Source of the DNA: a virus
Lineage: Duplodnaviria > Caudoviricetes
Virus record (IMG/VR): IMGVR_UViG_3300025875_000012
Location: 4,647 to 68,646 of that record
Strand: one strand, 5' to 3'
Length of the DNA stretch: 64,000 nucleotides
The notes under the pieces were generated by a model. It made no database searches. It saw nothing but the letters and a program-made list of their open reading frames with translations, and was not told where the DNA came from. The translations under genes were made by a program, and so were the position numbers. Below are positions 1 to 64,000 of this stretch, piece by piece (the first letter of the stretch is position 1; the number at the start of each line of letters is the position of its first letter).

Positions 1-68
1 AGTATCCGGCACTGCGCGGCCACGTCTGAGACGGGGTCGCCACCAAGACCTAGAGGAGTTCGAGCTAC

Positions 69-425
69 ATGGCTCGTGTGGACAAGACCGACTCGGCAGT
101 CGGCGTCGTCCGCGGGACCCTCGCTGCTGACATCGCTCAGGCCGACTGGGGCAAGCCCCTCGGTGTGGGGATCAACGCGGCGGGGCTCACCGTGAGGGGC
201 GGCGGCCAGTCCGGCGTCATCGGCGTCCTGATCGCCGACAAGACCAACTACAAGGCGGGGACCCGGGCGGACATGTTCGTCCTGGCCGACATCGTCGAGT
301 GCGCGGGGCTGGTGCCCGGGCAGAAGTACTTCGCGGACGCGACGACCGGCGTCATCTCCACGACCAACACCGGGGCCTACGTCGGCTTCACGGTGGAGGC
401 TGACCGTCTGGTGGTGCGGCTGTGA
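69..425 (+). CDS. Capsid decoration / head protein
   Basis: 118 aa Gly/Ala-rich ORF with RBS (AGGAG) immediately upstream of the major capsid gene and overlapping it (GTGA); size and position typical of decoration proteins. Confidence 0.65.
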   Translation: MARVDKTDSAVGVVRGTLAADIAQADWGKPLGVGINAAGLTVRGGGQSGVIGVLIADKTNYKAGTRADMFVLADIVECAGLVPGQKYFADATTGVISTTNTGAYVGFTVEADRLVVRL

Positions 426-1558
426 GCTTCCTGACCAACCCGGCCAACTTCGTGATCCGGGGCAACGTGCCCTCGGGCTACAACGCCGCCGCGGACCTGA
501 TCACCGCCACGGTCGACGGCTTCGACCTCAACAGCATCTGGAACGAGTTCTCAGCCTCGGTGCAGGCCCAGAACGCCCAGCGGACGGCCATCGTCGACCT
601 GCTGACGTTCCCGGTCACGGACCTGATCGAGCGCGTGCCGCAGATCAGCTCGGGCGCCTTCGAGGAGGCGTCGGAGTACGGCGAGCCCCGTGGGCTGCGC
701 CCGACCGGCTCGTACTTCAACCTGGGGTACGACTTCAAGTGGTACGACCTGGCCGCGCGCTTCACCTGGAAGTTCCTGGCCGACGCGCCGCGCTCCCAGG
801 TCGAGGCGATCAACCAGATGGCGCTCGAGGCGGACAACCAGCTGGTGTTCTCGAAGGTGATGAACGCCATCTTCGACAACCGCAACCGCGAGGCGAACAT
901 CAACGACCAGCTGGTGCCGGTCTACCCGCTCTACAACGGCGACGGCACGGTGCCGCCGCGGTACAAGAGCAACGTCTTCGACGGGACCGAGACCCACTAC
1001 CTGGTCTCGGGCGCGGCCACGGTCGACTCGGGCGACCTGGACGCGATGTACGAGAAGATGCGCTCCAAGGGCTACTCCCGCGAGAACGGCGTCCGGCACG
1101 TCCTGCTGGTCAACCACCGCGAGGGCATGACCATCCGGGGCTTCCGAGTGGCTACGGGGTCGACCTACGACTTCATCCCCGCGGCCGGCACGCCGGCGGC
1201 CTACCTGCCGCTCGACGTCCAGCTGTTCGGCGGTGGCCAGCCCCAGGGGTCCTACCAGGGCCTCACCGCCATCGGCTCCTACGGCGAGTGGCTCGTGGTC
1301 GAGGACGACCTGTTCCCGCCCACCTACATGGTCGGCATCGGGACGGGCGGCCGGGCGAACCTCAACAACCCGGTCGGCATCCGCGAGCACTCCAACACCG
1401 CGCTGCGCGGTCTGCGGCTGGTCAAGGGCGCCACGCCCGACTACCCGCTGATCGACAGCTTCTACCAGCGCGCCTTCGGGACCGGCATCCGCCAGCGCGG
1501 CGGTGCGGTCGTCATGCAGGTCAAGGCCTCCGGTACCTACGACCGGCCGGTCATCTGA
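422..1558 (+). CDS. Major capsid protein (HK97 fold)
   Basis: 378 aa; EEASEYGEPRG and YDLAARFTWKFL segments resemble actinophage capsid proteins; precedes head-tail genes. Confidence 0.85.
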   Translation: MSFLTNPANFVIRGNVPSGYNAAADLITATVDGFDLNSIWNEFSASVQAQNAQRTAIVDLLTFPVTDLIERVPQISSGAFEEASEYGEPRGLRPTGSYFNLGYDFKWYDLAARFTWKFLADAPRSQVEAINQMALEADNQLVFSKVMNAIFDNRNREANINDQLVPVYPLYNGDGTVPPRYKSNVFDGTETHYLVSGAATVDSGDLDAMYEKMRSKGYSRENGVRHVLLVNHREGMTIRGFRVATGSTYDFIPAAGTPAAYLPLDVQLFGGGQPQGSYQGLTAIGSYGEWLVVEDDLFPPTYMVGIGTGGRANLNNPVGIREHSNTALRGLRLVKGATPDYPLIDSFYQRAFGTGIRQRGGAVVMQVKASGTYDRPVI

Positions 1559-1572
1559 CCTGACCCAGAACC

Positions 1573-1631
1573 CCTAGCGGGGGCCGGTGATTTGTCGACT
1601 GGCCTCGACCTGGGAGCCGGCCCCCGCTAGG
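1573..1631 (+). terminator. Long inverted repeat after the capsid gene (terminator/attenuator-like)
   Basis: Perfect 15-bp inverted repeat cctagcgggggccgg (1573-1587) / ccggcccccgctagg (1617-1631). Confidence 0.55.
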
Positions 1632-1657
1632 CCTCTGAACCTGAGAGAGAAGGAAGC

Positions 1658-2119
1658 ATGAGCCGCAAGGTGGACGTGGACAACCTGTCCGCAGACGACG
1701 CCCTCTACATGCAGGACCGCCCGTGGATGATGACCGAGGCCCGACTCCAGGGCGTCACCGACATCGACGAGCGCATCGCCGAGGCGCTGGACCCCGACCC
1801 CGCCCCCGAGATCACCCCCGCGGGTGAGGGCGACGAGGCCGCGGTCGTGACCAACTACGACGCGCTCGGGCTGCCCGACGTGCGCAAGCTCGCGGTCAGC
1901 CGCGGGCTGCCGGCGAAGGGGACCAAGAAGACCCTGATCGCCGTGCTGCAGGCCGCCGACGTGAACGACGGCGTGACCGCCACCGTCTCGCGCGAGGCGG
2001 AGGGCGCGGTGGCCGGGGTGCTCGGCACCGAGGCCCCGACCGAGCCCCGGGGCGACGCGGACGGCGGGGCCACCCCGGCCTCGGCGACGCTGGACACCGG
2101 CGACGGCGGGCAGGAGTAG
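1658..2119 (+). CDS. Head-region protein with HeH/LEM/SAP-like motif
   Basis: RBS AAGGAAG; NYDALGLPDVRKLAVSRGLPAKGTKKTLIAVL resembles SAP/HeH helices. Confidence 0.6.
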   Translation: MSRKVDVDNLSADDALYMQDRPWMMTEARLQGVTDIDERIAEALDPDPAPEITPAGEGDEAAVVTNYDALGLPDVRKLAVSRGLPAKGTKKTLIAVLQAADVNDGVTATVSREAEGAVAGVLGTEAPTEPRGDADGGATPASATLDTGDGGQE

Positions 2120-2128
2120 CCGAGCACG

Positions 2129-2434
2129 ATGGCTACCGTTGACGAGCTCCAGGGGCTCCGCGACCTCGGTCCCGAAGTGGACGAGGACGACGGGGCCCTT
2201 GGGGCTCTCATCGACCAGCTGGGCTTCAACGGCGCGCTGGCCCGGCTCTGGGCGAAGCGCGCGTCCGAGACCGCGCACCTGGTCGACGTGACCGAGTCGG
2301 GCTCCTCGCGCAAGATGAGCCTCATCCACACCCAGGCGACCAACCTGGCGTCGCGCTACCAGGCCCTGGCGGCCGCTGAGGCCCCCGCCGGCGTCACGAC
2401 GTCGATGGCCCGCACCCGGGCGATCCAGCGATGA
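2129..2434 (+). CDS. Head-to-tail adaptor
   Basis: 101 aa; WAKRASETAHLVDVTESGSSRKMS segment; synteny. Confidence 0.65.
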   Translation: MATVDELQGLRDLGPEVDEDDGALGALIDQLGFNGALARLWAKRASETAHLVDVTESGSSRKMSLIHTQATNLASRYQALAAAEAPAGVTTSMARTRAIQR

Positions 2435-2811
2435 CCACCACGTTGGAGCAGCGCCTGCAGGAGGAGATCACCGACGCCTTCGTGGCCGCGGATCCCGTCG
2501 AGCTGCAGATCTACCGCCCCCGGCGCGTCAGCGACGGCGCGGGCGGCCGGGTCGACGCCGGCGAGGAGCTGGCGGCCGACCGCGTCTGCCGGCTGATCCC
2601 CCAGTCCCGCAACTCCACCGACCAGCTGGCGACCACGGCCGCCGGCACGCATGAGACCCCGCGGTACGTGGTGATGACCAACAACGACTTCGCCTTCCTC
2701 AAGGGCGACCACTTCGCCTGGCGCGGCTACGACTACGAGGTGAGCTCGGTGCACGAGTTCCCGGCGTACGAGTCCAAAGCCGACGTCGTCCGCGGCAAGA
2801 AGTTGAGCTGA
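2431..2811 (+). CDS. Head-to-tail stopper (head closure)
   Basis: 126 aa beta-rich, DGAGG and LKGDHFAWRGYDYEV motifs; ATGA overlap. Confidence 0.65.
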   Translation: MTTTLEQRLQEEITDAFVAADPVELQIYRPRRVSDGAGGRVDAGEELAADRVCRLIPQSRNSTDQLATTAAGTHETPRYVVMTNNDFAFLKGDHFAWRGYDYEVSSVHEFPAYESKADVVRGKKLS

Positions 2812-3176
2812 TGCCCTCCTTCGCCCAGGTGGTCTGGGACTCCAGCAAGGACGAGTTCCTGCGCAAGCTCCGCAACGGGCCCGCGCTGGTCCGCAAGGCC
2901 TCGGTGGCCACCGCGAACCGCATGGCGCCCGAGGTGGCCAACTACGCCAAAGTGAACGCCCCCTGGACCGACCGCACCGGCAACGCCCGGAACGGGCTGA
3001 TGGCCCAGCCCTACGACGAAGGCGACAACGTCGGGATCGTGGTCTACCACTCGGTCTCCTACGGCATCTGGCTGGAGGTCCGCTGGGCCGGGAAGTACGC
3101 CATCATCGGCCCGACCATCGAGGTCATGGGGCCGCGGGTGATGAGCCAGTACCACAACCTCCTGGACCGGCTGTGA
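2811..3176 (+). CDS. HK97 gp10-like neck protein
   Basis: AKVNAPWTDRTGNARNGL...YGIWLEVRWAGKYAII is typical of this family. Confidence 0.75.
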   Translation: MPSFAQVVWDSSKDEFLRKLRNGPALVRKASVATANRMAPEVANYAKVNAPWTDRTGNARNGLMAQPYDEGDNVGIVVYHSVSYGIWLEVRWAGKYAIIGPTIEVMGPRVMSQYHNLLDRL

Positions 3177-3559
3177 GGCGGCTGGTGCAGCAGGTCCTGG
3201 AGTCGGTGGACCCCGTGCTGCTCCCGCCGGCGCAGATCATCCAGGGGTCCGACCTCACCGACCAGCCCCCGTTCCCGTTCCTCGTGCACCGGCTGACGTT
3301 CGCCGGCCCGACGCCGAGCGGCCGGGGCCGCCCGGGGCTCGAGGTGTGGGTCTACGACGAGCCGGGCTCCTACCTGCGCATCGACCGGCTGCTGCTGGCC
3401 GTCCGCGCCCGGCTGCGCCCGGGCCCCCACACGTTGGACGACGGCAGCGAGCACATCGCTGTGGTGGACTGGACCAACGACTCCGCGGACCTGCCGGCCG
3501 AGGAGTTCCACGGCATCACGCGCATGAGCGCGTACAACCTCGTAGGGAGATCAGCGTGA
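3173..3559 (+). CDS. Tail terminator protein
   Basis: 128 aa; EVWVYDEPGSYLRIDRLL motif; position before the major tail gene. Confidence 0.65.
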   Translation: MRRLVQQVLESVDPVLLPPAQIIQGSDLTDQPPFPFLVHRLTFAGPTPSGRGRPGLEVWVYDEPGSYLRIDRLLLAVRARLRPGPHTLDDGSEHIAVVDWTNDSADLPAEEFHGITRMSAYNLVGRSA

Positions 3560-3918
3560 CGCAGCACCAGCTCAAGTACACCGGGCCCACCCAGCACACC
3601 CGGACCATCTCGGTCAAGGAGGCCAAGGGCGCCGGCTTCGTCCTGGCCGAGGACCTCAGGTGGGGCCTGGACAACCGCCACACCGTCCTCGTCGACGACC
3701 TGGACTCGACCGCCCTGGACTACTTCAAGGGCGACTCCGACTTCAAGGTCACCGAGATCGAGGCCACTGCGGCCGAGCCCGAGGGCCAGCCCGCGGCCGA
3801 CACCGCGGAGGCCCAGGTGGCGGAGGAGAGCGCCGACGGCGCGGCCGGGGACGGCGACGCCGCGGCCACCACCACGCGCGGTCGGCGTTCGACCAGCACG
3901 ACCACGGCCACCACGTAG
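3556..3918 (+). CDS. Hypothetical virion-associated protein
   Basis: GTG start overlapping the previous TGA; MTQHQLKYTGPTQHTRTISV... with an acidic/Thr-rich low-complexity tail. Confidence 0.6.
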   Translation: MTQHQLKYTGPTQHTRTISVKEAKGAGFVLAEDLRWGLDNRHTVLVDDLDSTALDYFKGDSDFKVTEIEATAAEPEGQPAADTAEAQVAEESADGAAGDGDAAATTTRGRRSTSTTTATT

Positions 3919-3926
3919 GATCTCGC

Positions 3927-4142
3927 GTGGTTGTAGAGCTCCGATGCGACAGCCGGATCCTGTTCGGGATCCTCGGGGATGGCGTCCTCGAGGTGAAGTG
4001 CAGGTCTGACCGTTGCGCGGACCGGCGGCCGGGGACGGTAGTCATTCACCAGTTCTCGACCGTCAGCGGCGTCCTCCTGGCAACGAGCAAGTTCAAGGAC
4101 CCCGCGACAAGAAAGGTAGGTGGGAGTCATGGCTCTGAATGA
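3927..4142 (+). CDS. Small Cys-containing protein (zinc-ribbon/Com-like)
   Basis: GTG start, MVVELRCDSRILFG...EVKCRSDRC; overlaps the RBS and start of the major tail gene. Confidence 0.55.
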   Translation: MVVELRCDSRILFGILGDGVLEVKCRSDRCADRRPGTVVIHQFSTVSGVLLATSKFKDPATRKVGGSHGSE

Positions 4143-4671
4143 GTCGCTCCCCTACGGAATCCGAGACATCAAGATCACCCCGGTGACGTCCGCCGGTGTG
4201 CTCGGAACCTCCGTGGACCTCCCGAACGCCCGCACGCTCTCCTTCGAGGAGGGCGAGGAGTTCGAGGAGCTCCGCGGTGACGACCAGGTGGTCGCCACGC
4301 GCGGATCGGGCCCGGCCGTGAGCTGGGAGCTGGAGTCCGGCGGCATCTCGCTGGAGGCCCTGGTCGTCCTGAACGGCGGCACCGTGACGCTCAGCGGCGT
4401 CACCCCGTCCCAGGTCAAGACCTACAAGAAGCTGGCGACGGACGCCCGGCCCGAGTTCAAGGTCGAGGGCCAGGCCATGTCGGAGTCGGGTGGGGACTTC
4501 CACACGATCCTCCACCGCTGCAAGTCGACCGAGGAGGTCTCGGGCGAGTTCAGCGACGGCGGCTTCTTCCTGACCGCGGCGTCGGGGTCGGCTCTGCCGT
4601 CCAAGACGACCGCCTTCGTGGGCGAGCTCTACCGCTTCGTCCACAACGAGACCGCGGCGGCCATCGCCTAG
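4129..4671 (+). CDS. Major tail protein
   Basis: LPYGIRDIKITP...ARTLSFEEGEEFEELRGDD is a siphovirus tail-tube signature; RBS GGGAG. Confidence 0.85.
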   Translation: MALNESLPYGIRDIKITPVTSAGVLGTSVDLPNARTLSFEEGEEFEELRGDDQVVATRGSGPAVSWELESGGISLEALVVLNGGTVTLSGVTPSQVKTYKKLATDARPEFKVEGQAMSESGGDFHTILHRCKSTEEVSGEFSDGGFFLTAASGSALPSKTTAFVGELYRFVHNETAAAIA

Positions 4672-4701
4672 GTCTGACCGACCACAGATAGGAGCACACG
4701 G

Positions 4702-5238
4702 ATGCCAACATCTGCACCCCGCAAGAAGGCCGCCCCGCGGAGCGGCAACCCCGCGCGGCGGGCCGAGGTCGCCTCGGTCGCCGACTTCAAGCAGCCGGCC
4801 ATCGAGGTCGAGCTGCCCTCGGGCAAGACCATCGCCCTCCGGCGCCTGGGGCTCACCCAGCTGATGGCCGAGGGCCTGCTCGGGGACGAGCTCTCCGGGA
4901 TCGCCCAGAAGGCCGTGGACTCCGGCAAGGGCATGACCGCGGAGGACGGCGCGAAGCTCGCCCAGGACCCGAGCAAGGTCCGCGCGATGCTGGAGGTGTT
5001 CGACAAGATCACTGTCCGCACCTGGGTCCGGCCGCGGGTCGTCGACGGGACCGACGTCCCCGAGGCCGAGCGGGACGACGCCACCCTCTACGCCGACGAG
5101 ATCGACATCGAGGACAAGATCTTCACGTTCAACTACGCCTCCGGGGGTAGCGCCGACCTCGTCCGATTTCGTGAGCAGTTCGGCGAATCTCTGGGCGGCC
5201 TATCAGCTGTCGAAGGAATGGTCGACCCGGCCGAGTGA
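4702..5238 (+). CDS. Tail assembly chaperone (gpG-like)
   Basis: 178 aa between major tail and tape measure genes; RBS AGGAG. Confidence 0.8.
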   Translation: MPTSAPRKKAAPRSGNPARRAEVASVADFKQPAIEVELPSGKTIALRRLGLTQLMAEGLLGDELSGIAQKAVDSGKGMTAEDGAKLAQDPSKVRAMLEVFDKITVRTWVRPRVVDGTDVPEAERDDATLYADEIDIEDKIFTFNYASGGSADLVRFREQFGESLGGLSAVEGMVDPAE

Positions 5239-5446
5239 CCTCTACGACGTAGAAGACCCGGTCGCGGCGTTCTGCTTCGACCGGGCCGTCTCCATCTTCG
5301 GCTCGGCCCTCCAGGCCGCGCTCGAGAACATCAAGGCGAAGACCGACAAAGAAAGGGCGGGGAAGGCCGAGCGCCTCCTCGCCAAGTGGATCCCAGAAGC
5401 CAAGGCCAGCCGCACGACCAGATTCAAGGACCCGGCTAGCAGATAG
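5167..5446 (+). other. Frameshift extension of the tail chaperone (gpGT-like), +1 frame
   Basis: Open +1 frame overlapping the chaperone 3' end and ending just before the tape measure gene; candidate shift site CGA-TTT-CGT at 5164-5172. Confidence 0.65.
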
Positions 5447-5456
5447 GCATTCAGGG

Positions 5457-8400
5457 ATGGCTGGAGCGAACCTCGGCACCGCCTCGGGCCGCATCGAGAT
5501 CGACGGCTCCGGGGCGGCCAAGGGCTTCCAGATGGCCGAGGCCGCGGCGGACGCTTTCTTCGGGGCGATCCAGGACAAGGTGTCCCGGGTCGAGGAGCTC
5601 GGCACCAAGCTGCAGGCGGTCGGCGCGGCGTCGGCCGGCGGCTTCGCGCTGGCCATCAACAGCGCCGCGAGCTTCGAGCAGAAGCTCTCCGGGATCGAGG
5701 CCGTCTCCGGAGCCACCGAGGCCCAGATGGGCAAGATCTCCAAGGCCGCCCTGCGGATCGGCGCCGACACCACCTACAGCGCCTCAGAGGCCGCCTCGGC
5801 CATCGAGGAGATCATCAAGGCCGGCGTCTCGGTCGAGGACACCCTCAACGGCGCTGCGGACGCCACGGTGGCCCTGGCGGCCGCCGGCGGGGTCTCGCTG
5901 CCCGAGGCCGCCACCATCGCCTCCAACGCCCTCAACGCCTTCAACCTGACCGGCCAGGACATGGCCTCGGTGGCCGACACCATCGCCGGCGCCGCGAACG
6001 CCTCGGCCATCGACGTCGGGCAGTTCGGGCAGTCCCTCTCCCAGAGCGGGGCCGTGGCCCACCTGGCCGGGATCGACTTCGACGACCTGGCCGTGGCCAT
6101 CGCCGAGATGGGCCAGGCCGGCATCAAGGGGTCGGACGCCGGCACCTCCATCAAGACCTTCCTGCAGAACCTGATCCCCACGACCAACGACCAGATCTCG
6201 GCGTTCAAGCGGCTGGGGCTGGTGTCGGTCGGCAGCCAGAAGGCCCTGGACGGGCTGGCCGCGAAGGGGATCAAGCCGGTCTCCAAGAGCTACGACGACG
6301 TTCGCGCGGCGATCTCGAAGTACGTCGAGGAGTCGGGCGGGGCCGAGGTCGGGACGGCCAAGAACAACAAGGAGACCCAGCGGCTGGGGTCCGAGCTGGG
6401 CGTGCTCAAGAACCAGTTCTTCGACGCCCAGGGCAACGCCAAGGACTTCGCCTCCATCCAGGGCGAGCTGGCCAAGGCCACCGCCGGGATGACCAAGGAG
6501 CAGAAGCTCCAGACCCTCGAGCTGCTCTTCGGCTCCGACGCCATCCGGGCCGCCGCGGTCTTCGCCGACCAGGGGGCCAGCGGCTTCGACAAGATGGCCG
6601 CGTCGATGTCGAAGGTGACCGCGGCCCAGGTCGCCTCGACCCGGCTCGACAACTTCCGGGGCTCGGTCGAGCAGCTGCGCGGGGCCCTGGAGACCGCGGC
6701 CATCACCATCGGCTCGGTCTTCCTGCCCATCGCCCGCAAGATCGTCGACGTGATCACCTCGGTGGTCAACTCCTTCAACAACGCCCCGGCCGGGGTGCAG
6801 CGCTTCCTGGCGATCATGGCCTCGGTCGGGGCCGTGCTGGCTGCCCTGGTCGGCACCCTGCTGACGTTGATCGGCCCCATCGCGCTGCTGCTGACCAAGT
6901 TCCTCGGCTTCGCCGCGCTCAAGAGCATCTTCTCGATCTTCACCTCGGGCTTCGCGGTGTTCCGGTCGGGGGCCGGCGTGGTCGCGGCCCTGGGGGCGAC
7001 CCTGGCCCGGGCCGGGGCGGTGTTCGGCCGCTTCGGAGCCATCGCGCTCCGGATCATCGGCATCCTGGCCCGCATCCCCGGGGTGTTCCTGGCGCTGCGG
7101 GCGGTGGCCGGAGTGGTCTTCGGACCGATCGGTCTGGCCATCTCGCTGGTCGTGACCGCGCTGGTGCTGCTCTACAAGCACAGCGAGCGGTTCCGGGGCC
7201 TCGTCGACGGCATCGCCCGGGCGGTGCAGGGCGGCTTCCTCAAGGCCCTGAACTACGCCCAGATGGCGCTCTACGCCTTCATGCACGCCTTCCGCGAGGG
7301 AGACGTCACCTCGGACGGCTTCATCGGCTTCGTGGAGCGCCTGGGCGTCGCCGTGCGGCCCGTGGGCGCCGCGCTGGCGCAACTGGCCCAGGCCTTCACC
7401 GGACGCCTCCTGCCGGCCCTGAGGGCCGCGGGGAAGGCCTTGGGCGGCCAGCTGCTGTCGGCCTGGTCCAAGATCTCTGCGGCCGCCCAGGGGCAGCTCC
7501 TGCCGGCCTTCCGCCAGCTCGGGACCGCGCTCGCCCCGCTCGTGCCCTACCTGCGCCAGTTCGGCGTCTTCCTGCTCAAGGCCGCCGGCGCCGCGGTGAT
7601 CGCCGGGGTGTCGCTGGCGGCTGGGATGCTGGTCTCCCTGATCAGGATCGCCACGGTGATCGTCGGCACCGTGCTGCCGGCCGTGGTGAAGTTCATCGCC
7701 ATCCTGCTGGGCGGCCTGCTCGGGGCCCTCACGGCGGTCGTGAGCGGGGTCACCACCGTGGTGACCGCCATCGCCTCCTTCGTCGCCGGCGTGGTCAACG
7801 GCATGACCGGCGCGGCCGACGCGACCTCGAGCGGGGCCGCCCGGATCGGGTCGGTGCTGGCCTCCATCGGCGGCTTCTTCGTGGCTGCCTTCGGGGCCGT
7901 CCGGTCCGTGGTGGTCGGCGTCTTCACCGCGGTCTGGTCCTTTATCACGACCGCGGTGGCCGGCATCAGCAACGGCATCCAGGTCGGGCTGGCCGGGATC
8001 GCCGGCTTCTTCACGACCGCGTTCTCGGCCGTGCGCAACGTGGTGGTGACCGTGTTCACCGCCGTCCGCACGGCCATCACCACCGCGCTGACGGCCATCT
8101 CGACGGCGATCACCACCGGCCTGGCGGTGGTCGGGGCCCTGTGGAGCTCGTTCTGGTCCAGCTCGTTCGGCCAGCTGGTCTCCAACGCCATCGGCCTGGT
8201 CGTCGACGTCGTGAAGCTGGGCCTGGCCCTGCTCTACCTGGCCTTCGCCGTGACGGTCGCCACCGTGCGGGTGCTCTGGAGCAACCTCTGGAACGGGCTG
8301 ACGGCGGCCGCCAGCGCCGTCTGGGGCGCCATCAGCAGCGCGGTGACCACCGGGCTGGCTGCGGTCGCCGGCGTGGTGACGGCCGGCATGACGCTGGTGC

Positions 8401-10076
8401 GCACCGCGGTGACCACGGCCTGGGCGGCCGTGCGGGCGGCGACGGCGGCCGCGGTGGCTGCCGTGGTCGGCGTGGTGGCTGCGGCCTGGGGCGGGGTCCG
8501 CTCGGCGACGGCCGCGGCGTGGTCGGCCATCTCCTCGGTGGTCTCGGCGGCCTGGTCCCGGATCCGGTCCATCGCCAGCTCGGCCGGCGCCGCGGTGCGC
8601 TCGGTGGTGGTCGCGGCCTGGAACGCCGTGCGGTCCGCCACCGCCCCGGTCTGGAACGCGGTCGCCTCCGCCGTGTCCTCGGCCATGAACCGGGTCCGCG
8701 CCGTGGTCTCCTCGGTCTCCGGCGCGGTGCGCTCGGCCATCACCTCCGCCTGGAACGCCGCCCGCTCGGCCACGATCTCGGCCTGGAACGGCATCGCGTC
8801 TGCGGTGAGCGGCGCGGTGTCGCGCTTCATGGGCATCGTGCGCAGCATCCACAGCCAGGTGGTGGGCGCCTTCGCCGGCGCCGCCAGCTGGCTGATCTCG
8901 GCCGGGCGCAACGTGGTCCAGGGCCTGATCAACGGCATCTCGGGCATGATCGGGGCGGCCCGGGCCAAGGTGCAGGAGCTGGCCAGCGTGGCCCGGAGCG
9001 CGGCGACCGCGGCCCTGGGTATCCACTCCCCCTCGACCGTCTTCCGCGACATCGGCCGCTACGTCGGCGACGGCTTCGTGCAGGGGCTGAACGGCTCGGC
9101 GTCCAAGGTCAAGGCCGCCAGCCAGAAGATGTCGAACCTGGTCCAGCGCTACTTCGACCAGAAGGGGGTCAAGGGCAACGGCAAGGGGCTGATCGACCGG
9201 ATCGGCAAGACCGAGAAGAAGCTGCTGGCCCTGGCCAAGTCGCGGGAGAAGACGGCGGAGAAACTCAAGGCCGCCAAGTCGAAGCTCGAGGACGCGATCA
9301 AGCTCCGCGACGACTACGCCAAGCAGGTCCAGGACTCCTTCACCGCCATCGGCAACGTGACCAAGTTCGAGACCAACGGGAAGACCTCGGCCGGCGCGAT
9401 CATCGCCGGGATGCGGGACGCCCTGGTCAAGGCCCAGCGCTTCGCCTCCTACGTGGCCAAGCTGCGCAAGCTCGGGCTGAACAAGCAGAGCCTGTCCGAC
9501 ATCCTGGCGGCCGGCCCGGACGCCGGGTACGAGACGGCACGGGCGCTGGCCGACGGCGGGAAGGCGGCCATCAAGGAGGTCAACGGGCTGCAGGCCAACC
9601 TGACCCAGCAGGGGAAGAACGTCGGCACCACCGTGGCCAAGCAGTTCTACGGCGCCGGCGTCCAGGCGGCCCAGGGGCTGGTCAACGGGCTCAAGTCCCG
9701 GGAGAAGCAGCTGATCGCCCAGGCCGAGCACATCGCCAACGTGCTGTCCCGGGCGATCAAGCGGGCCCTCAAGATCCACTCCCCGAGCCGGGTCATGGCC
9801 GGGCTGGGGTCGTTCAGCATCGAGGGCTTCGTCGAGGGGATCGAGAGCCAGTACAAGGCGCTGGAGCAGGCCATGGCCGGGGTGGCCGGCCGCACCGCGG
9901 TGACGCCCCACGTCGCCGGCCTCCGGGCGCGCCCGCTGACCCCGGTGCCGGTCACGAGCTTCGAGCGCAACGGCCCGACGGTGCATCAGGACATCAAGAT
10001 CATCAACCCCGAGCGCGTGCGGGACTCCAAGGACACCGACCGGTCGCTGCAGCTGGCCGGGGCGTTCTTCGAGTAG
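5457..10076 (+). CDS. Tape measure protein
   Basis: 1539 aa; N-terminal TP901-type tape measure domain (FEQKLSGIEAVSGAT...GIKGSDAGT), hydrophobic region, Trp-periodic repeats, two IHSPS motifs. Confidence 0.95.
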   Translation: MAGANLGTASGRIEIDGSGAAKGFQMAEAAADAFFGAIQDKVSRVEELGTKLQAVGAASAGGFALAINSAASFEQKLSGIEAVSGATEAQMGKISKAALRIGADTTYSASEAASAIEEIIKAGVSVEDTLNGAADATVALAAAGGVSLPEAATIASNALNAFNLTGQDMASVADTIAGAANASAIDVGQFGQSLSQSGAVAHLAGIDFDDLAVAIAEMGQAGIKGSDAGTSIKTFLQNLIPTTNDQISAFKRLGLVSVGSQKALDGLAAKGIKPVSKSYDDVRAAISKYVEESGGAEVGTAKNNKETQRLGSELGVLKNQFFDAQGNAKDFASIQGELAKATAGMTKEQKLQTLELLFGSDAIRAAAVFADQGASGFDKMAASMSKVTAAQVASTRLDNFRGSVEQLRGALETAAITIGSVFLPIARKIVDVITSVVNSFNNAPAGVQRFLAIMASVGAVLAALVGTLLTLIGPIALLLTKFLGFAALKSIFSIFTSGFAVFRSGAGVVAALGATLARAGAVFGRFGAIALRIIGILARIPGVFLALRAVAGVVFGPIGLAISLVVTALVLLYKHSERFRGLVDGIARAVQGGFLKALNYAQMALYAFMHAFREGDVTSDGFIGFVERLGVAVRPVGAALAQLAQAFTGRLLPALRAAGKALGGQLLSAWSKISAAAQGQLLPAFRQLGTALAPLVPYLRQFGVFLLKAAGAAVIAGVSLAAGMLVSLIRIATVIVGTVLPAVVKFIAILLGGLLGALTAVVSGVTTVVTAIASFVAGVVNGMTGAADATSSGAARIGSVLASIGGFFVAAFGAVRSVVVGVFTAVWSFITTAVAGISNGIQVGLAGIAGFFTTAFSAVRNVVVTVFTAVRTAITTALTAISTAITTGLAVVGALWSSFWSSSFGQLVSNAIGLVVDVVKLGLALLYLAFAVTVATVRVLWSNLWNGLTAAASAVWGAISSAVTTGLAAVAGVVTAGMTLVRTAVTTAWAAVRAATAAAVAAVVGVVAAAWGGVRSATAAAWSAISSVVSAAWSRIRSIASSAGAAVRSVVVAAWNAVRSATAPVWNAVASAVSSAMNRVRAVVSSVSGAVRSAITSAWNAARSATISAWNGIASAVSGAVSRFMGIVRSIHSQVVGAFAGAASWLISAGRNVVQGLINGISGMIGAARAKVQELASVARSAATAALGIHSPSTVFRDIGRYVGDGFVQGLNGSASKVKAASQKMSNLVQRYFDQKGVKGNGKGLIDRIGKTEKKLLALAKSREKTAEKLKAAKSKLEDAIKLRDDYAKQVQDSFTAIGNVTKFETNGKTSAGAIIAGMRDALVKAQRFASYVAKLRKLGLNKQSLSDILAAGPDAGYETARALADGGKAAIKEVNGLQANLTQQGKNVGTTVAKQFYGAGVQAAQGLVNGLKSREKQLIAQAEHIANVLSRAIKRALKIHSPSRVMAGLGSFSIEGFVEGIESQYKALEQAMAGVAGRTAVTPHVAGLRARPLTPVPVTSFERNGPTVHQDIKIINPERVRDSKDTDRSLQLAGAFFE

Positions 10077-10082
10077 ATAACG

Positions 10083-10212
10083 GGATGTTCGGGATGTTCG
10101 GGATGATAGGGAGTAGTGGCTTGCGCGTGAAACGCACTTCTGCCCTGAGATACCTGTATGCGTATCTGGGCGACGGGCGAGTCCTGGATGATCCCGGACC
10201 TCCCGAACATCC
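10083..10212. repeat. Intergenic GGA(T/G)GTT heptamer array plus a TGCCCTGAGAT box
   Basis: GGATGTT at 10083 and 10092, GGATGAT at 10101 (9-bp period); inverted AACATCC at 10206; TGCCCTGAGAT at 10141-10151. Confidence 0.7.
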
Positions 10213-10228
10213 GAGAGAGGATCGGTAG

Positions 10229-11158
10229 ATGCGAGACCTGATCGTCGACGGCGTCCCCCTGCGCGACCCCCAGGGGGAGTGGTCCATCGACTACACCCGC
10301 TCGAAGATGCTCCCCGAGGTGTCCCGGGCCTACATCTCCGACCCCGAGTACGGCTTCCACGGCAACACCTCGGGCAACGGCGAGCTGTCCTACTTCGGCA
10401 CGGCCACCGAGAGCTGGGTGATCAACGTCGCCTCCACCGACAAGGACGATCACCGGGTCAACATGCGGGGGCTCTCCGGGTTGTTCCAGCGTCCCGAGCT
10501 CCTGGTCGTGGCCGCACCCCAGCGCACCCCGCTGGCCGCGGCCGTCCGGTCGGGCGCGACCTTCGACATCAGCGCCGACGCCCAGCTGCAGGGCCGCTTC
10601 CAGATGAATGGCTCGGTGGCCGAGGAGCGCATCAACGAGGCGACCTCCCGGATCACCGTGATCATGGAGAACCTCAACGCCTTCTGGATGAGCGCGAACT
10701 ACTACACCTCAGCCCCTGCCGTGCTCGCCGGCAGCCCCCAGACCGTGGTGCTGGACACCGTGCTGGCCGACTCCGACGCCCCGGTCACGGACGGGATGAT
10801 CCGGATCAAGGGCCCGGTGGCCGCCGGCGGCACGGTGACCGTCCAGGACCGCAGCAACGCCTTCCGCTCGGTGCGCTACACCGCGGTGAGCGAGATCCCG
10901 GCCGGGCAGTGGGTCCTGATCGAGATGGCCACCCTGCGCGCCGTGGCCCGCAGCATCGACACCTGGTCCATGGCCGGCGGCGTCGACGTCTCGTCCCGGC
11001 TGACCACGTCCGGCGACGGCGCCTTCTTCCTGTCCCCCGGCATCGGCGCGGGCTTCCCCGCGGCCAGCTGGTCCTACATCGCCGCTGTGGCGGCGACCGG
11101 CTTCACCGCCGGCACCACCGCGGTCGAGTTCCGAGTCCGGAGGTCCTACTTCGCATGA
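10229..11158 (+). CDS. Distal tail (Dit-like) minor tail protein
   Basis: 309 aa directly after the tape measure gene. Confidence 0.7.
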   Translation: MRDLIVDGVPLRDPQGEWSIDYTRSKMLPEVSRAYISDPEYGFHGNTSGNGELSYFGTATESWVINVASTDKDDHRVNMRGLSGLFQRPELLVVAAPQRTPLAAAVRSGATFDISADAQLQGRFQMNGSVAEERINEATSRITVIMENLNAFWMSANYYTSAPAVLAGSPQTVVLDTVLADSDAPVTDGMIRIKGPVAAGGTVTVQDRSNAFRSVRYTAVSEIPAGQWVLIEMATLRAVARSIDTWSMAGGVDVSSRLTTSGDGAFFLSPGIGAGFPAASWSYIAAVAATGFTAGTTAVEFRVRRSYFA

Positions 11159-14100
11159 AGCAGCGCTACCGCCTGGTCGCCTACGCCAGCAACGGAGCCC
11201 CGCTGGGCTCGCTCTCCCACCCCTCGGAGTACAAGCTCGGGCCGGGCTACAACGACCTGCCGAACATGTCGCTGTCCTACAGCGACAAGATGCCGAACGC
11301 CGACCGGCTCTACTCCCCGTGCGAGGTCGGGGTCGAGTACTCCCTGGACGGGGAGACCTGGACCGAGATGCCCAACGGCCGCTACCTGCGCATCAAGCGC
11401 GGCCGCGAGCTCGTCGGGGACTCCAAGATCCGCAGCTACACCATGCCGGGCTACGGCCACCTCCTGCGCAAGGCCAAGCAGCTGCAGATCACCGGGCTCA
11501 ACGCTGACGGGAAGCGGGTGCTCGACGGCACCCTGGGCAAGATCATCAAGACCCTCGTCGACGAGAACAAGGCCGCCGGCGGCAGCCTGGTCGGGATGTC
11601 CTACGACTTCACCGCCACGACCGACAGCAACGGCGACCCCTGGGCGAAGAGCATCACCGACCTGGGCTTCGAGCCCGGGCTGGACTACTTCACGATCCTG
11701 TTCAACCTCGCCGACATGGGGCTGGGTGACTGGCACTTCCAGGGCCGCACGCTCCGAATGTTCAACCCCTCCTACCTCGAGGTGACCAAGCCCGTCACCC
11801 TGCGGCCCGGGGTCGACCTCAAGGCTCTGCCGGTCGAGGGCGACCTCGACGAGATGATCCACACCGCGCTGGTGGTGGGCGACGGCGGCGTGAAGCTCAA
11901 CGCCACCAGCGGCTACGCCCCGCCGGTCTACTGGGGGAAGTGGCAGGACTACATCACCGCCTCGGGGGTGACCGACCCCACCACCCTGTCCGCGCTGGCC
12001 GTCCAGCGCTTCGCCCGCGGTGCCGGCGAGCAGTCCCAGCTCACCGCGGAGCTGCAGGTCGGCAAGACCCAGTGGGAGCCGTTCGCCCACTTCATCCCGG
12101 GCAACTACATCGTCGGCCCCAAGGAGGTCGCCGCGGGCGCCGACCCGGCGACCGACCGCTACCGGGTCCGCCAGATCAACATCGACCGGGGGACCGACGG
12201 CAAGGTCAAGGTCGACCTGGTCGTCAACGACCGGTTCGCCGAGGCCGAGATCAAGCGGGCCCGCAAGCTGAGCAGCCTGACCGGCGGGGCGACCATCGGC
12301 GGCACCGGCACCAGCCCCACCCTGCCGCCCTCGGCCGGCCGGGTGCCGGCGACGCCCGCCGGCCTGGTGGCCAGCAGCATCGGGGCCCCCAACGAGGCCG
12401 GCTTCTACCGGAACACGATCACGGTCAACTGGGCCGACGTCGGGGTCGACGTCCAGGGCAACGGGCTGATCGTCGACGGCTACGACCTGCAGGCCTACCT
12501 CGGCACCGAGGCCGAGCCAACCTACTCGGCCCGGCTGGCCCAGTCCTACTACCAGATCCTCAGCCGGGCGCCCCTGGAGACCTGGAACATCCGAGTCCGC
12601 GCGGTCTCCTCCACCGGCACGGTGAGCGCCTGGACCAACCCCATGGTCGTGGTCGTCACCGAGTCCGACACCACGCCGCCCCCGATCCCCACGCTGCCCA
12701 CTACGAGCTCGGCGCTGGGCACGGCCACGGTGCGCTGGGACGGGCGCGCGGCCGGCGGCGGGACCATGCCGCCGGACTTCGACCACGTCCGGGTCTGGCA
12801 GCAGGGGGCGACGGCCTTCATCGGCCGGGTCGAGAAGGGCGGGGGCTACGTCGGGGTCGGCGGGCTCACCCCGGGCCAGCAGTACCTCTTCCAGCTCTCC
12901 GCGGTCGACAAGAGCGGGAACGAGTCAGCCCGCACCGACCTGGTGCCCATCACCGTGGTCTCGGCGGCCACCGACGCCGGCATCCAGGCCGAGCTGGAGG
13001 CCATCCAGGCCGACCTCGAGGCCGGAGTCGAGACCAGCGTGCAGGTCGCGGCCGACGGCATCAGCCGGGTGATCTACTCCAACGGCCCGCCGGTCGGCCA
13101 GTACCCCAGCGGGTCGACCTGGTACCAGCGCAACTCCGCTCAGGAGATCATCGGGCAGTGGGAGTTCGTCGGCGGCGCCGTGCACCCCGACTGGTACCTG
13201 GACAGCTACAACTACGACGAGGCCGCCTCCTCCGAGAAGTACCTGGACGGCTACGAGTACGTCGGGATCACCGGCAGCTGGGTGTCCAAGATCCTGGCCA
13301 ACGCCGTGCTGGCCAACCTGGACGCGGGCAAGATCACCTTCGGCGAGCTCGACGGGCTCCGGATCAAGGCCGGCACCATCCGGACCGACCGGCTCACCGT
13401 CGGCCTGGCCCAGAACAGCCTGCCCGACCCGCTCTTCCTCAACAGCACGGTGATCGCCGGCCGGACCGGGTCCGGCTGGGCCTACGACGGGACCGCCCGG
13501 GCCTTCGTCAACACCACCACGCCGACCCAGCGCCTCTCCCTGGCCTCCGCCGGCGCGCTGACGCCCTACTTCAACCTGATCCAGGTCTCCCCCGGGGAGC
13601 GGTACTACGTGGTCGCCACGGTGACCTCCAGCATCGCCAACCAGGTCGCCTTCACCATGGAGGGTTTCGACCTGGCCGGGGTCTCCCAGGGCATCACCAG
13701 CACGGCCGACATCACCGTGCTGGCCACCGCGACCACGACCGCGTCGGCGGTCTGGACGGTGCCGGCCGGGGTCTACCTGGTCAACCCCGGCATCGTGTTC
13801 CGCTCGGCCAGCGCCGCGACCAACACCATCCGGCTCCCGGCCATGACCCGGCAGGCCTCGGCCGTCACCATCGCCGACGGCGCGGTCACCGCGGCCAAGG
13901 TCGCCGCCGGCGCGATCACGGCCAACTCCATCGCCGTCGGCAGCCTCGACGGCTTCGTGATCACGGCCCCGACCATCCGCACCGCCATCGTCGGCAACCG
14001 GACCGAGTTCACCAACCAGGGCATCCGGCTCTTCAAGGGGACGACCCTCAAGGCCTGGTGGTCCAGCGCCTTCGGCCAGCTGCGGATCTACTCCACCGGC

Positions 14101-15009
14101 GACCTGACCCACACCTCCACCGGCCACGGCTTCCAGATCGGCGACGACGACCAGCAGAACCTGGCCATCGACGACAACGAGGTCATGTCGCGCAACGCCG
14201 GCGACTTCGGCCAGCTGCTGCTCAACCGTGAGGGCGGCCAAGTGCTGATCGGCGGCATCAAGGGCGGGATGAACCCCGACCCGCTCAACCGGTCCTACCC
14301 CGAGGACGGCAACCACAGCGTCAACCTGCGCGGGTACGTCACCATCTCCAACACCACCGACGGCGGGTACGCCGACGAGTTCCCGCCCCTGCTGATCGGC
14401 GCCGCCGGCGGCCAGCACCTCTGGTTCGACAACAACGAGTTCGGCTCCTCCAGCGGCGACGGCCCCAACGGGCTGGTGATCAACCCACCCCGCGAGGCCC
14501 CGAACAGCGCCGGCGACATCCACCACCTGTCCCCCATCGCCCTGTCGTCCAACTCCCTGGGCATCAAGCGCTTCGGCATCTACTCCAGCGGGACCCGGTC
14601 GGCGCTGATCTACGGCTACGACTCGGGCAACGACACCGCCATCCGGTTCTCGGGCGCCCTGGACGCCGTGCTGGTGGTGGACTCGGCCGGCGACAACTAC
14701 AAGGCGATCCGGGCCTCGGCCTTCACCGTGGTCTCCGAGCAGGCGGCCAAGCACAGCATCGGCCCCATCGACGACGTGCTCGAGCTGGTCCGGCGCGCGC
14801 CGGCGAAGCGCTGGCAGTACAACGCCGACGTCGAGGCCGCCGACCAGTGGCACTTCGGCCCGATGTACGAGGACCTGCCGCCCGAGATTCTCCGGCCGGC
14901 GGTCATGGAAGGCGGCGTCCGCCAGCCCGGCGCGGTCGACCAGGGCTCGATGCTGGGCATCATGTGGGAGGCTCTCCGGGTGCTGATCGAGGAGCGAGCC
15001 CGTGGGTGA
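11155..15009 (+). CDS. Tail tip / central fibre protein with two FN3 domains and a C-terminal S74-type intramolecular chaperone
   Basis: True start ATG 11155 (ATGA overlap); FN3-like RVRAVSSTGTVSAW and FQLSAVDKSGNES; C-terminal RASAFTVVSEQAAKHSI...HFGPMYEDLP. Confidence 0.85.
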   Translation: MKQRYRLVAYASNGAPLGSLSHPSEYKLGPGYNDLPNMSLSYSDKMPNADRLYSPCEVGVEYSLDGETWTEMPNGRYLRIKRGRELVGDSKIRSYTMPGYGHLLRKAKQLQITGLNADGKRVLDGTLGKIIKTLVDENKAAGGSLVGMSYDFTATTDSNGDPWAKSITDLGFEPGLDYFTILFNLADMGLGDWHFQGRTLRMFNPSYLEVTKPVTLRPGVDLKALPVEGDLDEMIHTALVVGDGGVKLNATSGYAPPVYWGKWQDYITASGVTDPTTLSALAVQRFARGAGEQSQLTAELQVGKTQWEPFAHFIPGNYIVGPKEVAAGADPATDRYRVRQINIDRGTDGKVKVDLVVNDRFAEAEIKRARKLSSLTGGATIGGTGTSPTLPPSAGRVPATPAGLVASSIGAPNEAGFYRNTITVNWADVGVDVQGNGLIVDGYDLQAYLGTEAEPTYSARLAQSYYQILSRAPLETWNIRVRAVSSTGTVSAWTNPMVVVVTESDTTPPPIPTLPTTSSALGTATVRWDGRAAGGGTMPPDFDHVRVWQQGATAFIGRVEKGGGYVGVGGLTPGQQYLFQLSAVDKSGNESARTDLVPITVVSAATDAGIQAELEAIQADLEAGVETSVQVAADGISRVIYSNGPPVGQYPSGSTWYQRNSAQEIIGQWEFVGGAVHPDWYLDSYNYDEAASSEKYLDGYEYVGITGSWVSKILANAVLANLDAGKITFGELDGLRIKAGTIRTDRLTVGLAQNSLPDPLFLNSTVIAGRTGSGWAYDGTARAFVNTTTPTQRLSLASAGALTPYFNLIQVSPGERYYVVATVTSSIANQVAFTMEGFDLAGVSQGITSTADITVLATATTTASAVWTVPAGVYLVNPGIVFRSASAATNTIRLPAMTRQASAVTIADGAVTAAKVAAGAITANSIAVGSLDGFVITAPTIRTAIVGNRTEFTNQGIRLFKGTTLKAWWSSAFGQLRIYSTGDLTHTSTGHGFQIGDDDQQNLAIDDNEVMSRNAGDFGQLLLNREGGQVLIGGIKGGMNPDPLNRSYPEDGNHSVNLRGYVTISNTTDGGYADEFPPLLIGAAGGQHLWFDNNEFGSSSGDGPNGLVINPPREAPNSAGDIHHLSPIALSSNSLGIKRFGIYSSGTRSALIYGYDSGNDTAIRFSGALDAVLVVDSAGDNYKAIRASAFTVVSEQAAKHSIGPIDDVLELVRRAPAKRWQYNADVEAADQWHFGPMYEDLPPEILRPAVMEGGVRQPGAVDQGSMLGIMWEALRVLIEERARG

Positions 15010-15166
15010 GGACCTGGACGCTGCGGACGTGGTGGAGATCCTCCGCGGCGACCTAGAGCGCGAGCGGTGGCAGAACGTGCTGCTGCGGGCCAAGATCAAG
15101 CAGCTGCAGGACGCCCTCACCCAGCCGGCTCCCGAGCCGGGCCCGGGGGCTCCGCCGGCCCCGTAG
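15002..15166 (+). CDS. Small coiled-coil hypothetical protein
   Basis: 54 aa GTG-start ORF (not in the ORF track) overlapping the tail-tip stop; GC3-rich codons. Confidence 0.55.
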   Translation: MGEDLDAADVVEILRGDLERERWQNVLLRAKIKQLQDALTQPAPEPGPGAPPAP

Positions 15167-15167
15167 G

Positions 15168-15794
15168 ATGGCCGTGGCCAGTCGATTTTCGGGAGACCCA
15201 TCGACCGGCAAGGACACCATGATCGAGAAGCGGCCACGCCCCGCCCTCAACGGCGACCTGCACCAGACCTGGCCCGGCAAGCGCTGGTACCACAAGCCCG
15301 GCCCGTGGTGCCGTACCAAGGCCCGCATGGGCCGCCGGGGAGCGATGATGATGCTCCTCGGCATCACCTACATCCTGATCGGCTACGGCGACGCCAGCCG
15401 GCCCGTCCCCGACATCGCCGGCGCCTGGCACCTCAGCGTCGACCCGCTGGTCCGCGGCCTGTTCTGGGCCGCGACCGGCTTCGTGGCCGTGGCCTTCGCC
15501 ATCGTCCGCCCGCACGAGACCCGGCCCTACCCCTGGCCGGTCGCCGGCCGCCGGCCACCGGTCTGGTGGAACACCGACACCCCCGGCTGGATCTCGCTCT
15601 ACCTCGCGCCGACGCTGGTGATCAGCAGCTTCGCCCGGTCCTGGTTCCTCGCGCTCGTGGCCGACAGCACGCAGATCCCGCTGCCCGGCGACATCCACTC
15701 CTGGTACAACGCCGTGCTGCGCATCCCGTTCGTCCTGATCGTGCTCATCTGCTCGGGGTGGCTGGAGAACCCGCGACAGGGGTGCCGCCCGTGA
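15168..15794 (+). CDS. Multi-pass membrane protein
   Basis: About four hydrophobic segments; start could be ATG 15219 (AAGGA RBS). Confidence 0.6.
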   Translation: MAVASRFSGDPSTGKDTMIEKRPRPALNGDLHQTWPGKRWYHKPGPWCRTKARMGRRGAMMMLLGITYILIGYGDASRPVPDIAGAWHLSVDPLVRGLFWAATGFVAVAFAIVRPHETRPYPWPVAGRRPPVWWNTDTPGWISLYLAPTLVISSFARSWFLALVADSTQIPLPGDIHSWYNAVLRIPFVLIVLICSGWLENPRQGCRP

Positions 15795-16090
15795 ACGCCG
15801 GCCTGCAGCTCATCATCACGCTGGGCGCCATCGTCATCGCCCTGGTCTCCCTCGCCGGCGTGGTCTACACCGCCAAGTCCGGCCGGCGCGCGAACACCGA
15901 GGACCGCGACGCCGTCTGGAACGCCGGCTACCGGGCCGGCGCCGAGCCCCACCTCTACTGGGACCTGGACCGGGCGGCCGACATCCGGCAGCTGCGCGAC
16001 GTGGTCAACCACCTCGAGGAGAAGCTGGGGGAACCACTGACCCAGTTCCAGCCGATCCCTGACGCCCCGCCGCTGTTCCCCAAGCTCTGA
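15791..16090 (+). CDS. Single-pass membrane protein with coiled coil
   Basis: GTG start overlapping the previous stop; N-terminal TM LIITLGAIVIALVSLAGVVY. Confidence 0.6.
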   Translation: MNAGLQLIITLGAIVIALVSLAGVVYTAKSGRRANTEDRDAVWNAGYRAGAEPHLYWDLDRAADIRQLRDVVNHLEEKLGEPLTQFQPIPDAPPLFPKL

Positions 16091-16410
16091 CCACCGCGCC
16101 CGCGTGACGTGCGCCCCGGCGGCCAGCTCTGCTGGCTAGGCCCGCCCGCCGCCACATCGCGGTATGACCGCGCGCGTTCCCTGTGCACCGCCCGGGCGCG
16201 CGCATCTCTGCGCGTCTCGTGTGCGGGTGCGCGACGTGCGCGACGTGCGCGCGGGCGTCGCGTGCCCACCGGGCTCCGCTTGAACCGCGCGTCACGGGTG
16301 CGCGCGCGGCTCATCACCGCGCGGGCGCGTCGTGTCCTGCGCGGGCGCGTCGCGGAAATGCTCCCGCGCGCGAGCTCCGACTTCGACACGCCGAGTGCAT
16401 TACACGTCTG
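16091..16410. repeat. Non-coding alternating purine-pyrimidine (CG/TG) tract
   Basis: Dense CGCGCG/GTGCGC runs; tandem gtgcgcgac x2-3 (16227-16253); 14-bp direct repeat gcgcgggcgcgtcg (16319, 16339). Confidence 0.7.
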
Positions 16411-16433
16411 ACTAGGGATTTTGGTGATTCGGT

Positions 16434-16462
16434 TTGACCGGTGCCCTGAGATCCCGTAGTGT
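16434..16462 (+). promoter_or_regulatory. Sigma70/SigA-type promoter with TGCCCTGAGAT box in the spacer
   Basis: TTGACC-N17-TAGTGT; box at 16442-16452. Confidence 0.7.
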
Positions 16463-16513
16463 TCTACCCATCACCCCAGCAGCACCGGGGCGAGCCGGAC
16501 CGGGGAGCGCGAG

Positions 16514-16542
16514 TTGACTCTCCGGGCCGGGTGCCCTAAGAT
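16514..16542 (+). promoter_or_regulatory. SigA-type promoter with TGCCCTAAGAT box
   Basis: TTGACT-N17-TAAGAT. Confidence 0.8.
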
Positions 16543-16638
16543 GGGGACCAGAGCACGACGACGACGGTGGCCTAGCCGCTGGTAAGACGGGGTCGCCCCG
16601 CAACATCTGAGTCACCGCTCTGCCCCTACGGGGCCCGA

Positions 16639-16667
16639 TTGACAGCAAGCAGCAGGTGCCCTAAGAT
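16639..16667 (+). promoter_or_regulatory. SigA-type promoter with TGCCCTAAGAT box
   Basis: TTGACA-N17-TAAGAT. Confidence 0.85.
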
Positions 16668-16673
16668 AAGGCG

Positions 16674-16975
16674 TAGCAGGACAGCGGGCCACGGACTCCG
16701 CCCGAATTCTGAAAACTCCATATAGAGCGCGAACGATATGCGCCGCAGGATTTCCCTGCCCGGATGCCAAATTGGCGAGCGGGGAATGCAAAAGGTCTCT
16801 AGGCCTGCGGTGCGATACGCCGAGGAAAACGCTGCCACCAGTGACCGGTGGCAGGCGGTAGACGCCCCGAACGGGGGAGAACTCGGCAGGAACCATAGCG
16901 ACGGGATTCGTCCCGGAAACGAGATCTGTGACAGCGATCTTCACTGGCTCCCGACCCCCTAAGGGGTCGGGGCCC
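16674..16975 (+). ncRNA. Candidate structured non-coding RNA / long structured leader
   Basis: Follows a consensus promoter; more A-rich than the flanks; no credible ORF; at least seven hairpins including a UUCG tetraloop stem; closes with a GC-rich hairpin. Confidence 0.5.
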
Positions 16976-17006
16976 GGTGTGGACCTCTACCACCAGGAGA
17001 CTCACC

Positions 17007-17174
17007 ATGCTCAAGCAGCTCCGCTCCGCCACCATCACCATCGCCACCGCCGTGGTCGACGAGGCCGCCCGGCGTACGTCGCTCATCGCGGTCCTCACCA
17101 CCCCCGCCGCGACCGTCCAGCGGGCCCAGGTCGCCGGTCTGGTCGCCGGTCTCGTGCTCCGGGTCCTCCGGTGA
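17007..17174 (+). CDS. Hypothetical protein (early)
   Basis: ATG with AGGAGA RBS; 55 aa. Confidence 0.65.
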   Translation: MLKQLRSATITIATAVVDEAARRTSLIAVLTTPAATVQRAQVAGLVAGLVLRVLR

Positions 17175-17383
17175 CCAGTCCGTTCACCTCGATGCCCAGC
17201 GCCGACACGGTGGCTTTCGAGGCCGGGTACTACGGCCTCGACCGTCTGGCCTTCCGCAACGGCTACCTCGCCGGTCTCGAAGGTGATCGCGAGTTCCTCA
17301 CGATCGTCTCGCCGGCCCTGGTCGCCGCCGCTACCGCCGGATACGACGCCGCGGTGCAACTGGTCGGAGCCTCGACTTCTTGA
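17171..17383 (+). CDS. Hypothetical protein (early)
   Basis: GTGA overlap; 70 aa. Confidence 0.55.
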   Translation: MTSPFTSMPSADTVAFEAGYYGLDRLAFRNGYLAGLEGDREFLTIVSPALVAAATAGYDAAVQLVGASTS

Positions 17384-17407
17384 CTCTGCCCTGAGATGCG
17401 CTAGAGT
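17380..17407 (+). promoter_or_regulatory. SigA-type promoter with TGCCCTGAGAT box in the spacer
   Basis: TTGACT-N16-TAGAGT; box at 17387-17397. Confidence 0.65.
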
Positions 17408-17440
17408 CGAATCATCGTAATCAACAGAAAGGCCAGCACC

Positions 17441-17995
17441 ATGGCGCTCACCAAGCCCGACCCGTCCAAGATCGACAAGCGCTCCGACCCCTACGGCTGG
17501 CAGCGCGACACCGCAACCGCTCAGGCCGGGCACTGGGACCGAGCGCACGCCACCCAGCCCGGCCTCTTCGAGGCCACCGTGTCCTCGCCCAGCGGGCCGC
17601 CCGTCACGACCACCGACCGCAACGAGTACCTGATGCTCGCCGCGACCTTCGTCCGAGCCGACACCGTCGTCGACTACCGCCTGGCCCGCAACGTCAGGAG
17701 GATCGAGACCTCGGGCGGTCCGAAGCCCTACACCCTGCCCTGGCGGCACTGGAAGGCCCAGAACAAGGCCACCCGGCGCGGCACGACGTGCACCAAGTTG
17801 AACGACGAGGAGCGCGCCTGGCTCGACGTCCAGGTCACCTGGACCTGCCGCGAGTACGTCGGCGAGCAGTACGAGATCGTCCGGCACACCGGCCGCGTCT
17901 GGTCCCTGCACCCCAAGCGGGGCATGGTCTGGGTCTGGACCGGCGACGCCTTCCGCGAGACCTACATCGAGATCCTGACCAAGACCGAGGAGTGA
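17441..17995 (+). CDS. Hypothetical protein
   Basis: 184 aa, AGAAAGG RBS, strong GC3 bias. Confidence 0.7.
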   Translation: MALTKPDPSKIDKRSDPYGWQRDTATAQAGHWDRAHATQPGLFEATVSSPSGPPVTTTDRNEYLMLAATFVRADTVVDYRLARNVRRIETSGGPKPYTLPWRHWKAQNKATRRGTTCTKLNDEERAWLDVQVTWTCREYVGEQYEIVRHTGRVWSLHPKRGMVWVWTGDAFRETYIEILTKTEE

Positions 17996-17997
17996 CC

Positions 17998-18330
17998 ATG
18001 CGAGTCCTACACCTGAGCGACGACGAGATCACCCTGCTGGCCGAGGCCGCCACCGCGGCCGTCAACGGGAGGGGCGAGCTGCGTGTCGCCATCGACAGCG
18101 ACGGCTTCAAGTTCAGCCTCAACCAGGGCATCTGGACGACCGGCAAGGGCATCGTCGACCCCGAGCTGCAGATCGAGATGACTTGCTCCGCGGGTCACCC
18201 GGTCTGGGTCAGCCACCGCACCTGGCACGACCGCTCGGCCGTGCCCTGCTCGAAGGACCACTGCTCCGAGCGCATCGACCTGGTGCACGCTCGCCGGCAC
18301 GCTGACGACCCCTGCACCGCCACCGTCTGA
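17998..18330 (+). CDS. Hypothetical protein with C-terminal Cys/His motifs
   Basis: ATG 17998 after GAGGAG; CSAGH...CSKDHC. Confidence 0.6.
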   Translation: MRVLHLSDDEITLLAEAATAAVNGRGELRVAIDSDGFKFSLNQGIWTTGKGIVDPELQIEMTCSAGHPVWVSHRTWHDRSAVPCSKDHCSERIDLVHARRHADDPCTATV

Positions 18331-18340
18331 CCCCCAAGGG

Positions 18341-18370
18341 TTGACAGCCTCCGGGCTGGTGCCCTAAGAT
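18341..18370 (+). promoter_or_regulatory. SigA-type promoter with TGCCCTAAGAT box
   Basis: TTGACA-N18-TAAGAT. Confidence 0.8.
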
Positions 18371-18418
18371 AGTGACTACAGCACGACGAACCGCACCACC
18401 TACCCCAAGGAGCACGAC

Positions 18419-19459
18419 ATGTCCACCGAGACCCGCACCTGGCTCAACCAGAACATCCTCGTCGGCGACGTCGCCGAGCGCGGCCGCGCCTGGCACTTCT
18501 CGGCCGCCCACCAGGGCGACGAGGGCAACCACTACCTCGACGCCATCCCCGTCGACGACGTCCTGCGCCGGCTCTTCTCCTGGTCTCCCGTCGAGACCCC
18601 GGTCACCGCGACCACGCTGACCGACGACGGCCGCATCGTGTCGGTCCCGACCGGGCGCAAGCTGATCACCCGCAGCGACGACGGCGGCTTTCTGGGCGAC
18701 GTCGGCGAGGACCACAAGATCCACCGCTACGCCGACTGGCTGGTCCATTCCTGGGGCAAGATCCTGGACAGCGACCAGGTCCACATCAGCAACGCCGGTC
18801 TGCTGCAGGGCGGCGCCAAGGCCTTCGTCCAGATCGCTCGGCCCGACTTCATCCAGGCCGCCGGCCTGGAGTTCCGGTCCTCGCTGCTGGCCGTGACCGT
18901 GCTCGACGGCAGCATGTCCAGCACCTTCAAGGCGGTCAACACCATCACTGTCTGCGACAACACCCTGGCCGGGGCGCTGCGCGAGAAGGGCTTCACCCAC
19001 AAGACCCGGCACACCTCCCGGTCCTCGCTCAACGTGCTCGGCATCCGTGAGGCCCTGGGCATCCTGCACACCCAGGACGACACCTTCACGTCCGAGATCG
19101 AGCGGCTCTTCGCCGAGGACGTCAGCAACGAGCGCTTCGGCCGGTGGGCCGACCTCGCGGTCGACCTGACCCCCGAGAAGATCGAGAAGGGCGGCCGCGG
19201 GCTGACCATCGCCCAGAGCACCAAGGGCGAGCTCCTCAACCTCTGGAACGAGGACGACCGGGTGGCCCCCTGGAAGGGGACCGCGCTGGGTGTCCTCCAG
19301 GCCGACAACACCTGGCGCCACCACTTCCAGGGCGGCCTGCCCAAGGGCAGCGACGCCGAGAAGGCCGCGGCCCGCGCCGAGCGCAACTTCGAGCGGGCCA
19401 CGACCGGTGAGGGCGCCGCGGCCGACCGCCGGGCCCTGGCCCTGCTGGCCACCGTCTGA
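18419..19459 (+). CDS. DUF932-family phage/plasmid protein
   Basis: N-terminal WLNQNILVG...AWH, DGSMSSTFKAVNTITVCDNTL, KTRHT motifs. Confidence 0.8.
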   Translation: MSTETRTWLNQNILVGDVAERGRAWHFSAAHQGDEGNHYLDAIPVDDVLRRLFSWSPVETPVTATTLTDDGRIVSVPTGRKLITRSDDGGFLGDVGEDHKIHRYADWLVHSWGKILDSDQVHISNAGLLQGGAKAFVQIARPDFIQAAGLEFRSSLLAVTVLDGSMSSTFKAVNTITVCDNTLAGALREKGFTHKTRHTSRSSLNVLGIREALGILHTQDDTFTSEIERLFAEDVSNERFGRWADLAVDLTPEKIEKGGRGLTIAQSTKGELLNLWNEDDRVAPWKGTALGVLQADNTWRHHFQGGLPKGSDAEKAAARAERNFERATTGEGAAADRRALALLATV

Positions 19460-19463
19460 CCGC

Positions 19464-19493
19464 CCGGGCCGGCCCCGTGAGGGGCCGGCCCGG
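19464..19493 (+). terminator. Hairpin terminator
   Basis: Perfect 13-bp stem ccgggccggcccc-GTGA-ggggccggcccgg. Confidence 0.65.
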
Positions 19494-19526
19494 CACCTAC
19501 CCGCACACCCCTACCCCGGGAGCATC

Positions 19527-19979
19527 GTGAGCACGTACACCACCCTCAGCATCACCCGTGTCGACGGCGGCAAGATCGACCTGATCGAGTCCGGCATCAT
19601 CTGCGCCGTCGTCGGTCAGCACATCAACCTCGACTCTTTGCACGACGGCCTCGGCTGGGACCACGACCAGGCCGTCGGCGCCCACACCGTCGGGCAGGCC
19701 GGCTGGAACACCTACTCGGTGGTCGGCTACAGCACCGCTCCCGAGGACACGTCCAAGCACCTCGGGCCCGACTACCGGCTGACCACGGACGAGGAGTACG
19801 ACGACGAGGGTCCGGGCGGGGAGTCCAACACCTACGTCAACGGCGAGCGCGACGTCGTGACCAGCACGACGCTCCGCCCCGTCTCCATCGCCCTCTCGGG
19901 CATCGACCTCGCCGACCCCGACACCGTGTCGCGGATCCGCGCCGCCCTCATCCAGGAGCCCACCCATGCCCATGCCTGA
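19527..19979 (+). CDS. Hypothetical protein
   Basis: GTG start after GGGAG; GC3-rich. Confidence 0.6.
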   Translation: MSTYTTLSITRVDGGKIDLIESGIICAVVGQHINLDSLHDGLGWDHDQAVGAHTVGQAGWNTYSVVGYSTAPEDTSKHLGPDYRLTTDEEYDDEGPGGESNTYVNGERDVVTSTTLRPVSIALSGIDLADPDTVSRIRAALIQEPTHAHA

Positions 19980-20364
19980 CCTGTCCCAGCCCGACCGCTT
20001 CGCCGTCCACTTCGGGGTCGTGCCGTTGATCGACGACCCCGACCCCGCGAGCATCGCCGGCCACGACGACCCGGCCGCGCTCTTCCAGGTGACCCCCAGG
20101 ATCGCCGTTGTGGGCTCCTGGAAGTGCTGGGGGCTCGACGACCAGGACACCGACGGGGACGACACCTTGCACGTCCTCCTGGCGCCCGTGCACGACGTGC
20201 CCCTGGTCCAGCAGATCACCGCGGCGCGGGCGCTCCTGGCCGAGCGCGTCGACGTCGGCAGCCGGCTGCTCGACTACGCCCTGATCACCACCACCACCTG
20301 GTCCGAGCGAGTCGCCGTCCAGGTGCTCGACGACCGCCTCTACTTCGACCCCGAGGAGTCCTGA
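19966..20364 (+). CDS. Hypothetical protein
   Basis: AGGAG RBS; 132 aa. Confidence 0.65.
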   Translation: MPMPDLSQPDRFAVHFGVVPLIDDPDPASIAGHDDPAALFQVTPRIAVVGSWKCWGLDDQDTDGDDTLHVLLAPVHDVPLVQQITAARALLAERVDVGSRLLDYALITTTTWSERVAVQVLDDRLYFDPEES

Positions 20365-20365
20365 C

Positions 20366-20959
20366 ATGCACGACAACCTGCTCAAGGCCATCAACTTCGC
20401 CATGGGGACCCGGACGGGGTCCCTGCGCAACCTGCGCGTCGAGGACGCCGGCTACGCCCTGCTCAAGGTCGACGTGGTCAAGACCGACACCTTGGTCGGC
20501 GAGGTCTGGGTCGGCGGCGACGAGGAGGGCTACATCTCCACCTACACCGTGGCCGGGCTCGAGGGAGACTGCGAGCCGCTGGAGACCGCCGACCCCAGCA
20601 GCCCGCTGCCCGAGCTGGTGCACCAGGTGCGCGACATGGTCGACCGGCTGCTCGCCAGCACTGAGCACCGGCTGACCCTGACCAGCGTGCGCTGGGGCCG
20701 CAACGGCGAGGACACGACCTACGGCTTCACCATCCCCGGCCGGGAGGGCGAGTACACCTGCTGCGCCGGCGGCGAGATCTTCGACCACCAGGGGATGCCC
20801 ACCACGCCCACCTACAGCGACGGCGCCAGCGCCATGGCCGACCTGCTCGACCTGACCGGCCGGACGTGGGAGGAGCTGCAGCGTCTGCACGAAGTCGTCG
20901 GCATCGAGCAGTTGCTCGACCGCCTGGCCGAGACCGTCGTCGAGAACGTCAACGGCTAG
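20366..20959 (+). CDS. Hypothetical protein
   Basis: GAGGAG RBS; 197 aa. Confidence 0.65.
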   Translation: MHDNLLKAINFAMGTRTGSLRNLRVEDAGYALLKVDVVKTDTLVGEVWVGGDEEGYISTYTVAGLEGDCEPLETADPSSPLPELVHQVRDMVDRLLASTEHRLTLTSVRWGRNGEDTTYGFTIPGREGEYTCCAGGEIFDHQGMPTTPTYSDGASAMADLLDLTGRTWEELQRLHEVVGIEQLLDRLAETVVENVNG

Positions 20960-20977
20960 GCACATCTGCCCAGCACG

Positions 20978-21006
20978 TTGACACTTCTGACCATCTGCCC
21001 TAAGAT
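20978..21006 (+). promoter_or_regulatory. SigA-type promoter with TGCCCTAAGAT box (probably leaderless mRNA)
   Basis: TTGACA-N17-TAAGAT; the ATG at 21013 begins 7 nt after the -10 box. Confidence 0.8.
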
Positions 21007-21012
21007 CGAAAC

Positions 21013-21204
21013 ATGACGACGACGGCGTGCGACCTGGAGCGGTGCGAGCGGTGCGGGCAGGAGACGGTGGCGGGCAACGACGCCGCCGGCCTCTGCTCGA
21101 CCTGCTCGGGCCCGACCACCCTCGACGCGCTGCTCCGCCGCATGGCGGCCGGCGTCACCCGCGACCCGCGCTCGGGCCGCTTCGCCTCTACCCGGAAGGC
21201 CTGA
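21013..21204 (+). CDS. Small zinc-ribbon protein
   Basis: CERC...CSTC; 63 aa. Confidence 0.65.
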   Translation: MTTTACDLERCERCGQETVAGNDAAGLCSTCSGPTTLDALLRRMAAGVTRDPRSGRFASTRKA

Positions 21205-21207
21205 GCC

Positions 21208-21552
21208 ATGAAGAACCTCTTCAGCAAGATCGGCGTGGGCCGCGCCCAGCCGACGCCCCCTCCCCGCCCGGGGTACGACAAGCACCTGCTCCGCTCGCTG
21301 GTCCTGAGCCCCTGGGGCAAGGACAAGATGCGCTTCGGCTACGTCGCCAAATGGAACGGGCTCTACTGGTTCAACGCCGTTGGCATCGCCGGTCCCGAGT
21401 GGAACGACGGGCGCTGGCTCGGGGGCATGTCCTGGCACAAGCACGGGCCCTTCGTCGTCTGCCGCCATCGTCGTCGGGGCTCTTGGCGCAGCGACCGCGC
21501 CTTCAAGCGCGCGATGGCTCGCGCCGACGTCTACGACGCCGAGAAGGCCTGA
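21208..21552 (+). CDS. Hypothetical protein
   Basis: 114 aa, Trp/basic-rich. Confidence 0.6.
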   Translation: MKNLFSKIGVGRAQPTPPPRPGYDKHLLRSLVLSPWGKDKMRFGYVAKWNGLYWFNAVGIAGPEWNDGRWLGGMSWHKHGPFVVCRHRRRGSWRSDRAFKRAMARADVYDAEKA

Positions 21553-21553
21553 C

Positions 21554-21766
21554 GTGGCGCTCACCGAGGCCCAGACGCGCGTCTGGGCGGCCCTGGGGGC
21601 TGCCGGGCAGCCCCTGACCACCGAGGAGGTCCGCGAAGCTGCCCGGCTATCCCCGGGCGCCACGGTGGGCGCCCTCAACCACCTCCGCCGCCAGGGCGTG
21701 CGCTACGCCGCCGGCGGCCGGCTCGGCACCCTCTGGTGGCTCCCCACCACGACCCCGAAGGACTGA
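21554..21766 (+). CDS. Winged helix-turn-helix DNA-binding protein
   Basis: LTEAQTRVWAAL...PLTTEEVREAARLSPGATVGALNHLRRQG. Confidence 0.65.
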   Translation: MALTEAQTRVWAALGAAGQPLTTEEVREAARLSPGATVGALNHLRRQGVRYAAGGRLGTLWWLPTTTPKD

Positions 21767-21768
21767 CC

Positions 21769-22005
21769 ATGCTCACCACCACCCCCGATTGGCGCCGGAC
21801 GGCTCTGCCTCGCGCACTGCAGCTGCGCCAGGTGCACGGCGACGCCCCGGGGTCGACTGAGATCACCCGGTGGACTGTCCGGCGTCTCGGTATCGCTCTG
21901 GAAACCGTGCTCGTGCCGCACGACGACGACCTGGACGGCTGGAGCCAGAGCAGTCGCCAACTGGTCGACGCCGCGGCTGCAGCGAGGGCCATTGTTGACG
22001 CCTGA
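21769..22005 (+). CDS. Hypothetical protein
   Basis: ATG after GAAGGA; 78 aa. Confidence 0.55.
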   Translation: MLTTTPDWRRTALPRALQLRQVHGDAPGSTEITRWTVRRLGIALETVLVPHDDDLDGWSQSSRQLVDAAAAARAIVDA

Positions 22006-22023
22006 CCAGCGATGCCCTAAGAT
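21995..22023 (+). promoter_or_regulatory. SigA-type promoter with TGCCCTAAGAT box
   Basis: TTGACG-N17-TAAGAT; shares gccctaagatagtgactac with the 18361 promoter. Confidence 0.8.
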
Positions 22024-22054
22024 AGTGACTACCACCTACCGAGGAGCGCACGAG

Positions 22055-22420
22055 ATGAGCCACACCACCACCACCGACCTCCGGCCCGGCACCAAGATCG
22101 CCTACTGCGGGATCGTCCGCGAGGTCGACGGCATCCGCCCCGACGCCTCCTGGAACTTCGGTCCCGGCAAGCAGCCGTGGGTCGTCGTCATCCGTCCCGT
22201 GCCCGGCGGCGGCCGCTGGGACCAGCGCCCGGCTGCCGGCGACGCCATCTGGGAGGTCCTCGAGCCCGAGGCCATCCCCGGTGAGCTGGTGGCCTTCCGC
22301 ACCCCCACCACGCCGGCGGAGCCCGTCGTGTGGGGCCGCAGCTACGCCGCCGAGGACTGGGACCACGCCGCCGACGAGCGGGCCGACTACGAGTTCATGC
22401 AGAGGATCGGGGAGCGATGA
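22055..22420 (+). CDS. Hypothetical protein
   Basis: GAGGAG RBS; 121 aa. Confidence 0.65.
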   Translation: MSHTTTTDLRPGTKIAYCGIVREVDGIRPDASWNFGPGKQPWVVVIRPVPGGGRWDQRPAAGDAIWEVLEPEAIPGELVAFRTPTTPAEPVVWGRSYAAEDWDHAADERADYEFMQRIGER

Positions 22421-22707
22421 GCGAGCGCAAGGCCCGCGGGCCGGTCGGGGACGGCACCGAGCCCTGGCACGGCACCGAGGGCGGCTACACCAACCACCGG
22501 TGCGGCTGCCCGCGGTGCCGCGGGGTCTACAACGAGGCCCAGGCCGAGCGAGCCGCCGCGGCCGGCGACCGGCCCATCCCCGAGCACGTCGACCCCGACT
22601 CCTACCACGCCTACCGCTACTACGGATCGAAGACCCCCGGCGCCCTGGCGGCCAACGCCGCCCGCCGCGCCGCCCAGAAGGCCAGACAGAGAGCGAGCAC
22701 GACATGA
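22417..22707 (+). CDS. Small Zn-binding protein (HGT-x-GY-x-CxCxxC motif)
   Basis: WHGTEGGYTNHRCGCPRC; ATGA overlap. Confidence 0.65.
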   Translation: MSERKARGPVGDGTEPWHGTEGGYTNHRCGCPRCRGVYNEAQAERAAAAGDRPIPEHVDPDSYHAYRYYGSKTPGALAANAARRAAQKARQRASTT

Positions 22708-23618
22708 CCAAGCAGCGATTCATCACCTGGGCACCGCGCGGCGACGCGCTCGCCGTGGTGGCCAAGGCCATCGAGATCTGCGCGGAGTACGGCAACCAGG
22801 GCTACGACCTGACCCTGCGCCAGCTCTACTACCAGTTCGTGGCCCGCGACCTGATCCCCAACAACCAGAAGTCCTACAAGCGCCTCGGCTCCATCGTCGA
22901 CCAGGCCCGGCTCGCCGGGCTGATGGACTGGTCCTACATCGTCGACCGGACCCGCAACTGCTACCGGACCGACGGCAACGACACCAGTCCGGCCGAGGCC
23001 ATCGAGACCATGGCCCAGGGCTACGGTCGCCGGCTGTGGGAGAACCAGGACTGGCACGTCGAGGTCTGGGTCGAGAAGGAGGCCCTCGCCGGCGTCGTCC
23101 AGCGGGCCGCCCAGCAGGTCCAGGTGCACTACTTCTCCTGCCGCGGCTACGTCAGCCAGTCGGAGATGTACGCGGCCGGGATGCGCTTCCGCCGGCACGG
23201 CGCAGAGGGCAAGCGCAACCTGCTGATCCACCTCGGCGACCACGACCCCTCGGGGATCGACATGACCCGGGACATCATCGACCGGCTGACCATGTTCGCC
23301 GGCCGGCGGGCCCCCGAGGTCCGCCGCATCGCGCTGAACATGGACCAGGTCGAGGAGTACGGACCGCCGCCCAACTTCGCCAAGGTCACGGACTCCCGCT
23401 TCGAGGCCTACCAGCGCGAGTTCGGCGACGACTCCTGGGAGCTCGACGCGCTCGAGCCCACGGTCCTCAACGACCTGATCGTCAACGAAGTCCTGACCGT
23501 GCGCGACGAGGACCTCTGGGCCGAGGCCCTCGCCCAGGAGGAGGAGGAGCGCGACCAGCTGGTCGGGGTCTCCCAGAACTGGGACGAGATCGTCAGCCGG
23601 GGGCTGAACCGTGAGTGA
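22704..23618 (+). CDS. Topo VI-A/Spo11/JetD-like winged-helix + TOPRIM protein
   Basis: TLRQLYYQ helix domain; EVWVEKEAL, RGYVS, GDHDPSG, WELDAL TOPRIM motifs. Confidence 0.75.
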   Translation: MTKQRFITWAPRGDALAVVAKAIEICAEYGNQGYDLTLRQLYYQFVARDLIPNNQKSYKRLGSIVDQARLAGLMDWSYIVDRTRNCYRTDGNDTSPAEAIETMAQGYGRRLWENQDWHVEVWVEKEALAGVVQRAAQQVQVHYFSCRGYVSQSEMYAAGMRFRRHGAEGKRNLLIHLGDHDPSGIDMTRDIIDRLTMFAGRRAPEVRRIALNMDQVEEYGPPPNFAKVTDSRFEAYQREFGDDSWELDALEPTVLNDLIVNEVLTVRDEDLWAEALAQEEEERDQLVGVSQNWDEIVSRGLNRE

Positions 23619-23705
23619 GCGGGCGCGCTACATCGTCCGGCTGGTCAGCGTCGGGCTGGCCGCCGGCCTGGAGGCTGTGGCCCGCGAGCTGCAGCACCGC
23701 GACCC

Positions 23706-25460
23706 GTGAGGGCGAGGATCGAGGGGGAGGGCATCGCCACCGACGCCGGTGATGCCCTGCCCCTGACCCTGGAGACCTGCCTGGCGCTCCGGGAACGCTA
23801 CGGGGACCAGCTGGTCGTCGACGCCGGTCTGAGCGCCTGGGCGCTGGCCGAGCGCCGGCGCCGCCGGCAGAGCCCCGTGGCGGCTCTGGCGCCCGCCCTG
23901 GCGGCCGCCATGGCCAACCGGCCCTACCAGATCACCGGGGCCCGGATCATCGCCGAGCGCGGGAACGTCGCCGTACTCGACGAGGGCGGCCTGGGCAAGA
24001 CCGCCCAGGCCTTCGCCGGGCTGATGGAGTCGGGCAACTGGCGCGGCCGGCACCTGGTGGTCTGCCCGAAGACCGCCATCACCTCCACCTGGGCCGAGGA
24101 GATCCGGCGCTGGACCGACGGCCAGGTCTTCACCGCGGTGGCGCCGGCGGCCCGCAAGCTGGCGGCCATCGAGGACTTCCTGGCGGCCGAGACCGGGGCC
24201 CGCTTCCTGATCACCAACCCCGAGACCCTGCGCACGACCATGCGGCGCTTCTGCCCGAAGTGCGACCGCTGGGTCGACGCCGCGCCGAAGGTGATCCCCG
24301 AGCAGCACGTCGGCCAGGACCACAAGACGCCCTGGAAAATCTACCGACAGGAGTGCCCGCAGCTCTTTGGGGTCGAGTTCGACTCGATCATCTGCGACGA
24401 GGCCGACCGCTACATGCTCGGGCTCCGCCCCCAGACCGGGAAGATGACGCTCTGGGGAGAGGGGCTGGTGCGGCTGCAGGGCCGGCAGAAGATCGCCATG
24501 ACCGGCACCCCGTTCCGGGGCAAGGAGTCCAACGTCTTCGGCATCCTGCACTGGCTCGACCCGGTCCGGTTCTCCAGCTTCTGGAAGTTCATCAACGCCT
24601 ACTTCGTCCAGGAGGACAACGGCTTCGGGGTGGAGATCGGCGGGATCCTGCCCGAGCGCGCGGACGACTTCGCCGAGCTGCTGGACCGCTACTCGATCCG
24701 CCGGACCCGGGCCGAGGTCCGCGACGACCTGCCCGAGAACCTCAGCATCACCCACTGGGTGGAGATGCCGCCCGAGCACCGCAAGCAGTACACGGCCATG
24801 GAGGAGGACGGCTACATCCGGCTCGGGGCCGACGTGCTGCAGGGCCTGGGCGTGCTCTCCGAGCTCACCCGGCTCAAGCAGATGGCTTTCGGCTCGATGG
24901 ACTACCGGGCCTCGCACATCGAGCCCAAGGTCAGCCCGAAGTACGACCTGCTGGTGGACATGCTGGCGGCCCGCGGGGTGACCACGACCGGGCCCACGTT
25001 CGGGGTGATGAAGTACATCGTGGCCAGCCAGTTCACCGAGCAGCTGGACTGGATCGAGAGCCGGCTGAACGCCTCCCGGATCGAGACCCTCAAGATCACC
25101 GGGGCGGTGACCGGTCGCGCGCGCGACGCTGCGGTGGCGGCGTTCTCCGCCCCGGGCGGGGCCCGGGTGCTGCTGCTCAACACCGCGGTGGCCAGCTCGA
25201 TCACCCTCGACGCCTGGTGCGACGAGATGTTCATCCTGGACGAGACCTTCGTCGAGGACGACCAGGTGCAGCTGCGCTGGCGCATCGACAACCGCGGGGC
25301 CCGGATCGCTGTCAGGGTGTTCCACTACCTTCGCACCCGCGGCACCATCGACGAGCGCATCGCCGAGGACAACCTGTCCCAGGCCGCCATGCAGGACCAG
25401 CTCCTCGACGGCCGCCGCGGCCTCGAGGTCGCGCGACGACTACTCGGGAGGACCGGATGA
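23706..25460 (+). CDS. SNF2-like (SF2) helicase
   Basis: DEGGLGKT (Walker A), VVCPK, CDEAD, MTGTP, LTRLKQMA; divergent motifs V/VI. Confidence 0.8.
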   Translation: MRARIEGEGIATDAGDALPLTLETCLALRERYGDQLVVDAGLSAWALAERRRRRQSPVAALAPALAAAMANRPYQITGARIIAERGNVAVLDEGGLGKTAQAFAGLMESGNWRGRHLVVCPKTAITSTWAEEIRRWTDGQVFTAVAPAARKLAAIEDFLAAETGARFLITNPETLRTTMRRFCPKCDRWVDAAPKVIPEQHVGQDHKTPWKIYRQECPQLFGVEFDSIICDEADRYMLGLRPQTGKMTLWGEGLVRLQGRQKIAMTGTPFRGKESNVFGILHWLDPVRFSSFWKFINAYFVQEDNGFGVEIGGILPERADDFAELLDRYSIRRTRAEVRDDLPENLSITHWVEMPPEHRKQYTAMEEDGYIRLGADVLQGLGVLSELTRLKQMAFGSMDYRASHIEPKVSPKYDLLVDMLAARGVTTTGPTFGVMKYIVASQFTEQLDWIESRLNASRIETLKITGAVTGRARDAAVAAFSAPGGARVLLLNTAVASSITLDAWCDEMFILDETFVEDDQVQLRWRIDNRGARIAVRVFHYLRTRGTIDERIAEDNLSQAAMQDQLLDGRRGLEVARRLLGRTG

Positions 25461-25846
25461 GCATCCGCAACGGCGTCACCGTCCGCGGGACGACCAACGA
25501 GAACGCGCGGGGCAACAGCCGCGACCGCGCCGCCCGGCGCGCGTGGCTGGTGCAGACCTACCGGGCCGACGTCGACGTGCTGCTGTTCACCAACGAACAG
25601 GACGTCCCGACCCTGACCGATGGTCGCCCCGAAGTGGTCGCGGCTATCGCGGCCCGGGTCCCAGGTCCCGTGTCGGGGTGGCTGATGGCCTGTCGGTGCT
25701 ACCGGTGCGGGTCGCTGCTCACCGAGGAGACCTTGACCGTGGACCGGATCATCCCTGGCTGCAAGGGCGGCACCTACCGTCGGTCCAACATCCGGCCGGC
25801 GTGCGGGGGCTGCAACTCCTCGACCGGCGGGCGGGTCCGCTCGTGA
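25457..25846 (+). CDS. HNH endonuclease
   Basis: CYRC...VDRIIPGCKGGTYRRSNIRPACGGCN. Confidence 0.8.
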   Translation: MSIRNGVTVRGTTNENARGNSRDRAARRAWLVQTYRADVDVLLFTNEQDVPTLTDGRPEVVAAIAARVPGPVSGWLMACRCYRCGSLLTEETLTVDRIIPGCKGGTYRRSNIRPACGGCNSSTGGRVRS

Positions 25847-26070
25847 GGGGCCTGGTGCTCGCCGGCGTGGCCGGCGCGGCGCTGGGCGCCGCGGCCGTGG
25901 TGCTTGTGCAGCGCGGTCGGCGAGTGTACGTTAGTAAGCGAGAGAAATGGTCAGAGTCTCAGCGACCGACGCCGGTGGCCACGCCGCACGTCGTCCGGAC
26001 CGTCGGGACCCCGACCAGCACCGCCACCCTTCGCACCTACCGCGTCCAACCCAGGAAGAGGCCAGCATGA
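25843..26070 (+). CDS. Hypothetical membrane-anchored protein
   Basis: GTGA overlap; N-terminal hydrophobic stretch. Confidence 0.45.
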   Translation: MRGLVLAGVAGAALGAAAVVLVQRGRRVYVSKREKWSESQRPTPVATPHVVRTVGTPTSTATLRTYRVQPRKRPA

Positions 26071-26399
26071 GCACATGGACCCCCGAACGCGTCGGCGGGA
26101 CCCGCGAGTTCGTCCAGCTGCAAGAGCAGATCGACGAGATGCGCCAGGTCGTCGACCGCGCCCTCGGACTGCTCAAGGACCAGATCGAGACCACCCTGGC
26201 CGACGTGCCCGACCGGGTCTCCCGCCTGGAGCAGATCATCGAGCCGCTCCGGCTGACCGCTGACGACGTCGCCACCGGCGTCGAGGTCCGGATGCGCGAG
26301 ACCGACGGCCGGTGGCGGCCCATCGCCGCCGCCGACATCGCCGGCGCGATCCTGGCCGGCAAGCGCGTCGTCAAGATGGTCCCCCAGGTGATCGCGTGA
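26067..26399 (+). CDS. Hypothetical protein
   Basis: ATGA overlap, GGAAGAGG RBS. Confidence 0.65.
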   Translation: MSTWTPERVGGTREFVQLQEQIDEMRQVVDRALGLLKDQIETTLADVPDRVSRLEQIIEPLRLTADDVATGVEVRMRETDGRWRPIAAADIAGAILAGKRVVKMVPQVIA

Positions 26400-26686
26400 T
26401 CCGCCGGGCGATCGACTACGCGCACCTGGTCGGGAAGTACGTTCGCCTGGAGCGCCCGGCGAACGAGAAGGAGATCGAACGCGCCAAGCGCGTCGGCGTC
26501 GACCAGGACACCGTTGGCGGCGAGGGTTTCGTGGCCGGCGTCTGGGACAGCCCGCATGGCCTGGAATCGGCGGTCGAGGTGATGATGGACTACGGGATGG
26601 GAGTGACCATCCGAGCGTCTGAGCAGGACGCCTGGCGCATCTTCGTCACCGACGGCATGGAGACCATGAGGGTGGTCGGCCGATGA
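26396..26686 (+). CDS. Hypothetical protein
   Basis: GTGA overlap; 96 aa. Confidence 0.55.
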   Translation: MIRRAIDYAHLVGKYVRLERPANEKEIERAKRVGVDQDTVGGEGFVAGVWDSPHGLESAVEVMMDYGMGVTIRASEQDAWRIFVTDGMETMRVVGR

Positions 26687-27135
26687 CCGGCACCTACGCC
26701 GCCACGACGTCGGTCTCGGTCGACAGCAGCATCCAGGAGATCCGGCGCACGATCCGGCGGTACAAGGCCGACCGGTTCGCTTACGCCGAGTCGACGACGT
26801 CGGCCACGGTCGGCTTCGAGGCCTCGGGCCGCAAGGTGCGCTTCGACCTGCCGCTCCCCGACCGGGCGAAGTTCAGGGTGACCCCGGCCGGCCGGGCCCG
26901 GACGTCGGCCGGCGCCATCGACGAGGCCCACGAGCAGGCCTGCCGGCAGGTCTGGCGGGCCCTGGCCCTGGTCATCAAGGCCAAGCTGGAGGCTGTCGAG
27001 GCCGGCATCGTCACCTTCGAGCAGGAGTTCGGGATGCACATGGTGCTGCCCGACGGCCGCACGGTGGCCGAGACCGTGATCCCCGCCATCACCACCGCCT
27101 ACAACACCGGCGGCCCCCTGGAGCTGACGGCGTGA
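26683..27135 (+). CDS. Conserved phage hypothetical protein
   Basis: YAATTSVSVDSSIQEI...QACRQVWRALALVIKAKLEAVEAGIVTFEQEF. Confidence 0.75.
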   Translation: MTGTYAATTSVSVDSSIQEIRRTIRRYKADRFAYAESTTSATVGFEASGRKVRFDLPLPDRAKFRVTPAGRARTSAGAIDEAHEQACRQVWRALALVIKAKLEAVEAGIVTFEQEFGMHMVLPDGRTVAETVIPAITTAYNTGGPLELTA

Positions 27136-27419
27136 GGATCCCGAAGTGCCCGGGCTGCACCAACGCGCTGCCCTCGGGCGAGCTCTGCTGTGCTGCCTGC
27201 TGGCATTCGGTTCCCACGAGCATCCCGGGGCTGCCCCGGGTCCGCTCCTCGTTGAAGACCATGCGCAACCTGCGCCGCTGGGCCCAGCTGGAAGACGCGC
27301 ACGACACGCTGCGCGCCTGGCTGGCCGAGCACCCCATCGACCGGACTCTCCCGGTCATCGCCGAGGGGTCCGGAGACCACCCGGCCAATCCCGCCTACCG
27401 CACAGGGACGTCCCGATGA
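27132..27419 (+). CDS. Zinc-finger hypothetical protein
   Basis: CPGC...CCAACW. Confidence 0.6.
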   Translation: MRIPKCPGCTNALPSGELCCAACWHSVPTSIPGLPRVRSSLKTMRNLRRWAQLEDAHDTLRAWLAEHPIDRTLPVIAEGSGDHPANPAYRTGTSR

Positions 27420-28750
27420 TCGACACCAAGACCGGCCGCATCAGCCGCGGCCCCGGCGAGCCGCCGCGCTTCATGTTCAAGGACCAGCCCGTCCCGCACA
27501 AGCATGTCCTGCGGGCGGCCTGGCTGCAGCAGCAGACCGGCTACGAGTGCGACCCCCGGACCGTGTTCCTCACCGAGCGGCTGCGCTCGGACTGGTTCCG
27601 CGAGCGGCCGGCGGCGTTCAAGGCCCACGACAGCTACTCCAAGCGCCGGGCCGTCCAGGGCCCGATGGAGATGCGGACCTCCGAGCGCAACACCTTCGCC
27701 ACCTGCCACTACCAGTGGTGGTGGCGCTACGTCGAGTGGCTCACCCCGAAGCGGCCGGCCACCCCGCTCTGGTTCGGCTCCGCGGTACACGTCGCCCTGG
27801 CCGACTACTACCTCCCCGGGCTGGCCCGCGGCCCGCACCCGGCCGAGACCTTTGCCCGGGTCCTGGACGGCGATCGCAAGACCTGGGTGGTGGGGGAGCA
27901 GGGCGAGGAGGACGAGCTCACCTTCACCGACGCCCGGGCCCTGGGCATCGACATGCTGAACCGCTACGTCGAGCACTACGGTGCCGACCCGCGCTACTAC
28001 GTCCTGGCCACCGAGCAGACCTTCGAGCTGCAGTTCAAGCGCGACGGCAAGGTCTTTCTGCGGTACCACCTGACGATGGACGGGCTGATCCGGGACATGG
28101 AGACGGGCCAGATCAAGATCCTCGAGCACAAGACCGCCCGGGACTTCGGCCTGCTCAAGCGGCTGCGGCTGGACAACCAGGCCGGCTCCTACTACGCCGC
28201 GGCCCCCCACGTCCTGCCGCTGGCCGACTTGATCAAGCCCGGGGAGCGGGTGTCGGGCATCGAGTACAACGTGCTGCGCAAGGCCCTCGGCGACGACCGG
28301 CCGCGCAACAGCGCCGGCGCCTACACCAACAAGCCCGAGAAGAAGCACTACCTGGAGGCGCTGGCCACCGTCGGCATCAACCCCAGCGCCAGCACCAAGC
28401 TCGACGTGCTGGAGGAGGCCGCTCGGCACGAGGGCTTGACCGTGCTGGGCGACGTGAGCAAGAGCCAGCCCTCGCCCTACTTCCACCGGGAGCCGGTCTT
28501 CCGGACCCCGGACGAGCAGACCCAGCAGCTGCAGCGCATCCAGGACGAGGCGAAGTACATGGAGGGGATGCGCTCGGGCGACCCGGCTTACCCCATCCTC
28601 AAGACCCCGGGCGACCACTGCGCCTGGTGCCCGTTCAAGCAGATGTGCGAGCTGCACGAGTCGGGCGACGACGACGCCGTCGAGTCCTTCAAGAGCGCCA
28701 TCATGCAGGTCGAGGACCCCCACCTCGCCTACCACGGGAAGGCCGCCTGA
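27416..28750 (+). CDS. Cas4/RecB-like PD-(D/E)XK exonuclease
   Basis: RTSERNTFATC, MDGLI...ILEHKT, and C-terminal HCAWCPFKQMC (Fe-S Cys cluster). Confidence 0.85.
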   Translation: MIDTKTGRISRGPGEPPRFMFKDQPVPHKHVLRAAWLQQQTGYECDPRTVFLTERLRSDWFRERPAAFKAHDSYSKRRAVQGPMEMRTSERNTFATCHYQWWWRYVEWLTPKRPATPLWFGSAVHVALADYYLPGLARGPHPAETFARVLDGDRKTWVVGEQGEEDELTFTDARALGIDMLNRYVEHYGADPRYYVLATEQTFELQFKRDGKVFLRYHLTMDGLIRDMETGQIKILEHKTARDFGLLKRLRLDNQAGSYYAAAPHVLPLADLIKPGERVSGIEYNVLRKALGDDRPRNSAGAYTNKPEKKHYLEALATVGINPSASTKLDVLEEAARHEGLTVLGDVSKSQPSPYFHREPVFRTPDEQTQQLQRIQDEAKYMEGMRSGDPAYPILKTPGDHCAWCPFKQMCELHESGDDDAVESFKSAIMQVEDPHLAYHGKAA

Positions 28751-28815
28751 CCCTGACGAAAACTGTCGGACACTTACGCTAGGCTGAACGCCTACCTACC
28801 CAGGAAGGGGCCCAG

Positions 28816-29637
28816 ATGCCCAGACCCGAGATCCACGACCTGAGGATGCCGAAGCGGCTCCGGATGGCCATGGTCGCCCCGAGCGGCTTCGGCAAGACCG
28901 TCTTCGCTGGCACCGCGCCCGACGCGCTGTTCCTGACCACCGACCCCGAGGGCACCGCGTCCGCCGCGGCGTTCGGCTCGAAGGCCAGAGAGATCGAGAT
29001 CAGCAACGAGGACCAGCTGATCGACGCCTACAACTACCTCGAGCAGGGCGGCATCGACGAGCTCGGCCTGCAGTTCGTCATCGTCGACAACCTCACCGAG
29101 GTCCAGGCCATCTTCATGGCCCGGGCCATGGAGATCGCCGTCCGCGAGGGCGCCAAGAAGGGGGTCGAGCGCAGCAAGTACGTCCCCGACCAGCACCAGT
29201 ACCTGACCGAGCAGAACGCCACCGTCGACTTCGTCAAGAAGATGTGCTCGCTGCCCGTGCACCTGATCTTCACCGTGCACCGCAAGGGCATGGAAGACGG
29301 CGACGGCAACGACTTCTTCTCAGCCGCGATCCGGGGCAAGCAGGGCGAGATCGCCCAGATGGTCCTGGGCTACATGAACGTGATCGGGATGGGCGAGGTG
29401 ATGACCATCGAGGGCAAGGGCGAGGTCCGCCGCACCTACTTCGACCACGTCCGCCAGTTCCGCGGCAAGGACCGCTTCGTGAAGCTCGGCAAGTACCGCG
29501 ACGGGCTCACCGTCCCGGCCATGATGGCCGAGCTCTACCCCAACGGCGTCGGCTCGGCCTCGGTGCCGGCCACGACCAGCACGGCCACGACCAGCGTCGA
29601 GGCCGCTCCCAAGCGCCGCCGGCGCGTCACCTCCTGA
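28816..29637 (+). CDS. AAA ATPase (Sak4/RecA-like single-strand annealing protein)
   Basis: APSGFGKT, TDPEGT, IVDNLTE; adjacent to the exonuclease. Confidence 0.8.
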   Translation: MPRPEIHDLRMPKRLRMAMVAPSGFGKTVFAGTAPDALFLTTDPEGTASAAAFGSKAREIEISNEDQLIDAYNYLEQGGIDELGLQFVIVDNLTEVQAIFMARAMEIAVREGAKKGVERSKYVPDQHQYLTEQNATVDFVKKMCSLPVHLIFTVHRKGMEDGDGNDFFSAAIRGKQGEIAQMVLGYMNVIGMGEVMTIEGKGEVRRTYFDHVRQFRGKDRFVKLGKYRDGLTVPAMMAELYPNGVGSASVPATTSTATTSVEAAPKRRRRVTS

Positions 29638-29824
29638 CCACCAGGGCCTGGACAGCCAGGTAAGAACGAGAGAGTGCGCGCCGGGCTGGCTGGGCGCGAA
29701 CGACTGATCGTCTCTCTCGTCGCCTAGGGCGACCCGGGCTGGGACCTCCAATCCACGCAAGGCCCGGGCCGCCCGACCTCCACCCTCTGACCACCCAGCA
29801 CCACCCAACCCAGGAAGGGGCATC

Positions 29825-30739
29825 ATGCCCAAGCTCGTTCGCAAGACCTCCCACGTCGAGGCCCGCAAGCCGTTCGGCGTCTACGACGGCCCCGAGCCGG
29901 AGCCGGGCAACTACCTCGGCGTCGTCAAGTCGGTCGCTCTCCGGACCTTCGACACCGGCACCCAGGCGATCAACGTCCTGGTCGAGCTCGAGGCCCCGGC
30001 CGACAGCCCGAAGGCGAAGTACAACGGCTACCCGGCCTGGACCAAGCTCTTCCTCGGCGAGAACGAGCACCAGATCGCTCGGGAGAACGCCTTCTACCAG
30101 GCGGTGTCCGGCCGCTCCGACGTCGACGTGGTCTTCGACGACAAGAGCGACAAGAAGGACTCCCCGATCACCAAGATCGGCGGGACCAGCCCGGTCGGCA
30201 AGAAGGTCCGCGTCCAGATCCAGCTCGGGGACGAGTACAAGGGCCGCCGCCAGCTGGAGGGCGACTCGATCTTCCCGGCCCTGGAGGGGGCCCCGACCGC
30301 GACCACGGTCCAGGGCGACCCGGACGCCGGCAGCGACCCGGACGAGGCCGCGGTGGAGATCACCGGGGCGGGCCAGCCGAGCACCGACAAGGCCGCGGCG
30401 AACCCCGACCACGACGGCCAGCAGGGTCAGCCGCCGGCGGACGACGTCGACTACCACGCCCTGGCGCTGCCGGCGCTGCGGACCTACGCGGCCGGCCGGG
30501 GCATCGACGCCAAGCAGCCGAAGAAGGCGCTGCTGGCAGCCCTGGACGCCCTCTCCGAGGGCGGCGACGAGGCCGGCGCCCCGACCAAGCCGAAGACCGC
30601 GGTCGAGGCCGAGAAGCTCACCGCCGAGCAGCTGCTCGCGTTCTTCAAGGACGAGTACGAGGAGGGCGACCTCGACGGCCTGGGCAAGGACGAGCTGATC
30701 GAGGAGTTCACGAGCGCGGAGCTCATCACCGCGTTCTGA
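29825..30739 (+). CDS. ssDNA-binding-like protein (OB fold) with SAP/HeH-like C-terminal helices
   Basis: YDGPEPEPGNYLGVV...KYNGYPAW; DYHALALPALRTYAAGRGI; acidic tail. Confidence 0.6.
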   Translation: MPKLVRKTSHVEARKPFGVYDGPEPEPGNYLGVVKSVALRTFDTGTQAINVLVELEAPADSPKAKYNGYPAWTKLFLGENEHQIARENAFYQAVSGRSDVDVVFDDKSDKKDSPITKIGGTSPVGKKVRVQIQLGDEYKGRRQLEGDSIFPALEGAPTATTVQGDPDAGSDPDEAAVEITGAGQPSTDKAAANPDHDGQQGQPPADDVDYHALALPALRTYAAGRGIDAKQPKKALLAALDALSEGGDEAGAPTKPKTAVEAEKLTAEQLLAFFKDEYEEGDLDGLGKDELIEEFTSAELITAF

Positions 30740-30745
30740 CCGACC

Positions 30746-30781
30746 GGGGCCCGCTGCCGTTGGGGGACGGCGGCGGGCCCC
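30746..30781 (+). terminator. Hairpin terminator
   Basis: 15-bp stem ggggcccgctgccgt/acggcggcgggcccc followed by ttctcct. Confidence 0.65.
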
Positions 30782-30808
30782 TTCTCCTCCCACCAGATCG
30801 GAGCACCC

Positions 30809-31012
30809 ATGGCAGGCAAGCGCTACACCTACCCCGAGGCCGCCGTCTACACCGGCGTCAGCGAGCGGTCCCTCCGGGCGGCCTACAGCAAGGGCCTGAT
30901 CAAGGGCTCCCACGTCGGGCGTCAGCGAGAGTTCACCCAGGACCAGCTGGACGCCTACCTCGAGAAGCTCTGCCAGACCCCGGACCCGCGGCTCAAGAGC
31001 AGCCGCTCGTGA
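30809..31012 (+). CDS. Excisionase-like HTH DNA-binding protein
   Basis: YTYPEAAVYTGVSERSLRAAYSKGLIKGSHVGRQREF (HTH_17-like). Confidence 0.75.
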   Translation: MAGKRYTYPEAAVYTGVSERSLRAAYSKGLIKGSHVGRQREFTQDQLDAYLEKLCQTPDPRLKSSRS

Positions 31013-31788
31013 AGAAGGTCATGGTCATCGGCTCCGACCTCAACGCCCTGGTGGCCGGCCTCGCGGCCGCCGACAAGGGGGCCCTGCTGCTGTTCACCCC
31101 GGTCATGCCCGGGTCCCGGCAGGCCGAGCTGACGTGCAACCAGAACGAGATCGTGGCCGCCGGCATCCCGGCCCTGGACGCCCTGGCCCCGGCCCGCGCC
31201 ATCACCATCCGCCCGAGCGGCTCGCGGGAGGACTGGCCGGCCAAGGTCGGCAACCCCGCCAAGATCACCGAGCACTTCCCGCTCGAGGTGTCCACCTTCG
31301 CCGGCCACACCGGCAACGACCTGTTCAGCGCGCTGCTGCCGGTGCTGGGGCAGAGCGTCAACGGCTGGGACGCCGGCCGGGACTCGATCCGCCGGGTGGT
31401 CGACGCCTTGGCGCCCGACGCCATCATCAACACCGCCCCGCGCGCGCTGTTCTGCGAGCGCCTGGACGAGCACCTCTTCACCCGGCGGCCGGTCTGGTCC
31501 TCGGCCGACATCGGCCCCGCGGTGCCCGAGGGCGAGGTCTGGGTCAACGCCGAGGACGCGCCGGCCTGGTACACCACCTCGTGCTTCGACGGGCTGCGGA
31601 TCACCCGCTGGCTGGTCAAGCCCCCGTTCGAGTCGGTGCGGGAGGACTCCTTCCCGATCTCGACCAACTGCGACTGTGCGCCGGTGGAGATGGTCCACGC
31701 CGGCGCCGAGGCCGAGTGCAACCCGGCCCTGACCCTGGCCGACGTCTACTCCCGGGCCTCGGCCGCCCTGCTGTCCGAAGAGTCCTGA
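31009..31788 (+). CDS. Rossmann-fold/oxidoreductase-like protein (degenerate dinucleotide-binding loop)
   Basis: N-terminal KKVMVIGSDLNALVAGLAA beta-alpha unit lacking the GxGxxG glycines. Confidence 0.5.
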   Translation: MKKVMVIGSDLNALVAGLAAADKGALLLFTPVMPGSRQAELTCNQNEIVAAGIPALDALAPARAITIRPSGSREDWPAKVGNPAKITEHFPLEVSTFAGHTGNDLFSALLPVLGQSVNGWDAGRDSIRRVVDALAPDAIINTAPRALFCERLDEHLFTRRPVWSSADIGPAVPEGEVWVNAEDAPAWYTTSCFDGLRITRWLVKPPFESVREDSFPISTNCDCAPVEMVHAGAEAECNPALTLADVYSRASAALLSEES

Positions 31789-31812
31789 CCGCCCCCTACC
31801 CAGAGGACCCCC

Positions 31813-32043
31813 ATGACTCCCGAAGAGATTGACGTTCTGATCCAGGACCTCGAGCGCGCCAACCGGCTCGTCGTCGACACCGAACGCAAGGGGATGCTGA
31901 CGGTCGCTCTGCTGGTCCTGAGCGTCGGCGGCGAGATCCGCGTGCCCAAGAAGCTGATCGTCGAAGCGTCTCCCGCCCTGGTGCTCAACCGCTCCGACGA
32001 CCCCGTCACCGGCGAGGCCGTCTACACCGTGCGGGAGGAGTGA
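31813..32043 (+). CDS. Hypothetical protein
   Basis: GAGGA RBS; 76 aa. Confidence 0.6.
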   Translation: MTPEEIDVLIQDLERANRLVVDTERKGMLTVALLVLSVGGEIRVPKKLIVEASPALVLNRSDDPVTGEAVYTVREE

Positions 32044-35000
32044 TGGACTTCGTCTCGCTCCACACCCACAGCACCTTCTCCTACGGCGACGGCTTCGGGA
32101 TGCCCGAGGACCACATGGCCCGGGCCGCCGAGCTCGGCATCCCCGCGGTCGCCTTCACCGAGCACGGCAACATGTCCTCGGTGGTCAAGGCCGCCCAGGC
32201 CGGGGCCCGGCACGGGGTCAAGCCGATCTTCGGGCTGGAGGCCTACACCGGGCCGACCGACATGCGCGAGACCAAGAACCAGCGCAAGTGGCACCAGACG
32301 ATCCTGGCCGAGAACCAGGCCGGTTACGGCAACCTGATGCAGCTGGTCGCCCGGTCATGGTCGGAGGAGGGCTTCTACCGCTGGCCCACCGTGACCGCCA
32401 AGATGCTCGGCCAGCACGCCGAGGGCCTGATCGTCACCTCCGGCTGCGCGGACTCCCTGCTGGCCTGCACGCTGCTGGGCGGCAAGGGCATCGAGCGGGG
32501 GAGCGTCCAGGCCGCGGAGCGCGTGCTCAAGAGCTACCGGGCCATGTTCGGGGACCGGTACTACCTCGAGGTCCAGCGCTTCCCCCAGCTGCAGCGCGCG
32601 CACCACCTCAACGCCCAGTACGAGCGCTGGTCGCGCGAGTTCGGCATCCCCCTGGTGGCCACCGCCGACGTGCACTACCCCTTTCCGCGCGACAACGAGA
32701 TGCAGAAGGTGCTGCACGCCGCCAGCCGCAACACCGGGACGGTGGAGGCCGCCGAGGCCAGCTGGGAGTACGGCATCCTGCTGACCTACCCCGAGAGCGA
32801 CTTCGAGGTCTTCGAGCACCTGTGCGGGACCGGGCTCTCCAACACGGCCGCCCGCCAGGCCATCGACAACACCGGGCTGATCGCCGACCGCTGCAACGTC
32901 GAGCTGCCGGTCATGGACCGGCTGGTCTACCCCTTCGAGGCCGACGGCGCTCCGGACGAGATCACGCTGCTGCGGCGCTGGCTGAACGAGGGCTGGGCCT
33001 ACCGCGGGATGCGCGGCACCGAGGCCCGGCGCCGGGTCGAGTTCGAGCTGGACCAGATCGTGGCCAAGGGCTTCGTGTCCTACTTCCTGATGATCGCCGA
33101 CATCGTGCGCTGGGCGAAGCGCCAGGGGATCGCCGTCGGCCCGGGCCGCGGGTCGGGCGCCGCGTCGCTGGTGCTGTACCTGCTGCGCGTCAGCGAGGTC
33201 AACCCCATGGGCTTCCCGCTGATGCTGTTCGAGCGGTTCATCGCCCCCGACCGCGACGACCTGCCCGACGTCGACATCGACTTCGAGAGCGAGCGCCGCG
33301 ACGAGGTCCGCCAGTACGCCGTCGGCAAGTACGGGGTCGAGATGGTGGGCAACGTCGGCACCCTGACCTACTACCGGGGCAAGAACAGCGTGCAAACCGT
33401 CGGCCGGGTCTACGAGGTCCCCTTCACGGTGTGCAAGTCGGTCTCCGACATGATCGTGGACTCCGACGACGGCGACCAGGTGTCCAAGACCCGCGAGCTG
33501 TTCCCGGTCGTGGAGGAGGTCTTCCAGGAGTGGCCCCAGCTGGCGCTCGCGGAGCGCCTGGAGGGCAACGTCGTCGGCTTCGGGGTGCACGCCGCCGGCC
33601 TGGTGGTCGGCACCGAACCGCTGCACCGCTACACGACCACCTACGAGAAGCACGGGGTCGGCAAGAGCAAGAAGACCGTCCAGGTCCTCAGCGTCGACAA
33701 GTACGACGGAGAGACCCTGGGCCTGCTCAAGATCGACGCCCTGGGGCTCAAGACCATGAGCATCATCTCCACGGCTGCCCAGATGATCGGCATGACCATG
33801 GACGAGGTCTACCGGATCCCGCTCGACGACCCCGAGGTCATGGCCGGCTTCCGCGCCGGCGCGCTGGGCGGGGTGTTCCAGTTCGAGGGGTCGACGACCC
33901 ACGACATCTGCGTGGAGATCCAGCCCCGGGAGTTCATGGACCTGGCCCACATCACGTCACTGTCGCGCCCGGGCCCACTTCATGGTGGCTCGACGGCCGA
34001 CTTCATCCGGGCTCGGCACGGGGAGGGGCAGCGCGACGCCTACCCCGCCGCCATCGAGAGCGTCCTGGCCAGCACCGAGGGCGAGATCGTCTACCAGGAG
34101 CAGGTCATCATGCTGGCCCGCAGCGTCGGCGGCTTCGACGCCGCCGGCGCCTCCAAGGTCCGCTCCATCATCAGCAAGAAGAAGGGCCAGGCTGCCTTCG
34201 CCGAGCTCTACGACGAGTTCCTGGAGGGTGCGACAGAGCGCGGGGTCGAGGCAGAAGTGGCCGCCGCGGTCTGGCGCAAGATGGTCACCTCGGGCGCCTA
34301 CAGCTTCAACGTCGCTCACGCGGTCTCCTACTCGGTGCTCTCGGTCTGGTGCATGTGGTTCCGGGTGCACCACCCGCTGGCCTACTTCTACGGCCGGCTG
34401 ATGGCCAACGTGGACGCCTCGAAGGACCCCAAGACCAAGGTGCACCCCACCGAGACCATCCTCAAGGACATGGCGGCCACGACCGACATCAAGGTGCTGC
34501 CGCTCGACCCCGGGCTGTCCCGCACGGACTGGTCGGTGGAGGACGGCGCGCTGCGCCCGGGCTTCCGCCAGGTGCCGACCATCGGCGCCGACAAGGGCCA
34601 GGCCATCGAGGCCTGGCGAGCCCAGCAGGGCGAGTCCAAGAGCCTCGGCGGATTTCTGGTGGAGTGGGAGGACCTCACCGCGGTGTCGGGCGTCGGACCG
34701 ACCACGGTGGACAAGCTGCGCGAGTTCGCCGAGGACCCCGACCCGTTCGGCACCGGCCGGATCGGCCGGAACATCAAGGCCATCGTCGACTGGCTGCCCG
34801 AGTCCGGGGACGACAGCATGGTCGCCCCGACGAAGATGTCGACCGACATCCCCTACGCCGCCGGCGAGTGGGGCGGGGTGCTGCTGGGCCTGGTGCACGA
34901 GGTGCAGCACAAGGACCTCTACGAGAGCCACCGCAACCGCACCGGCAAGGTGCTCGACCCGGCCGACGTCAACGAGCCGCACCTCTCCCGCTCGGTCTCG

Positions 35001-35195
35001 CTCTACTGTGAGGACACGCGCGGCCGGTTCAAGGTCAACGTCTCGCGCTTTTCGATGCCGAAGTACGAGGCGGAGATCAACCGCATCACCCCGGGCCGGA
35101 CCTACGTGCTGGCCGCGGTTGGCAAGAGCCGGTTCCCGGGCAAGACCACCTTCTGCAACCAGATGTGGGCCATCGAGCCCGACGACGAGGAGTGA
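32040..35195 (+). CDS. dnaE: DNA polymerase III alpha subunit (DnaE-like, family C)
   Basis: PHP motifs HTHSTFS..DG, TEHG, ADVHY; GPGRGSGAAS; catalytic PDVDIDF; GVHAAG; KIDALGLKT; YSFNVAH. Confidence 0.95.
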   Translation: MMDFVSLHTHSTFSYGDGFGMPEDHMARAAELGIPAVAFTEHGNMSSVVKAAQAGARHGVKPIFGLEAYTGPTDMRETKNQRKWHQTILAENQAGYGNLMQLVARSWSEEGFYRWPTVTAKMLGQHAEGLIVTSGCADSLLACTLLGGKGIERGSVQAAERVLKSYRAMFGDRYYLEVQRFPQLQRAHHLNAQYERWSREFGIPLVATADVHYPFPRDNEMQKVLHAASRNTGTVEAAEASWEYGILLTYPESDFEVFEHLCGTGLSNTAARQAIDNTGLIADRCNVELPVMDRLVYPFEADGAPDEITLLRRWLNEGWAYRGMRGTEARRRVEFELDQIVAKGFVSYFLMIADIVRWAKRQGIAVGPGRGSGAASLVLYLLRVSEVNPMGFPLMLFERFIAPDRDDLPDVDIDFESERRDEVRQYAVGKYGVEMVGNVGTLTYYRGKNSVQTVGRVYEVPFTVCKSVSDMIVDSDDGDQVSKTRELFPVVEEVFQEWPQLALAERLEGNVVGFGVHAAGLVVGTEPLHRYTTTYEKHGVGKSKKTVQVLSVDKYDGETLGLLKIDALGLKTMSIISTAAQMIGMTMDEVYRIPLDDPEVMAGFRAGALGGVFQFEGSTTHDICVEIQPREFMDLAHITSLSRPGPLHGGSTADFIRARHGEGQRDAYPAAIESVLASTEGEIVYQEQVIMLARSVGGFDAAGASKVRSIISKKKGQAAFAELYDEFLEGATERGVEAEVAAAVWRKMVTSGAYSFNVAHAVSYSVLSVWCMWFRVHHPLAYFYGRLMANVDASKDPKTKVHPTETILKDMAATTDIKVLPLDPGLSRTDWSVEDGALRPGFRQVPTIGADKGQAIEAWRAQQGESKSLGGFLVEWEDLTAVSGVGPTTVDKLREFAEDPDPFGTGRIGRNIKAIVDWLPESGDDSMVAPTKMSTDIPYAAGEWGGVLLGLVHEVQHKDLYESHRNRTGKVLDPADVNEPHLSRSVSLYCEDTRGRFKVNVSRFSMPKYEAEINRITPGRTYVLAAVGKSRFPGKTTFCNQMWAIEPDDEE

Positions 35196-35196
35196 C

Positions 35197-35406
35197 ATGG
35201 AGAACACCCAGCGAGCGCTGGAGGTGATCGTCGAGAACGCCGTAGAGCGTCTGCTTGAGGAGGTCGACGAGAAGGCCCGCGGGCGCTTCACCGACAAGGA
35301 CATCCAGGGGGCGCTGGCCGACGTCGAGCTGCAGGACAGCTGGCAGGACTGGGTCGACGATGGCGAGGACCAGCGTCCGCCGGCCCACCCGACTCAGGAG
35401 GGCTGA
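35197..35406 (+). CDS. Hypothetical acidic protein
   Basis: ATG after GAGGAG. Confidence 0.55.
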   Translation: MENTQRALEVIVENAVERLLEEVDEKARGRFTDKDIQGALADVELQDSWQDWVDDGEDQRPPAHPTQEG

Positions 35407-35663
35407 TGCACCAGGACAAGATGGCCGCCCACTTCGGCCGGCGCCCCTACAACGCTGCGATGCGCCGCCGGCAGGTCCGGCGGGACCTACGGCACGCGGC
35501 CGAGCTGGGCCGGCTGCGCCGGCGCGAGCAGCGTGCCCGAGCGCGTGAGGGGCTGCGGGGTCCGTGGGAGAGGGCCAAGGCGTCGATGACGCGCTTCGTG
35601 TTGGTCATGCGGGGTGTCGCGCACCAGCACTACGTCCAGAGCGACTACACCGAGGCCCGCTGA
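35406..35663 (+). CDS. Hypothetical basic protein
   Basis: TGATG overlap; AGGAGG RBS. Confidence 0.55.
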   Translation: MHQDKMAAHFGRRPYNAAMRRRQVRRDLRHAAELGRLRRREQRARAREGLRGPWERAKASMTRFVLVMRGVAHQHYVQSDYTEAR

Positions 35664-35836
35664 TGGGCGCGAGCGTGCGGGTCGAGCGCAAGGCCGAGGA
35701 CAAGAAGGCGGGCATGACCCTGGACGAGCTGGCGGCGTTCGTCCAGGAGGCCATGCGGCACGACGTGCCGGGGGACACCCGGATCACCGCGCTGGCGGGC
35801 TTCCGGGCCCAGCTGCAGGCCGTGGGGACGGCCTGA
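35663..35836 (+). CDS. Hypothetical protein
   Basis: TGATG overlap; GMTLDELAAFVQEA. Confidence 0.6.
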   Translation: MGASVRVERKAEDKKAGMTLDELAAFVQEAMRHDVPGDTRITALAGFRAQLQAVGTA

Positions 35837-36021
35837 TGGCTCTCCGAGCGATCAACGCCGACGACTGCGAGCTGGTCGGCCAAGATCACTGGCTGGTCGA
35901 GACCAAGGACGAGGACGGCCACCACTACCACCTCTTCGAGGACGACCCGTGGGTGCCCGAGGTCGAGCCGCCGGGCGTCGGCCGGCGCGAGGAGGAGGTG
36001 CCCGATGGCGCTGGAGCGTGA
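35836..36021 (+). CDS. Hypothetical protein
   Basis: TGATG overlap. Confidence 0.5.
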   Translation: MALRAINADDCELVGQDHWLVETKDEDGHHYHLFEDDPWVPEVEPPGVGRREEEVPDGAGA

Positions 36022-36235
36022 CGACCTGGTCCGCCTGGTCGCGCTGGAGCTGCGCAACGGCGGCAGCGCGGAGACCATCGTCGACGAGGTGCTGGTGCCG
36101 GCGCTGGCGGCGATGCAGAGCCCTCGCTCGGCCATCGACGTGATGTGGCAGTCCTGGCAGGCCAGCCGGGACAGGCAGATCGAGATCATCAACCGCCTGC
36201 GCGCCCTCCTTGACTCGAAAGATCGTCAAGACTAG
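36005..36235 (+). CDS. Hypothetical protein
   Basis: GAGGAGG RBS. Confidence 0.6.
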   Translation: MALERDDLVRLVALELRNGGSAETIVDEVLVPALAAMQSPRSAIDVMWQSWQASRDRQIEIINRLRALLDSKDRQD

Positions 36236-36238
36236 ATT
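36210..36238 (+). promoter_or_regulatory. SigA-type promoter upstream of the resolvase/primase genes
   Basis: TTGACT-N17-TAGATT. Confidence 0.65.
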
Positions 36239-36332
36239 CATTCGCGGTAGGTGACCCTGGCCCCAGCCCCTCTTCCCCGAGGCTGGGGCCCTGCCATCTA
36301 CCGACCACCTACCCCGTGGACAGGACACCTCC

Positions 36333-37064
36333 ATGACCATGACCGCTGCGGCGTCGTTCCAGGCCTTCCTGACCGGCGCCAAGATCATCAACGGCTTCGA
36401 CCGCTCCTCGCGGGTCTTCGGCGACCTGCCCGTCCAGCTGTGCTGGACCTCCTGGATGGACCCCGGCGTGCACACCGGCTTCGCCATGGTGCTCTACGCC
36501 ACCGCCGGCCCCTCGGACGCCCGGGCCACCGACATCGCCCAGCACTACGACACGACCATGAAGCGCATCGGCGTGGCCGGCTGGCCGGGCGGGGAGCCGG
36601 GCGCGGTCCAGGGCGGGCTCCCCGACCTCTGCAGCGCCGCGCTGCTGGCCGTGCACACCGAGCTGCTCACCGGCGACGAGAACGGCCAGGTCCGCACCGC
36701 GGTGTCCCGCGTCGGCCGGCTGGGCGCGGTGTTCGCCGGCAGCCCGTTCTGGGACGCCAGCCCGCCGGACGACCCCTCGGACGGGACCCCGCACATCGGA
36801 GCCGCCGGCATCGGCGCCGAGAGCTTCATCAACCTGCGCTCCGAGCGCGACCGCGACTACCTCTCCCCGGTCCGAGTACGGTCGGCGTTCGGCTACGCGC
36901 TCGAGGAGGAGTACGGGGTGGCCATGGACAGCCAGCAGCCCGGGGACGCCAAGAGCGCCTTCTCCGACATCCGCACCAAGCGCGCCGGCATCTACATCCC
37001 CGGGCCGGACCACGTCCGCGACGCCTTCGCGCACGCTCTGCTCGCCATCAGGAGGAACGGATGA
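36333..37064 (+). CDS. RuvC-like Holliday junction resolvase
   Basis: MDPGVHTG, AESF, QQPGDAK, PDHVRDA catalytic pattern. Confidence 0.7.
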   Translation: MTMTAAASFQAFLTGAKIINGFDRSSRVFGDLPVQLCWTSWMDPGVHTGFAMVLYATAGPSDARATDIAQHYDTTMKRIGVAGWPGGEPGAVQGGLPDLCSAALLAVHTELLTGDENGQVRTAVSRVGRLGAVFAGSPFWDASPPDDPSDGTPHIGAAGIGAESFINLRSERDRDYLSPVRVRSAFGYALEEEYGVAMDSQQPGDAKSAFSDIRTKRAGIYIPGPDHVRDAFAHALLAIRRNG

Positions 37065-37213
37065 CCGTCTTCGTCTGCCCGCAGTGCCGTCGGCAGTGGG
37101 AGAAGCGGCCCCTGACCCGCTCCCACGCCTTCCCGCCCGACCACAAGATCCCGCCCCGCGGCGAGCCCGTCACCATCTTCGGCCGCTGCCCCGGTACGCC
37201 CGTGGAGGTGTGA
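37061..37213 (+). CDS. Small Cys-containing protein
   Basis: AGGAGG RBS; CPQC...H...C. Confidence 0.55.
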   Translation: MTVFVCPQCRRQWEKRPLTRSHAFPPDHKIPPRGEPVTIFGRCPGTPVEV

Positions 37214-37216
37214 CCC

Positions 37217-37525
37217 GTGCTCCACCTTCCGCACTCGTTCGACTCGCCGGCACCACAGCCGTGGTGCACCTGCTGGTCGTGGCCGATCCACGACCACCCG
37301 ACCGGCGCCACCGAGATGCTGCAGCTGAACCCGGAGTGCCCGCGGCACGGACAGGTTGCCGACCCGTCTCGGTGGATGCGGATGGACGCGACCTGGATCG
37401 CACACCTCCTCGCCGCCGCCGGCAGCGTTGACCGCCTGGTCCAGCTGCGCGTCGACGTCACCGCCAAGGTCGGCGCGAAGCTCGGCTGGCCGCCACACCT
37501 CAACCCGTTCCCGAAGAAGGTGTGA
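37217..37525 (+). CDS. Hypothetical protein
   Basis: GGAGG RBS; 102 aa. Confidence 0.5.
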   Translation: MLHLPHSFDSPAPQPWCTCWSWPIHDHPTGATEMLQLNPECPRHGQVADPSRWMRMDATWIAHLLAAAGSVDRLVQLRVDVTAKVGAKLGWPPHLNPFPKKV

Positions 37526-37529
37526 GCCC

Positions 37530-40052
37530 GTGCTGACCCCCGAGCACGCCGACTTCCTCGCCACCCAGGGCATCTCCGAGGCCACCCTGACGCTGCAGGG
37601 CATCTACTCCATCACCGAGGTCGACCAGCTGCCGGCCGACTTCGCCTGGGCCGGCGAGCGCGCGGTGCCCGCCATCGCGTTCCCCTGGATCACCCCGTCT
37701 GGGCGCCACGTCGTCCAGCTGCGGCCGGACACCCCCGTCGAGGTGCCGGAGGAGGACCGGCCGCGGAAGTACCTGTGGCCCAAGGGCTCGGGCTCGCCCA
37801 TCGGGGTGGCCCGGCACGACGACCAGAGCGACCTGGTGTTCTTCGTCGAGGGGACCAAGCAGTCCCTGGCCGTGGCCAGCCACGTCTCCGAGGGCTCGGT
37901 CTACGCCATCGCCGGGTGCCGCACCTGGTCCGAGGACGGGGTGCCCGTGACCGACCTGGACGTCGCCGAGGGCCACCAGGTGCTGCTGTGCTTCGACGCC
38001 GACGTCGAGACCAACCCCGACGTCTGGGAGGCCGCTTCGAAGTTCACCGAGGCCCTGCGCGCCGAGGGCGCGTCGGACATCTCCTACCTGATGGTCCCGG
38101 GCGGGGCCAAGGTCGGACTCGACGACGTACTCGGCTCCCGGGACCCCGAGCGCCGCGGCGCCTACCTGCAGCGCCTGGTCGACAGCGCCAGCTCCAAGCT
38201 GCCGAAGAAGCCCAAGAAGAAGGCCCCGTCCCCGCGGGCCATCGGCACCCCGGACCGCCCCAAGATCGAGGTCAACGCCGACCGGCATCTGGTGATCAAC
38301 CAGATCCTGGCCGCGCTCAAGCGCTGGGACGGCACCCGGCTGTTCAACTACGGCGGCGTGCTGTCGGAGCTCCGCGGCTCCGACGTCGACCCGCTCAACC
38401 GGGACAAGTTCTGCGCCGTGCTGGCCGAGGGCTCGACGTGCGTCTCCCTCAACCCCCAGGGCTTCCCGACCTACCAGTGGCCCGACGGGCCCACCCTGGG
38501 CGCGGCCATGACCAAGGCCGACGAGTTCACCGAGCTGGCCCGGGTCTCCCGGATGCCCATCGTGCGGGCCGACGGGACGATCTGCGCCACCAGCGGGTAC
38601 GACGCCGAGACCCGGACCATGGTCATCCTCCCCGACGAGCTCGAGGGCCTGGAGGTCCCCGAGCTTCCCACGCCCGAGGACGTCGAGGCGGCCGCGGAGC
38701 TGCTGCTGGAGGACTGGCTGGTCGACTTCATGCCGTCCCTGCCCACGCCCTCGGACCGGGCCAACCTGCTCGGGCTGATGCTCACCCCGCTGATCCGCGG
38801 CCTGGTGCCGCTGGTGCCCCTGGCGGTGGTGGACGGCCTGCAGGCCGGCGTCGGCAAGAACCTGCTGGCGGACCTCCTGGCCCTGCTGGTGACCGGCACG
38901 ACCGCCCAGCCCCTGCCCTACGCCCGCGACGACGAGGAGGTCCGCAAGGTCATCACGTCGGCCTTCCGCTCGGGCGCCGAGCTGTTCCTCTTCGACGAGG
39001 CCCACGTCGTCGAGGGCGCCAACTTCGCCCGGGCCCTGACCTCGATCACGTACAAGGACCGCGTGCTCGGCGTGAGCAACATGGCCGAGTACCCCAACAA
39101 CGTGACCTGGGTCAGCCTGGGCAACAACGTGGTGGTCAACGGTGACATGAGCCGGCGGGTCTACCGGATCGCCCTGCACTCCACGGTGGCCAACCCCCAG
39201 GACCGGCCCGAGGTCGCCTTCCACCACCCCGACATCCGGGCCTGGACGCTGGTGCACCGCACCGAGCTGGTGAGCGCCCTGCTGACCCTGATCCGGGCCT
39301 GGTACGTGGCCGGCGAGCCCGGTCCGGCCGAGCCCATCTCGTTCGGCTCGTTCGAGCGCTGGGCCAAGATCGCCGGCGGCGTGCTGCACCTGGCCGGCAT
39401 CGAGGGCTTCCTGGGCAACCTGGTCGGCTGGCGCTCGGAGAGCGACTTCGAGCGCACCTACTGGAGCGACCACCTCCAGTGGCTGCGCGAGTCCTTCGGC
39501 GACCAGGCGTTCACCACGCGCCAGGTGCAGGCCCTGCTGGCCGCGGACCCGGTCAACGCCGAAATGCCCCCGCGGATGGCCGATCCGACCCTCAAGGGCT
39601 TCTCCCGCGAGCTCGCCCAGGTCTACAGCAAGCACCGCGACCGCATCGTCAACGGCCTTCGGCTCGGCAAGAGCCAGCAGACCGGCCATGGTCGAGTGAC
39701 GAAGTGGACCGTCTCCGACGTGATCGAGCCCGTTTCGGAGGTTCGGGAGGTTTCCCCCTCCGAGGGGAAACCTCCGCTCGAAGGGGTCCAAATCGCCGGT
39801 TTTCGGCCCGAAAACGCTGAAACTGCGGGGCTGAATGGTTCGGGAGGTTCGGGAGGTTACGGAGGATCGGTACACCCCACCTCTCCCGTGCACACACGCA
39901 GGCGTGTGCGTGCGGGCGTGCGCGACCCGGTGATCGGCCCAACCTCCGCAACATCCAAACCTCCGGTTATCTCTTACGAGGTCGCCGACCTCAACGGCCG
40001 CTCCCATGAGCAGGTCAGGGCTAGATTCGTGCGAGCAGAGCAGATAGGGTAG
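37530..40052 (+). CDS. DNA primase-helicase (DUF3854-type TOPRIM + P-loop)
   Basis: GTG 37530; FVEGTKQ, CFDADV TOPRIM motifs; QAGVGKNLLA Walker A; LFLFDE Walker B; LGNN. Confidence 0.85.
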   Translation: MLTPEHADFLATQGISEATLTLQGIYSITEVDQLPADFAWAGERAVPAIAFPWITPSGRHVVQLRPDTPVEVPEEDRPRKYLWPKGSGSPIGVARHDDQSDLVFFVEGTKQSLAVASHVSEGSVYAIAGCRTWSEDGVPVTDLDVAEGHQVLLCFDADVETNPDVWEAASKFTEALRAEGASDISYLMVPGGAKVGLDDVLGSRDPERRGAYLQRLVDSASSKLPKKPKKKAPSPRAIGTPDRPKIEVNADRHLVINQILAALKRWDGTRLFNYGGVLSELRGSDVDPLNRDKFCAVLAEGSTCVSLNPQGFPTYQWPDGPTLGAAMTKADEFTELARVSRMPIVRADGTICATSGYDAETRTMVILPDELEGLEVPELPTPEDVEAAAELLLEDWLVDFMPSLPTPSDRANLLGLMLTPLIRGLVPLVPLAVVDGLQAGVGKNLLADLLALLVTGTTAQPLPYARDDEEVRKVITSAFRSGAELFLFDEAHVVEGANFARALTSITYKDRVLGVSNMAEYPNNVTWVSLGNNVVVNGDMSRRVYRIALHSTVANPQDRPEVAFHHPDIRAWTLVHRTELVSALLTLIRAWYVAGEPGPAEPISFGSFERWAKIAGGVLHLAGIEGFLGNLVGWRSESDFERTYWSDHLQWLRESFGDQAFTTRQVQALLAADPVNAEMPPRMADPTLKGFSRELAQVYSKHRDRIVNGLRLGKSQQTGHGRVTKWTVSDVIEPVSEVREVSPSEGKPPLEGVQIAGFRPENAETAGLNGSGGSGGYGGSVHPTSPVHTRRRVRAGVRDPVIGPTSATSKPPVISYEVADLNGRSHEQVRARFVRAEQIG
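39737..39964. repeat. Iteron-like GGA(G/T)GTT array inside the primase 3' end (candidate origin)
   Basis: GGAGGTT at 39737, 39746, 39843, 39852; inverted AACCTCC/AACATCC at 39769, 39941, 39950, 39958; 12-bp perfect hairpin 39746-39775; local AT enrichment. Confidence 0.7.
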
Positions 40053-40056
40053 AAAC

Positions 40057-40347
40057 ATGGCGAAGTTGAAGGACATCGAGCCCATCGGGGTCGGGCTGGT
40101 GAACGTCCAGGACGTCTACCGGACGCTCGACGGTCTGAGCGGGGACTACCGCTCCCGGGACCTGTACGAGCGCTACTGCGAGGCGGCCAGGGACGCCCGC
40201 CGCACGCCGGCGAGCATCAACATGTTCAGCCGCGAGCTCACCCGGATCGGCCTCCGCCGGTTCGTCACCCGCAACATGGCCACCTGGACCGTCCAGCCGG
40301 ACGTCGTCCTCCGGGCCGTGGCCCAAGAGCTGGGAGTACCGAAGTGA
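40057..40347 (+). CDS. Stand-alone winged-helix protein resembling a D5/P4 primase C-terminal domain
   Basis: SRDLYERYCEAA...PASINMFSRELTRIG. Confidence 0.55.
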   Translation: MAKLKDIEPIGVGLVNVQDVYRTLDGLSGDYRSRDLYERYCEAARDARRTPASINMFSRELTRIGLRRFVTRNMATWTVQPDVVLRAVAQELGVPK

Positions 40348-40688
40348 ACAGCGACCAGGACCGTTCAAGTTACGACGGGCGCCACGAGTTCGACCCTGGC
40401 TGGACCGGCATGAGCGTCCAGTGCAACGCCCTGGTGACGCGCCTAGGCGACACCGACATCTGCGACCTGCCCCGGGAGGCGCACGTCGTCGAGCCCGAGG
40501 CCACCGAGGACCTCGTGGTCGACTTTGAGGGCGCCCCGGTCAAGAAGCTGAGCCTGGTCACCACCAGCCGCGGTCTGACCTACGCCGTGGAGGGCGGGGA
40601 GGTCTTCCGCACCGACATCCCGCTCCCCACCGGCGAGACGGCCTGGGACGCCCACGTCCGCACCGCGCTGGCCATCGTCGGTGGGTAA
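40344..40688 (+). CDS. Hypothetical protein
   Basis: GTGA overlap, GGGAG RBS. Confidence 0.6.
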   Translation: MNSDQDRSSYDGRHEFDPGWTGMSVQCNALVTRLGDTDICDLPREAHVVEPEATEDLVVDFEGAPVKKLSLVTTSRGLTYAVEGGEVFRTDIPLPTGETAWDAHVRTALAIVGG

Positions 40689-40881
40689 GCCGCGACTGCC
40701 CCTGGTCGAGCGGATGCGCCGGACCGTGGATGCGGACCTCAAGAGACGGGGCGCAGCCATAATGCCTGCGGACCGCGTCACGATGTGCGACCTGCTCACC
40801 GAGGCCGCCGACCGCATCGAGCTGCTCGAGTCGGTCGAGGACCCCGTCCAAGAGGACCCCGAAGGAGACCCCGATGCCTGA
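40681..40881 (+). CDS. Hypothetical protein
   Basis: DLLTEAADRIELLE motif; overlaps neighbours. Confidence 0.55.
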   Translation: MGKPRLPLVERMRRTVDADLKRRGAAIMPADRVTMCDLLTEAADRIELLESVEDPVQEDPEGDPDA

Positions 40882-41458
40882 GACCACCGAACCCCGCCAG
40901 CCCGCGCCCGGTGCCTGGCCCACGCCTCAGCAGTGGGTGTGGATGTGGGAGGACGCCTCCCCGGATCGGCGCCTGGAGATCGCCCGCCAGGTGCTGACCC
41001 AGGGCCAGAAGGCGGTCGAGTGCTTCTCGCACGACCACACCCGCCGCATCGTCGAGCTGCAGCACCAGCTCGACACCGAGCGCACCGTGGCCCACAAGGT
41101 GTCGTCCGCGCTGGGCGCCACCACGCGCCGGCTCAAGGAGCTGGTGGAGTCGCTGGTCACGACCGTGCCGCAGCTGGACGACCACTTCTACGAGCACGTC
41201 CGGCTACCCCCGGACGAGATGCCGCGGATGGACTACAACGAGATCGGCGCCGCGGCCGCTCGACGTGCGGACCTGATCAGGGCCGGGGTGAGCGACGAGG
41301 ACCTGGTCCAGGCCGAGGCGGCCACGGCCATCCTCGCCGCCCAGGACGGTGCCGGCCCGCTGCCCATGGTCGAGGTGCAGGAGCCCGAAGGTGCGGCCGA
41401 GGTGCCGCCACACGAGCACACCGAGCACGGTTGCTCGGTGTGTGGTGGTCACGACTAG
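40874..41458 (+). CDS. Hypothetical coiled-coil protein
   Basis: AAGGAG RBS; 194 aa. Confidence 0.65.
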   Translation: MPETTEPRQPAPGAWPTPQQWVWMWEDASPDRRLEIARQVLTQGQKAVECFSHDHTRRIVELQHQLDTERTVAHKVSSALGATTRRLKELVESLVTTVPQLDDHFYEHVRLPPDEMPRMDYNEIGAAAARRADLIRAGVSDEDLVQAEAATAILAAQDGAGPLPMVEVQEPEGAAEVPPHEHTEHGCSVCGGHD

Positions 41459-41685
41459 TGCTGTCGCTGCTGGCCCAGGAGACCGCGAAGAAGGAGCGGC
41501 TGGCCCGGGCCTTGGAGGCCGTGCTCCAGCACGCCGACGAGATGACCGCCCTCAGCAGCCCGACCGGCCCCGGCCTACGCCGTCTGGTCGAGCGGGCCCT
41601 GGGTGTAACGAAGCCGCCGGCTGCAGCGATAGACCAGGTGAGAGGGGCAACCCAGGCCCCTCCGGAACGAAAGGCCACACCATGA
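41458..41685 (+). CDS. Hypothetical protein
   Basis: TAGTG overlap. Confidence 0.45.
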   Translation: MLSLLAQETAKKERLARALEAVLQHADEMTALSSPTGPGLRRLVERALGVTKPPAAAIDQVRGATQAPPERKATP

Positions 41686-41816
41686 TCCGTCGCACCGCCG
41701 CCCTGGTCGCCCTCACCGCCGTGCTCGCCGGCGTCGGCCTGGCCAGCACCGCCACGCACGCCGACGCCGGCGCGCGCATCAAGGGCGGGGAGGTCACCCA
41801 GAGCGCGCGCATCTGA
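41682..41816 (+). CDS. Small secreted peptide (signal-peptide-like)
   Basis: MIRRTAALVALTAVLAGVGLASTATHA-DAG; 44 aa. Confidence 0.55.
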   Translation: MIRRTAALVALTAVLAGVGLASTATHADAGARIKGGEVTQSARI

Positions 41817-41886
41817 CCCCCGCCCGCACGAACCGCGGCCCTTGCACCCTGACCGGTGCGGGGGCCGTTCGCGTTACCCTGACGCC

Positions 41887-42237
41887 ATGACCTTCTCCCA
41901 GTCCGTCGACGTCCTGCCCGACCAGCTCGTGCACGAGGCCGTCGACCCGATCAAGCGGGCCGGCCTCTCTCCGGAGCACGCCCGCCTGTTCGACGCCGGG
42001 GTGGTGGCAGCCGAGGCGGTGCGCCGAGCCCACTGGGAGCACACCGCCATCCGGGTCACGATCACCGGCTGGGTGCCCGTCGGTGAGGGCGGGATGTCCG
42101 GTCTGAACATCGGCATCGGTCCGATGCCTCCGCTGGCGGGCGAGATGCCCGGACCGATCACAGGCCAGAAGGTGACCGGGTCCTGGGAGCCCTCGACCAT
42201 GCCGACCAAGCTCGATCGGCCGGGGGCCGTGGTCTGA
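41887..42237 (+). CDS. Hypothetical protein
   Basis: ATG 41887; 116 aa. Confidence 0.5.
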   Translation: MTFSQSVDVLPDQLVHEAVDPIKRAGLSPEHARLFDAGVVAAEAVRRAHWEHTAIRVTITGWVPVGEGGMSGLNIGIGPMPPLAGEMPGPITGQKVTGSWEPSTMPTKLDRPGAVV

Positions 42238-42509
42238 TGGCCGTCTACGACCCGCTGAACAGCGCGAAGAACCGCGGGCCCTCGGAGTACGGGGGCTCGG
42301 CCGGCACGCCGCAGCCGTTCGCGGCCGGGCACGAGGTGCTCACCCCCGCCGAGAAGCGCCGGATCGTCCAGCAGGAGACCATGGCCTCGGCCGGGGTGAT
42401 GGAGGACCTGAGCCCCACCGACGACCACTACGACGCCGTGCTCGAGCTGCAGGAGAAGCGCCGCCACATCTACGCCAGCGGCCACACCCTCGACGACGCC
42501 TTGTCGTAG
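42237..42509 (+). CDS. Hypothetical protein
   Basis: TGATG overlap; 90 aa. Confidence 0.55.
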   Translation: MAVYDPLNSAKNRGPSEYGGSAGTPQPFAAGHEVLTPAEKRRIVQQETMASAGVMEDLSPTDDHYDAVLELQEKRRHIYASGHTLDDALS

Positions 42510-42536
42510 AGGTCCCACACCCAGGAAGGCCAGACC

Positions 42537-42896
42537 ACGTCCAGGTACCGCAAGAAGCCCGTCGAGATCGAAGCCCGGCAGTTGGCCGGCACCCCTGCCC
42601 AGATGCACGACGTCTACCAGTGGGTGGAGCAGAACACTCAGGGGTCGTTCGACCCGGACATCGCTGAGTTGCCAGCCTCGGGAGTCAGCATCGACCCAGG
42701 AACCGGCTTCATGCTGATCGCCACTCTCGAAGGTGTCATGCAGGTCAAGCCGGACGACTGGATCATCCGGGGCGTGCAGGGTGAGTTCTATCCGTGCAAG
42801 CCCGACATCTTCAAGGCCACGTACGAGCCGGTCACTGGGCTGCCGCCCGGTCCGCCTCCGCCTCCGCCGCCGCCCCCGGGTCGGATGGTCGGGTGA
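42537..42896 (+). CDS. Conserved phage protein (YRKKPVEIEA family) with apparent ACG start and polyproline tail
   Basis: AGGAAGG RBS then ACG-TCC-AGG-TAC-CGC-AAG-AAG-CCC; TLEGVMQVKPDDWIIRGVQGEFYPCKPDIF. Confidence 0.75.
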   Translation, partial: TSRYRKKPVEIEARQLAGTPAQMHDVYQWVEQNTQGSFDPDIAELPASGVSIDPGTGFMLIATLEGVMQVKPDDWIIRGVQGEFYPCKPDIFKATYEPVTGLPPGPPPPPPPPPGRMVG

Positions 42897-43351
42897 TCGC
42901 CACCGAGCCGACCCCGGTCATGCTCAGCGCCGCCCTGGTCTACGCCAGGGCGGCGCTGCCGTTGGAGGGGTGCGGGGTGTTCTTCTACCCCGACCAGCGC
43001 TTGGCCGTCGGGGCCGGCGGCCGGCCCATCACCGGGGTGCCGATGTTCGTGGCCATCCCCAACACCGCGGCCGACCCGGCCAGCTCGTTCGAGTTCGACT
43101 ACCTGACCATGGCCCGCCGCATCGGCCTGGCCTACTGGGGCGTGCCCGCCGGCCAGGTCCAGCTCTGGCACGCCCACCCCGACACCTCCGGGCCCAGCCC
43201 CGAGGACCACGCCATGGTCGACCAGCTGGCCGCGGCGATGGCCGGCCACCCCACCTGGGGCGTCGCCCTCGAGCACCGGCTGCTGTCCCTGGGCGACGAG
43301 ACCTGGTGGAGCTACACCAGTGCGGTGGCAGAGAGGACGATGAGGGCATGA
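42893..43351 (+). CDS. JAB/MPN+ (JAMM) metalloprotease
   Basis: PLEGCG...WHAHPDTSGPSPED matches E...HxH-x6/7-S-x2-D. Confidence 0.8.
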   Translation: MIATEPTPVMLSAALVYARAALPLEGCGVFFYPDQRLAVGAGGRPITGVPMFVAIPNTAADPASSFEFDYLTMARRIGLAYWGVPAGQVQLWHAHPDTSGPSPEDHAMVDQLAAAMAGHPTWGVALEHRLLSLGDETWWSYTSAVAERTMRA

Positions 43352-43773
43352 CCGAGCTCCAGCACATCCGCGAGGTGAAGACCGCGCTGCCCAGGCGGAT
43401 CGTCGACGGCGACACCTGGTGGTGCTACGTCGACCTCGGCTACCGCCAGCTCGGCTACTTCGAGTTCCGGCTGCACGGCTGGGACACCCCCGAGAAGCAG
43501 GGCCCGCTGACCACCGAGCTGGAGCGCCAGGTGGCCCGCAGCGCCGCTGCGGTGGCCACCGCCTGGTGGAATGCCCAGATCCAGGCCGGCGACCGGCGCA
43601 TCCTGATCCAGTCCGAGAAGGACCCCGAGAAGTACGGGCGCTGGCTGGGCGTGCTCTGGGCCGAGACCGCGAGCGGCCAGCGCTTCCCCCTGGGCGAGCA
43701 CCTGGCCATCCTCGGCCTGGCCGTGCCGAGCGATGGCACCGCCGGCACCCGCTGGCGGGACGTCCATGGCTGA
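43348..43773 (+). CDS. Thermonuclease (SNase-like)
   Basis: RRIVDGDT...RLHGWDTPE...EKYGRWLG. Confidence 0.85.
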   Translation: MTELQHIREVKTALPRRIVDGDTWWCYVDLGYRQLGYFEFRLHGWDTPEKQGPLTTELERQVARSAAAVATAWWNAQIQAGDRRILIQSEKDPEKYGRWLGVLWAETASGQRFPLGEHLAILGLAVPSDGTAGTRWRDVHG

Positions 43774-43993
43774 CTCGCCCGAGGTCGTCGAGCTGGAGCG
43801 CGCCATCACCGGGGCGGTCGAAGGCACGCTGGTGACGAAGTGGACGGTCCTGGCCGAGGTCATCGACGACCAGGGCGAGACCTCGTTCCAGTCCATCGTC
43901 AGCGACAGCATGTCGCTCTGGGACCAGCTCGGCTTCCTGGCGTTCCAGACCCGGTTCAAGGAGCAGATGGTCGAGCGCGCGAGCGACGACTGA
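43766..43993 (+). CDS. Hypothetical protein
   Basis: ATG 43766; LVTKWTVLAEVID. Confidence 0.65.
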   Translation: MADSPEVVELERAITGAVEGTLVTKWTVLAEVIDDQGETSFQSIVSDSMSLWDQLGFLAFQTRFKEQMVERASDD

Positions 43994-44041
43994 TCGGCTA
44001 GCCTCTCCCCGAACAACGTTCCTCAACCCCAGGAGAAGGCC

Positions 44042-44200
44042 ATGCCCCAGACCCAGACCATCGACGAGACCGTCCAGCCCGGCGAGACCACCCGCGAGTG
44101 GTGCCAGCGCGTGCACCCCGAGTGGAACGTCAAGGACACGGGCCGCATCAAGATCAGCTACGTCGAGGCCTACGACAAGGCCCAGGCCGGCAAGGCCTGA
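44042..44200 (+). CDS. Mini Lsr2-like DNA-binding protein (C-terminal domain only)
   Basis: 52 aa, not in the ORF track; AGGAG RBS; TREWCQRVHPEWNVKDTGRIKISYVEAYDKA resembles Lsr2 IREWA...VSDRGRIP..VVEAY. Confidence 0.7.
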   Translation: MPQTQTIDETVQPGETTREWCQRVHPEWNVKDTGRIKISYVEAYDKAQAGKA

Positions 44201-44213
44201 CCCGCACCACCCG

Positions 44214-44246
44214 GACGCCCGGTCTCCCTCGCGGAGGCCGGGCGTT
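44214..44246 (+). terminator. Hairpin terminator
   Basis: 14-bp stem gacgcccggtctcc/ggaggccgggcgtt. Confidence 0.6.
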
Positions 44247-44273
44247 CGTGCGTCGGAAGGTAACCTCGGGCCC

Positions 44274-44894
44274 ATGAGCACCGAGGGGCGCCAGACCTTC
44301 CGCCCCGACGGCCGGCCGCGGCCACGGCGCAAGAGCAACGCCCGGGTCCCCGACCGCTACCAGCAGCTGATCGACGGCGTGATCACCATCGACGACCTGG
44401 ACGAAGAGGAGATCATCCGCGGCCAGCTGCGCGACCAGAACGGCCACTTCTCCGGGCACCCGCCCCGGGCCATCCCCTGGACGCTGCACGACGCGCTGCG
44501 GGCCACGATGGAGAAGCGGATGCAGCGCAAGCTGATGTCCTCCCTTCCCGAGGTGCTGGACTCCCTGGTCCGCACCGCGCGCTACGACCGCTCGGGGGCG
44601 GCCCGGGTCGCCGCGGCGCAGCTGATCCTGGACCGCACGCTGGGCAAGGTCCCGGACAAGGCCGAGATCACCACCACGGTGACGGCGAAGTGGGAGGACG
44701 CGGCCAAGGGCGGCCGGATCTTCGTCGACCTGGACGCCGACGTCGTCGACGCGGACGTGGTCGAGCCCGAGCCCGAGGCCACCGAGGAGACCACCGAGGA
44801 GACCACTCCCCCGCCCCTCCCCCGCGGCACGGTGGAGATCGAGGCGGCGCCGGCGAAGGCGCCCGCGCGACCGAAGACGGGCGTCGTCATCTAG
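44274..44894 (+). CDS. Putative terminase small subunit
   Basis: ITIDDLDEEEIIRGQLRDQNGHFSGHPP and ARVAAAQLILDRTLGKVP resemble TerS-like actinophage proteins. Confidence 0.5.
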   Translation: MSTEGRQTFRPDGRPRPRRKSNARVPDRYQQLIDGVITIDDLDEEEIIRGQLRDQNGHFSGHPPRAIPWTLHDALRATMEKRMQRKLMSSLPEVLDSLVRTARYDRSGAARVAAAQLILDRTLGKVPDKAEITTTVTAKWEDAAKGGRIFVDLDADVVDADVVEPEPEATEETTEETTPPPLPRGTVEIEAAPAKAPARPKTGVVI

Positions 44895-44934
44895 TTGCTG
44901 CACAACTCTGTCCATGTGGTGTACGGTCATGCCC

Positions 44935-45138
44935 ATGTCACAACCACCTGAGCCCACACCGATTCAGTACGCCGCGGCTGACCTCGCTCACGCCGACCTG
45001 CAGCGCACCGAGGCCCGGGAGCGGCTGATCACCCACGTCCGCGAGGCGGCCGGCCTCGGCGTCCCGGTGGCCGAGCTCGCACGACAGGCCGGCGTCCGCC
45101 GGCTGACCATCTACGCCTGGCTGGAGGGGTCCCGATGA
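44935..45138 (+). CDS. HTH DNA-binding protein
   Basis: GVPVAELARQAGVRRLTIYAWLE. Confidence 0.7.
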   Translation: MSQPPEPTPIQYAAADLAHADLQRTEARERLITHVREAAGLGVPVAELARQAGVRRLTIYAWLEGSR

Positions 45139-45638
45139 CGCGCCGCGACGACCAGCAGAGCCGGTACTACCTGACCGAGAAGGGGGAGGCCGCCCTGGGC
45201 GGACGCGCCGAGGTGACGGTCAGCCCCGCCGCCGTCACCCTGGTCGAGCACGAGAAGCACCGCGGCAGCTCCAACGGTGGGACCTGCATCCTGACCGGTC
45301 GCCCGGACCCTGCCGACCACTGCCTGGCGTACACCCAGGCCGCCGAGATCATCCGGCTCACCTCTGAGCTGGAGCAGCAGCACGCCGAGGCCCGCCTGGC
45401 GTCCGCCGGTTTGCGCCGGCTGCTCGCCGGCGTGGCGAGCGCTTGGCTGGACAAGGGCCGCGCCCCGCGGGTGCACGAGCAGGCTCAGGAGCAGCTGCTG
45501 CGCGACTGGCCCGTGCTGGCCCGCGCCGTCGCTGCTGTCGCGGCTGCGGACGGCAAGCTGCGGTTCCGCGAGCCCGTGGACCCCGACTGGACCGCCGAGG
45601 AGACCGGAGACCCTGACGTTGAGGGGCAGTACCGGTGA
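45135..45638 (+). CDS. Hypothetical protein
   Basis: ATGA overlap; 167 aa. Confidence 0.6.
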   Translation: MTRRDDQQSRYYLTEKGEAALGGRAEVTVSPAAVTLVEHEKHRGSSNGGTCILTGRPDPADHCLAYTQAAEIIRLTSELEQQHAEARLASAGLRRLLAGVASAWLDKGRAPRVHEQAQEQLLRDWPVLARAVAAVAAADGKLRFREPVDPDWTAEETGDPDVEGQYR

Positions 45639-45729
45639 CCGGCCGGCAGCCGGCGCGCGGACCTCCTCGAGCACGAGGGGCCACGACCGCACGACCACAC
45701 CCACCCACTCGGGGAGCGAAGGCAAGACC

Positions 45730-46926
45730 ATGAGACTCGCACGAACCATCCTGCTCGGCGTCCTGGCCGTGCTGCTGACCGGCACCGCGGCCACCGCCAG
45801 CGCCAGCACCACCTACATCCTGACCGGCTCGAAGGCCCAGGAGCCGACCCTCTACCGGGGCTTCCCGAACGCCGTGGCGCGCGACGTCGCCGCGGCGCCC
45901 AAGGGCAGCCGGATCACCATGACCATGTACCTGCTCGACGACGTCGCCGTCACCGACCAGCTCATCGCCGCCCACAAGCGCGGCGTGCTCGTGCGGGCCG
46001 CCATCAGCCGGGCCGCGGCCAAGAGCGCCCAGGTGGTGCGGCTGCGCAAGGAGCTCGGGAGCGACAAGCGCAAGCCGTCCTACGTCTTCACCCCGCGGGC
46101 GTCCGGCTTCGGCCCGACCGGGGAGCTGCACGCCAAGCTGGTCACCCTGTCCCAGACCGGCAGCCAGCGCTACGTCTCCTACTTCGGCTCGGCGAACCTG
46201 GCCTACACCAACATCGGCGGCAGCTGGAACGAGGCGCAGCGGGTCGCGGACAACAAGACGATCTACGACGGCCTGGTGGCCTACGGGCTGAACGCGGTCA
46301 CCGACCGCAACCAGCCGCACTACAACCGCACGGTGAAGGCCGGCCCGCTCACCCTGCACCTGATGCCGGGCGGCACCCGCCAGCTGCGCACGCAGCTGGA
46401 CCTGGTCAAGCCCGGGAAGGGCTGCGAGCTCCGGGTCAACGAGTACATGTGGTCGGGGGCCAGCAGCACCCTGGGCGACGCCCGCAAGCTCAAGTCGCTG
46501 GCCGCCAAGGGCTGCAAGGTCTACGTCGCCATCAACTGGCAGACCGGCATCAAGGTGCTGGCCAGCCGCGAGGTCCTCAAGGAGCTGGTCGGCGCGAAGA
46601 ACGTCCAGGTCCGCAACAGCCGGATCGTGGGCGGCGCCATCGTGGTCGGCACCTACACCCACGTCAAGGGCGCCCTGTTCGCCTACGGCGGCCACAAGGT
46701 GGTCTTGTCCGGCTCCCAGAACGAGAAGGCCTCCGGGCCCTCGGAGAACGCCGACATCGCCGCGGTCCGCCGCGACGACGTCACCGCCTACAACGCCTAC
46801 AACGGCTTCTTCGGCCGGCAGTGGGCGAAGTCGGCGCCGATGACCAAGGTCCCGAGCGTCAGCAGCGCGGCGCGCAGCATGGACCGCGACGAGGTCGACC
46901 CGCCGGAGACCGACACGGCCGAGTAG
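45730..46926 (+). CDS. Secreted phospholipase D-superfamily protein
   Basis: Signal peptide MRLARTILLGVLAVLLTGTAATASA; two HxK motifs (LHAKL...GSAN; THVKG...GSQN). Confidence 0.8.
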   Translation: MRLARTILLGVLAVLLTGTAATASASTTYILTGSKAQEPTLYRGFPNAVARDVAAAPKGSRITMTMYLLDDVAVTDQLIAAHKRGVLVRAAISRAAAKSAQVVRLRKELGSDKRKPSYVFTPRASGFGPTGELHAKLVTLSQTGSQRYVSYFGSANLAYTNIGGSWNEAQRVADNKTIYDGLVAYGLNAVTDRNQPHYNRTVKAGPLTLHLMPGGTRQLRTQLDLVKPGKGCELRVNEYMWSGASSTLGDARKLKSLAAKGCKVYVAINWQTGIKVLASREVLKELVGAKNVQVRNSRIVGGAIVVGTYTHVKGALFAYGGHKVVLSGSQNEKASGPSENADIAAVRRDDVTAYNAYNGFFGRQWAKSAPMTKVPSVSSAARSMDRDEVDPPETDTAE

Positions 46927-46954
46927 GCTGGTCAGCGCTCCTCGTTCGGGCACA

Positions 46955-46992
46955 GCAGAGCCCCCGCCATTGGATCGTGGCGGGGGCTCTGC
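46955..46992. terminator. Bidirectional terminator between convergent units
   Basis: 15-bp stem gcagagcccccgcca/tggcgggggctctgc. Confidence 0.75.
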
Positions 46993-46997
46993 GCTGC

Positions 46998-47279
46998 TCA
47001 GGACTCGCGCGGACCGACGCTCTTGCGCACCATCTCGTAGCCCGCCCCGGCCGCCCGGTCGAGCACGACGGCGCGGCCCTCGGCCACCGTCTTCATCCCG
47101 TCGGCGATCTCCCGGGCGGTGAGCCCGTGGTGGTGGTAGAGCCACCGCCAGGTGTTGGCCATCCGCTCGGCCTGCTTGCTGGCCTCGGCCTGGGCGGCGA
47201 CCTTCTTGGCCAGCGCCGCGCCGGCCGCGCGCCAGAGCTCCTCGACGCTGGGGGCCTCGATCCCGACCTCAGGCGACAT
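46998..47279 (-). CDS. Small helical protein, possible DNA-binding regulator
   Basis: 93 aa; GLTAREIADGM; last gene of the minus-strand operon. Confidence 0.6.
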   Translation of the reverse strand: MSPEVGIEAPSVEELWRAAGAALAKKVAAQAEASKQAERMANTWRWLYHHHGLTAREIADGMKTVAEGRAVVLDRAAGAGYEMVRKSVGPRES

Positions 47280-47517
47280 GGATGACCACCACGATGACCA
47301 GGCCGGTGACCTCGATGGCCAGGAACATTTGGATCCAGGTCAGCACGGGGCTGGCCACCTGGGCCCGCCGCGTCCGCACCAGCACCCCGCCCTCCCAGGT
47401 CTCGGTCTCCTGGGTGTGGTCGTTGGGCTTCCACGCGGACACGATGGTGATCAGCGTCGCCCCCACGAGGGCGAGCAGGCTCACGATCACGACGGCGATC
47501 TGGGTGAAGACGTTCAT
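47269..47517 (-). CDS. Small two-TM membrane protein (Spd-like)
   Basis: ATG 47517 overlapping the previous stop; two hydrophobic helices. Confidence 0.65.
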   Translation of the reverse strand: MNVFTQIAVVIVSLLALVGATLITIVSAWKPNDHTQETETWEGGVLVRTRRAQVASPVLTWIQMFLAIEVTGLVIVVVIHVA

Positions 47518-49583
47518 GCTGCGCTCCCGGGGAAGGTCGGGGGACGCCAGCCGAGCCGGGGTCCCCACTTGTCGATGTCGGTGATGGGGCCGGCGGAGAT
47601 CATGCCCTGCTGGTACCGCCCGGTCTTGGCGTTGTAGTCGGTCGAGATGATCATGTCGTCGCCCAGTGACAAGGCGACGTGGTTCTCACCCCAGAACACC
47701 AGGGCGCCCCGCGGCGGGGTCTCCTTGCCGGGGTGCCGCTCGCCGGGGGCCTCCCAGTGCTGGCGGGCGGTGTCGTAGCCGCTCCCGAGCCCGTAGGCCA
47801 GGTTCATGTACCGCTCGCACCGGTTCCACACCCGTTCCCCGGGCGCCCCGTCGGTGGCGTCGGCCTGCCGCATCCAGGCGATGGCCTGGGCCACGGTCCG
47901 GGGGTTCTTCTGCTGGTCGAAGCTCGCCGGCGAGGTGCCGCCGCCGGTGACCTCGCCCGGGGCCGCGGCGAAGGTGACCACGACCGGACGGTGGTCGGAC
48001 CCGCGCGGAGCCAGGGTGGCCTGGCTGGTCGGGGATGCGCCGGCGGCCCAGACGTCGTCGAGCGTCGCGGTGCCGTGGGTGTTCAGCTGGCCGAGGCTCT
48101 GCCAGCTGGCGACCGCGCCGACCGCGGCCATGGCCGTCGAGGTCGACGACGACACCTTCCACGGGTCGTTGAAGTCCCCGGTGACCAGCACGGTGGCGCC
48201 CAGGGCCCGCTTCTCGGCCACGACCCGGGTGACCGCGGCGAGCTGCCGGTCGTAGGCCGCGCGCCGCTTCGGGCCCGCGGCCTTGCTGACCAGCATGTGG
48301 GTGTTGACCACGTAGAAGACCGCGCTCGAGCTCTTGTCCCGCAGCTGGGCCCAGACGATGGACTTGGGGCCCGCCGAGCGGCTGCCGTCGACCGGGGAGT
48401 ACTCGACCCGCACGCCCTCGGGCAGGGCCTTGACCACGCCCTGGTCGACGATCATGTACCGCTTGGGGTCGTACATGATCGGGGTCGCGGTGTTGTTGCT
48501 GGTCATCTCCCAGCCGGCCGTCTTGCGCAGCCGGACGCGCACCGCGGGGGACACCTCCTGCAGCCCGATCACCGCGCTGGTCTTGGCCATCTCGGCCAGG
48601 CCGGCGTGGACGTTGGCGAAGGCGTTGCCGTAGCGCACGTTCCAGGTGGCCACACCGCCCTGCACGGTCCCGCCCCCGGCCGGGCACGCCGGGATGGGCT
48701 CGGTGGTCGCGGGCGGCAGAGAGCCCGCCTCCGTGCCGCCCACGGCCGCCAGGAGCCGCCGGGCGTCGCTCTCCCAGCGTCCGTACCGGTCCGGGTGTCC
48801 TGAGCGCTCCACGGCCTGCGCCGCGTCGTTGATGCTCATCTGCTCCCAGCCCTGCACCCCCTGCAGCTGGGTGAGGAACCAGCGGGCCCCGTAGGTGACG
48901 TCCAGGCGCTGCTCGCGGGTGCCGTTGCTGTCGATCAGCTGCCACGGCCCGAGGGAGGACCCCTCGCCGTAGTTCAGGTTGCGCGGCCCGTTCGGCCCGG
49001 ACTCCTGCATCCCGGCGGCCAGCGCCACGACGGCGGCGCGGTCGTCGAGCCCGGCCGCGGCGACCTCGCGTACGACGACCTGGGCGATGGACTTGTTCTC
49101 GGGGGTGAAGCCCGGCCGCTGGGGGCTGCCGGTGCTGGTGCTGATGCTGGCGAGCTTGGGGTCGAACGGCTCGGCCTCGGGCGGCGGCGCGTCCGGCACG
49201 GGGTTGTCCGGGGTCACCGCGTTGGTGGGGCAGCACGAGGCGATGGCCAGGGCCCGGCGCCGGTCGCTCTCGACCCGCCAGCCGGTCTGCCAGCTGGAGT
49301 CCTCCCCGGTCTTGGTGTTCTCCCCCAGGTTGTCGACCCAGCCCATCACCGTGCCGATGCCGCCCATGACGGTGCGGTAGACCTCCGGCACGCTGGGGGC
49401 GTCGCCCTCGGTGAAGGCGTGCAGCACCTTGCCGACGTCGCCGAACTTCTCGCCCACACTGTAGGCCGCGGGCACGCTAGGGTCGGGCCCGCAGACGACG
49501 TCGACCTCGTCCATGTTGAAGGCGACCATGCCGACCACCAGCACGCCGGCGACCCCGGCGGCGATGCCGCGTCCGAGGTTCAT
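47514..49583 (-). CDS. Membrane-anchored multidomain wall hydrolase: lysozyme-like + EEP + NlpC/P60(CHAP)-like
   Basis: ALAAGMQES...SLGPWQL...AAQAVERS; TWNV/GLQE/NTH/GDFN/SDHRPV; RCERY...ALVFW..NHVALS. Confidence 0.8.
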   Translation of the reverse strand: MNLGRGIAAGVAGVLVVGMVAFNMDEVDVVCGPDPSVPAAYSVGEKFGDVGKVLHAFTEGDAPSVPEVYRTVMGGIGTVMGWVDNLGENTKTGEDSSWQTGWRVESDRRRALAIASCCPTNAVTPDNPVPDAPPPEAEPFDPKLASISTSTGSPQRPGFTPENKSIAQVVVREVAAAGLDDRAAVVALAAGMQESGPNGPRNLNYGEGSSLGPWQLIDSNGTREQRLDVTYGARWFLTQLQGVQGWEQMSINDAAQAVERSGHPDRYGRWESDARRLLAAVGGTEAGSLPPATTEPIPACPAGGGTVQGGVATWNVRYGNAFANVHAGLAEMAKTSAVIGLQEVSPAVRVRLRKTAGWEMTSNNTATPIMYDPKRYMIVDQGVVKALPEGVRVEYSPVDGSRSAGPKSIVWAQLRDKSSSAVFYVVNTHMLVSKAAGPKRRAAYDRQLAAVTRVVAEKRALGATVLVTGDFNDPWKVSSSTSTAMAAVGAVASWQSLGQLNTHGTATLDDVWAAGASPTSQATLAPRGSDHRPVVVTFAAAPGEVTGGGTSPASFDQQKNPRTVAQAIAWMRQADATDGAPGERVWNRCERYMNLAYGLGSGYDTARQHWEAPGERHPGKETPPRGALVFWGENHVALSLGDDMIISTDYNAKTGRYQQGMISAGPITDIDKWGPRLGWRPPTFPGSAA

Positions 49584-49894
49584 CGGCGGTGCTCGAGGGC
49601 CAGGCTGACCAGCCGCATCACCCCGGCGACCACGAGCAGAACCAAGCCGATGGCCACCGCGACCTTGGCCATCGGGCTGCCGCCGCCGATGTTGATCATC
49701 TTGCCGGCCCCGACCATCATCCCGATCCCGGTGGCGGCCACCCAGGTCGAGCGCCGGTAGCGCTTCTTCGCCGTCCAGCTGCTGGTGGTCACGGTCGCGC
49801 CCTTGACCGTCCGGGTGACGGGGCGGCTCTCCCGGACCTGGATCGTGCGGCCGTTGACGACCCGGGTGTGCGCTCGGCGGGTGTGCGTGCTCAT
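49580..49894 (-). CDS. Small membrane protein with basic N-terminus
   Basis: ATG 49894 overlapping the FtsK stop; two TM segments. Confidence 0.65.
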   Translation of the reverse strand: MSTHTRRAHTRVVNGRTIQVRESRPVTRTVKGATVTTSSWTAKKRYRRSTWVAATGIGMMVGAGKMINIGGGSPMAKVAVAIGLVLLVVAGVMRLVSLALEHRR

Positions 49895-51894
49895 TCGCTC
49901 TCTCCGTAGCCAGGGATGTGGGTGAGGTGCTCGTTGCGGCCGACCAGCGCGGGCTCGGGCCGGACCTTCCGGCGCGGGCGGGGCCGCGGTGCCGGGACCG
50001 CCGCCTCGAGCTCGCTGGCCGGGACCAGGCGCCGGCGCACGGGCTCGGCGACCAGGGGCTTGACCGGGGCCGGCTCGGGCACCGCGGTGATGGCCTTCGG
50101 CCGCCGGCGGCCGGGCAGCCGCGGGGTCTTGACCACGGCGCCGTCGCGCTCGAACTTCGGGCCGCGGTAGGTGAGCCGGGACAGGTGGACGTGCCGGTTG
50201 TTGCCGGCGCCGGCGATGTTGAACATCGGCTGCAGGGCGTGGATCTCGGCCGACTCCCAGTCGCGCGCCGCGGGCTCGCCGGCGAACACCCCGGAGGTGG
50301 TGTGGTCGACGTGCTTGGCCCACCAGCTGCAATCGGTCTCCCCGCACCCGGGGAACGGGCAGCGGCCCTTCCAGATGTCGTCGCGGCGGTGCTCGGCGTA
50401 GCGCCGGTCGCGCTTGTTGGTCTCGCCCGAGTAGATGTGCACCGGCCGCCCCTTGACCAGCCCGTAGGCCCGGTAGCCGTAGTGGGGGCGCTGGCCGTTG
50501 CGCAGCTCGCGCGCCAGGTCGCGGGTCATCATGTTCTCCGGCAGCTTGCCGGTGGTCATCAGGTGACGGACGTGGGTCTTCCCGACATCGGCGGTCCGGA
50601 ACTTCATCCGGACCCCTTCTTCGGTGACGTAGTAGCCGACTCCGCGCATATCGAAGGGAATGCTGGAGCAGGGCACACCTTCGTTCTCCCCAATTCCCAG
50701 AACGGCCTTCGTGTCCTCGGCAGAGGTCTGGCGAAGAGATGCCCGGAACTGGAATGCCTTGCGAATCCCACCGATCTCCTGAACGGTGGCGACCTGCACG
50801 CTCATCCAGACGAAATCCTTGGTACTGCGGCCCTGGGACATGTAGACGCCCATGTCAGTCTTCGCCATTCCGGCCTGGAAAAGCGGCGCGACGTCGAGGC
50901 CCTCGTCGATAATGGTGAGCACGCCGGGCATCTCGTCGGTGGGGTCGTCCAGGTCCTCGCCCGGGGGCAGCATGTCCTGGCGCTCGTGCAGCTGGCGGCG
51001 CAACGTGGCGAAGTGGGCCTCGGCCTCGGCCAGCGTGGTCATGTACGAGGCCACCTTGATGTGGCCGTCGCCGAAGGTCTTCCCGACCCAGCCGCGGAAC
51101 CACTTCATCTCGCCCTTGGGGTCGATGACGTGCACCAGGGTCGGGGTCTGGTCACGGACCAGGTCGAACCAGAGGTTCCAGGTGAACTTGCTCTTGCCGG
51201 CCCCGCTGGCCGCCCCGACCAGCAGGTTGAAGCCGTAGGGGACCGTGGCCGCCTTGCCGTCGTTCTGCCAGCCGAAGGACAGCGAGCTGGTGCCCGAGGG
51301 CGGCAGGTCCAGCACCGAGCGGGTCTCGGCCAGGGGGCTGGTCTTCCAGAAGGTGACCCAGCCGGCGCCGTCCCCGACGGGGCTGATGGAGACCTCCTTG
51401 CAGTCCATGACCCCGGTGAGCACGCCGGTGGCGGCGTCGGCGGAGATGCGGGCCATGTCCCCGCCCAGGGAGCCCGGGGAGACGAAGGCCCGGACCTCCC
51501 CGCCCGGGGTCAGCTTCTTGCGCAGCAGCTTCGGCTCGATGCCGTTCCAGGAGACCTTCTGGGCCGAGGTGTACTTCGCCCAGCGCTCGTCGACGTCGCC
51601 GAACTTCTTGCCCGAGCTGGCCAGGTTGAACGGCAGCCGCCACCACGGCACCTCGAGGCCCTCGTCGATGAGCTCGGCGCGGCGGTCGTAGACCTTGAGC
51701 AGCAGCACCCAGGCGATCAGCACGCCGATGGTGAACAGCACGGCCCAGAAGCCGGTCACGATGCTGTTGGTCAGGCCCCAGCAGAACCACCAGTAGGCCA
51801 CGAAGAGGGTCAGGGCGGCCTTCGGCGGGAAGTCGATCCAGCGCCGGTTCGGGGTGCGGATCCACTTCCAGAGGGCCTTGAGGGTGGGGGACAT
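49891..51894 (-). CDS. FtsK/SpoIIIE (TraB-like) membrane ATPase fused to a GIY-YIG nuclease domain
   Basis: ATG 51894 with AGGAAGG RBS; N-terminal TMs; GAASGAGKS, IDPK, IIDE, SQGRS, VQ motifs; C-terminal YGYRAY..YSGET..RRYAEH..E..P.FN. Confidence 0.85.
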   Translation of the reverse strand: MSPTLKALWKWIRTPNRRWIDFPPKAALTLFVAYWWFCWGLTNSIVTGFWAVLFTIGVLIAWVLLLKVYDRRAELIDEGLEVPWWRLPFNLASSGKKFGDVDERWAKYTSAQKVSWNGIEPKLLRKKLTPGGEVRAFVSPGSLGGDMARISADAATGVLTGVMDCKEVSISPVGDGAGWVTFWKTSPLAETRSVLDLPPSGTSSLSFGWQNDGKAATVPYGFNLLVGAASGAGKSKFTWNLWFDLVRDQTPTLVHVIDPKGEMKWFRGWVGKTFGDGHIKVASYMTTLAEAEAHFATLRRQLHERQDMLPPGEDLDDPTDEMPGVLTIIDEGLDVAPLFQAGMAKTDMGVYMSQGRSTKDFVWMSVQVATVQEIGGIRKAFQFRASLRQTSAEDTKAVLGIGENEGVPCSSIPFDMRGVGYYVTEEGVRMKFRTADVGKTHVRHLMTTGKLPENMMTRDLARELRNGQRPHYGYRAYGLVKGRPVHIYSGETNKRDRRYAEHRRDDIWKGRCPFPGCGETDCSWWAKHVDHTTSGVFAGEPAARDWESAEIHALQPMFNIAGAGNNRHVHLSRLTYRGPKFERDGAVVKTPRLPGRRRPKAITAVPEPAPVKPLVAEPVRRRLVPASELEAAVPAPRPRPRRKVRPEPALVGRNEHLTHIPGYGESE

Positions 51895-51983
51895 CGGCGG
51901 GCCTTCCTGGGGTAGGGGGTGGAGATGGGAGAGCGCCGTCGCCCTGGCCGGCGGCGGCGCTCTGGTGGGGTGACCGGGACGGG

Positions 51984-52220
51984 TCAGGGGGTGGCGGGCT
52001 TCTTGGCGGACGCGATGTCCATGGCCTCGGAGAACTTGTCCCCGCCCCCGGACGTGGAGCCGGCGATGATGCCGGACCCGATCTCGAAGGTGTCCCGGGT
52101 GCCGTTGGCCAGGTTGGCGGCCTTCTGGGTGGAGGTCATCTGGGCGATGCCTCCGAGCGCTAACGCGCAGACCACGAAGACGCCGGCGAGCAGCCGGCTG
52201 AGTGAGCCCTGCTTGAACAT
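51984..52220 (-). CDS. Small pilin-like/secreted protein
   Basis: ATG 52220 with AGAAGGG RBS; 78 aa with one N-terminal hydrophobic helix. Confidence 0.65.
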   Translation of the reverse strand: MFKQGSLSRLLAGVFVVCALALGGIAQMTSTQKAANLANGTRDTFEIGSGIIAGSTSGGGDKFSEAMDIASAKKPATP

Positions 52221-52820
52221 GTGGTGCCCTTCTGTCGAGGGCCAGCGGCCCTGGGTTAGGTGTCGACCGCTGACGTGCACCGCTCGTCGCCGCGGACCTC
52301 TCCGAGGTCAGACGCGGCATGTTCTCGACCTGGCCTCGCCCGACTTCCGGAGCCGTTCCCGCTGGTGGCTCACGACTGTCAGTTGTCGTGGGTATCACTT
52401 TACCCATAGATCGACATATCCACCCAAGAACCGCTCCGCCTCCCGGTCTCCAGGCCCCCGTCCCCGCCTGATCCTTGCGTCGGCTTGACTCGCCGGTTAC
52501 GCTCGCGGCGTCTCACGCTCTCCGAGACTCGGCCGCCGCGCAGCCCTCTCCGGGCCCCTACCGCCCCGAATCCGTCGTCGCCGGCGCCCCGCATCCCAGT
52601 CGACGTCCCGCTCCTCGGGCGTCATGCCTCTCCCGGGTGCAGCGCTCCCCCTGCAGCTGCCCACCGCGCGCCCCTCGCGGTCTCGTCCCCGTCAGCCGCG
52701 CATCGTCCCGGGCGATCACCCGCCCCCGCCTTCCCTCGGCTCGTTCCGCACCTCCGATGCGTTTCCGTCCTCGGCCCTACACTGAACCCCGGGTCGAGGC
52801 CACCCTCCCGAAGGACAGCT

Positions 52821-53795
52821 ATGTCGAGAAGGTCTGCGCCCACCGTTGCCAGCTGGAACGTCTGGATGGGCAACACCCCCGCGAACATCCGCCGAGGACT
52901 GAGGGCGCTGATCGACGCGGGCGCCGACGTGATCGGCTGCCAGGAGCTCAGCGTGGACGCCTCCTACCTGGACGCGCGCAGCTTCATGGCGACGCTGGGC
53001 TGGGGGTCGACGGCGAAGAACAACGCCATCCCGATCTTCTTCGACGAGGCCGTCTACGACCTGGTCGACGAGGACTACCAGGTGGTGAACCTGGGCGGTG
53101 AGCCCTGGGAGCCGGGGACGGGCGGGGACACGGTCATCCGCAAGGCGCTGACGTGGGTGCGGCTCAAGCACCGCGCGACCGGCGAGGAGACCTACGTCGT
53201 CAACAACCACATCGTTCCGGGCATCGAGGCCGACGGGCAGATCCGCAAGGACGTCCCGAAGCGGCTGGCTGTCTACGTCGAGCAGATGGACGCGCTGGCC
53301 GAGATCTGTCGGGCGTTCAGCCGGACCGGGGCGGCCGTGGCCGCGACCGGGGACTTCAACCTGGCGCACAACGAGCCGTCCGGGGAGGACCTGCGCCGGC
53401 GCATGGGCGCGGTCGGCTTCCGGTCGTGCTGGCAGGCCCTGGGTGACGACCAGCCGACCCACGGCGACCGGATCATCGACTACGTCTGGTTCGACCGGTG
53501 CTGGGCCAAGAGTGACCGTGTCTTGGACAAGTACGGGAGTGACCACTCACCGGTCGTTTGTGACCTGAACCCGTACTTGCGGACCTACGTGGTCGACCGG
53601 AGTCGATTTGTCGACCCGGACGACGGGAAGAACTTCCTCTGGGGCGTCAACGTCGCCACGGGGGAGGCCGAGCTCAAGCGCAAGCCCGGCTTCGCCATCA
53701 CGACGGGCGTGGCCATCACCACCATCAAGGGGCGGAAGTGGCTGGTCACCGAGGCCGGCTACCGCTACGCCCTCAGCTTCCTGCGACCCGCCTGA
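52821..53795 (+). CDS. EEP (endonuclease/exonuclease/phosphatase) protein with small C-terminal domain
   Basis: ATG 52821 after AAGGA; SWNV, DVIGCQE, NNH, TGDFN, IDYVW, GSDHSPV. Confidence 0.85.
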   Translation: MSRRSAPTVASWNVWMGNTPANIRRGLRALIDAGADVIGCQELSVDASYLDARSFMATLGWGSTAKNNAIPIFFDEAVYDLVDEDYQVVNLGGEPWEPGTGGDTVIRKALTWVRLKHRATGEETYVVNNHIVPGIEADGQIRKDVPKRLAVYVEQMDALAEICRAFSRTGAAVAATGDFNLAHNEPSGEDLRRRMGAVGFRSCWQALGDDQPTHGDRIIDYVWFDRCWAKSDRVLDKYGSDHSPVVCDLNPYLRTYVVDRSRFVDPDDGKNFLWGVNVATGEAELKRKPGFAITTGVAITTIKGRKWLVTEAGYRYALSFLRPA

Positions 53796-53808
53796 GAGAG
53801 GGCTGACC

Positions 53809-54495
53809 ATGACCATGCACCCACCCAGCGTGAAGCTGTGGACCGACGAGGACGTCCTGCACGCCGCCCAGGAGATCGACGCCCTGTTCTCGCGGCCGGA
53901 CTGGACGAGCACCTACCCCGGGCACGGGGAGAACGGCGCCCGCTACTCGGTCGACTTCATGTGCTCGAAGACCATGGGCGACAAGATCGCTCCGTACCTC
54001 TGGAAGAACCGGAAGCGCCTCGGCATCTGGTACGTGATCTGGTACGGCCGGATCATCTCCGAGACCTACGCCTCGGCCGGCTGGCGGCGCTACTTCGCGG
54101 CCAACGACCCCAACCCCTCCAAGTCGCACAAGAACCACACGCACGCCTCGTTCTACCCGGGCCGGGATTACCACCCGCTCATTCCCGTGACGCCCGCGGT
54201 GAAGGGCGAGCACGCCGTTCCGACTGACCGGGTGATCTACCTGGATAAGCTCAACCCCGGGGTCCGGGATTCCGACTCGGTATTCCACCTGCAGACCCTG
54301 CTGAACAAGGTCAACGACAAGGACATCCTGCGGACCGGGAACTACGACGCGGCCACGGTGGCCAGCGTCAAGGTGTTCCAGGAGAAGATGCACGACGACA
54401 TCGTCGACGGCGACATCGGCGAGTTCGGCCTGGCCGCGCTCATCAACCTGGCCGGCCCGGCGTTCAAGGCCTTCGTGGTCGAGGAGCAGTCGTGA
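53809..54495 (+). CDS. Endolysin (M15-like Zn peptidase + peptidoglycan-binding domain)
   Basis: YPGH...SVDFM...YVIWYGRI...HKNHTHASF; C-terminal SVFHLQTLLN...VKVFQ...VDGDIG. Confidence 0.8.
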   Translation: MTMHPPSVKLWTDEDVLHAAQEIDALFSRPDWTSTYPGHGENGARYSVDFMCSKTMGDKIAPYLWKNRKRLGIWYVIWYGRIISETYASAGWRRYFAANDPNPSKSHKNHTHASFYPGRDYHPLIPVTPAVKGEHAVPTDRVIYLDKLNPGVRDSDSVFHLQTLLNKVNDKDILRTGNYDAATVASVKVFQEKMHDDIVDGDIGEFGLAALINLAGPAFKAFVVEEQS

Positions 54496-54797
54496 GCGGC
54501 CAGCGTTACCTCGACGAGAACGCCGACGGGAAGCCGGACGTGGCCGGCCCCACGCCCCCGAGAACGCCGGTCAGCCCCAAGGTGATCGCGGCGACCATCG
54601 CGGCCTTCCTGGCGCCGGCGCTCTACCTGACCATCGGCTACCTGACCACCGACGAGGGCAAGCAGATCTACGCCGGGCTGCACCCGGTGCTGCGGATCTT
54701 CATCGGCGGCGTGATCTCGAGCGCGGCCGTGGCCCTGTCGAGCTACGTCAAGCGGGACCGGCTCCGAGAAGCTGGTGCTCGCGCGATGAAGCCCTGA
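54492..54797 (+). CDS. Holin
   Basis: Two TM helices, basic C-terminus, directly after the endolysin. Confidence 0.7.
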   Translation: MSGQRYLDENADGKPDVAGPTPPRTPVSPKVIAATIAAFLAPALYLTIGYLTTDEGKQIYAGLHPVLRIFIGGVISSAAVALSSYVKRDRLREAGARAMKP

Positions 54798-54842
54798 CGG
54801 GCTACAGTGGGCGCGTCCTTGGGTAGGGGCGCGATACGGGCG

Positions 54843-54870
54843 AGGGCCCGGAGCTTCGGCTCCGGGCCCT
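54843..54870 (+). terminator. Intrinsic terminator
   Basis: 12-bp stem agggcccggagc-TTCG-gctccgggccct followed by tctcctt. Confidence 0.8.
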
Positions 54871-54933
54871 TCTCCTTGCTAGCCTGGCGGGCGTCGAGGC
54901 CACGATGAAGCACCGGAAGGTGGTCGTGCGCTC

Positions 54934-57435
54934 GTGGCGATCCTGCTCGACGAGGACCTGGCCGAGAACGAGACCGGGCATCTGGCCGCTCACGCCGAGC
55001 TGAGGACCGCCTACCTGTCCCGCGGGTCGGGGCGGGCGATGACCGAGTTGCTCGACACGATGACCCAGGCGGACTTCCGGGCCGCGCACCGCGCCGTGCA
55101 CAACCAGCTGCACGCCGAGCACAACGCGCTGGGCGCCGCCGGGGTCCTGCCCAACCCGGTCGGGACGGCCGGCCACCTCGAGCACCACCGCCTGCTGCAC
55201 ATCGCTCACAACCTGCGGAACCGCAAGTCCGCGGTGGGCGTCGGGACGATCACCCAGAGCAACACGGTCTCCTGCGTCAGCTCCAAGGTCGCGGCGAACC
55301 GGGCCGGCACCGGGGTGCCGATCATGCAGGCCAGCACGCTGGTCAGCACCGGCGCCCGGCTCGCGGCCGCCATGCCGACGACCGACCTGGCCTACCGCTT
55401 GGTGGCCGACGACCTCACCGGCGCCGACTCCTCCGCCCAGGGCACCTGGAACCCGCGCACCGGCTCGGGCGCCGCCGCCCAGGCCACAGCCAACAACCAG
55501 CCGCTGCTCAAGGTCGGCGCGCTGAACGGCCACAACACGCTGGCCTTCGACGGGCTCAAGCACACCCTGGCGCTGAGCGGCTCGGCCCTGTCGCTGTCCC
55601 GCAACAAGCCCTACCTGACGATCTCGATCATCTACCGCACCCCCAGCTACGCGCTGACCAGCGGCGTGCGGACGCTGTTCGGGATGTCCACGGGCACGGC
55701 CACGACCACGGCCCGCACGGTGATCCAGCACCGCAACACCGACGGTGTGCCGGTCGCCCTCGGCCGCCAGCTGGACACCAACTCCTCGGTCGCCGCCATC
55801 GGTACCGGCACGTCCACGGGCACCAGCGAGGTGATGATCCTCACCGCCATCTACCGCTGGAACACCTCGGACCTGCTGCTGTTCAAGAACGGCACCCAGA
55901 TCGCCGCGCGCACCGACTTCCAGGCGGACGGGCTCACCAGCGACACCGCGTCGCTGGCCGGCGCCATCGGCTCGAACACCGCGGGCACGGCCGAGTTCTA
56001 CCCGGGCGAGATCGCCGAGATCGCGGTGCACAACAGCGCCGACCTGACCGGGGACCTGGTCAAGCAGCTCTCGGCCTACGCCGCGGCCACCTACGGCTCG
56101 GTCGACACCACCGCGCCGACCGACACCTCCCAGCCGATGCCGGCCACGGACCTGCCGGGCTGGAAGCTGGTCTACGCCGAGGACTTCACCAAGACCGCGG
56201 CGCTCGGCCAGATCGAGACGGTCTACCCCGAGATCCCGCAGTACAAGAACTTCCAGGACACCTCGAAGAACGGCACCTACCGGCCGGACAAGGTGCTCAG
56301 CGCGGGGATGCGGCCCGACGTCGCGGACTCCAAGGGGGTCCTGGACTTCTGGATGCACAGCGAGATCGTCAACGGGACCTCCCAGCACATGGTGGCCTGC
56401 CCGATCCCGGGCGGTTACACGGGCCGGCTGCTGGTGCGGCACGAGACCCGCTTCCGGGTCGACCGGCCGATCCCGCTCTACAAGATCGCCTTCCTGCTGT
56501 GGACCACCCCGGACGAGTGGGACGAGGAGCTCGACTTCGCCGAGGGTGGACTGAACGGCGGGTCCATCGAGCACAACCACCACGCGCTCGGGGCCTCGAC
56601 CCCCTATCCCATCAACACCGGGGTGCAGATCGGGGTCGGCTGGCACACCTCGCGGGTGGAGATCACCGACAAGTCCACCCGGTACTACGTCGACGGCGTC
56701 CGGACGCTGACCGCGACCTTCGCCATCCCCCAGAAGCTCAAGCGCTCGGGGCTGCAGGCCGAGACCAACCTGAACAGCTCGACGCCGCCGGCGGACTCGA
56801 CCGAGGGCCACCTGATGGTGGACTGGTACACGATCCACGAGGGCATCGCGGGCTACGACTACACGACCACCGACAACTACACCTTCGTGGCCGCCACGGG
56901 CGCGGCCCTGCCGGGCCCCTGGACCACGGTGCGGGGGACGGCCGCCGTGGACACGAACCGAGCGAAGCTGACCAGCACGACGGCCCAGTGGAACAGCGCC
57001 ATGATCCGGCTCAACGCGATGTTCAGCGACGGGAAGCTCACCGCGCTGCGGGTCACCCCGCCGGCCACCGGGGGCACGGCCTACTTCGGCTACCGCTTCA
57101 ACGCCGCGCTGGACAGCGGCTACGTGATGGCGCTCAGCGGCACCGGGGTGTTCCGGATCGGGCGCTGGGTCAACGCCAGCGTGACCTGGCTGGGCAACTC
57201 GGTGACCCTGGACTTGTCCGGGGGCAAGGTCTGGAACCTGGCCGTGGAGCCGTCCGCCGGCAACCACAAGGCCCGGGCCTGGCTGGACGGGACCACCGAG
57301 CCGACGACCTGGGACATCGGTCCGGTGGCCGACTACAACGGGCTCCGCGGGGAGGTGGTGGCCATGTCCCAGACCAGCGTCTCGGGAACCGCCGCCACCA
57401 CGCTGGTCGACGACGTCAAGATCTACACGCCCTGA
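54934..57435 (+). CDS. Virion protein with LamG-like and GH16 glycoside hydrolase domains
   Basis: His-rich N-terminus; LAFDG/GEIAEI LamG-like motifs; WKLVYAEDF and EELDFAEG (ExDxxE GH16 motif). Confidence 0.75.
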   Translation: MAILLDEDLAENETGHLAAHAELRTAYLSRGSGRAMTELLDTMTQADFRAAHRAVHNQLHAEHNALGAAGVLPNPVGTAGHLEHHRLLHIAHNLRNRKSAVGVGTITQSNTVSCVSSKVAANRAGTGVPIMQASTLVSTGARLAAAMPTTDLAYRLVADDLTGADSSAQGTWNPRTGSGAAAQATANNQPLLKVGALNGHNTLAFDGLKHTLALSGSALSLSRNKPYLTISIIYRTPSYALTSGVRTLFGMSTGTATTTARTVIQHRNTDGVPVALGRQLDTNSSVAAIGTGTSTGTSEVMILTAIYRWNTSDLLLFKNGTQIAARTDFQADGLTSDTASLAGAIGSNTAGTAEFYPGEIAEIAVHNSADLTGDLVKQLSAYAAATYGSVDTTAPTDTSQPMPATDLPGWKLVYAEDFTKTAALGQIETVYPEIPQYKNFQDTSKNGTYRPDKVLSAGMRPDVADSKGVLDFWMHSEIVNGTSQHMVACPIPGGYTGRLLVRHETRFRVDRPIPLYKIAFLLWTTPDEWDEELDFAEGGLNGGSIEHNHHALGASTPYPINTGVQIGVGWHTSRVEITDKSTRYYVDGVRTLTATFAIPQKLKRSGLQAETNLNSSTPPADSTEGHLMVDWYTIHEGIAGYDYTTTDNYTFVAATGAALPGPWTTVRGTAAVDTNRAKLTSTTAQWNSAMIRLNAMFSDGKLTALRVTPPATGGTAYFGYRFNAALDSGYVMALSGTGVFRIGRWVNASVTWLGNSVTLDLSGGKVWNLAVEPSAGNHKARAWLDGTTEPTTWDIGPVADYNGLRGEVVAMSQTSVSGTAATTLVDDVKIYTP

Positions 57436-57481
57436 GGTAGCCTGAGCGGCGTCGAGGCCACGATGATCCTGGAAGGGCTCC

Positions 57482-57832
57482 ATGCCTCTCTCGACCTCGG
57501 CCAAGAACACGATGCTGACCGCGCTGGCGGGGGTGGCTGCCTACGCCTCGCTGCACACCGCTGACCCGAGCACCACGGGGGCCTCGGAGGCCACCGGCGG
57601 CAGCCCGGCCTACGCCCGCAAGGCGATCACCTGGAACGCCGCGGCCGCGGCGAACCTGGACAACCTGGCCAACCCGGTGTTCGACGTCCCGGCCGGCACC
57701 TACACCCACTTCGGGCTGTGGACCGCGGCCACCGGCGGCACCTTCCTGGGTGGCGGCACGCTGTCGGCCTCGGAGACCTTCTCGGCTCAGGGGCAGTACA
57801 CCCTGAGCGACGTCGACGTGAACCTCCCCTGA
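57482..57832 (+). CDS. Small virion structural protein
   Basis: SLHTADP...YARKAITW...THFGLWTAATGGTFL. Confidence 0.7.
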   Translation: MPLSTSAKNTMLTALAGVAAYASLHTADPSTTGASEATGGSPAYARKAITWNAAAAANLDNLANPVFDVPAGTYTHFGLWTAATGGTFLGGGTLSASETFSAQGQYTLSDVDVNLP

Positions 57833-59163
57833 TGAGCTACGCGGAAGAGCAGCGGCGCTTCGAGTCGATGGGCGAGAGGGCTGACGCCGAGATCGCCGTG
57901 GTGCGAGCCGCTCTGGCGGCCAAGGCCGACGAGCTCGCGGCTGCCAAGGCCGACGACCTGTCCGACGAGGCCCAGATCACGAAGCTGGCCGGCGACCTCG
58001 CGGCTGCGCAGGCGCGCATCGTGGAGCTGCAGGCGCTGCAGCCCACCGACGACCGCCCCAGCGGCCCGGGCTTCGTGCGGTACGAGAGCCTCTACCGGTC
58101 CGGGGACACCGTCTCCGACGTCCTGGCCCGGGTCTCTGACGGGCGTGTGGTGACCTTCCCGGAGGGCCGCTTCGAGGTGGCGGACTTCGCCGCCGGCTAC
58201 CTGGCGGGCATCAGCGTCGCCCCCGGCTGCGGCGGGATCATCGGCAGCGGCCAGGGCACCCTCGGCGGCAGCAAGGGCACCGTCTTCACGATGAAGGAGC
58301 GGAGCTCGACGAAGGCCGCCCTCGTGCCCAAGCAGGACGACGTCACGCCGATGCAGCTGGTCCTGCTCAAGTCGCTGGACCCCACCACCCCGAAGACGTT
58401 CCAGAACTTCCAGGTGGCCGGCACCGAGCAGGGGCACATCTACTCGCTGGTGCAGCACTACAACAACGGCAGCGGCGGCCAGCGCGCGCTGATGGACACC
58501 CTGTTCCAGGACCTGCTTCTGGTCGGCTGGGACGGCAACGCCGGCGCCCCTCCCGGCGAGACGTCGGCCCTGTCGGTCTCCGGGCCGGGCTACCACGTCC
58601 AGCGCCGGGTCGAGATCGACGGTCGTCGTGCGCTGGGCGGGCCGGTGTTCGGGGCGATGGGCCTCACCCACCAGAACGCCTACGGCGCCCTGGCCGAGGA
58701 CGTCTACTCCCACCACTGCCGGGTCGCCAACTTCGTCGGCTTCCAGTCGGTCAACGGCATCGTGCGCCGGCTCCGCTCCGACGCGGCCACCGGTGTGACG
58801 AACGGCCTCGGCAACGGGTCGCTGAACTTCGAGCGCACGGCCGGCTACCTGCTCGAGGGCTGCGAGATCATCGGCCGGCAGCGCAAGGTGCACATCACGC
58901 ACAGCAACGACCACTGGTCGCTGAACCTGAACGGGAAGAGCTACCCCATCGACGGCGGCTCGCTGACGGTCGTCGACCCGAAGTGGAACGGCCTCTGGCG
59001 CCCCGACGAGCTGGCGGACTACCTCTACGTCCAGTCGTGGGGCCCGTACTGGAACGGGTCGACCATGAGCTTCTCCAAGACCGCTCCGGTGGTCCGCAAG
59101 GCCGATGGCTCGCACATCCCGTACAAGTACGTGGCCGCGGACGGCCGGGGAGTCGTGACCTGA
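57832..59163 (+). CDS. Pectin-lyase-like beta-helix protein (tailspike/depolymerase-like) with N-terminal coiled coil
   Basis: TGATG overlap; VVTFPEGRF...GIIGSG typical of beta-helix N-termini. Confidence 0.6.
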   Translation: MSYAEEQRRFESMGERADAEIAVVRAALAAKADELAAAKADDLSDEAQITKLAGDLAAAQARIVELQALQPTDDRPSGPGFVRYESLYRSGDTVSDVLARVSDGRVVTFPEGRFEVADFAAGYLAGISVAPGCGGIIGSGQGTLGGSKGTVFTMKERSSTKAALVPKQDDVTPMQLVLLKSLDPTTPKTFQNFQVAGTEQGHIYSLVQHYNNGSGGQRALMDTLFQDLLLVGWDGNAGAPPGETSALSVSGPGYHVQRRVEIDGRRALGGPVFGAMGLTHQNAYGALAEDVYSHHCRVANFVGFQSVNGIVRRLRSDAATGVTNGLGNGSLNFERTAGYLLEGCEIIGRQRKVHITHSNDHWSLNLNGKSYPIDGGSLTVVDPKWNGLWRPDELADYLYVQSWGPYWNGSTMSFSKTAPVVRKADGSHIPYKYVAADGRGVVT

Positions 59164-59167
59164 GCCG

Positions 59168-61975
59168 ATGGCCGGGACGCTCCTCACCCGTGACCCGAAC
59201 CTCGGCGGGATAGCGGCAGGGACCGCTTGCACCACGGCCAACGTCCCGGCCAGCACGGTCTACGCCCCGAGCGGGGGCTCCGCGACCTTCTTCAAGGACG
59301 CGGCGAACCGGATGTGGTACCGGCTGACCAACGCGGCCACCCAGCCGTCCATCATCCGGCTGAACCCCGACGCCTCGAAGGTGCAGTCGGCGCGCTTCCG
59401 GTACTGCAGCGGCCAGGCCAGCCAGAGCGTCACCCGCAACATGTTCCACGGGTGGAGCGGTGGCGGCACAGCAATCGTCATCAAGCTGCAGCGGACGGCT
59501 GCCGGGCAGATCCAGGTGCTCGGCCTCGGGAACGTGAGCCTGGCCGTCACCACCATCTCGGGCGGGATGGCGGTGGGGGCCGACTACGAGATCGTGCTCG
59601 ACATCACCGTCGGCTCGACCACCAGCAACGGCGTCTGGTCGCTCAAGGTGTGCCAGCCCGGCACCGACACGGTCATCACCGGTGGGTCCGCCGGGGGCAC
59701 GACCGCCAACCTCGGCACCGCGGCGCTGACCAACTGGGACATCGGCTCGAACGATGGCACCTCCCAGGTCATGGACCAGCGCTACACCTACGTCCAGCTC
59801 CAGTCCGACCGGACCTCTCCGCTGCCGGTCTACTCGCCGCCGGCTAGCGCCCCGGCCGGGAACTACGACATGGTCCTGCTGGTCGGCCAGTCCATCAACG
59901 CAGGCGCGGCCATCGACTGGAACGCGACCGACGACTACTACGACACCGGGGTCTACCAGTGGTCGGCCGGGTCGATCCAGCCGGCAGCCGAGGTGCTGTG
60001 GTCCGCGGACGTGAACCCGAACCCCTACGGCATGGGCTTCGTGAACCGCTTCGTGCGGTCCTACATCGCCGCCGGCCGCCTGGCCGCCGGCCGCCAGCTG
60101 CTGATCGTCAACGCCGCGCGGCGCGGGACCGGCTTCACCACCCCGGACGGCCAGGGTGGAGCCCTCTCCTGGGACAGCTCCGCGGCAGCGAGCTCGAACA
60201 ACCTCTACACCAACGCGGTGTCCATGTACCAGGCCGCGCTCGCCGCGGCAGGGTCCGGCTCGGTACCAGTGGCCATCCTGGCCGACCACGGCGAGACGGA
60301 CGGGATCAACAACAACCCGCCGGCCACGTTCAAGGCCCAGCTCTACGCCTTCATCGACGCGATCCGGACGGCAATCGGCGCGCCGGCCGTGCCGTACCTG
60401 AACCACCAGATGCGCCCCGACCTGCTGGCCTCCCAGAACAAGTTCGCCCTGCTCGACGCTGCGGTCGCCGTGGCGTCCACCGACAAGACCAAGGTGGCGC
60501 AGGCGCTGTCGCCGGTCGGCACCACGTACTACGCCAACGACTCGGTGCACTTCACCGCGGCCGGCGTCCGGATCATCGGCCAGCGCATGTTCGCGCTGCT
60601 CGGCGCTGCTGCCGGGTCCGCTGTGCTCAACCAGAACAGCGAGCTGGTGAGCACCGGGGCCAAGGGCGGGGTCGGCACCGCGGTGCTCTCCCAGACCAGC
60701 ACGAGCGAGGCCGTGTCAGCCCGGCTCAGCCTGGGTACTGCAGCCATCGACCAGGCCAGCAGCGTCGTGTCCACGGGGGTCAAGCAGTCGGCCTCCACCG
60801 GCGCTGTTGACCTGGTCTCCGAGGTCGTGGCCACCGGCTCCAAGACCGCCGCCGGCACGGGGGCGCTGGACCAGCCCTCGGTCGTGGTCTCGACCGGGGC
60901 GAAGACCGCCGTCGGCGTGGTCTCCCTCGACCAGACCTCGGCCTTGGTCGTCACCGGTCAGAAGCTCACCGCGGGCACCGGCGCGCTGACCCTCACATCC
61001 GACGTCGCCTCGATGGGGCTCCGGGCGTCGAGCGGCACTGCGCAGCTGGACCAGGCCTCGACCCTGGAGTGCACCAGCGGCCAGGTCACCTACGCCGACC
61101 TCTACCAGGACGACTACGGCCCAGGGGCGGCCGCGGGCCCGGGCCAGGTCGACCAGCCCAGCGAGCTGCTGGCGACGGGCTCGAAGGCCACCAACGGCAC
61201 GTCCATCGTCAACCAGGCCACGGACATCCAAGTCGCGGGCTCGAAACTTGGATCTGGGGCGGCCACATCCAACTCCGCTTCCACCCTCACCTCGACGGGC
61301 TGGAAGGCCGGGGCCGGGGCCGGGCAAATCTCCCAGGGGCAGGTCCTCACCAGCTCGGGCGCGCGCGTCACCGCGGGGACCGGCGCTGGCGAGCTCAACC
61401 AGGCGAGCGAGCTCACCAGCACCGGCACGAAGGCCGTGACCGGGACGGCCGCCCTCGACCAGCCGGCGGCCATCGCCTCCTCGGGGGTCAAGGCCGGATC
61501 CGGAGCCGGTGCGATCAGCCAGACCAGCACGGTGGTCGTCACGGGGGAGCGGCTCACCGACGCCCGGACGGGGTCCGGCTCGGTCTCGGTCGCCTCCGAT
61601 GTGGCTGGGGTCGGCGCCAAGGGAGCCGCCGGCGGCGGCGGGGCGCTGTCCTCCTCGAACACGTCGAGCACCGGCATCAAGCTGGGCATCGGCAACGCGC
61701 GGCTGGACCAGTCCATCGCCATCGTCGTCGTGGACCTCCGGTCCAGCTTCGGGGTCGGTCACGTCGACCAGACCTCGGCGCTCGGATCCGCCGGCACGAA
61801 GATGGTCGGCGGGCTGGGCGCGGTCGTGCTCACTGCGGTCGTGCTCACCGGCAGTGGTGCGAAGATGCTGCTGGCCGCCCGCGACGTCGACCTGGTCTTC
61901 GAGCTGGAGAGCGGCCGCTACCAGCTGGACCTCGACGGCAAGGCCGCCTACGCCTTCCAGATGGAGCTGACATGA
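59168..61975 (+). CDS. Virion fibre protein with SGNH/SASA acetylesterase domain and ~25-aa repeats
   Basis: VGQSIN, HGETDG, DSVHF SGNH motifs; repeated G.G.LDQ.S....TG.K units. Confidence 0.75.
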   Translation: MAGTLLTRDPNLGGIAAGTACTTANVPASTVYAPSGGSATFFKDAANRMWYRLTNAATQPSIIRLNPDASKVQSARFRYCSGQASQSVTRNMFHGWSGGGTAIVIKLQRTAAGQIQVLGLGNVSLAVTTISGGMAVGADYEIVLDITVGSTTSNGVWSLKVCQPGTDTVITGGSAGGTTANLGTAALTNWDIGSNDGTSQVMDQRYTYVQLQSDRTSPLPVYSPPASAPAGNYDMVLLVGQSINAGAAIDWNATDDYYDTGVYQWSAGSIQPAAEVLWSADVNPNPYGMGFVNRFVRSYIAAGRLAAGRQLLIVNAARRGTGFTTPDGQGGALSWDSSAAASSNNLYTNAVSMYQAALAAAGSGSVPVAILADHGETDGINNNPPATFKAQLYAFIDAIRTAIGAPAVPYLNHQMRPDLLASQNKFALLDAAVAVASTDKTKVAQALSPVGTTYYANDSVHFTAAGVRIIGQRMFALLGAAAGSAVLNQNSELVSTGAKGGVGTAVLSQTSTSEAVSARLSLGTAAIDQASSVVSTGVKQSASTGAVDLVSEVVATGSKTAAGTGALDQPSVVVSTGAKTAVGVVSLDQTSALVVTGQKLTAGTGALTLTSDVASMGLRASSGTAQLDQASTLECTSGQVTYADLYQDDYGPGAAAGPGQVDQPSELLATGSKATNGTSIVNQATDIQVAGSKLGSGAATSNSASTLTSTGWKAGAGAGQISQGQVLTSSGARVTAGTGAGELNQASELTSTGTKAVTGTAALDQPAAIASSGVKAGSGAGAISQTSTVVVTGERLTDARTGSGSVSVASDVAGVGAKGAAGGGGALSSSNTSSTGIKLGIGNARLDQSIAIVVVDLRSSFGVGHVDQTSALGSAGTKMVGGLGAVVLTAVVLTGSGAKMLLAARDVDLVFELESGRYQLDLDGKAAYAFQMELT

Positions 61976-62286
61976 GGACGATCCGCGTGACCGGGGGCTT
62001 CTCGGACTACGCCGTCGGGGTGCTCGAGGAGGTCAACCGCGAGCCGCTGGCCCTGACCGACCTCCGGCTGGCCCTGGTCGGCGACGGCGCCCCGTTGCCC
62101 GACCGGGCCAGCGAGCAGTGGCGAACGCCCGACGAGGCGACCTTCCCGGCCCCCCACCGGGCTCGGCTGTCGCTGCTGGTCGACGACAAGGTGACCCCGG
62201 GCAGCTACTACCTCTGGGCCCTGCCTATCGACAACCCCACCGCCACCCCGGTCAAGGCCAGCAACCACATGATCGTGGTGACCTAG
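61972..62286 (+). CDS. Small Ig-like virion protein
   Basis: ATGA overlap; beta-rich, PGSYYLW motif. Confidence 0.55.
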   Translation: MRTIRVTGGFSDYAVGVLEEVNREPLALTDLRLALVGDGAPLPDRASEQWRTPDEATFPAPHRARLSLLVDDKVTPGSYYLWALPIDNPTATPVKASNHMIVVT

Positions 62287-62324
62287 ACTCGCCCCTGGGC
62301 GAGGCCACCTACAGGAGGACCACC

Positions 62325-62543
62325 ATGGCTGGTTTGTCCCGCAAGAAGGTCGGGATCGTCAAGAGCGACGGCTCCGGCTTCACCCATGTCGACTTCTCGA
62401 CAGCGGCGCTCAACGCCCTGCGCGCCGGTCAGGAGCCCGAGGACTTCACCCCGGGTGTGCGCTCGCGCAACCTGCCGCCCTACGCCGGCGGCGACACCCA
62501 CGTCGAGCAGAGCACGCACCCCTACCAGGACGGCGGCTTCTAG
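62325..62543 (+). CDS. Hypothetical protein
   Basis: AGGAGG RBS; 72 aa. Confidence 0.6.
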   Translation: MAGLSRKKVGIVKSDGSGFTHVDFSTAALNALRAGQEPEDFTPGVRSRNLPPYAGGDTHVEQSTHPYQDGGF

Positions 62544-62851
62544 TGGCTGGCCGCGTCCTGCGCGACTCCAAGGGGCGCTACGCCGGCTCGACGCGCGGCT
62601 GGGGCGCCGGCGGGCGTCGCGGCGGTGGCTCGCAGTCCGGTGGGAAGCGCGTCAAGAAGGTCGGCTCGGGGGTCAAGTTCTCCCGGCCGGCCGCCGTGCA
62701 GAAGGCGATCCACCGCGGGGTCTCCGTGGGCAGCCCCATCGTGAACGTGGGGCTGGCCACGCGCCGACCGTCCGCGGTGGCCACGGGCGTGGCGGTCGCC
62801 GCGGTGACGGGCGCCCAGACCTACCGCAAGGCCCGCACCGGGAGGCTGTGA
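62543..62851 (+). CDS. Basic Arg/Gly-rich protein
   Basis: TAGTG overlap; RDSKGRY motif. Confidence 0.55.
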   Translation: MAGRVLRDSKGRYAGSTRGWGAGGRRGGGSQSGGKRVKKVGSGVKFSRPAAVQKAIHRGVSVGSPIVNVGLATRRPSAVATGVAVAAVTGAQTYRKARTGRL

Positions 62852-62855
62852 GCCC

Positions 62856-64000
62856 ATGCCGAAGGCCCTGAGCCTGTCCGGGGTCTTCGCCGAGATCGGC
62901 TACCGTCCCCACGCCGTCCAGCGGCGGATCCACCGCGAGATGCAGCGCAGCCGCTTCCGCGTGGTCTGCGCTGGGCGGCGTACCGGCAAGTCGACGCTGG
63001 GCGGCCACGAGCTCGTGCCGCGCGCGCTGGAGGCCTACTTCAACCGCGACCAGCTGGAGCCCCACGGGAAGCGCTCGGAGCACTGGATCATCGGCCCGGA
63101 GTACTCGGACGCCGAGAAGGAGTTCCGGGTGCTCTACAACGACCTGGAGAAGCTCGAGGTCCCCTTCGACCGGCCGGGCACCTACAACGACCCCATCTCG
63201 GGGAACATGCACATCAGCCTCTGGGGCGGCCGGTTCCTCGTGCACGCCAAGAGCGCGAAGTACCCCCAGACCCTGGTCGGGGAGGCGCTGGCCAGCGTGA
63301 TCCTGGCCGAGGCCGCGAAGCTCAAGCCGAGCGTCTGGACGAAGTACATCCGGCCCACCCTGGCCGACTACCACGGCGACGCCCTCTTCTCCTCCACCCC
63401 CGAGGGCAAGAACTGGTTCTACGAGCTCTGGCAGCGCGGGCAGCAGGGCCAGCACGGCTGGTGGTCGATCCGGATGCCCAGCTGGAGCAACGACATCCTG
63501 TTCCCCGGCGGCCGGTGGGACCCCGAGATCCAGGCCATGGAGTCGGAGATGGCCGCCGAGAAGTTCGCCCAGGAGATCGGGGCCGACTTCACCGAGAACG
63601 TCGGCGCCGTCTTCAAGGACTTCGACGAGGAGATCCACGTCGGCCACTACACCTACGACCCGCGCCGGCCGCTCTACCTGGCCACCGACTACGGCTTCAC
63701 CAACCCCACCGTCGTGCTGTTCCTGCAGACCGACCTCTGGGACAACGTCTACGTGATCCGGGAGTACTACCACCGCCGGAAGACGATCAACGAGATCGCG
63801 GCCGAGGTGTCCGCGGACCCCGTGCTGGGGCCGATGGTGCGGATCGCCCGCCAGCTCTACCCCGACCCGGAGGACCCGGGCTCGACCACCGTGCTGAGCA
63901 ACGCCTGGGGCGTCGCCGGCGCGGGCGGGACGGGTGGCCTGATCCTCGACCGGGTCGACATGATCAGGCGCTGGCTCAAGGTCGGGCCGGACTACCTCGA
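62856..64000 (+). CDS. Terminase large subunit (3'-truncated by the window end)
   Basis: ATG 62856 (not in the ORF track because it has no stop); AGRRTGKS Walker A, ILAEAA Walker B, SSTPEG, ATDYGFTNP nuclease motif. Confidence 0.9.
   Translation, partial: MPKALSLSGVFAEIGYRPHAVQRRIHREMQRSRFRVVCAGRRTGKSTLGGHELVPRALEAYFNRDQLEPHGKRSEHWIIGPEYSDAEKEFRVLYNDLEKLEVPFDRPGTYNDPISGNMHISLWGGRFLVHAKSAKYPQTLVGEALASVILAEAAKLKPSVWTKYIRPTLADYHGDALFSSTPEGKNWFYELWQRGQQGQHGWWSIRMPSWSNDILFPGGRWDPEIQAMESEMAAEKFAQEIGADFTENVGAVFKDFDEEIHVGHYTYDPRRPLYLATDYGFTNPTVVLFLQTDLWDNVYVIREYYHRRKTINEIAAEVSADPVLGPMVRIARQLYPDPEDPGSTTVLSNAWGVAGAGGTGGLILDRVDMIRRWLKVGPDYL

Follow-up and report, generated by a model that had tools for sequence, protein, structure and literature searches.

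Organisation of the locus

The DNA analysed is a 64,000-nucleotide window of a 68,646-bp IMG/VR virus record (genome G000) that has a terminal redundancy of 127 bp and is put at 100% by CheckV. Genes for capsid, tape measure, terminase and replication were all identified in it, and we conclude that it is a bona fide complete, non-integrating tailed phage. No tyrosine or serine integrase was found in a whole-genome scan, lysogeny genes were not found, and neither the relaxase family PF03432 nor the AAA_10/VirB4-like family PF12846 gave a match anywhere in the genome. These results agree with the description in an earlier note of a non-integrating tailed phage lacking integrase, relaxase and VirB4, to the extent that family scans reach so divergent a phage; PF01580 misses even the FtsK-type motor described below. 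Judged from capsid and polymerase, the closest cultured phages are those of Arthrobacter and Microbacterium, and the hosts are likely to be unicellular actinobacteria of the Micrococcales type. With relatives of this kind, a framing of the locus in terms of Streptomyces and its mycelium is doubtful.

Six translationally coupled open reading frames, g1 to g6, occupy positions 46998-52220 on the minus strand and show the codon-position GC bias typical of coding sequence, in keeping with the six-gene unit previously recognised there (Table 1). It had been called the only minus-strand unit in 64 kb; analysis of the GC frame shows no other clear one, but small minus-strand reading frames, such as that at 25774-25950, are possible. 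ATGA overlaps join g2 to g3, g3 to g4 and g4 to g5, and g5 and g6 overlap by 11 bp, exactly as had been reported. Ribosome-binding sites resembling GGAG or GAAGG precede g1, g2, g3 and g5. Inspection of the sequence revealed no clear site before g4 or g6, so that the claim of intact sites holds for the former four genes only; translation of g4 and g6 probably relies on translational coupling.

Table 1. Genes and flanking features of the cassette, in window coordinates
Feature	Position	Strand	Description
g1	51984..52220	-	78 aa; N-terminal signal/anchor segment
g2 motor-nuclease	49891..51894	-	667 aa
g3 membrane protein	49580..49894	-	104 aa
g4 wall hydrolase	47514..49583	-	689 aa
g5	47269..47517	-	82 aa; two hydrophobic segments (7-25, 64-82)
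g6	46998..47279	-	93 aa; soluble, probably helical
G+C-rich hairpin	46955..46992		15-bp stem, between convergent stops of PLD-like gene (+) and g6 (-)
Upstream intergenic region	52221..52821		~600 bp, no codon-position GC bias; from g1 to divergent lysis cassette

The hairpin downstream of g6 has a folding energy of -49.3 kcal/mol (z -4.95), and none of 200 shuffled sequences folds equally well. It has no U tract, for which reason a simple terminator scan missed it. Its stability and its placement support the earlier proposal of a bidirectional terminator, and it is likely that it closes the six-gene unit. The genes flanking the unit encode a PLD-like enzyme that is secreted and a second EEP enzyme. 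On the other side, the intergenic region upstream of g1 is presumed to have a promoter or regulatory function. An AT-richer patch at ~52390-52435 and the palindrome CACGAC-N8-GTCGTG lie within it, and it has no Rfam match and no strong repeats. Relatives also have long upstream gaps, which share no sequence conservation with this one. No early sigma-70-type promoter lies before the cassette, in contrast to the early region of the genome, where there are eight. Beyond the intergenic region, the cassette divergently adjoins a lysis cassette encoding EEP, endolysin and holin. Flanking host DNA and decay of the genes, both of which the earlier note had wished to see checked, are not observed: the cassette is intact and is not flanked by host DNA.

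A membrane-anchored motor fused to a nuclease

The largest part of g2 (aa ~90-435) is an FtsK/SpoIIIE-type alpha-beta motor, with a Walker A motif GAGKS at 230-235 and a Walker B motif DE at 330-331. It is preceded by a two-helix membrane hairpin (aa 24-77), evident from both hydrophobicity and the structure model, and followed, after a stretch containing only two short helices (aa 439-465), by a GIY-YIG nuclease domain (aa ~468-566) in which Y474, Y488, G490, R498, H502, E547 and N559 are present. A disordered tail rich in Pro and Arg, with the conserved end HLTHIPGYGESE, completes the chain. The profile of the g2 family matches FtsK in the PDB at 2e-24, EssC/EccC at 8e-21 and TcpA at 7e-16. 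The AF2 model has a pLDDT of 84.4, and Foldseek searches with it retrieved the FtsK motor (6t8g, ~400 columns) at 4e-15 and TcpA at 5e-14, the model superposing on both of these motors in their entirety. These comparisons, together with the hairpin, bear out the TM-anchored FtsK/SpoIIIE ATPase that had been proposed, and g2 belongs to the FtsK/SpoIIIE superfamily of dsDNA translocases.

The fused nuclease is an addition to that reading. The family profile matches the N-terminal GIY-YIG domain of UvrC at 2e-3, and the GIY-YIG secondary structure is matched by the model at pLDDT >90. Across 51 diverse members of the family the Walker motifs (GAGKS, DE) are invariant, and the GIY-YIG catalytic residues show little or no variation. 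Pfam detects the motor (PF01580) in 32 and GIY-YIG in 19 of these 51 proteins (best E 1.8e-8); as a single sequence, g2 falls below detection by PF01580. On this evidence the C-terminal domain belongs to the GIY-YIG superfamily and is a predicted nuclease with intact catalytic motifs.

Proteins with this fusion form some 260 clusters at 50% identity and were encountered in this analysis almost only on metagenomic phage contigs. The motor is followed by GIY-YIG in 121 of 134 full-length representatives, and N-terminal membrane segments were present in 113 of those 121. A tblastn search with three members of the family against 50,697 phage records gave no full-length match, and a literature search found no published description of the cassette.

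The anchored hydrolase and the small proteins

An N-terminal anchor (aa 5-27) in g4 leads into a conserved extracytoplasmic region (aa 28-150) containing W82 and a CC motif. An SLT-type lytic transglycosylase domain follows (aa ~160-283; PHROG SLT-type matches 8e-21 and 8e-8), with an ES catalytic motif and a conserved ES...WQ pattern, and then an EEP phosphodiesterase domain (aa ~308-540; Pfam 1.2e-6, Foldseek 5e-13), in which the catalytic N/E/D/H motifs are present and whose nearest structures in Foldseek are a glycan phosphatase, Tdp2 and nocturnin. A tentative papain-like domain of the CHAP/NlpC-P60 kind lies at the C-terminus (aa ~589-656; PHROG 5e-4, low-confidence model). The protein is a membrane-anchored wall hydrolase, as had been claimed, and the predicted succession of SLT, EEP and, less securely, papain-like domains goes beyond that claim. 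The positive-inside rule suggests an N-in/C-out orientation, with the enzymes outside the membrane. The homolog P0163 comprises SLT_3, EEP and NLPC_P60 domains, and among other homologs SLT_3, M23 and NLPC_P60 occur in varied combinations on an N-terminal anchor region that the alignment shows to be conserved. Enzyme domains are swapped among relatives, and the anchor region is kept.

The remaining proteins are small. The extracytoplasmic part of g1, which follows a single N-terminal hydrophobic segment, is rich in Gly, Ser and Ala; the label 'pilin-like' did not stand up, since g1 has no family match and no pilin motif. Homologs were identified by tblastn in L001/L004 (61% identity), L005 (55%) and L002 (35%), small genes take the g1 position in L006, L008, L010-L012 and L017, and the motor gene always has a gene for a small membrane protein ahead of it. 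In g3 a strongly basic cytoplasmic N-terminus (aa 1-48) is combined with one strong and one weak membrane segment, so that the former assignment of two transmembrane segments is firm for one of them; judged by its basic terminus, g3 is possibly a DNA-contacting accessory subunit. In L001/L004 its homologs (52% identity) immediately follow the motor gene, and L005 has a counterpart by position. For g5 the two transmembrane segments expected are both predicted, and a homolog with 39% identity takes the same position in L005. In g6, which has no family match and no tblastn match in the related loci examined, an HTH-like stretch, LTAREIADGM, points to a possible DNA-binding or regulatory subunit. 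Similarity to SpdA, SpdB, KilB or KorA was found for none of g1, g3, g5 and g6.

Recurrence and mobility

A search for the same synteny, which the earlier note had suggested, showed that the arrangement recurs on many phage-like contigs. The order small membrane gene, motor-nuclease, anchored hydrolase, small membrane genes is seen in 10 of 11 distinct contexts examined, and all 11 are phage-like, contrary to a restriction to plasmids and ICEs. The cassette often adjoins lysis, integrase or repressor genes: it lies beside lysis genes in L002, L006 and L012, and in L010, L012 and L017 genes for an integrase, a CI-like repressor or a recombinase are close by. Its distance from the genome end varies among relatives. 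Comparison of G000 with its close relative G002 gives 54% for the cassette, 91% for the capsid and 72% for the polymerase; the cassette is shared at 70% between G000 and the unrelated phage G001. These values indicate a cassette that evolves faster than the phage backbone and moves between unrelated phages.

Possible function of the cassette

The explanation that we favour, with a probability of roughly 0.4, is that the cassette encodes a self-contained, exchanged, envelope-spanning apparatus for 'cut-and-pump' export of DNA. From the domain identities, catalytic motifs, predicted topology, operon coupling, synteny and mobility set out above, we infer that g2 would assemble in the cytoplasm as a membrane-anchored hexameric FtsK-type dsDNA motor. 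Its GIY-YIG domains, placed where FtsK and TraB have their winged helices, would cut DNA and so provide an end or a defined substrate for the ring, and the motor would drive dsDNA towards and through the membrane in the manner of SpoIIIE, FtsK, TraB and TcpA; SpoIIIE exports DNA out of the compartment in which it assembles. The anchored g4, with its enzymes outside, would open the peptidoglycan at the site of the conduit, its EEP domain probably opening phosphodiester-linked wall polymers. The small membrane proteins g1, g3 and g5 would be further subunits of the conduit, g3 perhaps contacting DNA with its basic tail, and the path of the DNA out of the infected cell would lead across a septum or into a neighbouring cell.

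Several observations weigh against export. The searches turned up neither a recipient-side or channel component (VirB4, VirB6-like) nor a relaxase or cis-acting transfer site, and there is no DNA-recognition domain by which the phage's own genome could be selected. The fusion of a nuclease to the motor is equally compatible with a DNA-destroying effector, and the EEP domain, being extracytoplasmic, may be a DNase, in which case it would argue against delivery of intact DNA. Swapping, fast evolution and lysis, integrase or repressor neighbours are typical of conflict or accessory loci, and the likely unicellular hosts weaken the rationale of mycelial spread.

The main rival, which we consider rather unlikely, is superinfection exclusion or competition with other phages or plasmids. 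The motor-nuclease would capture the end of incoming DNA and cut or expel it, and the hydrolase would remodel the wall or strip wall-polymer receptors, preventing adsorption or injection. An ATPase joined to a nuclease is a common anti-invader layout, and complexes of HerA-type ATPases with nucleases or other effectors are among the Foldseek neighbours; HerA/FtsK-type translocases have been captured by defence systems (PMC10853773). No meaningful PADLOC defence-model match was obtained for any of the six proteins, however, and the characterised membrane-anchored FtsK-type motors push DNA out, not in. The greater divergence of the cassette than of capsid or polymerase in G002, and its presence in the unrelated G001, fit an exclusion role, as does the variation of the g4 enzyme domains, a pattern that adjustment to the wall chemistry of the host would produce; on the other hand, 10 of the 11 contexts include the hydrolase, and known exclusion proteins need no peptidoglycan hydrolase. 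The integrase, repressor and recombinase genes near the cassette in L010, L012 and L017 also speak for exclusion, actinophages keeping prophage-expressed defence genes near integrase and repressor genes, but G000 itself is without lysogeny genes.

A more specific form of the export reading, which we regard as doubtful, is that a virulent phage passes copies of its own genome from cell to cell without virions and so bypasses receptor-based resistance, the cassette being an exchangeable 'conjugation module' of actinobacterial phages. The nuclease would cut replicated DNA and the motor would pump it through the wall opened by the hydrolase. Exclusion, which the earlier note had also named, and virion-free spread are about equally compatible with the evidence.

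We think it improbable that the unit is an accessory to host takeover or lysis, in which the motor-nuclease would degrade or clear host or branched DNA late in infection, at the membrane or septum, and g4 with the two-segment proteins would act as an auxiliary lysin/holin-like set. The neighbouring lysis genes here and in L002, L006 and L012, the signal-anchor of g4, which some endolysins share, the holin-like size and topology of g3 and g5, and the lack of an early sigma-70-type promoter ahead of a cassette whose genome has eight in its early region would all suit such a role. Against this, G000 already carries a complete endolysin and holin, degradation of host DNA needs no membrane anchoring, and nothing in lysis would call for family-wide translational coupling to a membrane-anchored DNA motor. 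Import of DNA, whether the rest of the phage's own genome in a T5-like second step or extracellular DNA as a source of nucleotides, is very improbable: the layout of an outside wall or nucleic-acid enzyme, membrane passage and cytoplasmic motor is superficially competence-like and the flanking PLD-like and EEP enzymes could serve it, but the direction is opposite to that of every characterised membrane-anchored FtsK-type motor, a ComEC-like channel is not present, and the cassette keeps no fixed distance from the genome end. Type VII-like protein secretion with g1 and g6 as small substrates can practically be set aside, since, although g2 matches EccC and EssC, among others, in both sequence and structure and its best NCBIfam match is EccCa (1e-5; 24.6 bits against a cut-off of 509), g2 has a single ATPase domain and not the three in tandem of EccC/EssC, its fused nuclease indicates a DNA substrate, neither g1 nor g6 has a WXG100 match in Pfam, and the alignments to FtsK and TcpA are better and span the entire alpha-beta motor.

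Transport of DNA through the envelope, the role that we favour, would make the cassette a third way, next to virions and transduction, in which phages drive DNA traffic, and such a minimal motor-nuclease-hydrolase conduit could account for spread without virions or for gene transfer among communities of actinobacteria. Were its role the destruction of incoming DNA, it would be a new membrane-based exclusion system. In either case, the motor-GIY-YIG fusion defines a sizeable, conserved and unstudied family with intact motifs and an anchored hydrolase as its fixed partner, and the parts are small enough for direct biochemistry and genetics.

Comparison with known DNA-transfer systems

The C-terminal winged helix of Streptomyces TraB binds the 8-bp TRS repeats of the clt locus. 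In g2 this domain is replaced by the GIY-YIG nuclease, and the upstream intergenic region, the part of the genome scanned for repeats, holds no repeat array. The earlier likening to TraB/Spd survives at the level of operon organisation, but the cassette is not a TraB/Spd system. As in pIJ101 and pSVH1, a single membrane-anchored FtsK-type dsDNA motor of ~620-670 aa (PMC4447253) shares a start/stop-coupled operon with small membrane proteins encoded after it (tra, spdA, spdB and kilB in pIJ101), and g2 has the N-terminal membrane association and FtsK-like motor by which TraB proteins are recognised. TraB and Spd proteins constitute a DNA-translocation complex, some components of which bind peptidoglycan (PMC4447253), and the Streptomyces system needs no relaxase or VirB4. 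The likeness does not extend to the winged helix or to Spd similarity, and the motor, though clearly homologous, is not specifically Tra-like: hhalign relates the g2 motor to pIJ101 Tra with a probability of 98.6% (E 8e-16, 304 columns), but the profile gives 8e-20 for Escherichia coli FtsK and 1.3e-15 for a lone phage FtsK-like gene, so that it stands no nearer to Tra than to either of these. The phage cassette differs further in having no similarity to a GntR-type regulator, in its extra multi-enzyme wall hydrolase and in its carriage by a tailed phage rather than by plasmids or AICEs with Rep and Int.

CwlT/TcpG-type hydrolases serve Gram-positive conjugation. In pCW3 (TcpA with TcpG/TcpI) and ICEBs1 (ConQ with CwlT), as here, an FtsK-like membrane ATPase is partnered by a membrane-associated hydrolase, in their case combining glycosidase and peptidase, and TcpA is among the top matches of g2 in both sequence and structure. 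These systems, however, move single-stranded DNA without a fused nuclease and depend in addition on a relaxase, a VirB4-type ATPase and a VirB6/VirB8-like channel, none of which was found in G000; with no relaxase or VirB4 match genome-wide and none of these parts among the Pfam matches of the unit, to the extent that such scans reach this divergent phage, membership of the cassette in the Tcp/ICE systems is not upheld.

Cultured actinophages have lone 'FtsK-like DNA translocase' genes; one of them, gp108 of Streptomyces phage Wofford, resembles g2 in length and in its motor (hhalign E 1.3e-15), but has no GIY-YIG domain and no adjacent hydrolase or small membrane genes. By analogy of function, the closest precedent for 'cut and pump' is TdtA of Thermus thermophilus, which acts in the 'transjugation' of ICEth1 and is described as a membrane-associated hexameric pump of the FtsK/HerA type that relies on co-encoded nucleases when it expels DNA from the donor (PMC5365140). 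The nucleases of TdtA, one NurA-like and the other a restriction enzyme, are not fused to it, it has no wall hydrolase, and it belongs to an integrative element of another phylum, whereas in the phage cassette the nuclease is part of the motor and the hydrolase is encoded alongside it.

A DNA motor fused to a nuclease domain

As a single sequence, the 667-residue g2 protein of the six-gene unit (g1-g6) gave no match in Pfam. An exhaustive search gathered its relatives in 262 clusters at E<=1e-3, and in an alignment of 51 family members the Walker A GK and Walker B DE residues are invariant, as are the GIY-YIG residues Y474, G490, R498, E547 and N559. Pfam recognises FtsK_SpoIIIE in 32 of these members and GIY-YIG in 19, and the family profile matches FtsK (2e-24), EssC (8e-21), TcpA (7e-16) and the UvrC nuclease domain (2e-3) in the PDB. 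The AlphaFold model (pLDDT 84.4) shows two helices paired as a membrane hairpin, then a complete alpha-beta FtsK motor and a nuclease domain with beta-beta-alpha-beta-alpha topology, and it ends in a disordered tail. FtsK and TcpA are its top Foldseek matches, and an ESM Atlas look-up returned generic FtsK neighbours only.

The motor is followed by GIY-YIG in 121 of the 134 full-length family representatives, and 113 of these 121 have N-terminal membrane segments. The fusion therefore defines the architecture of the family; since it occurs in 90% of full-length members, we reject the idea that the GIY-YIG domain arose when a homing endonuclease inserted sporadically. The predicted nuclease domain occupies the place of the DNA-reading winged helix in FtsK and TraB. 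A short motif at the extreme C-terminus, HLTHIPGYGESE, which lies behind a disordered Pro/Arg-rich tail and is kept in closer relatives, may be a docking peptide for some partner. The dN/dS ratios (0.32 for g2, above 1 for g4) are unreliable and were not used, because with GC3 at ~0.9 synonymous differences plateau at ~0.43.

The anchored hydrolase and the lysis genes

Behind an N-terminal anchor and a conserved region of ~130 residues, the 689-residue g4 protein carries an SLT-type transglycosylase and an EEP phosphodiesterase in which every catalytic motif is present; a papain-like domain at its C-terminus has weak support. Beyond the SLT and EEP domains the model is poor (pLDDT 57), both in the anchor region and in the C-terminal domain; an ESM Atlas look-up with the anchor region returned nothing usable. 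Relatives keep the anchor region and exchange the enzymes, which may be SLT_3+M23, NLPC_P60, SLT_3+M23+NLPC_P60 or SLT_3+EEP.

The closest structures to the EEP domain are a Bacteroides EEP protein and glycan phosphatase, Tdp2 and nocturnin, so that its substrate could be a wall phosphodiester or DNA. We favour a wall-polymer role because a second EEP enzyme, which heads the neighbouring lysis cassette, has a homologue with a LysM domain at L002, a cassette locus in a relative. Domain content thus suggests that the lysis-cassette enzyme is a wall-polymer phosphodiesterase with a LysB-like role; its gene probably starts at ATG 52822, since 52221-52821 shows no coding bias. The PLD-like protein encoded on the other side of the unit may act as a nuclease or as a phospholipase, and a weak PLD gene lies upstream of the cassette at L001 as well.

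Organisation of the unit and its phage

The phage genome (G000), of which the window is a part, is a single-contig virus record of 68,646 bp with 127-bp terminal redundancy, rated complete, with a G+C content of ~70%. It encodes a major capsid protein, a 1,607-residue tape-measure protein, tail proteins and a large terminase, together with a topoisomerase-like protein, a helicase, an exonuclease, a Sak4-like annealing protein, a DnaE-like polymerase and a primase-polymerase. A search for tyrosine and serine integrases in the genome found none. By capsid (59-62% identity) and polymerase (~49%), the closest phages in culture are those of Arthrobacter and Microbacterium; one of these, Microbacterium phage AnnaSerena, is without the unit in the region examined. 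From the gene content, the integrase search and these hosts, we conclude that G000 is a genuine siphovirus of actinobacteria that apparently does not integrate, and that its host need be neither Streptomyces nor a mycelial organism. The earlier note had likewise seen a tailed, apparently non-integrating phage.

The same note had read the unit as one operon closed by a terminator, and the sequence supports this reading. All six genes lie on the minus strand with coding-type GC3 bias; ATGA overlaps link g2/g3, g3/g4 and g4/g5, g5 and g6 overlap by 11 bp, and a very stable hairpin closes the unit. Some 600 bp of non-coding DNA lie between the unit and the EEP-endolysin-holin lysis cassette, which runs divergently from it.

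Eight sigma-70-like promoter sites (given as TTGAC-N17-TAAGAT; chance expectation 0.26), seven of which have the box TGCCCT(A/G)AGAT in common, mark the early region of the phage. None of the eight precedes the minus-strand unit, and no promoter motif common to the unit and other operons was found. An Rfam scan of the unit and a repeat scan of the 600-bp upstream region yielded nothing convincing, nor was a clt-like array found there. This upstream DNA is not conserved in relatives. Their cassettes are also preceded by long (200-800 bp) non-coding stretches rich in G- or C-runs, those at L004 and L005 being without sequence similarity to the G000 counterpart.

Coordinates of the unit and of associated features in the phage and its relatives
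Feature	Position	Strand	Remarks
Probable regulatory or non-coding RNA region	window ~16160-16970		no codon-position GC bias over ~800 bp between tail and early genes; several promoter boxes inside
Promoter-like sites	window 16434-22023 and 36210	+	TTGAC-N15-18-TANNNT
Protein matching small-terminase PHROGs	window 44274-44894		6e-16; ~18 kb from large terminase gene, just upstream of accessory region; same protein adjoins cassette in relative G002 (L005 16326-16886)
Secreted PLD-like protein	window 45733-46926	convergent with unit	signal peptide; two PLDc_2 stretches; DrmC-like PADLOC match 5e-8
Hairpin	window 46955-46992		z -4.95
Unit g1-g6	window 46998-52220	-	
g2 C-terminal motif	window 49891-49930	-	
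Lysis cassette	window 52822-54797	+	EEP-family enzyme, endolysin with PG_binding_1, 2-TM holin-like protein
Three large ORFs	window 54934-61975	+	~833, 533 and 939 aa; strong coding bias; between holin and terminase; no PHROG match; homologue of first adjoins cassette in G002
Non-coding stretches before relatives' cassettes	L004 8873-9687; L005 ~9450-9665		
DUF6221 proteins	L010 9055-9405; L011 7860-8117; L012 8621-9052		between motor and hydrolase; conserved motif ECEAKRRIVE...ADHPDY

Distribution of the cassette

The search for the same synteny elsewhere, proposed at the outset, found one gene order in 10 of the 11 distinct contexts: a small membrane protein comes first, then the motor-nuclease and the anchored hydrolase (with optional small proteins between these two, DUF6221 in some cases), and small membrane proteins come last. 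The contigs concerned are mostly 42-84 kb in length and 66-70% G+C, and phage genes are present on them. An integrase, CI-like repressor or recombinase lies close by in some neighbourhoods, and lysis genes lie alongside in several. G000 has no DUF6221 protein; g6 was considered as a candidate and rejected, there being no resemblance on visual comparison of the sequences.

In the close relative G002 the cassette has the same reversed position, and the motor-nuclease is 54% identical to that of G000, against 91% for the capsid and 72% for the polymerase. In the unrelated phage G001, by contrast, neither capsid nor polymerase matches, whereas the motor-nuclease is 70% identical, g1 61%, g3 52% and the g4 anchor 62%. 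These values mark the cassette as a module that is exchanged between phages and whose divergence outpaces that of the phage backbone.

No full-length match to three g2-family members was obtained by tblastn against 50,697 cultured-phage records, the matches being lone FtsK-like or lone GIY-YIG genes only. Searches of cultured phages and plasmids with the region (nucleotide) and with g2 (tblastn) gave nothing except one weak match to a Gordonia plasmid FtsK, the surrounding context of which is uninformative. A single usable peptide pattern found no g2 relative in representative bacterial genomes, which is weak evidence of absence.

Possible function

In the reading that we favour, with a probability of about 0.4, the cassette would be a conduit that cuts and exports DNA. 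The g2 protein would act as a DNA motor in the cytoplasm whose nuclease serves as its cutting head, the small membrane proteins as membrane subunits and g4 as an outward-facing enzyme opening the wall. This reading is preferred because the parts make up a motor, nuclease, membrane and wall-opening set and because, to our knowledge, the membrane-anchored FtsK-type motors characterised so far all export DNA out of the compartment in which they sit. That the exported DNA is the phage's own genome, passed to neighbouring cells, is a version of the export reading that we consider distinctly unlikely.

The main rival is a role in superinfection exclusion or competition, which we think somewhat unlikely. 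It owes this rank to the fast, cassette-like evolution and the position near lysis and immunity genes, which fit such a conflict function equally well. An accessory role in lysis or host takeover is improbable, DNA import more so, and T7SS-like secretion scarcely credible.

Comparison with known systems

A PADLOC defence search with g1-g6 gave no meaningful match, and our literature search turned up neither a description of the cassette nor any paper on FtsK-GIY-YIG proteins of phages or on phage spread without virions in actinobacteria. The earlier note had called the unit a conjugation-like operon. The likeness holds for its operon logic, which resembles that of tra-spd operons, and for its motor, which is homologous to that of pIJ101 Tra, but it does not amount to membership. 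E. coli FtsK is no more distant from the g2 motor than pIJ101 Tra is, and a lone phage FtsK-like protein is about as close, so that a special affinity to TraB over chromosomal FtsK did not emerge. Moreover, the small proteins have no similarity to Spd proteins, and genome scans, although insensitive for G000, detected no relaxase or VirB4-type ATPase, in agreement with the first reading. We conclude from these three results that the unit does not belong to the TraB/Spd or Tcp/ICEBs1 systems and resembles their working in outline only. Its nearest functional precedent is the DNA pump TdtA of Thermus, whose export of DNA depends on nucleases encoded with it (PMC5365140).

Follow-up and report, generated by a model that had tools for sequence, protein, structure and literature searches.

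A phage protein family joining a membrane-anchored FtsK-type motor to a GIY-YIG nuclease, with a possible role in DNA export

The locus lies in a window of 64,000 nucleotides, the whole stretch of DNA that was analysed, taken from a record that represents a complete 68.6-kb tailed-phage genome with direct terminal repeats. Because the genome is complete, has these repeats and was found to contain no integrase, the phage, apparently an actinobacterial one, looks lytic. Elsewhere in the window, a call of large terminase at 57718-59163 was rejected, the region resembling glycoside hydrolases of Microbacterium phages. The sole reverse-oriented cassette of the window comprises the following features, from its first gene to its last.

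51984..52220, minus strand: 78-aa protein, first gene of the cassette, with a signal-anchor-like N terminus and a Gly/Ser-rich body
51930..51963, minus strand: hairpin with 14-nt arms between the 78-aa gene and the next gene (inverted repeat I17, 93% complementary), a possible attenuator
49891..51894 including the stop codon, minus strand: gene for a 667-aa TM-FtsK-GIY-YIG protein, designated P0001, defined by its ORF and the choice of start
49891-49893, minus strand: stop codon of P0001
49580..49894, minus strand: 104-aa protein with a basic N terminus and two C-terminal hydrophobic helices, its ATG overlapping the P0001 stop (ATGA)
47514..49583, minus strand: 689-aa membrane-anchored wall hydrolase with lysozyme-like, EEP and C-terminal domains, its start overlapping the previous stop (ATGA)
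47269..47568, minus strand: 99-aa protein with two hydrophobic helices and a homologue in locus L003
46998..47279, minus strand: helical protein of 93 aa, encoded by the gene that closes the cassette, without a family match
46950..46997, unstranded: hairpin with 20-nt arms and an 8-nt loop between the cassette end and a convergent PLD-like gene (inverted repeat I1, 90% complementary), likely a bidirectional terminator

The start of P0001 was placed at ATG 51894, which has an AGGAAGG ribosome-binding site and at which the homologues also begin. An 838-aa ORF reaching 52407 was rejected as the true gene, since its upstream extension overlaps another gene and both the homologue starts and the ribosome-binding site favour ATG 51894. 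No sigma-70-like promoters were returned by a simple scan of 46500-53000.

P0001 is a single polypeptide made up of a two-helix membrane anchor, an alpha/beta ATPase of the FtsK/TraB/TcpA class, a linker of ~20 residues, a GIY-YIG nuclease, a disordered basic tail and a conserved end peptide. The motifs picked out in a preliminary description of this DNA were all located in one minus-strand frame, at the following residue and window positions.

51694..51819, minus strand: two predicted transmembrane helices, residues ~26-42 and 46-67, with an outer loop of 3-4 residues
50545..51612, minus strand: FtsK-type alpha/beta motor, residues 95-450, from structure and profile matches
51190..51213, minus strand: Walker A (AASGAGKS, K234), with G233 and K234 present in 118/118 homologues
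50899..50916, minus strand: Walker B (TIIDEG, D330 and E331), both residues present in 118/118 homologues
50209..50487, minus strand: GIY-YIG nuclease domain, residues 470-562, from profile, fold and conserved residues
50461-50484, minus strand: HYGYRAYG, residues 471-478
50389-50439, minus strand: HIYSGETNKRDRRYAEH, residues 486-502
50305..50379, minus strand: Cys/His-rich insert within the GIY-YIG domain (C512, C517, C522, H528, H531), a beta-hairpin in the model
50329-50361, minus strand: CPFPGCGETDC, residues 512-522
50218-50259, minus strand: WESAEIHALQPMFN, residues 546-559
49930..50208, minus strand: disordered Pro/Arg/Ala-rich tail, residues 563-655, pLDDT 34-58
49894..49929, minus strand: conserved C-terminal peptide HLTHIPGYGESE, the same end motif being present in P0003, P0004, P0012 and P0014

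The hydropathy maximum of P0001 (2.45) falls at residues 48-66, and its model contains helices at H24-42 and H45-77, with positive residues preceding the first transmembrane helix and coming after the second. Residues 451-469 form the short linker between the motor and the GIY-YIG domain. The Pro/Arg-rich tail reported earlier after the nuclease is present and reaches to the stop codon; its length and sequence differ among homologues, and at least 16 members of the family end in a looser form of the C-terminal peptide, aromatic-G-x-(S)-E.

Residues 95-450 of the model superimpose on Escherichia coli FtsK (2ius, residues 858-1235) with a Z score of 26.7 over 316 aligned residues and on TcpA (6o1x) with Z 25.2 over ~315 residues (VIA-align), and Foldseek returned E values of 6.5e-15 for 6t8g and 1.7e-14 for TcpA. 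Searched alone, P0001 has no match to PF01580, a weak EccCa domain match far below cut-off (E 9.7e-6) and a weak match to the FtsK/SpoIIIE-like PHROG family (E 7e-4); PF01580 is matched by 58 of 80 homologues, and the family profile matches FtsK in the PDB at E 1.3e-11. Q367 is kept in 117 of 118 homologues and R378 in 116, and by their position these are inferred to be the sensor and the Arg finger, respectively. The FtsK/TraB-class ATPase proposed to precede an in-frame nuclease is borne out by fold and motor residues, and it is membrane-anchored through its two predicted transmembrane helices. A C-terminal winged helix of the kind that reads KOPS or clt/TRS is absent from P0001, in which the motor is followed by the linker, the GIY-YIG domain and disordered sequence.

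The nuclease domain was assigned through the family profile and the fold because P0001 itself has no significant Pfam or NCBIfam match. Neither the whole protein nor its C terminus alone matched Pfam, with only a PHROG 'endonuclease' match at E 0.0077, and a phmmer search of PDB sequences with the C terminus returned no match. An HMM built from 16 homologues, with P0001 left out, matches the open frame at residues ~512-600 (E 1.9e-6); PF01541 is matched by 43 of 80 homologues (best 8e-10), and the family profile reaches UvrC (1yd6) at E 0.14. The predicted domain (pLDDT 85) superimposes on UvrC (1ycz) with Z 8.2 and an rmsd of 1.9 A over 74 residues. UvrC, I-TevI (Z 6.4), T4 EndoII (Z 6.2), Slx1 and Eco29kI are among its nine best fold matches, the next unrelated fold scoring Z 3.1, and Foldseek lists only GIY-YIG proteins in its 16 best rows, with probability up to 0.98. 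Among 118 homologues, G490 and R498 are kept in all, Y474, E547 and N559 in 117, and Y488 and H502 in 116. The Y488-R498-H502 and E547-N559 spacings (10, 4 and 12 residues) equal those of Y29-R39-Y43 and E76-N88 in UvrC, in a numbering taken in part from the titles of mutant entries in the PDB. Taken together, the HMM, predicted fold and conserved residues place the domain in the GIY-YIG class well beyond chance, with its catalytic residues intact, in agreement with the preliminary description. That account had also pointed to a 'Zn-like' Cys cluster. The cluster exists, but it is specific to a subclade, being missing from most of the family, and only C512, W525 and H528 are invariant in the 11-member alignment of that subclade; it may be a structural metal site.

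The fold and the catalytic Tyr, Tyr, Arg, His, Glu and Asn residues are shared with minimal GIY-YIG nucleases (the N-terminal domain of UvrC, T4 EndoII and the catalytic domain of I-TevI), which, unlike P0001, do not have the 25-residue Cys/His insert. No DNA-binding partner domain accompanies the P0001 nuclease; engagement of DNA would have to come from the motor.

Searches for relatives recovered 309 representatives of the family at E<1e-30. Both domains are present in 148 of the 158 examined, so that the search for further FtsK and GIY-YIG architectures that had been proposed returned at least 148 fused clusters at 50% identity, with a linker of median length 13 residues. All 153 fused proteins fall with 10 unfused proteins into one clade (support 0.92), which leaves out 10 viral and 80 cellular unfused motors, the latter all Tra-type proteins. 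Seven loci on viral contigs and one in a metagenome carry the fused form, which was not found in 802 sampled actinobacterial genomes or 80 GTDB loci. By tblastn, P0001 had no match in 50,697 GenBank phages and no fused form among plasmids, where one Gordonia FtsK-like protein of uninformative context was returned. A search of phages with P0016 gave ATPase-only matches alone, in Bacillus and Mycobacterium phages; scans of viral contigs with P0017, P0160 and P0021 gave no matches, and the scan with P0022 gave truncated 288-aa remnants only. The ESM Atlas contained only generic FtsK-like clusters (<0.9), and no description of an FtsK-GIY-YIG fusion was found in the literature. The TM-FtsK-GIY-YIG family is thus large, old, monophyletic and undescribed, and has so far been observed in phage and metagenome DNA only. 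Judged from the alignments, strong selection acts on both of its active sites.

Among cellular proteins, the motor is most closely related to the conjugative Tra proteins that pSAM2-type integrative elements encode. Tra from one such element (L006, with a GntR regulator, Tra, RepSA and an integrase) shares 28% identity with P0001 (BLASTP E 7e-15; hhalign probability 99.6%). The closest unfused relatives, Tra proteins of AICEs and FtsK-like proteins of phages (440-530 aa), stop where the ATPase stops and leave no space for a winged helix; it thus looks as though the nuclease was added to a motor that lacked gamma. The nuclease had been described as replacing the DNA-recognition domain; it does occupy the place of FtsK gamma or the clt domain of TraB, but 'replaced' overstates the history, given where these relatives end. 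At least 50 other viral contigs encode the same GIY-YIG subtype (LLYVGI...R..EH...E...N) in stand-alone proteins of 130-470 aa, so that the domain was likely donated by an independent nuclease gene of a phage. The same proteins could be taken to suggest that a homing-type GIY-YIG endonuclease landed by chance behind the FtsK-like gene of a phage, at its 3' end, as a selfish passenger, with no part in the work of the motor. This is highly improbable. The fusion, far from being confined to this genome, forms one clade of many clusters; it has a short linker and invariant catalytic residues, and its synteny holds across phages diverged to 39% identity. Nor does any NUMOD, HTH or other DNA-binding module follow the nuclease, so that P0001 differs from I-TevI-type homing endonucleases both in having no separate DNA-binding domain and in being monophyletic and syntenic, not sporadic. 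Neither of the outcomes that the preliminary description named as counting against it, a domain of another kind or a mobile homing endonuclease fused in this genome alone, was thus observed.

In this phage lineage, the P0001 gene is translationally coupled to those for small membrane proteins and a membrane-anchored peptidoglycan hydrolase. The fused gene, the ATGA overlaps and the membrane-anchored hydrolase are kept in the window and in L002, L003 and L108, in which the motor proteins share 39-70% identity and homologues of the wall hydrolase lie directly downstream. The 689-aa protein matches Pfam Exo_endo_phos (E 1.2e-6), a PHROG tape-measure lysozyme-like region (E 7.9e-21) and a PHROG endolysin (E 8e-8). 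Neither the 78-aa nor the 104-aa protein has a Pfam or PHROG match; the former has a homologue of 62% identity in L002, and an ORF matching the latter in size and position is found in L002 and L003. In an independent relative, P0068, a single predicted metagenome protein, the GIY-YIG domain is followed by an extra transmembrane helix and then an SLT lysozyme domain. The fused gene has no adjoining hydrolase in L084, L114 and L199, which look like accessory or conflict loci; a DndB-like gene is found near it in L114 and an Acb2/Tad1-like gene in L199. Arrays of clt/TRS-like or KOPS-like repeats were not found in or near the cassette.

Like the TcpA protein of pCW3 from Clostridium perfringens and related Gram-positive coupling proteins, P0001 combines an N-terminal membrane anchor with an FtsK-like domain. 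TcpA systems stand in genetic partnership with a peptidoglycan hydrolase (TcpG, CwlT), as does P0001 in its cassette. They differ in that the P0001 cassette contains no relaxase, VirB4-like ATPase or VirB6-like channel protein, and in that P0001 has an added nuclease. With the TraB/Tra (TraSA-type) systems of Streptomyces plasmids and actinomycete integrative and conjugative elements, P0001 shares a membrane-anchored FtsK-like ATPase, with motor homology to Tra, and an operon containing small membrane proteins that are translationally coupled, as the spd genes are (PMC4447253). Unlike those systems, it is carried by a tailed phage without an integrase, and not by a conjugative plasmid or an integrative element that has rep, int and kor; no GntR regulator is present, a large wall hydrolase stands in the operon, and P0001 has a GIY-YIG domain, with no clt-like repeats, where TraB has its clt-reading C terminus. 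The alpha/beta motor fold, Walker A and B motifs, sensor Gln and Arg, and membrane anchoring are shared with FtsK and SpoIIIE, whereas P0001 has two transmembrane helices rather than four, has neither the long linker nor the gamma winged helix, and is a phage-encoded protein with a GIY-YIG domain and a C-terminal peptide.

FtsK translocates DNA from the beta ring to the alpha ring (PMC7321959). Because the alpha ring adjoins the membrane here, DNA would be driven from the cytoplasm towards the membrane, an argument which presumes that both the direction of FtsK and the modelled order of domains apply to P0001. P0001 is predicted to assemble as a membrane-bound hexameric ring that pumps duplex DNA, and six nuclease domains would then be placed on the DNA-entry face, where FtsK has gamma.

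A membrane-tethered, cytoplasmic GIY-YIG nuclease is also found in SNIPE, which consists of a membrane anchor, a DUF4041 domain and GIY-YIG and which cuts phage DNA while it is being injected (Saxton et al., Nature 2026, PMC13190303), a functional precedent for the cutting of DNA at the membrane. P0001 might serve to exclude foreign DNA as a motor-driven counterpart of SNIPE in the membrane, capturing, reeling in and cutting DNA injected or conjugated into the infected cell while the location of the enzyme spares the phage's own cytoplasmic DNA. SNIPE, unlike P0001, has no ATPase, is host-encoded and has a single transmembrane pass, with DUF4041 in the middle; P0001 has no DUF4041, and no sequence relationship between the two was detected (PADLOC, no match). 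HerA/FtsK-class motors joined to endonucleases in one chain or complex recur in anti-invader systems, as in the DndH-type 'capture' defence proteins (PMC10853773), and the fold matches of P0001 include DndH-C (7es4, Z 18.7 with the P0001 motor) and defence complexes with HerA. DndH-type proteins are soluble and cellular, with restriction-endonuclease-fold domains and many others; P0001, in contrast, is a compact, membrane-anchored phage protein with GIY-YIG. Exclusion would agree with the near invariance of the nuclease residues, with the variable accessory contexts of the fused gene (near the Acb2/Tad1-like and DndB-like genes) and with its place in a cassette of unique orientation, but no PADLOC family matches P0001, the homologues matching generic FtsK-like ATPase models only. 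The fused form is absent from the 802 actinobacterial genomes and hence from prophages, to which exclusion would be of most benefit, and the phage has no integrase. With FtsK polarity, moreover, DNA leaving the membrane would meet the alpha face and not the nuclease face, and neither a coupled wall hydrolase nor the lysozyme fusion of P0068 is expected for a shredder at the cytoplasmic face. On balance, a function in exclusion is possible but doubtful.

The polarity fits an enzyme that acts on the host chromosome, as DNA would move towards the membrane with the nuclease on the entry face and no pore would be necessary (PMC7321959). A tethered enzyme that reels and cuts could drag the chromosome to the membrane and fragment it, which would bring about shutdown of the host and supply nucleotides to a lytic phage. 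The lytic appearance of this phage and the absence of the fused form from the cellular genomes searched are in keeping with such a role. T4 EndoII, one of the proteins that the nuclease domain matches best in fold, starts the breakdown of host DNA. The host-degrading nucleases known from phages, however, do without a membrane anchor or a ring motor, and this scheme leaves unexplained both how the phage's own DNA would be spared and why a wall hydrolase is coupled to the gene. It therefore appears unlikely.

Of the alternatives put forward in the preliminary description, cutting for export and the destruction of incoming or host DNA, the one ranked first, on indirect grounds and with a probability of roughly 0.35, is export: P0001 may be a TraB/TcpA-like conduit for DNA across the envelope, with the nuclease making the DNA end. 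The pump, hydrolase and small membrane proteins would together form a conduit taking DNA out of the infected compartment, for example in a virion-free passage of phage DNA into neighbouring cells or hyphal compartments. By cutting replicating or concatemeric DNA, the nuclease would supply the single free end required by a narrow pore, and perhaps it would also end transfer. Export is favoured by the architecture and fold, by the selection on both active sites in a large and mostly fused family, by the polarity known from FtsK, by the homology of the motor to Tra, by TcpA being among the top structural matches, by the conserved coupling to the hydrolase and by the P0068 lysozyme fusion. Against it stand the contexts without a hydrolase (L084, L114 and L199) and the lack of a clt/TRS-like array at the cassette, and the cargo itself would be at risk from a nuclease that lacks a DNA-binding domain, unless its activity were under tight control. 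TraB-type transfer reportedly moves unprocessed DNA, for which a nuclease is not needed. Also in favour of export, TraB by itself transfers double-stranded plasmid DNA, and Spd homologues of actinophages have been proposed to aid the spread of phage DNA (PMC4447253). On a tentative view, held with somewhat less confidence, some actinobacterial tailed phages may possess a conjugation-like apparatus of their own, made up of the pump-nuclease, the hydrolase and small membrane proteins, through which DNA could spread to neighbouring cells or hyphal compartments independently of virions.

What is new here is a large, old family of membrane motors that carry an intact GIY-YIG nuclease as a permanent fusion. 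To our knowledge, membrane-anchored motors of the FtsK family (FtsK, SpoIIIE and TraB) are the sole machines that push duplex DNA across membranes or septa, and we know of no characterised member that carries a nuclease. Should exclusion be correct, P0001 would be a motorised, phage-borne counterpart of the SNIPE mechanism. If export and cell-to-cell spread are correct, they would constitute a new mode of phage propagation and a way of approaching the unsolved processing of DNA in Streptomyces-type conjugation, and in a conjugation-like apparatus the nuclease would solve the problem of passing circular or concatemeric duplex from a ring pump through a narrow pore. FtsK-like genes appear without a known role in papers on Streptomyces phage genomes (bioRxiv 10.1101/2024.02.16.580700; PMC11536984), and the P0001 family offers a concrete, testable case for the role of such genes in phages.

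The GIY-YIG motif region flagged in the preliminary description forms the final 209 codons of a minus-strand gene in the window (G000:C1:4647-68646), and all of the motifs quoted there were found to be present and in frame. The longest open reading frame over this gene runs from 52407 to 49891 (838 aa). It was rejected as the true gene, and the start was placed at ATG 51894, because AGGAAGG precedes this codon, the homologues all start at the same Met, and the part of the frame upstream of it runs into another gene, of 78 aa. From this start, the product (P0001) is 667 residues long. The parent IMG/VR virus record (68,646 bp; GC ~70%) carries direct terminal repeats and is rated 100 for completeness by CheckV, and no tyrosine or serine integrase was found within its 68,646 bp.

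P0001 itself was almost silent in direct searches, with no significant match in Pfam, a weak match to EccCa, and weak PHROG matches to FtsK-like proteins and to an "endonuclease"; evidence for its domains was therefore taken from relatives and from structure. An AlphaFold2 model was built on 80 homologues (mean pLDDT 85.6 and pTM 0.72 for the whole protein). The parts of P0001 are as follows.

Residues 26-67: predicted membrane anchor, a hydrophobic helical hairpin (model and hydropathy)
Residues 95-450: FtsK-type alpha/beta motor (structural superposition)
Residues 470-562: GIY-YIG nuclease (modelled alone, pLDDT 85.4)
Residues 506-530, window 50305-50379: Cys/His-rich insert within the GIY-YIG domain (C512, C517, C522, H528, H531)
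Residues 563-655: disordered tail
Last 12 residues, window 49894-49929: conserved C-terminal peptide, HLTHIPGYGESE

The modelled motor superposed on the E. coli FtsK alpha/beta motor with a Z score of 26.7 over 316 residues and, with a Z score of 25.2, on TcpA, a coupling protein of conjugation (Foldseek E values of 6.5e-15 and 1.7e-14, respectively), and the family profile matched FtsK in the PDB (E 1.3e-11). The model of the nuclease domain resembled the GIY-YIG domain of UvrC most closely (Z 8.2, rmsd 1.9 A over 74 residues), ahead of I-TevI (Z 6.4), T4 EndoII (Z 6.2), and then HIGLE, PD-T4-3, Slx1, and Eco29kI; the closest unrelated fold reached only Z 3.1, and the top 16 Foldseek rows were GIY-YIG without exception. 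A nuclease HMM from whose building P0001 was left out also matched it (E 1.9e-6). The insert reads Cys-x4-Cys-x4-Cys-x5-His-x2-His in P0001 and C-x-E-H...W-x-x-H at the same place in relatives, a possible metal site of which the position is kept and the ligands change. The disordered basic tails of the family vary in length and sequence, with a conserved C-terminal tip: HLTHI(P/D)G(Y/F/W)GxSE in the subclade of P0001 (including the homologues P0003, P0004, P0012, and P0014) and aromatic-G-x-(S)-E elsewhere, with ~12 further members carrying it. This tip is suggestive of a short peptide for docking or autoregulation.

Eight relatives of P0001 were recovered by a word-based search, two of them with precomputed PF01541 and PF01580 annotations. 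When 1.84 billion representatives were searched exhaustively with a profile, 309 proteins scored at E<1e-30, and in most of the top 150 the coverage extends through the nuclease region. HMMs derived from 16 relatives detected both domains in 148 of 158 retrieved proteins, joined by a linker of median length 13 residues, and Pfam recognized FtsK_SpoIIIE in 58 and GIY-YIG in 43 of 80 homologues. The ATPase residues K234, D330, E331, Q367, and R378 and the nuclease residues Y474, Y488, G490, R498, H502, E547, and N559 are each kept in 116-118 of 118 aligned members. A FastTree phylogeny of the motor domain (253 tips, rooted on the largest cellular clade) placed all 153 fused proteins and 10 unfused metagenome proteins in one clade (support 0.92) that leaves out 80 of 80 cellular and 10 of 10 viral unfused motors, the tips having been gathered with a nuclease-containing profile, so that fused proteins are over-sampled. 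This topology indicates that the fusion arose once and was then kept, with occasional loss. The proposed architecture is borne out by relatives and structure. A fusion private to this genome and a recent homing insertion were both rejected, since the fusion is shared across the family and kept; a selfish passenger nuclease is considered highly improbable. At the viral-contig loci L109:4275-5141 and L110:7974-8840, a truncated family member of 288 aa remains; it is 77% identical to residues 1-150 of the homologue P0022, its ATPase is incomplete, and it has no nuclease.

The closest cellular relatives of the motor lie within pSAM2-type integrative conjugative elements. A textbook element of this type in Cryptosporangium japonicum (L006:5561-12645) encodes, consecutively, a GntR/UTRA regulator, a 491-aa FtsK-like Tra, RepSA, and a tyrosine integrase; P0001 is 28% identical to this Tra (E 7e-15; hhalign probability 99.6%). 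Similar motors were present in 47 of 802 sampled actinobacterial genomes, every match stopping by model position 484 of 566. The suggestion that GIY-YIG had replaced a winged helix was upheld in part: the nuclease follows the motor after ~20 residues, which leaves no space for a winged helix, but the Tra and the unfused phage motors end ~30 residues past the ATPase, so in this clade the nuclease looks like an addition rather than a literal replacement. The same GIY-YIG subtype occurs as stand-alone proteins of 130-470 aa on at least 50 viral contigs in IMG/VR (L111-L229; E 1e-17 to 1e-28 against the family nuclease HMM), which makes a free-standing phage nuclease gene the likely donor. In L120, L137, and L189, a separate FtsK-like gene lies 5-7 kb from the stand-alone gene.

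Besides the window, the fused form was found at six IMG/VR viral-contig loci (L002, L003, L084, L114, L199, and the partial L201, near-identical to L199 across their overlap) and on one metagenome contig, L108, that shares the window's phage backbone. It was not found in GenBank phages, PLSDB plasmids, the 802 actinobacterial genomes, or the best 80 of 320 GTDB loci sharing the motor's peptide patterns. In the window, the pump gene is the second of six genes in the sole minus-strand cassette (46998-52220).

Gene 1, minus: 78-aa signal-anchor-like protein
Window 51930-51963: GC-rich hairpin with 14-nt arms, between the 78-aa gene and the pump gene
Gene 2, minus, 49891-51894: pump-nuclease P0001
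Gene 3, minus: 104 aa, two hydrophobic helices; start codon ATG overlapping the pump TGA
Gene 4, minus, 47514-49583: 689-aa membrane-anchored hydrolase, starting through an ATGA overlap
Gene 5, minus: 99 aa, two hydrophobic helices
Gene 6, minus: 93-aa helical protein
Window 46950-46997: strong hairpin closing the cassette against a convergent PLD-like gene

The hairpin at 51930-51963 may attenuate transcription and so yield an excess of the 78-aa protein. The hydrolase contains a lysozyme-like region, with PHROG matches to a tape-measure region (E 7.9e-21) and to an endolysin (E 8e-8), as well as an EEP domain (Pfam E 1.2e-6). Within 6 kb there is a second EEP domain, in the gene (52821-53795) that opens the adjacent lysis block; a PG_binding_1 endolysin-like gene belongs to that block too. 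The gene at 57718-59163 was rejected as a terminase; its product, of 481 aa, shows similarity to glycoside hydrolases of the Microbacterium phages Shocker and Pumpernickel (~26% identity, E 3e-10).

The pump-hydrolase pair recurs on the same phage backbone in L002 (70% identity), L003 (54%), and L108 (39%). Independently, the 973-aa metagenome homologue P0068 carries, beyond its GIY-YIG domain, one more hydrophobic helix and then an SLT/lysozyme domain (Pfam SLT_3, E 2.9e-11), an order that mirrors the window's operon. P0068 would be a single "Rosetta stone" fusion tying the pump-nuclease to wall hydrolysis and, as one predicted protein, is possibly a gene-calling or assembly artefact. No hydrolase adjoins the fused gene in L199/L201, L114, or L084. 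Directly downstream of it in L199 (2856-3110) is an Acb2/Tad1-hairpin protein (Pfam E 2.5e-13), of a known anti-defence sponge type, followed in L199/L201 by terminase-like and portal-like genes assigned by gene order (the 537-aa protein has no Pfam match). In L114 (1528-8146), divergent XRE-DUF5753 and DUF6879 genes lie upstream and a DndB-like gene and the terminase large subunit downstream; in L084, the downstream neighbour is a phage FDXHR zinc-binding protein.

P0001 would form a hexameric ring in the membrane. Its alpha domain comes one helix after the predicted anchor, which would make the alpha ring membrane-proximal, with the beta ring and C-terminal nuclease facing the cytoplasm. FtsK passes DNA from its beta to its alpha ring (PMC7321959). 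If this polarity holds, P0001 would drive DNA toward the membrane, and the nuclease would be encountered at the entry face. In FtsK, that face is where the gamma domain recognizes DNA and communicates with XerCD. The domain order and the intact active sites of P0001 are observed features, and three uses suit the arrangement to differing extents. P0001 may export DNA across the envelope much as TraB/Tra and TcpA do, together with the hydrolase and small membrane proteins, the nuclease supplying a free DNA end (probability about 0.35). In favour of this are the motor's Tra ancestry, its coupling to the hydrolase, the fusion seen in P0068, and the polarity, as well as the suggestion that Spd homologues in actinophages may spread phage DNA (PMC4447253). 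The motor of P0001 is homologous to those of TraB/Tra and TcpA. P0001 is not TraB proper, since it lacks a clt-reading domain and no conjugative element carries it, nor FtsK proper, since it lacks a gamma domain.

Exclusion of incoming DNA is possible, if doubtful: SNIPE does so through a membrane-anchored GIY-YIG (PMC13190303), defence proteins that join a motor to a nuclease work on a comparable principle (PMC10853773), the nuclease residues are almost invariant, and the neighbours in L199 and L114 are of conflict type, but the polarity, the hydrolase link, and the failure to find the fused form in prophages of the cellular genomes searched argue against it. SNIPE also differs in its DUF4041, which P0001 lacks, and no sequence relationship was detected. 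That P0001 reels in and cuts the host chromosome during lytic infection matches the polarity and phage lifestyle, yet is unlikely, leaving the hydrolase unexplained and giving no account of how the phage's own DNA is protected. Other roles are quite unlikely. Literature searches returned no paper on an FtsK-GIY-YIG fusion, and the source names found were automatic ones only ("S-DNA-T family DNA segregation ATPase FtsK/SpoIIIE" and "predicted GIY-YIG superfamily endonuclease"). P0001 is apparently a membrane DNA pump with a built-in nuclease, one of a large, uncharacterised family of such pumps that appears to be restricted to phages.
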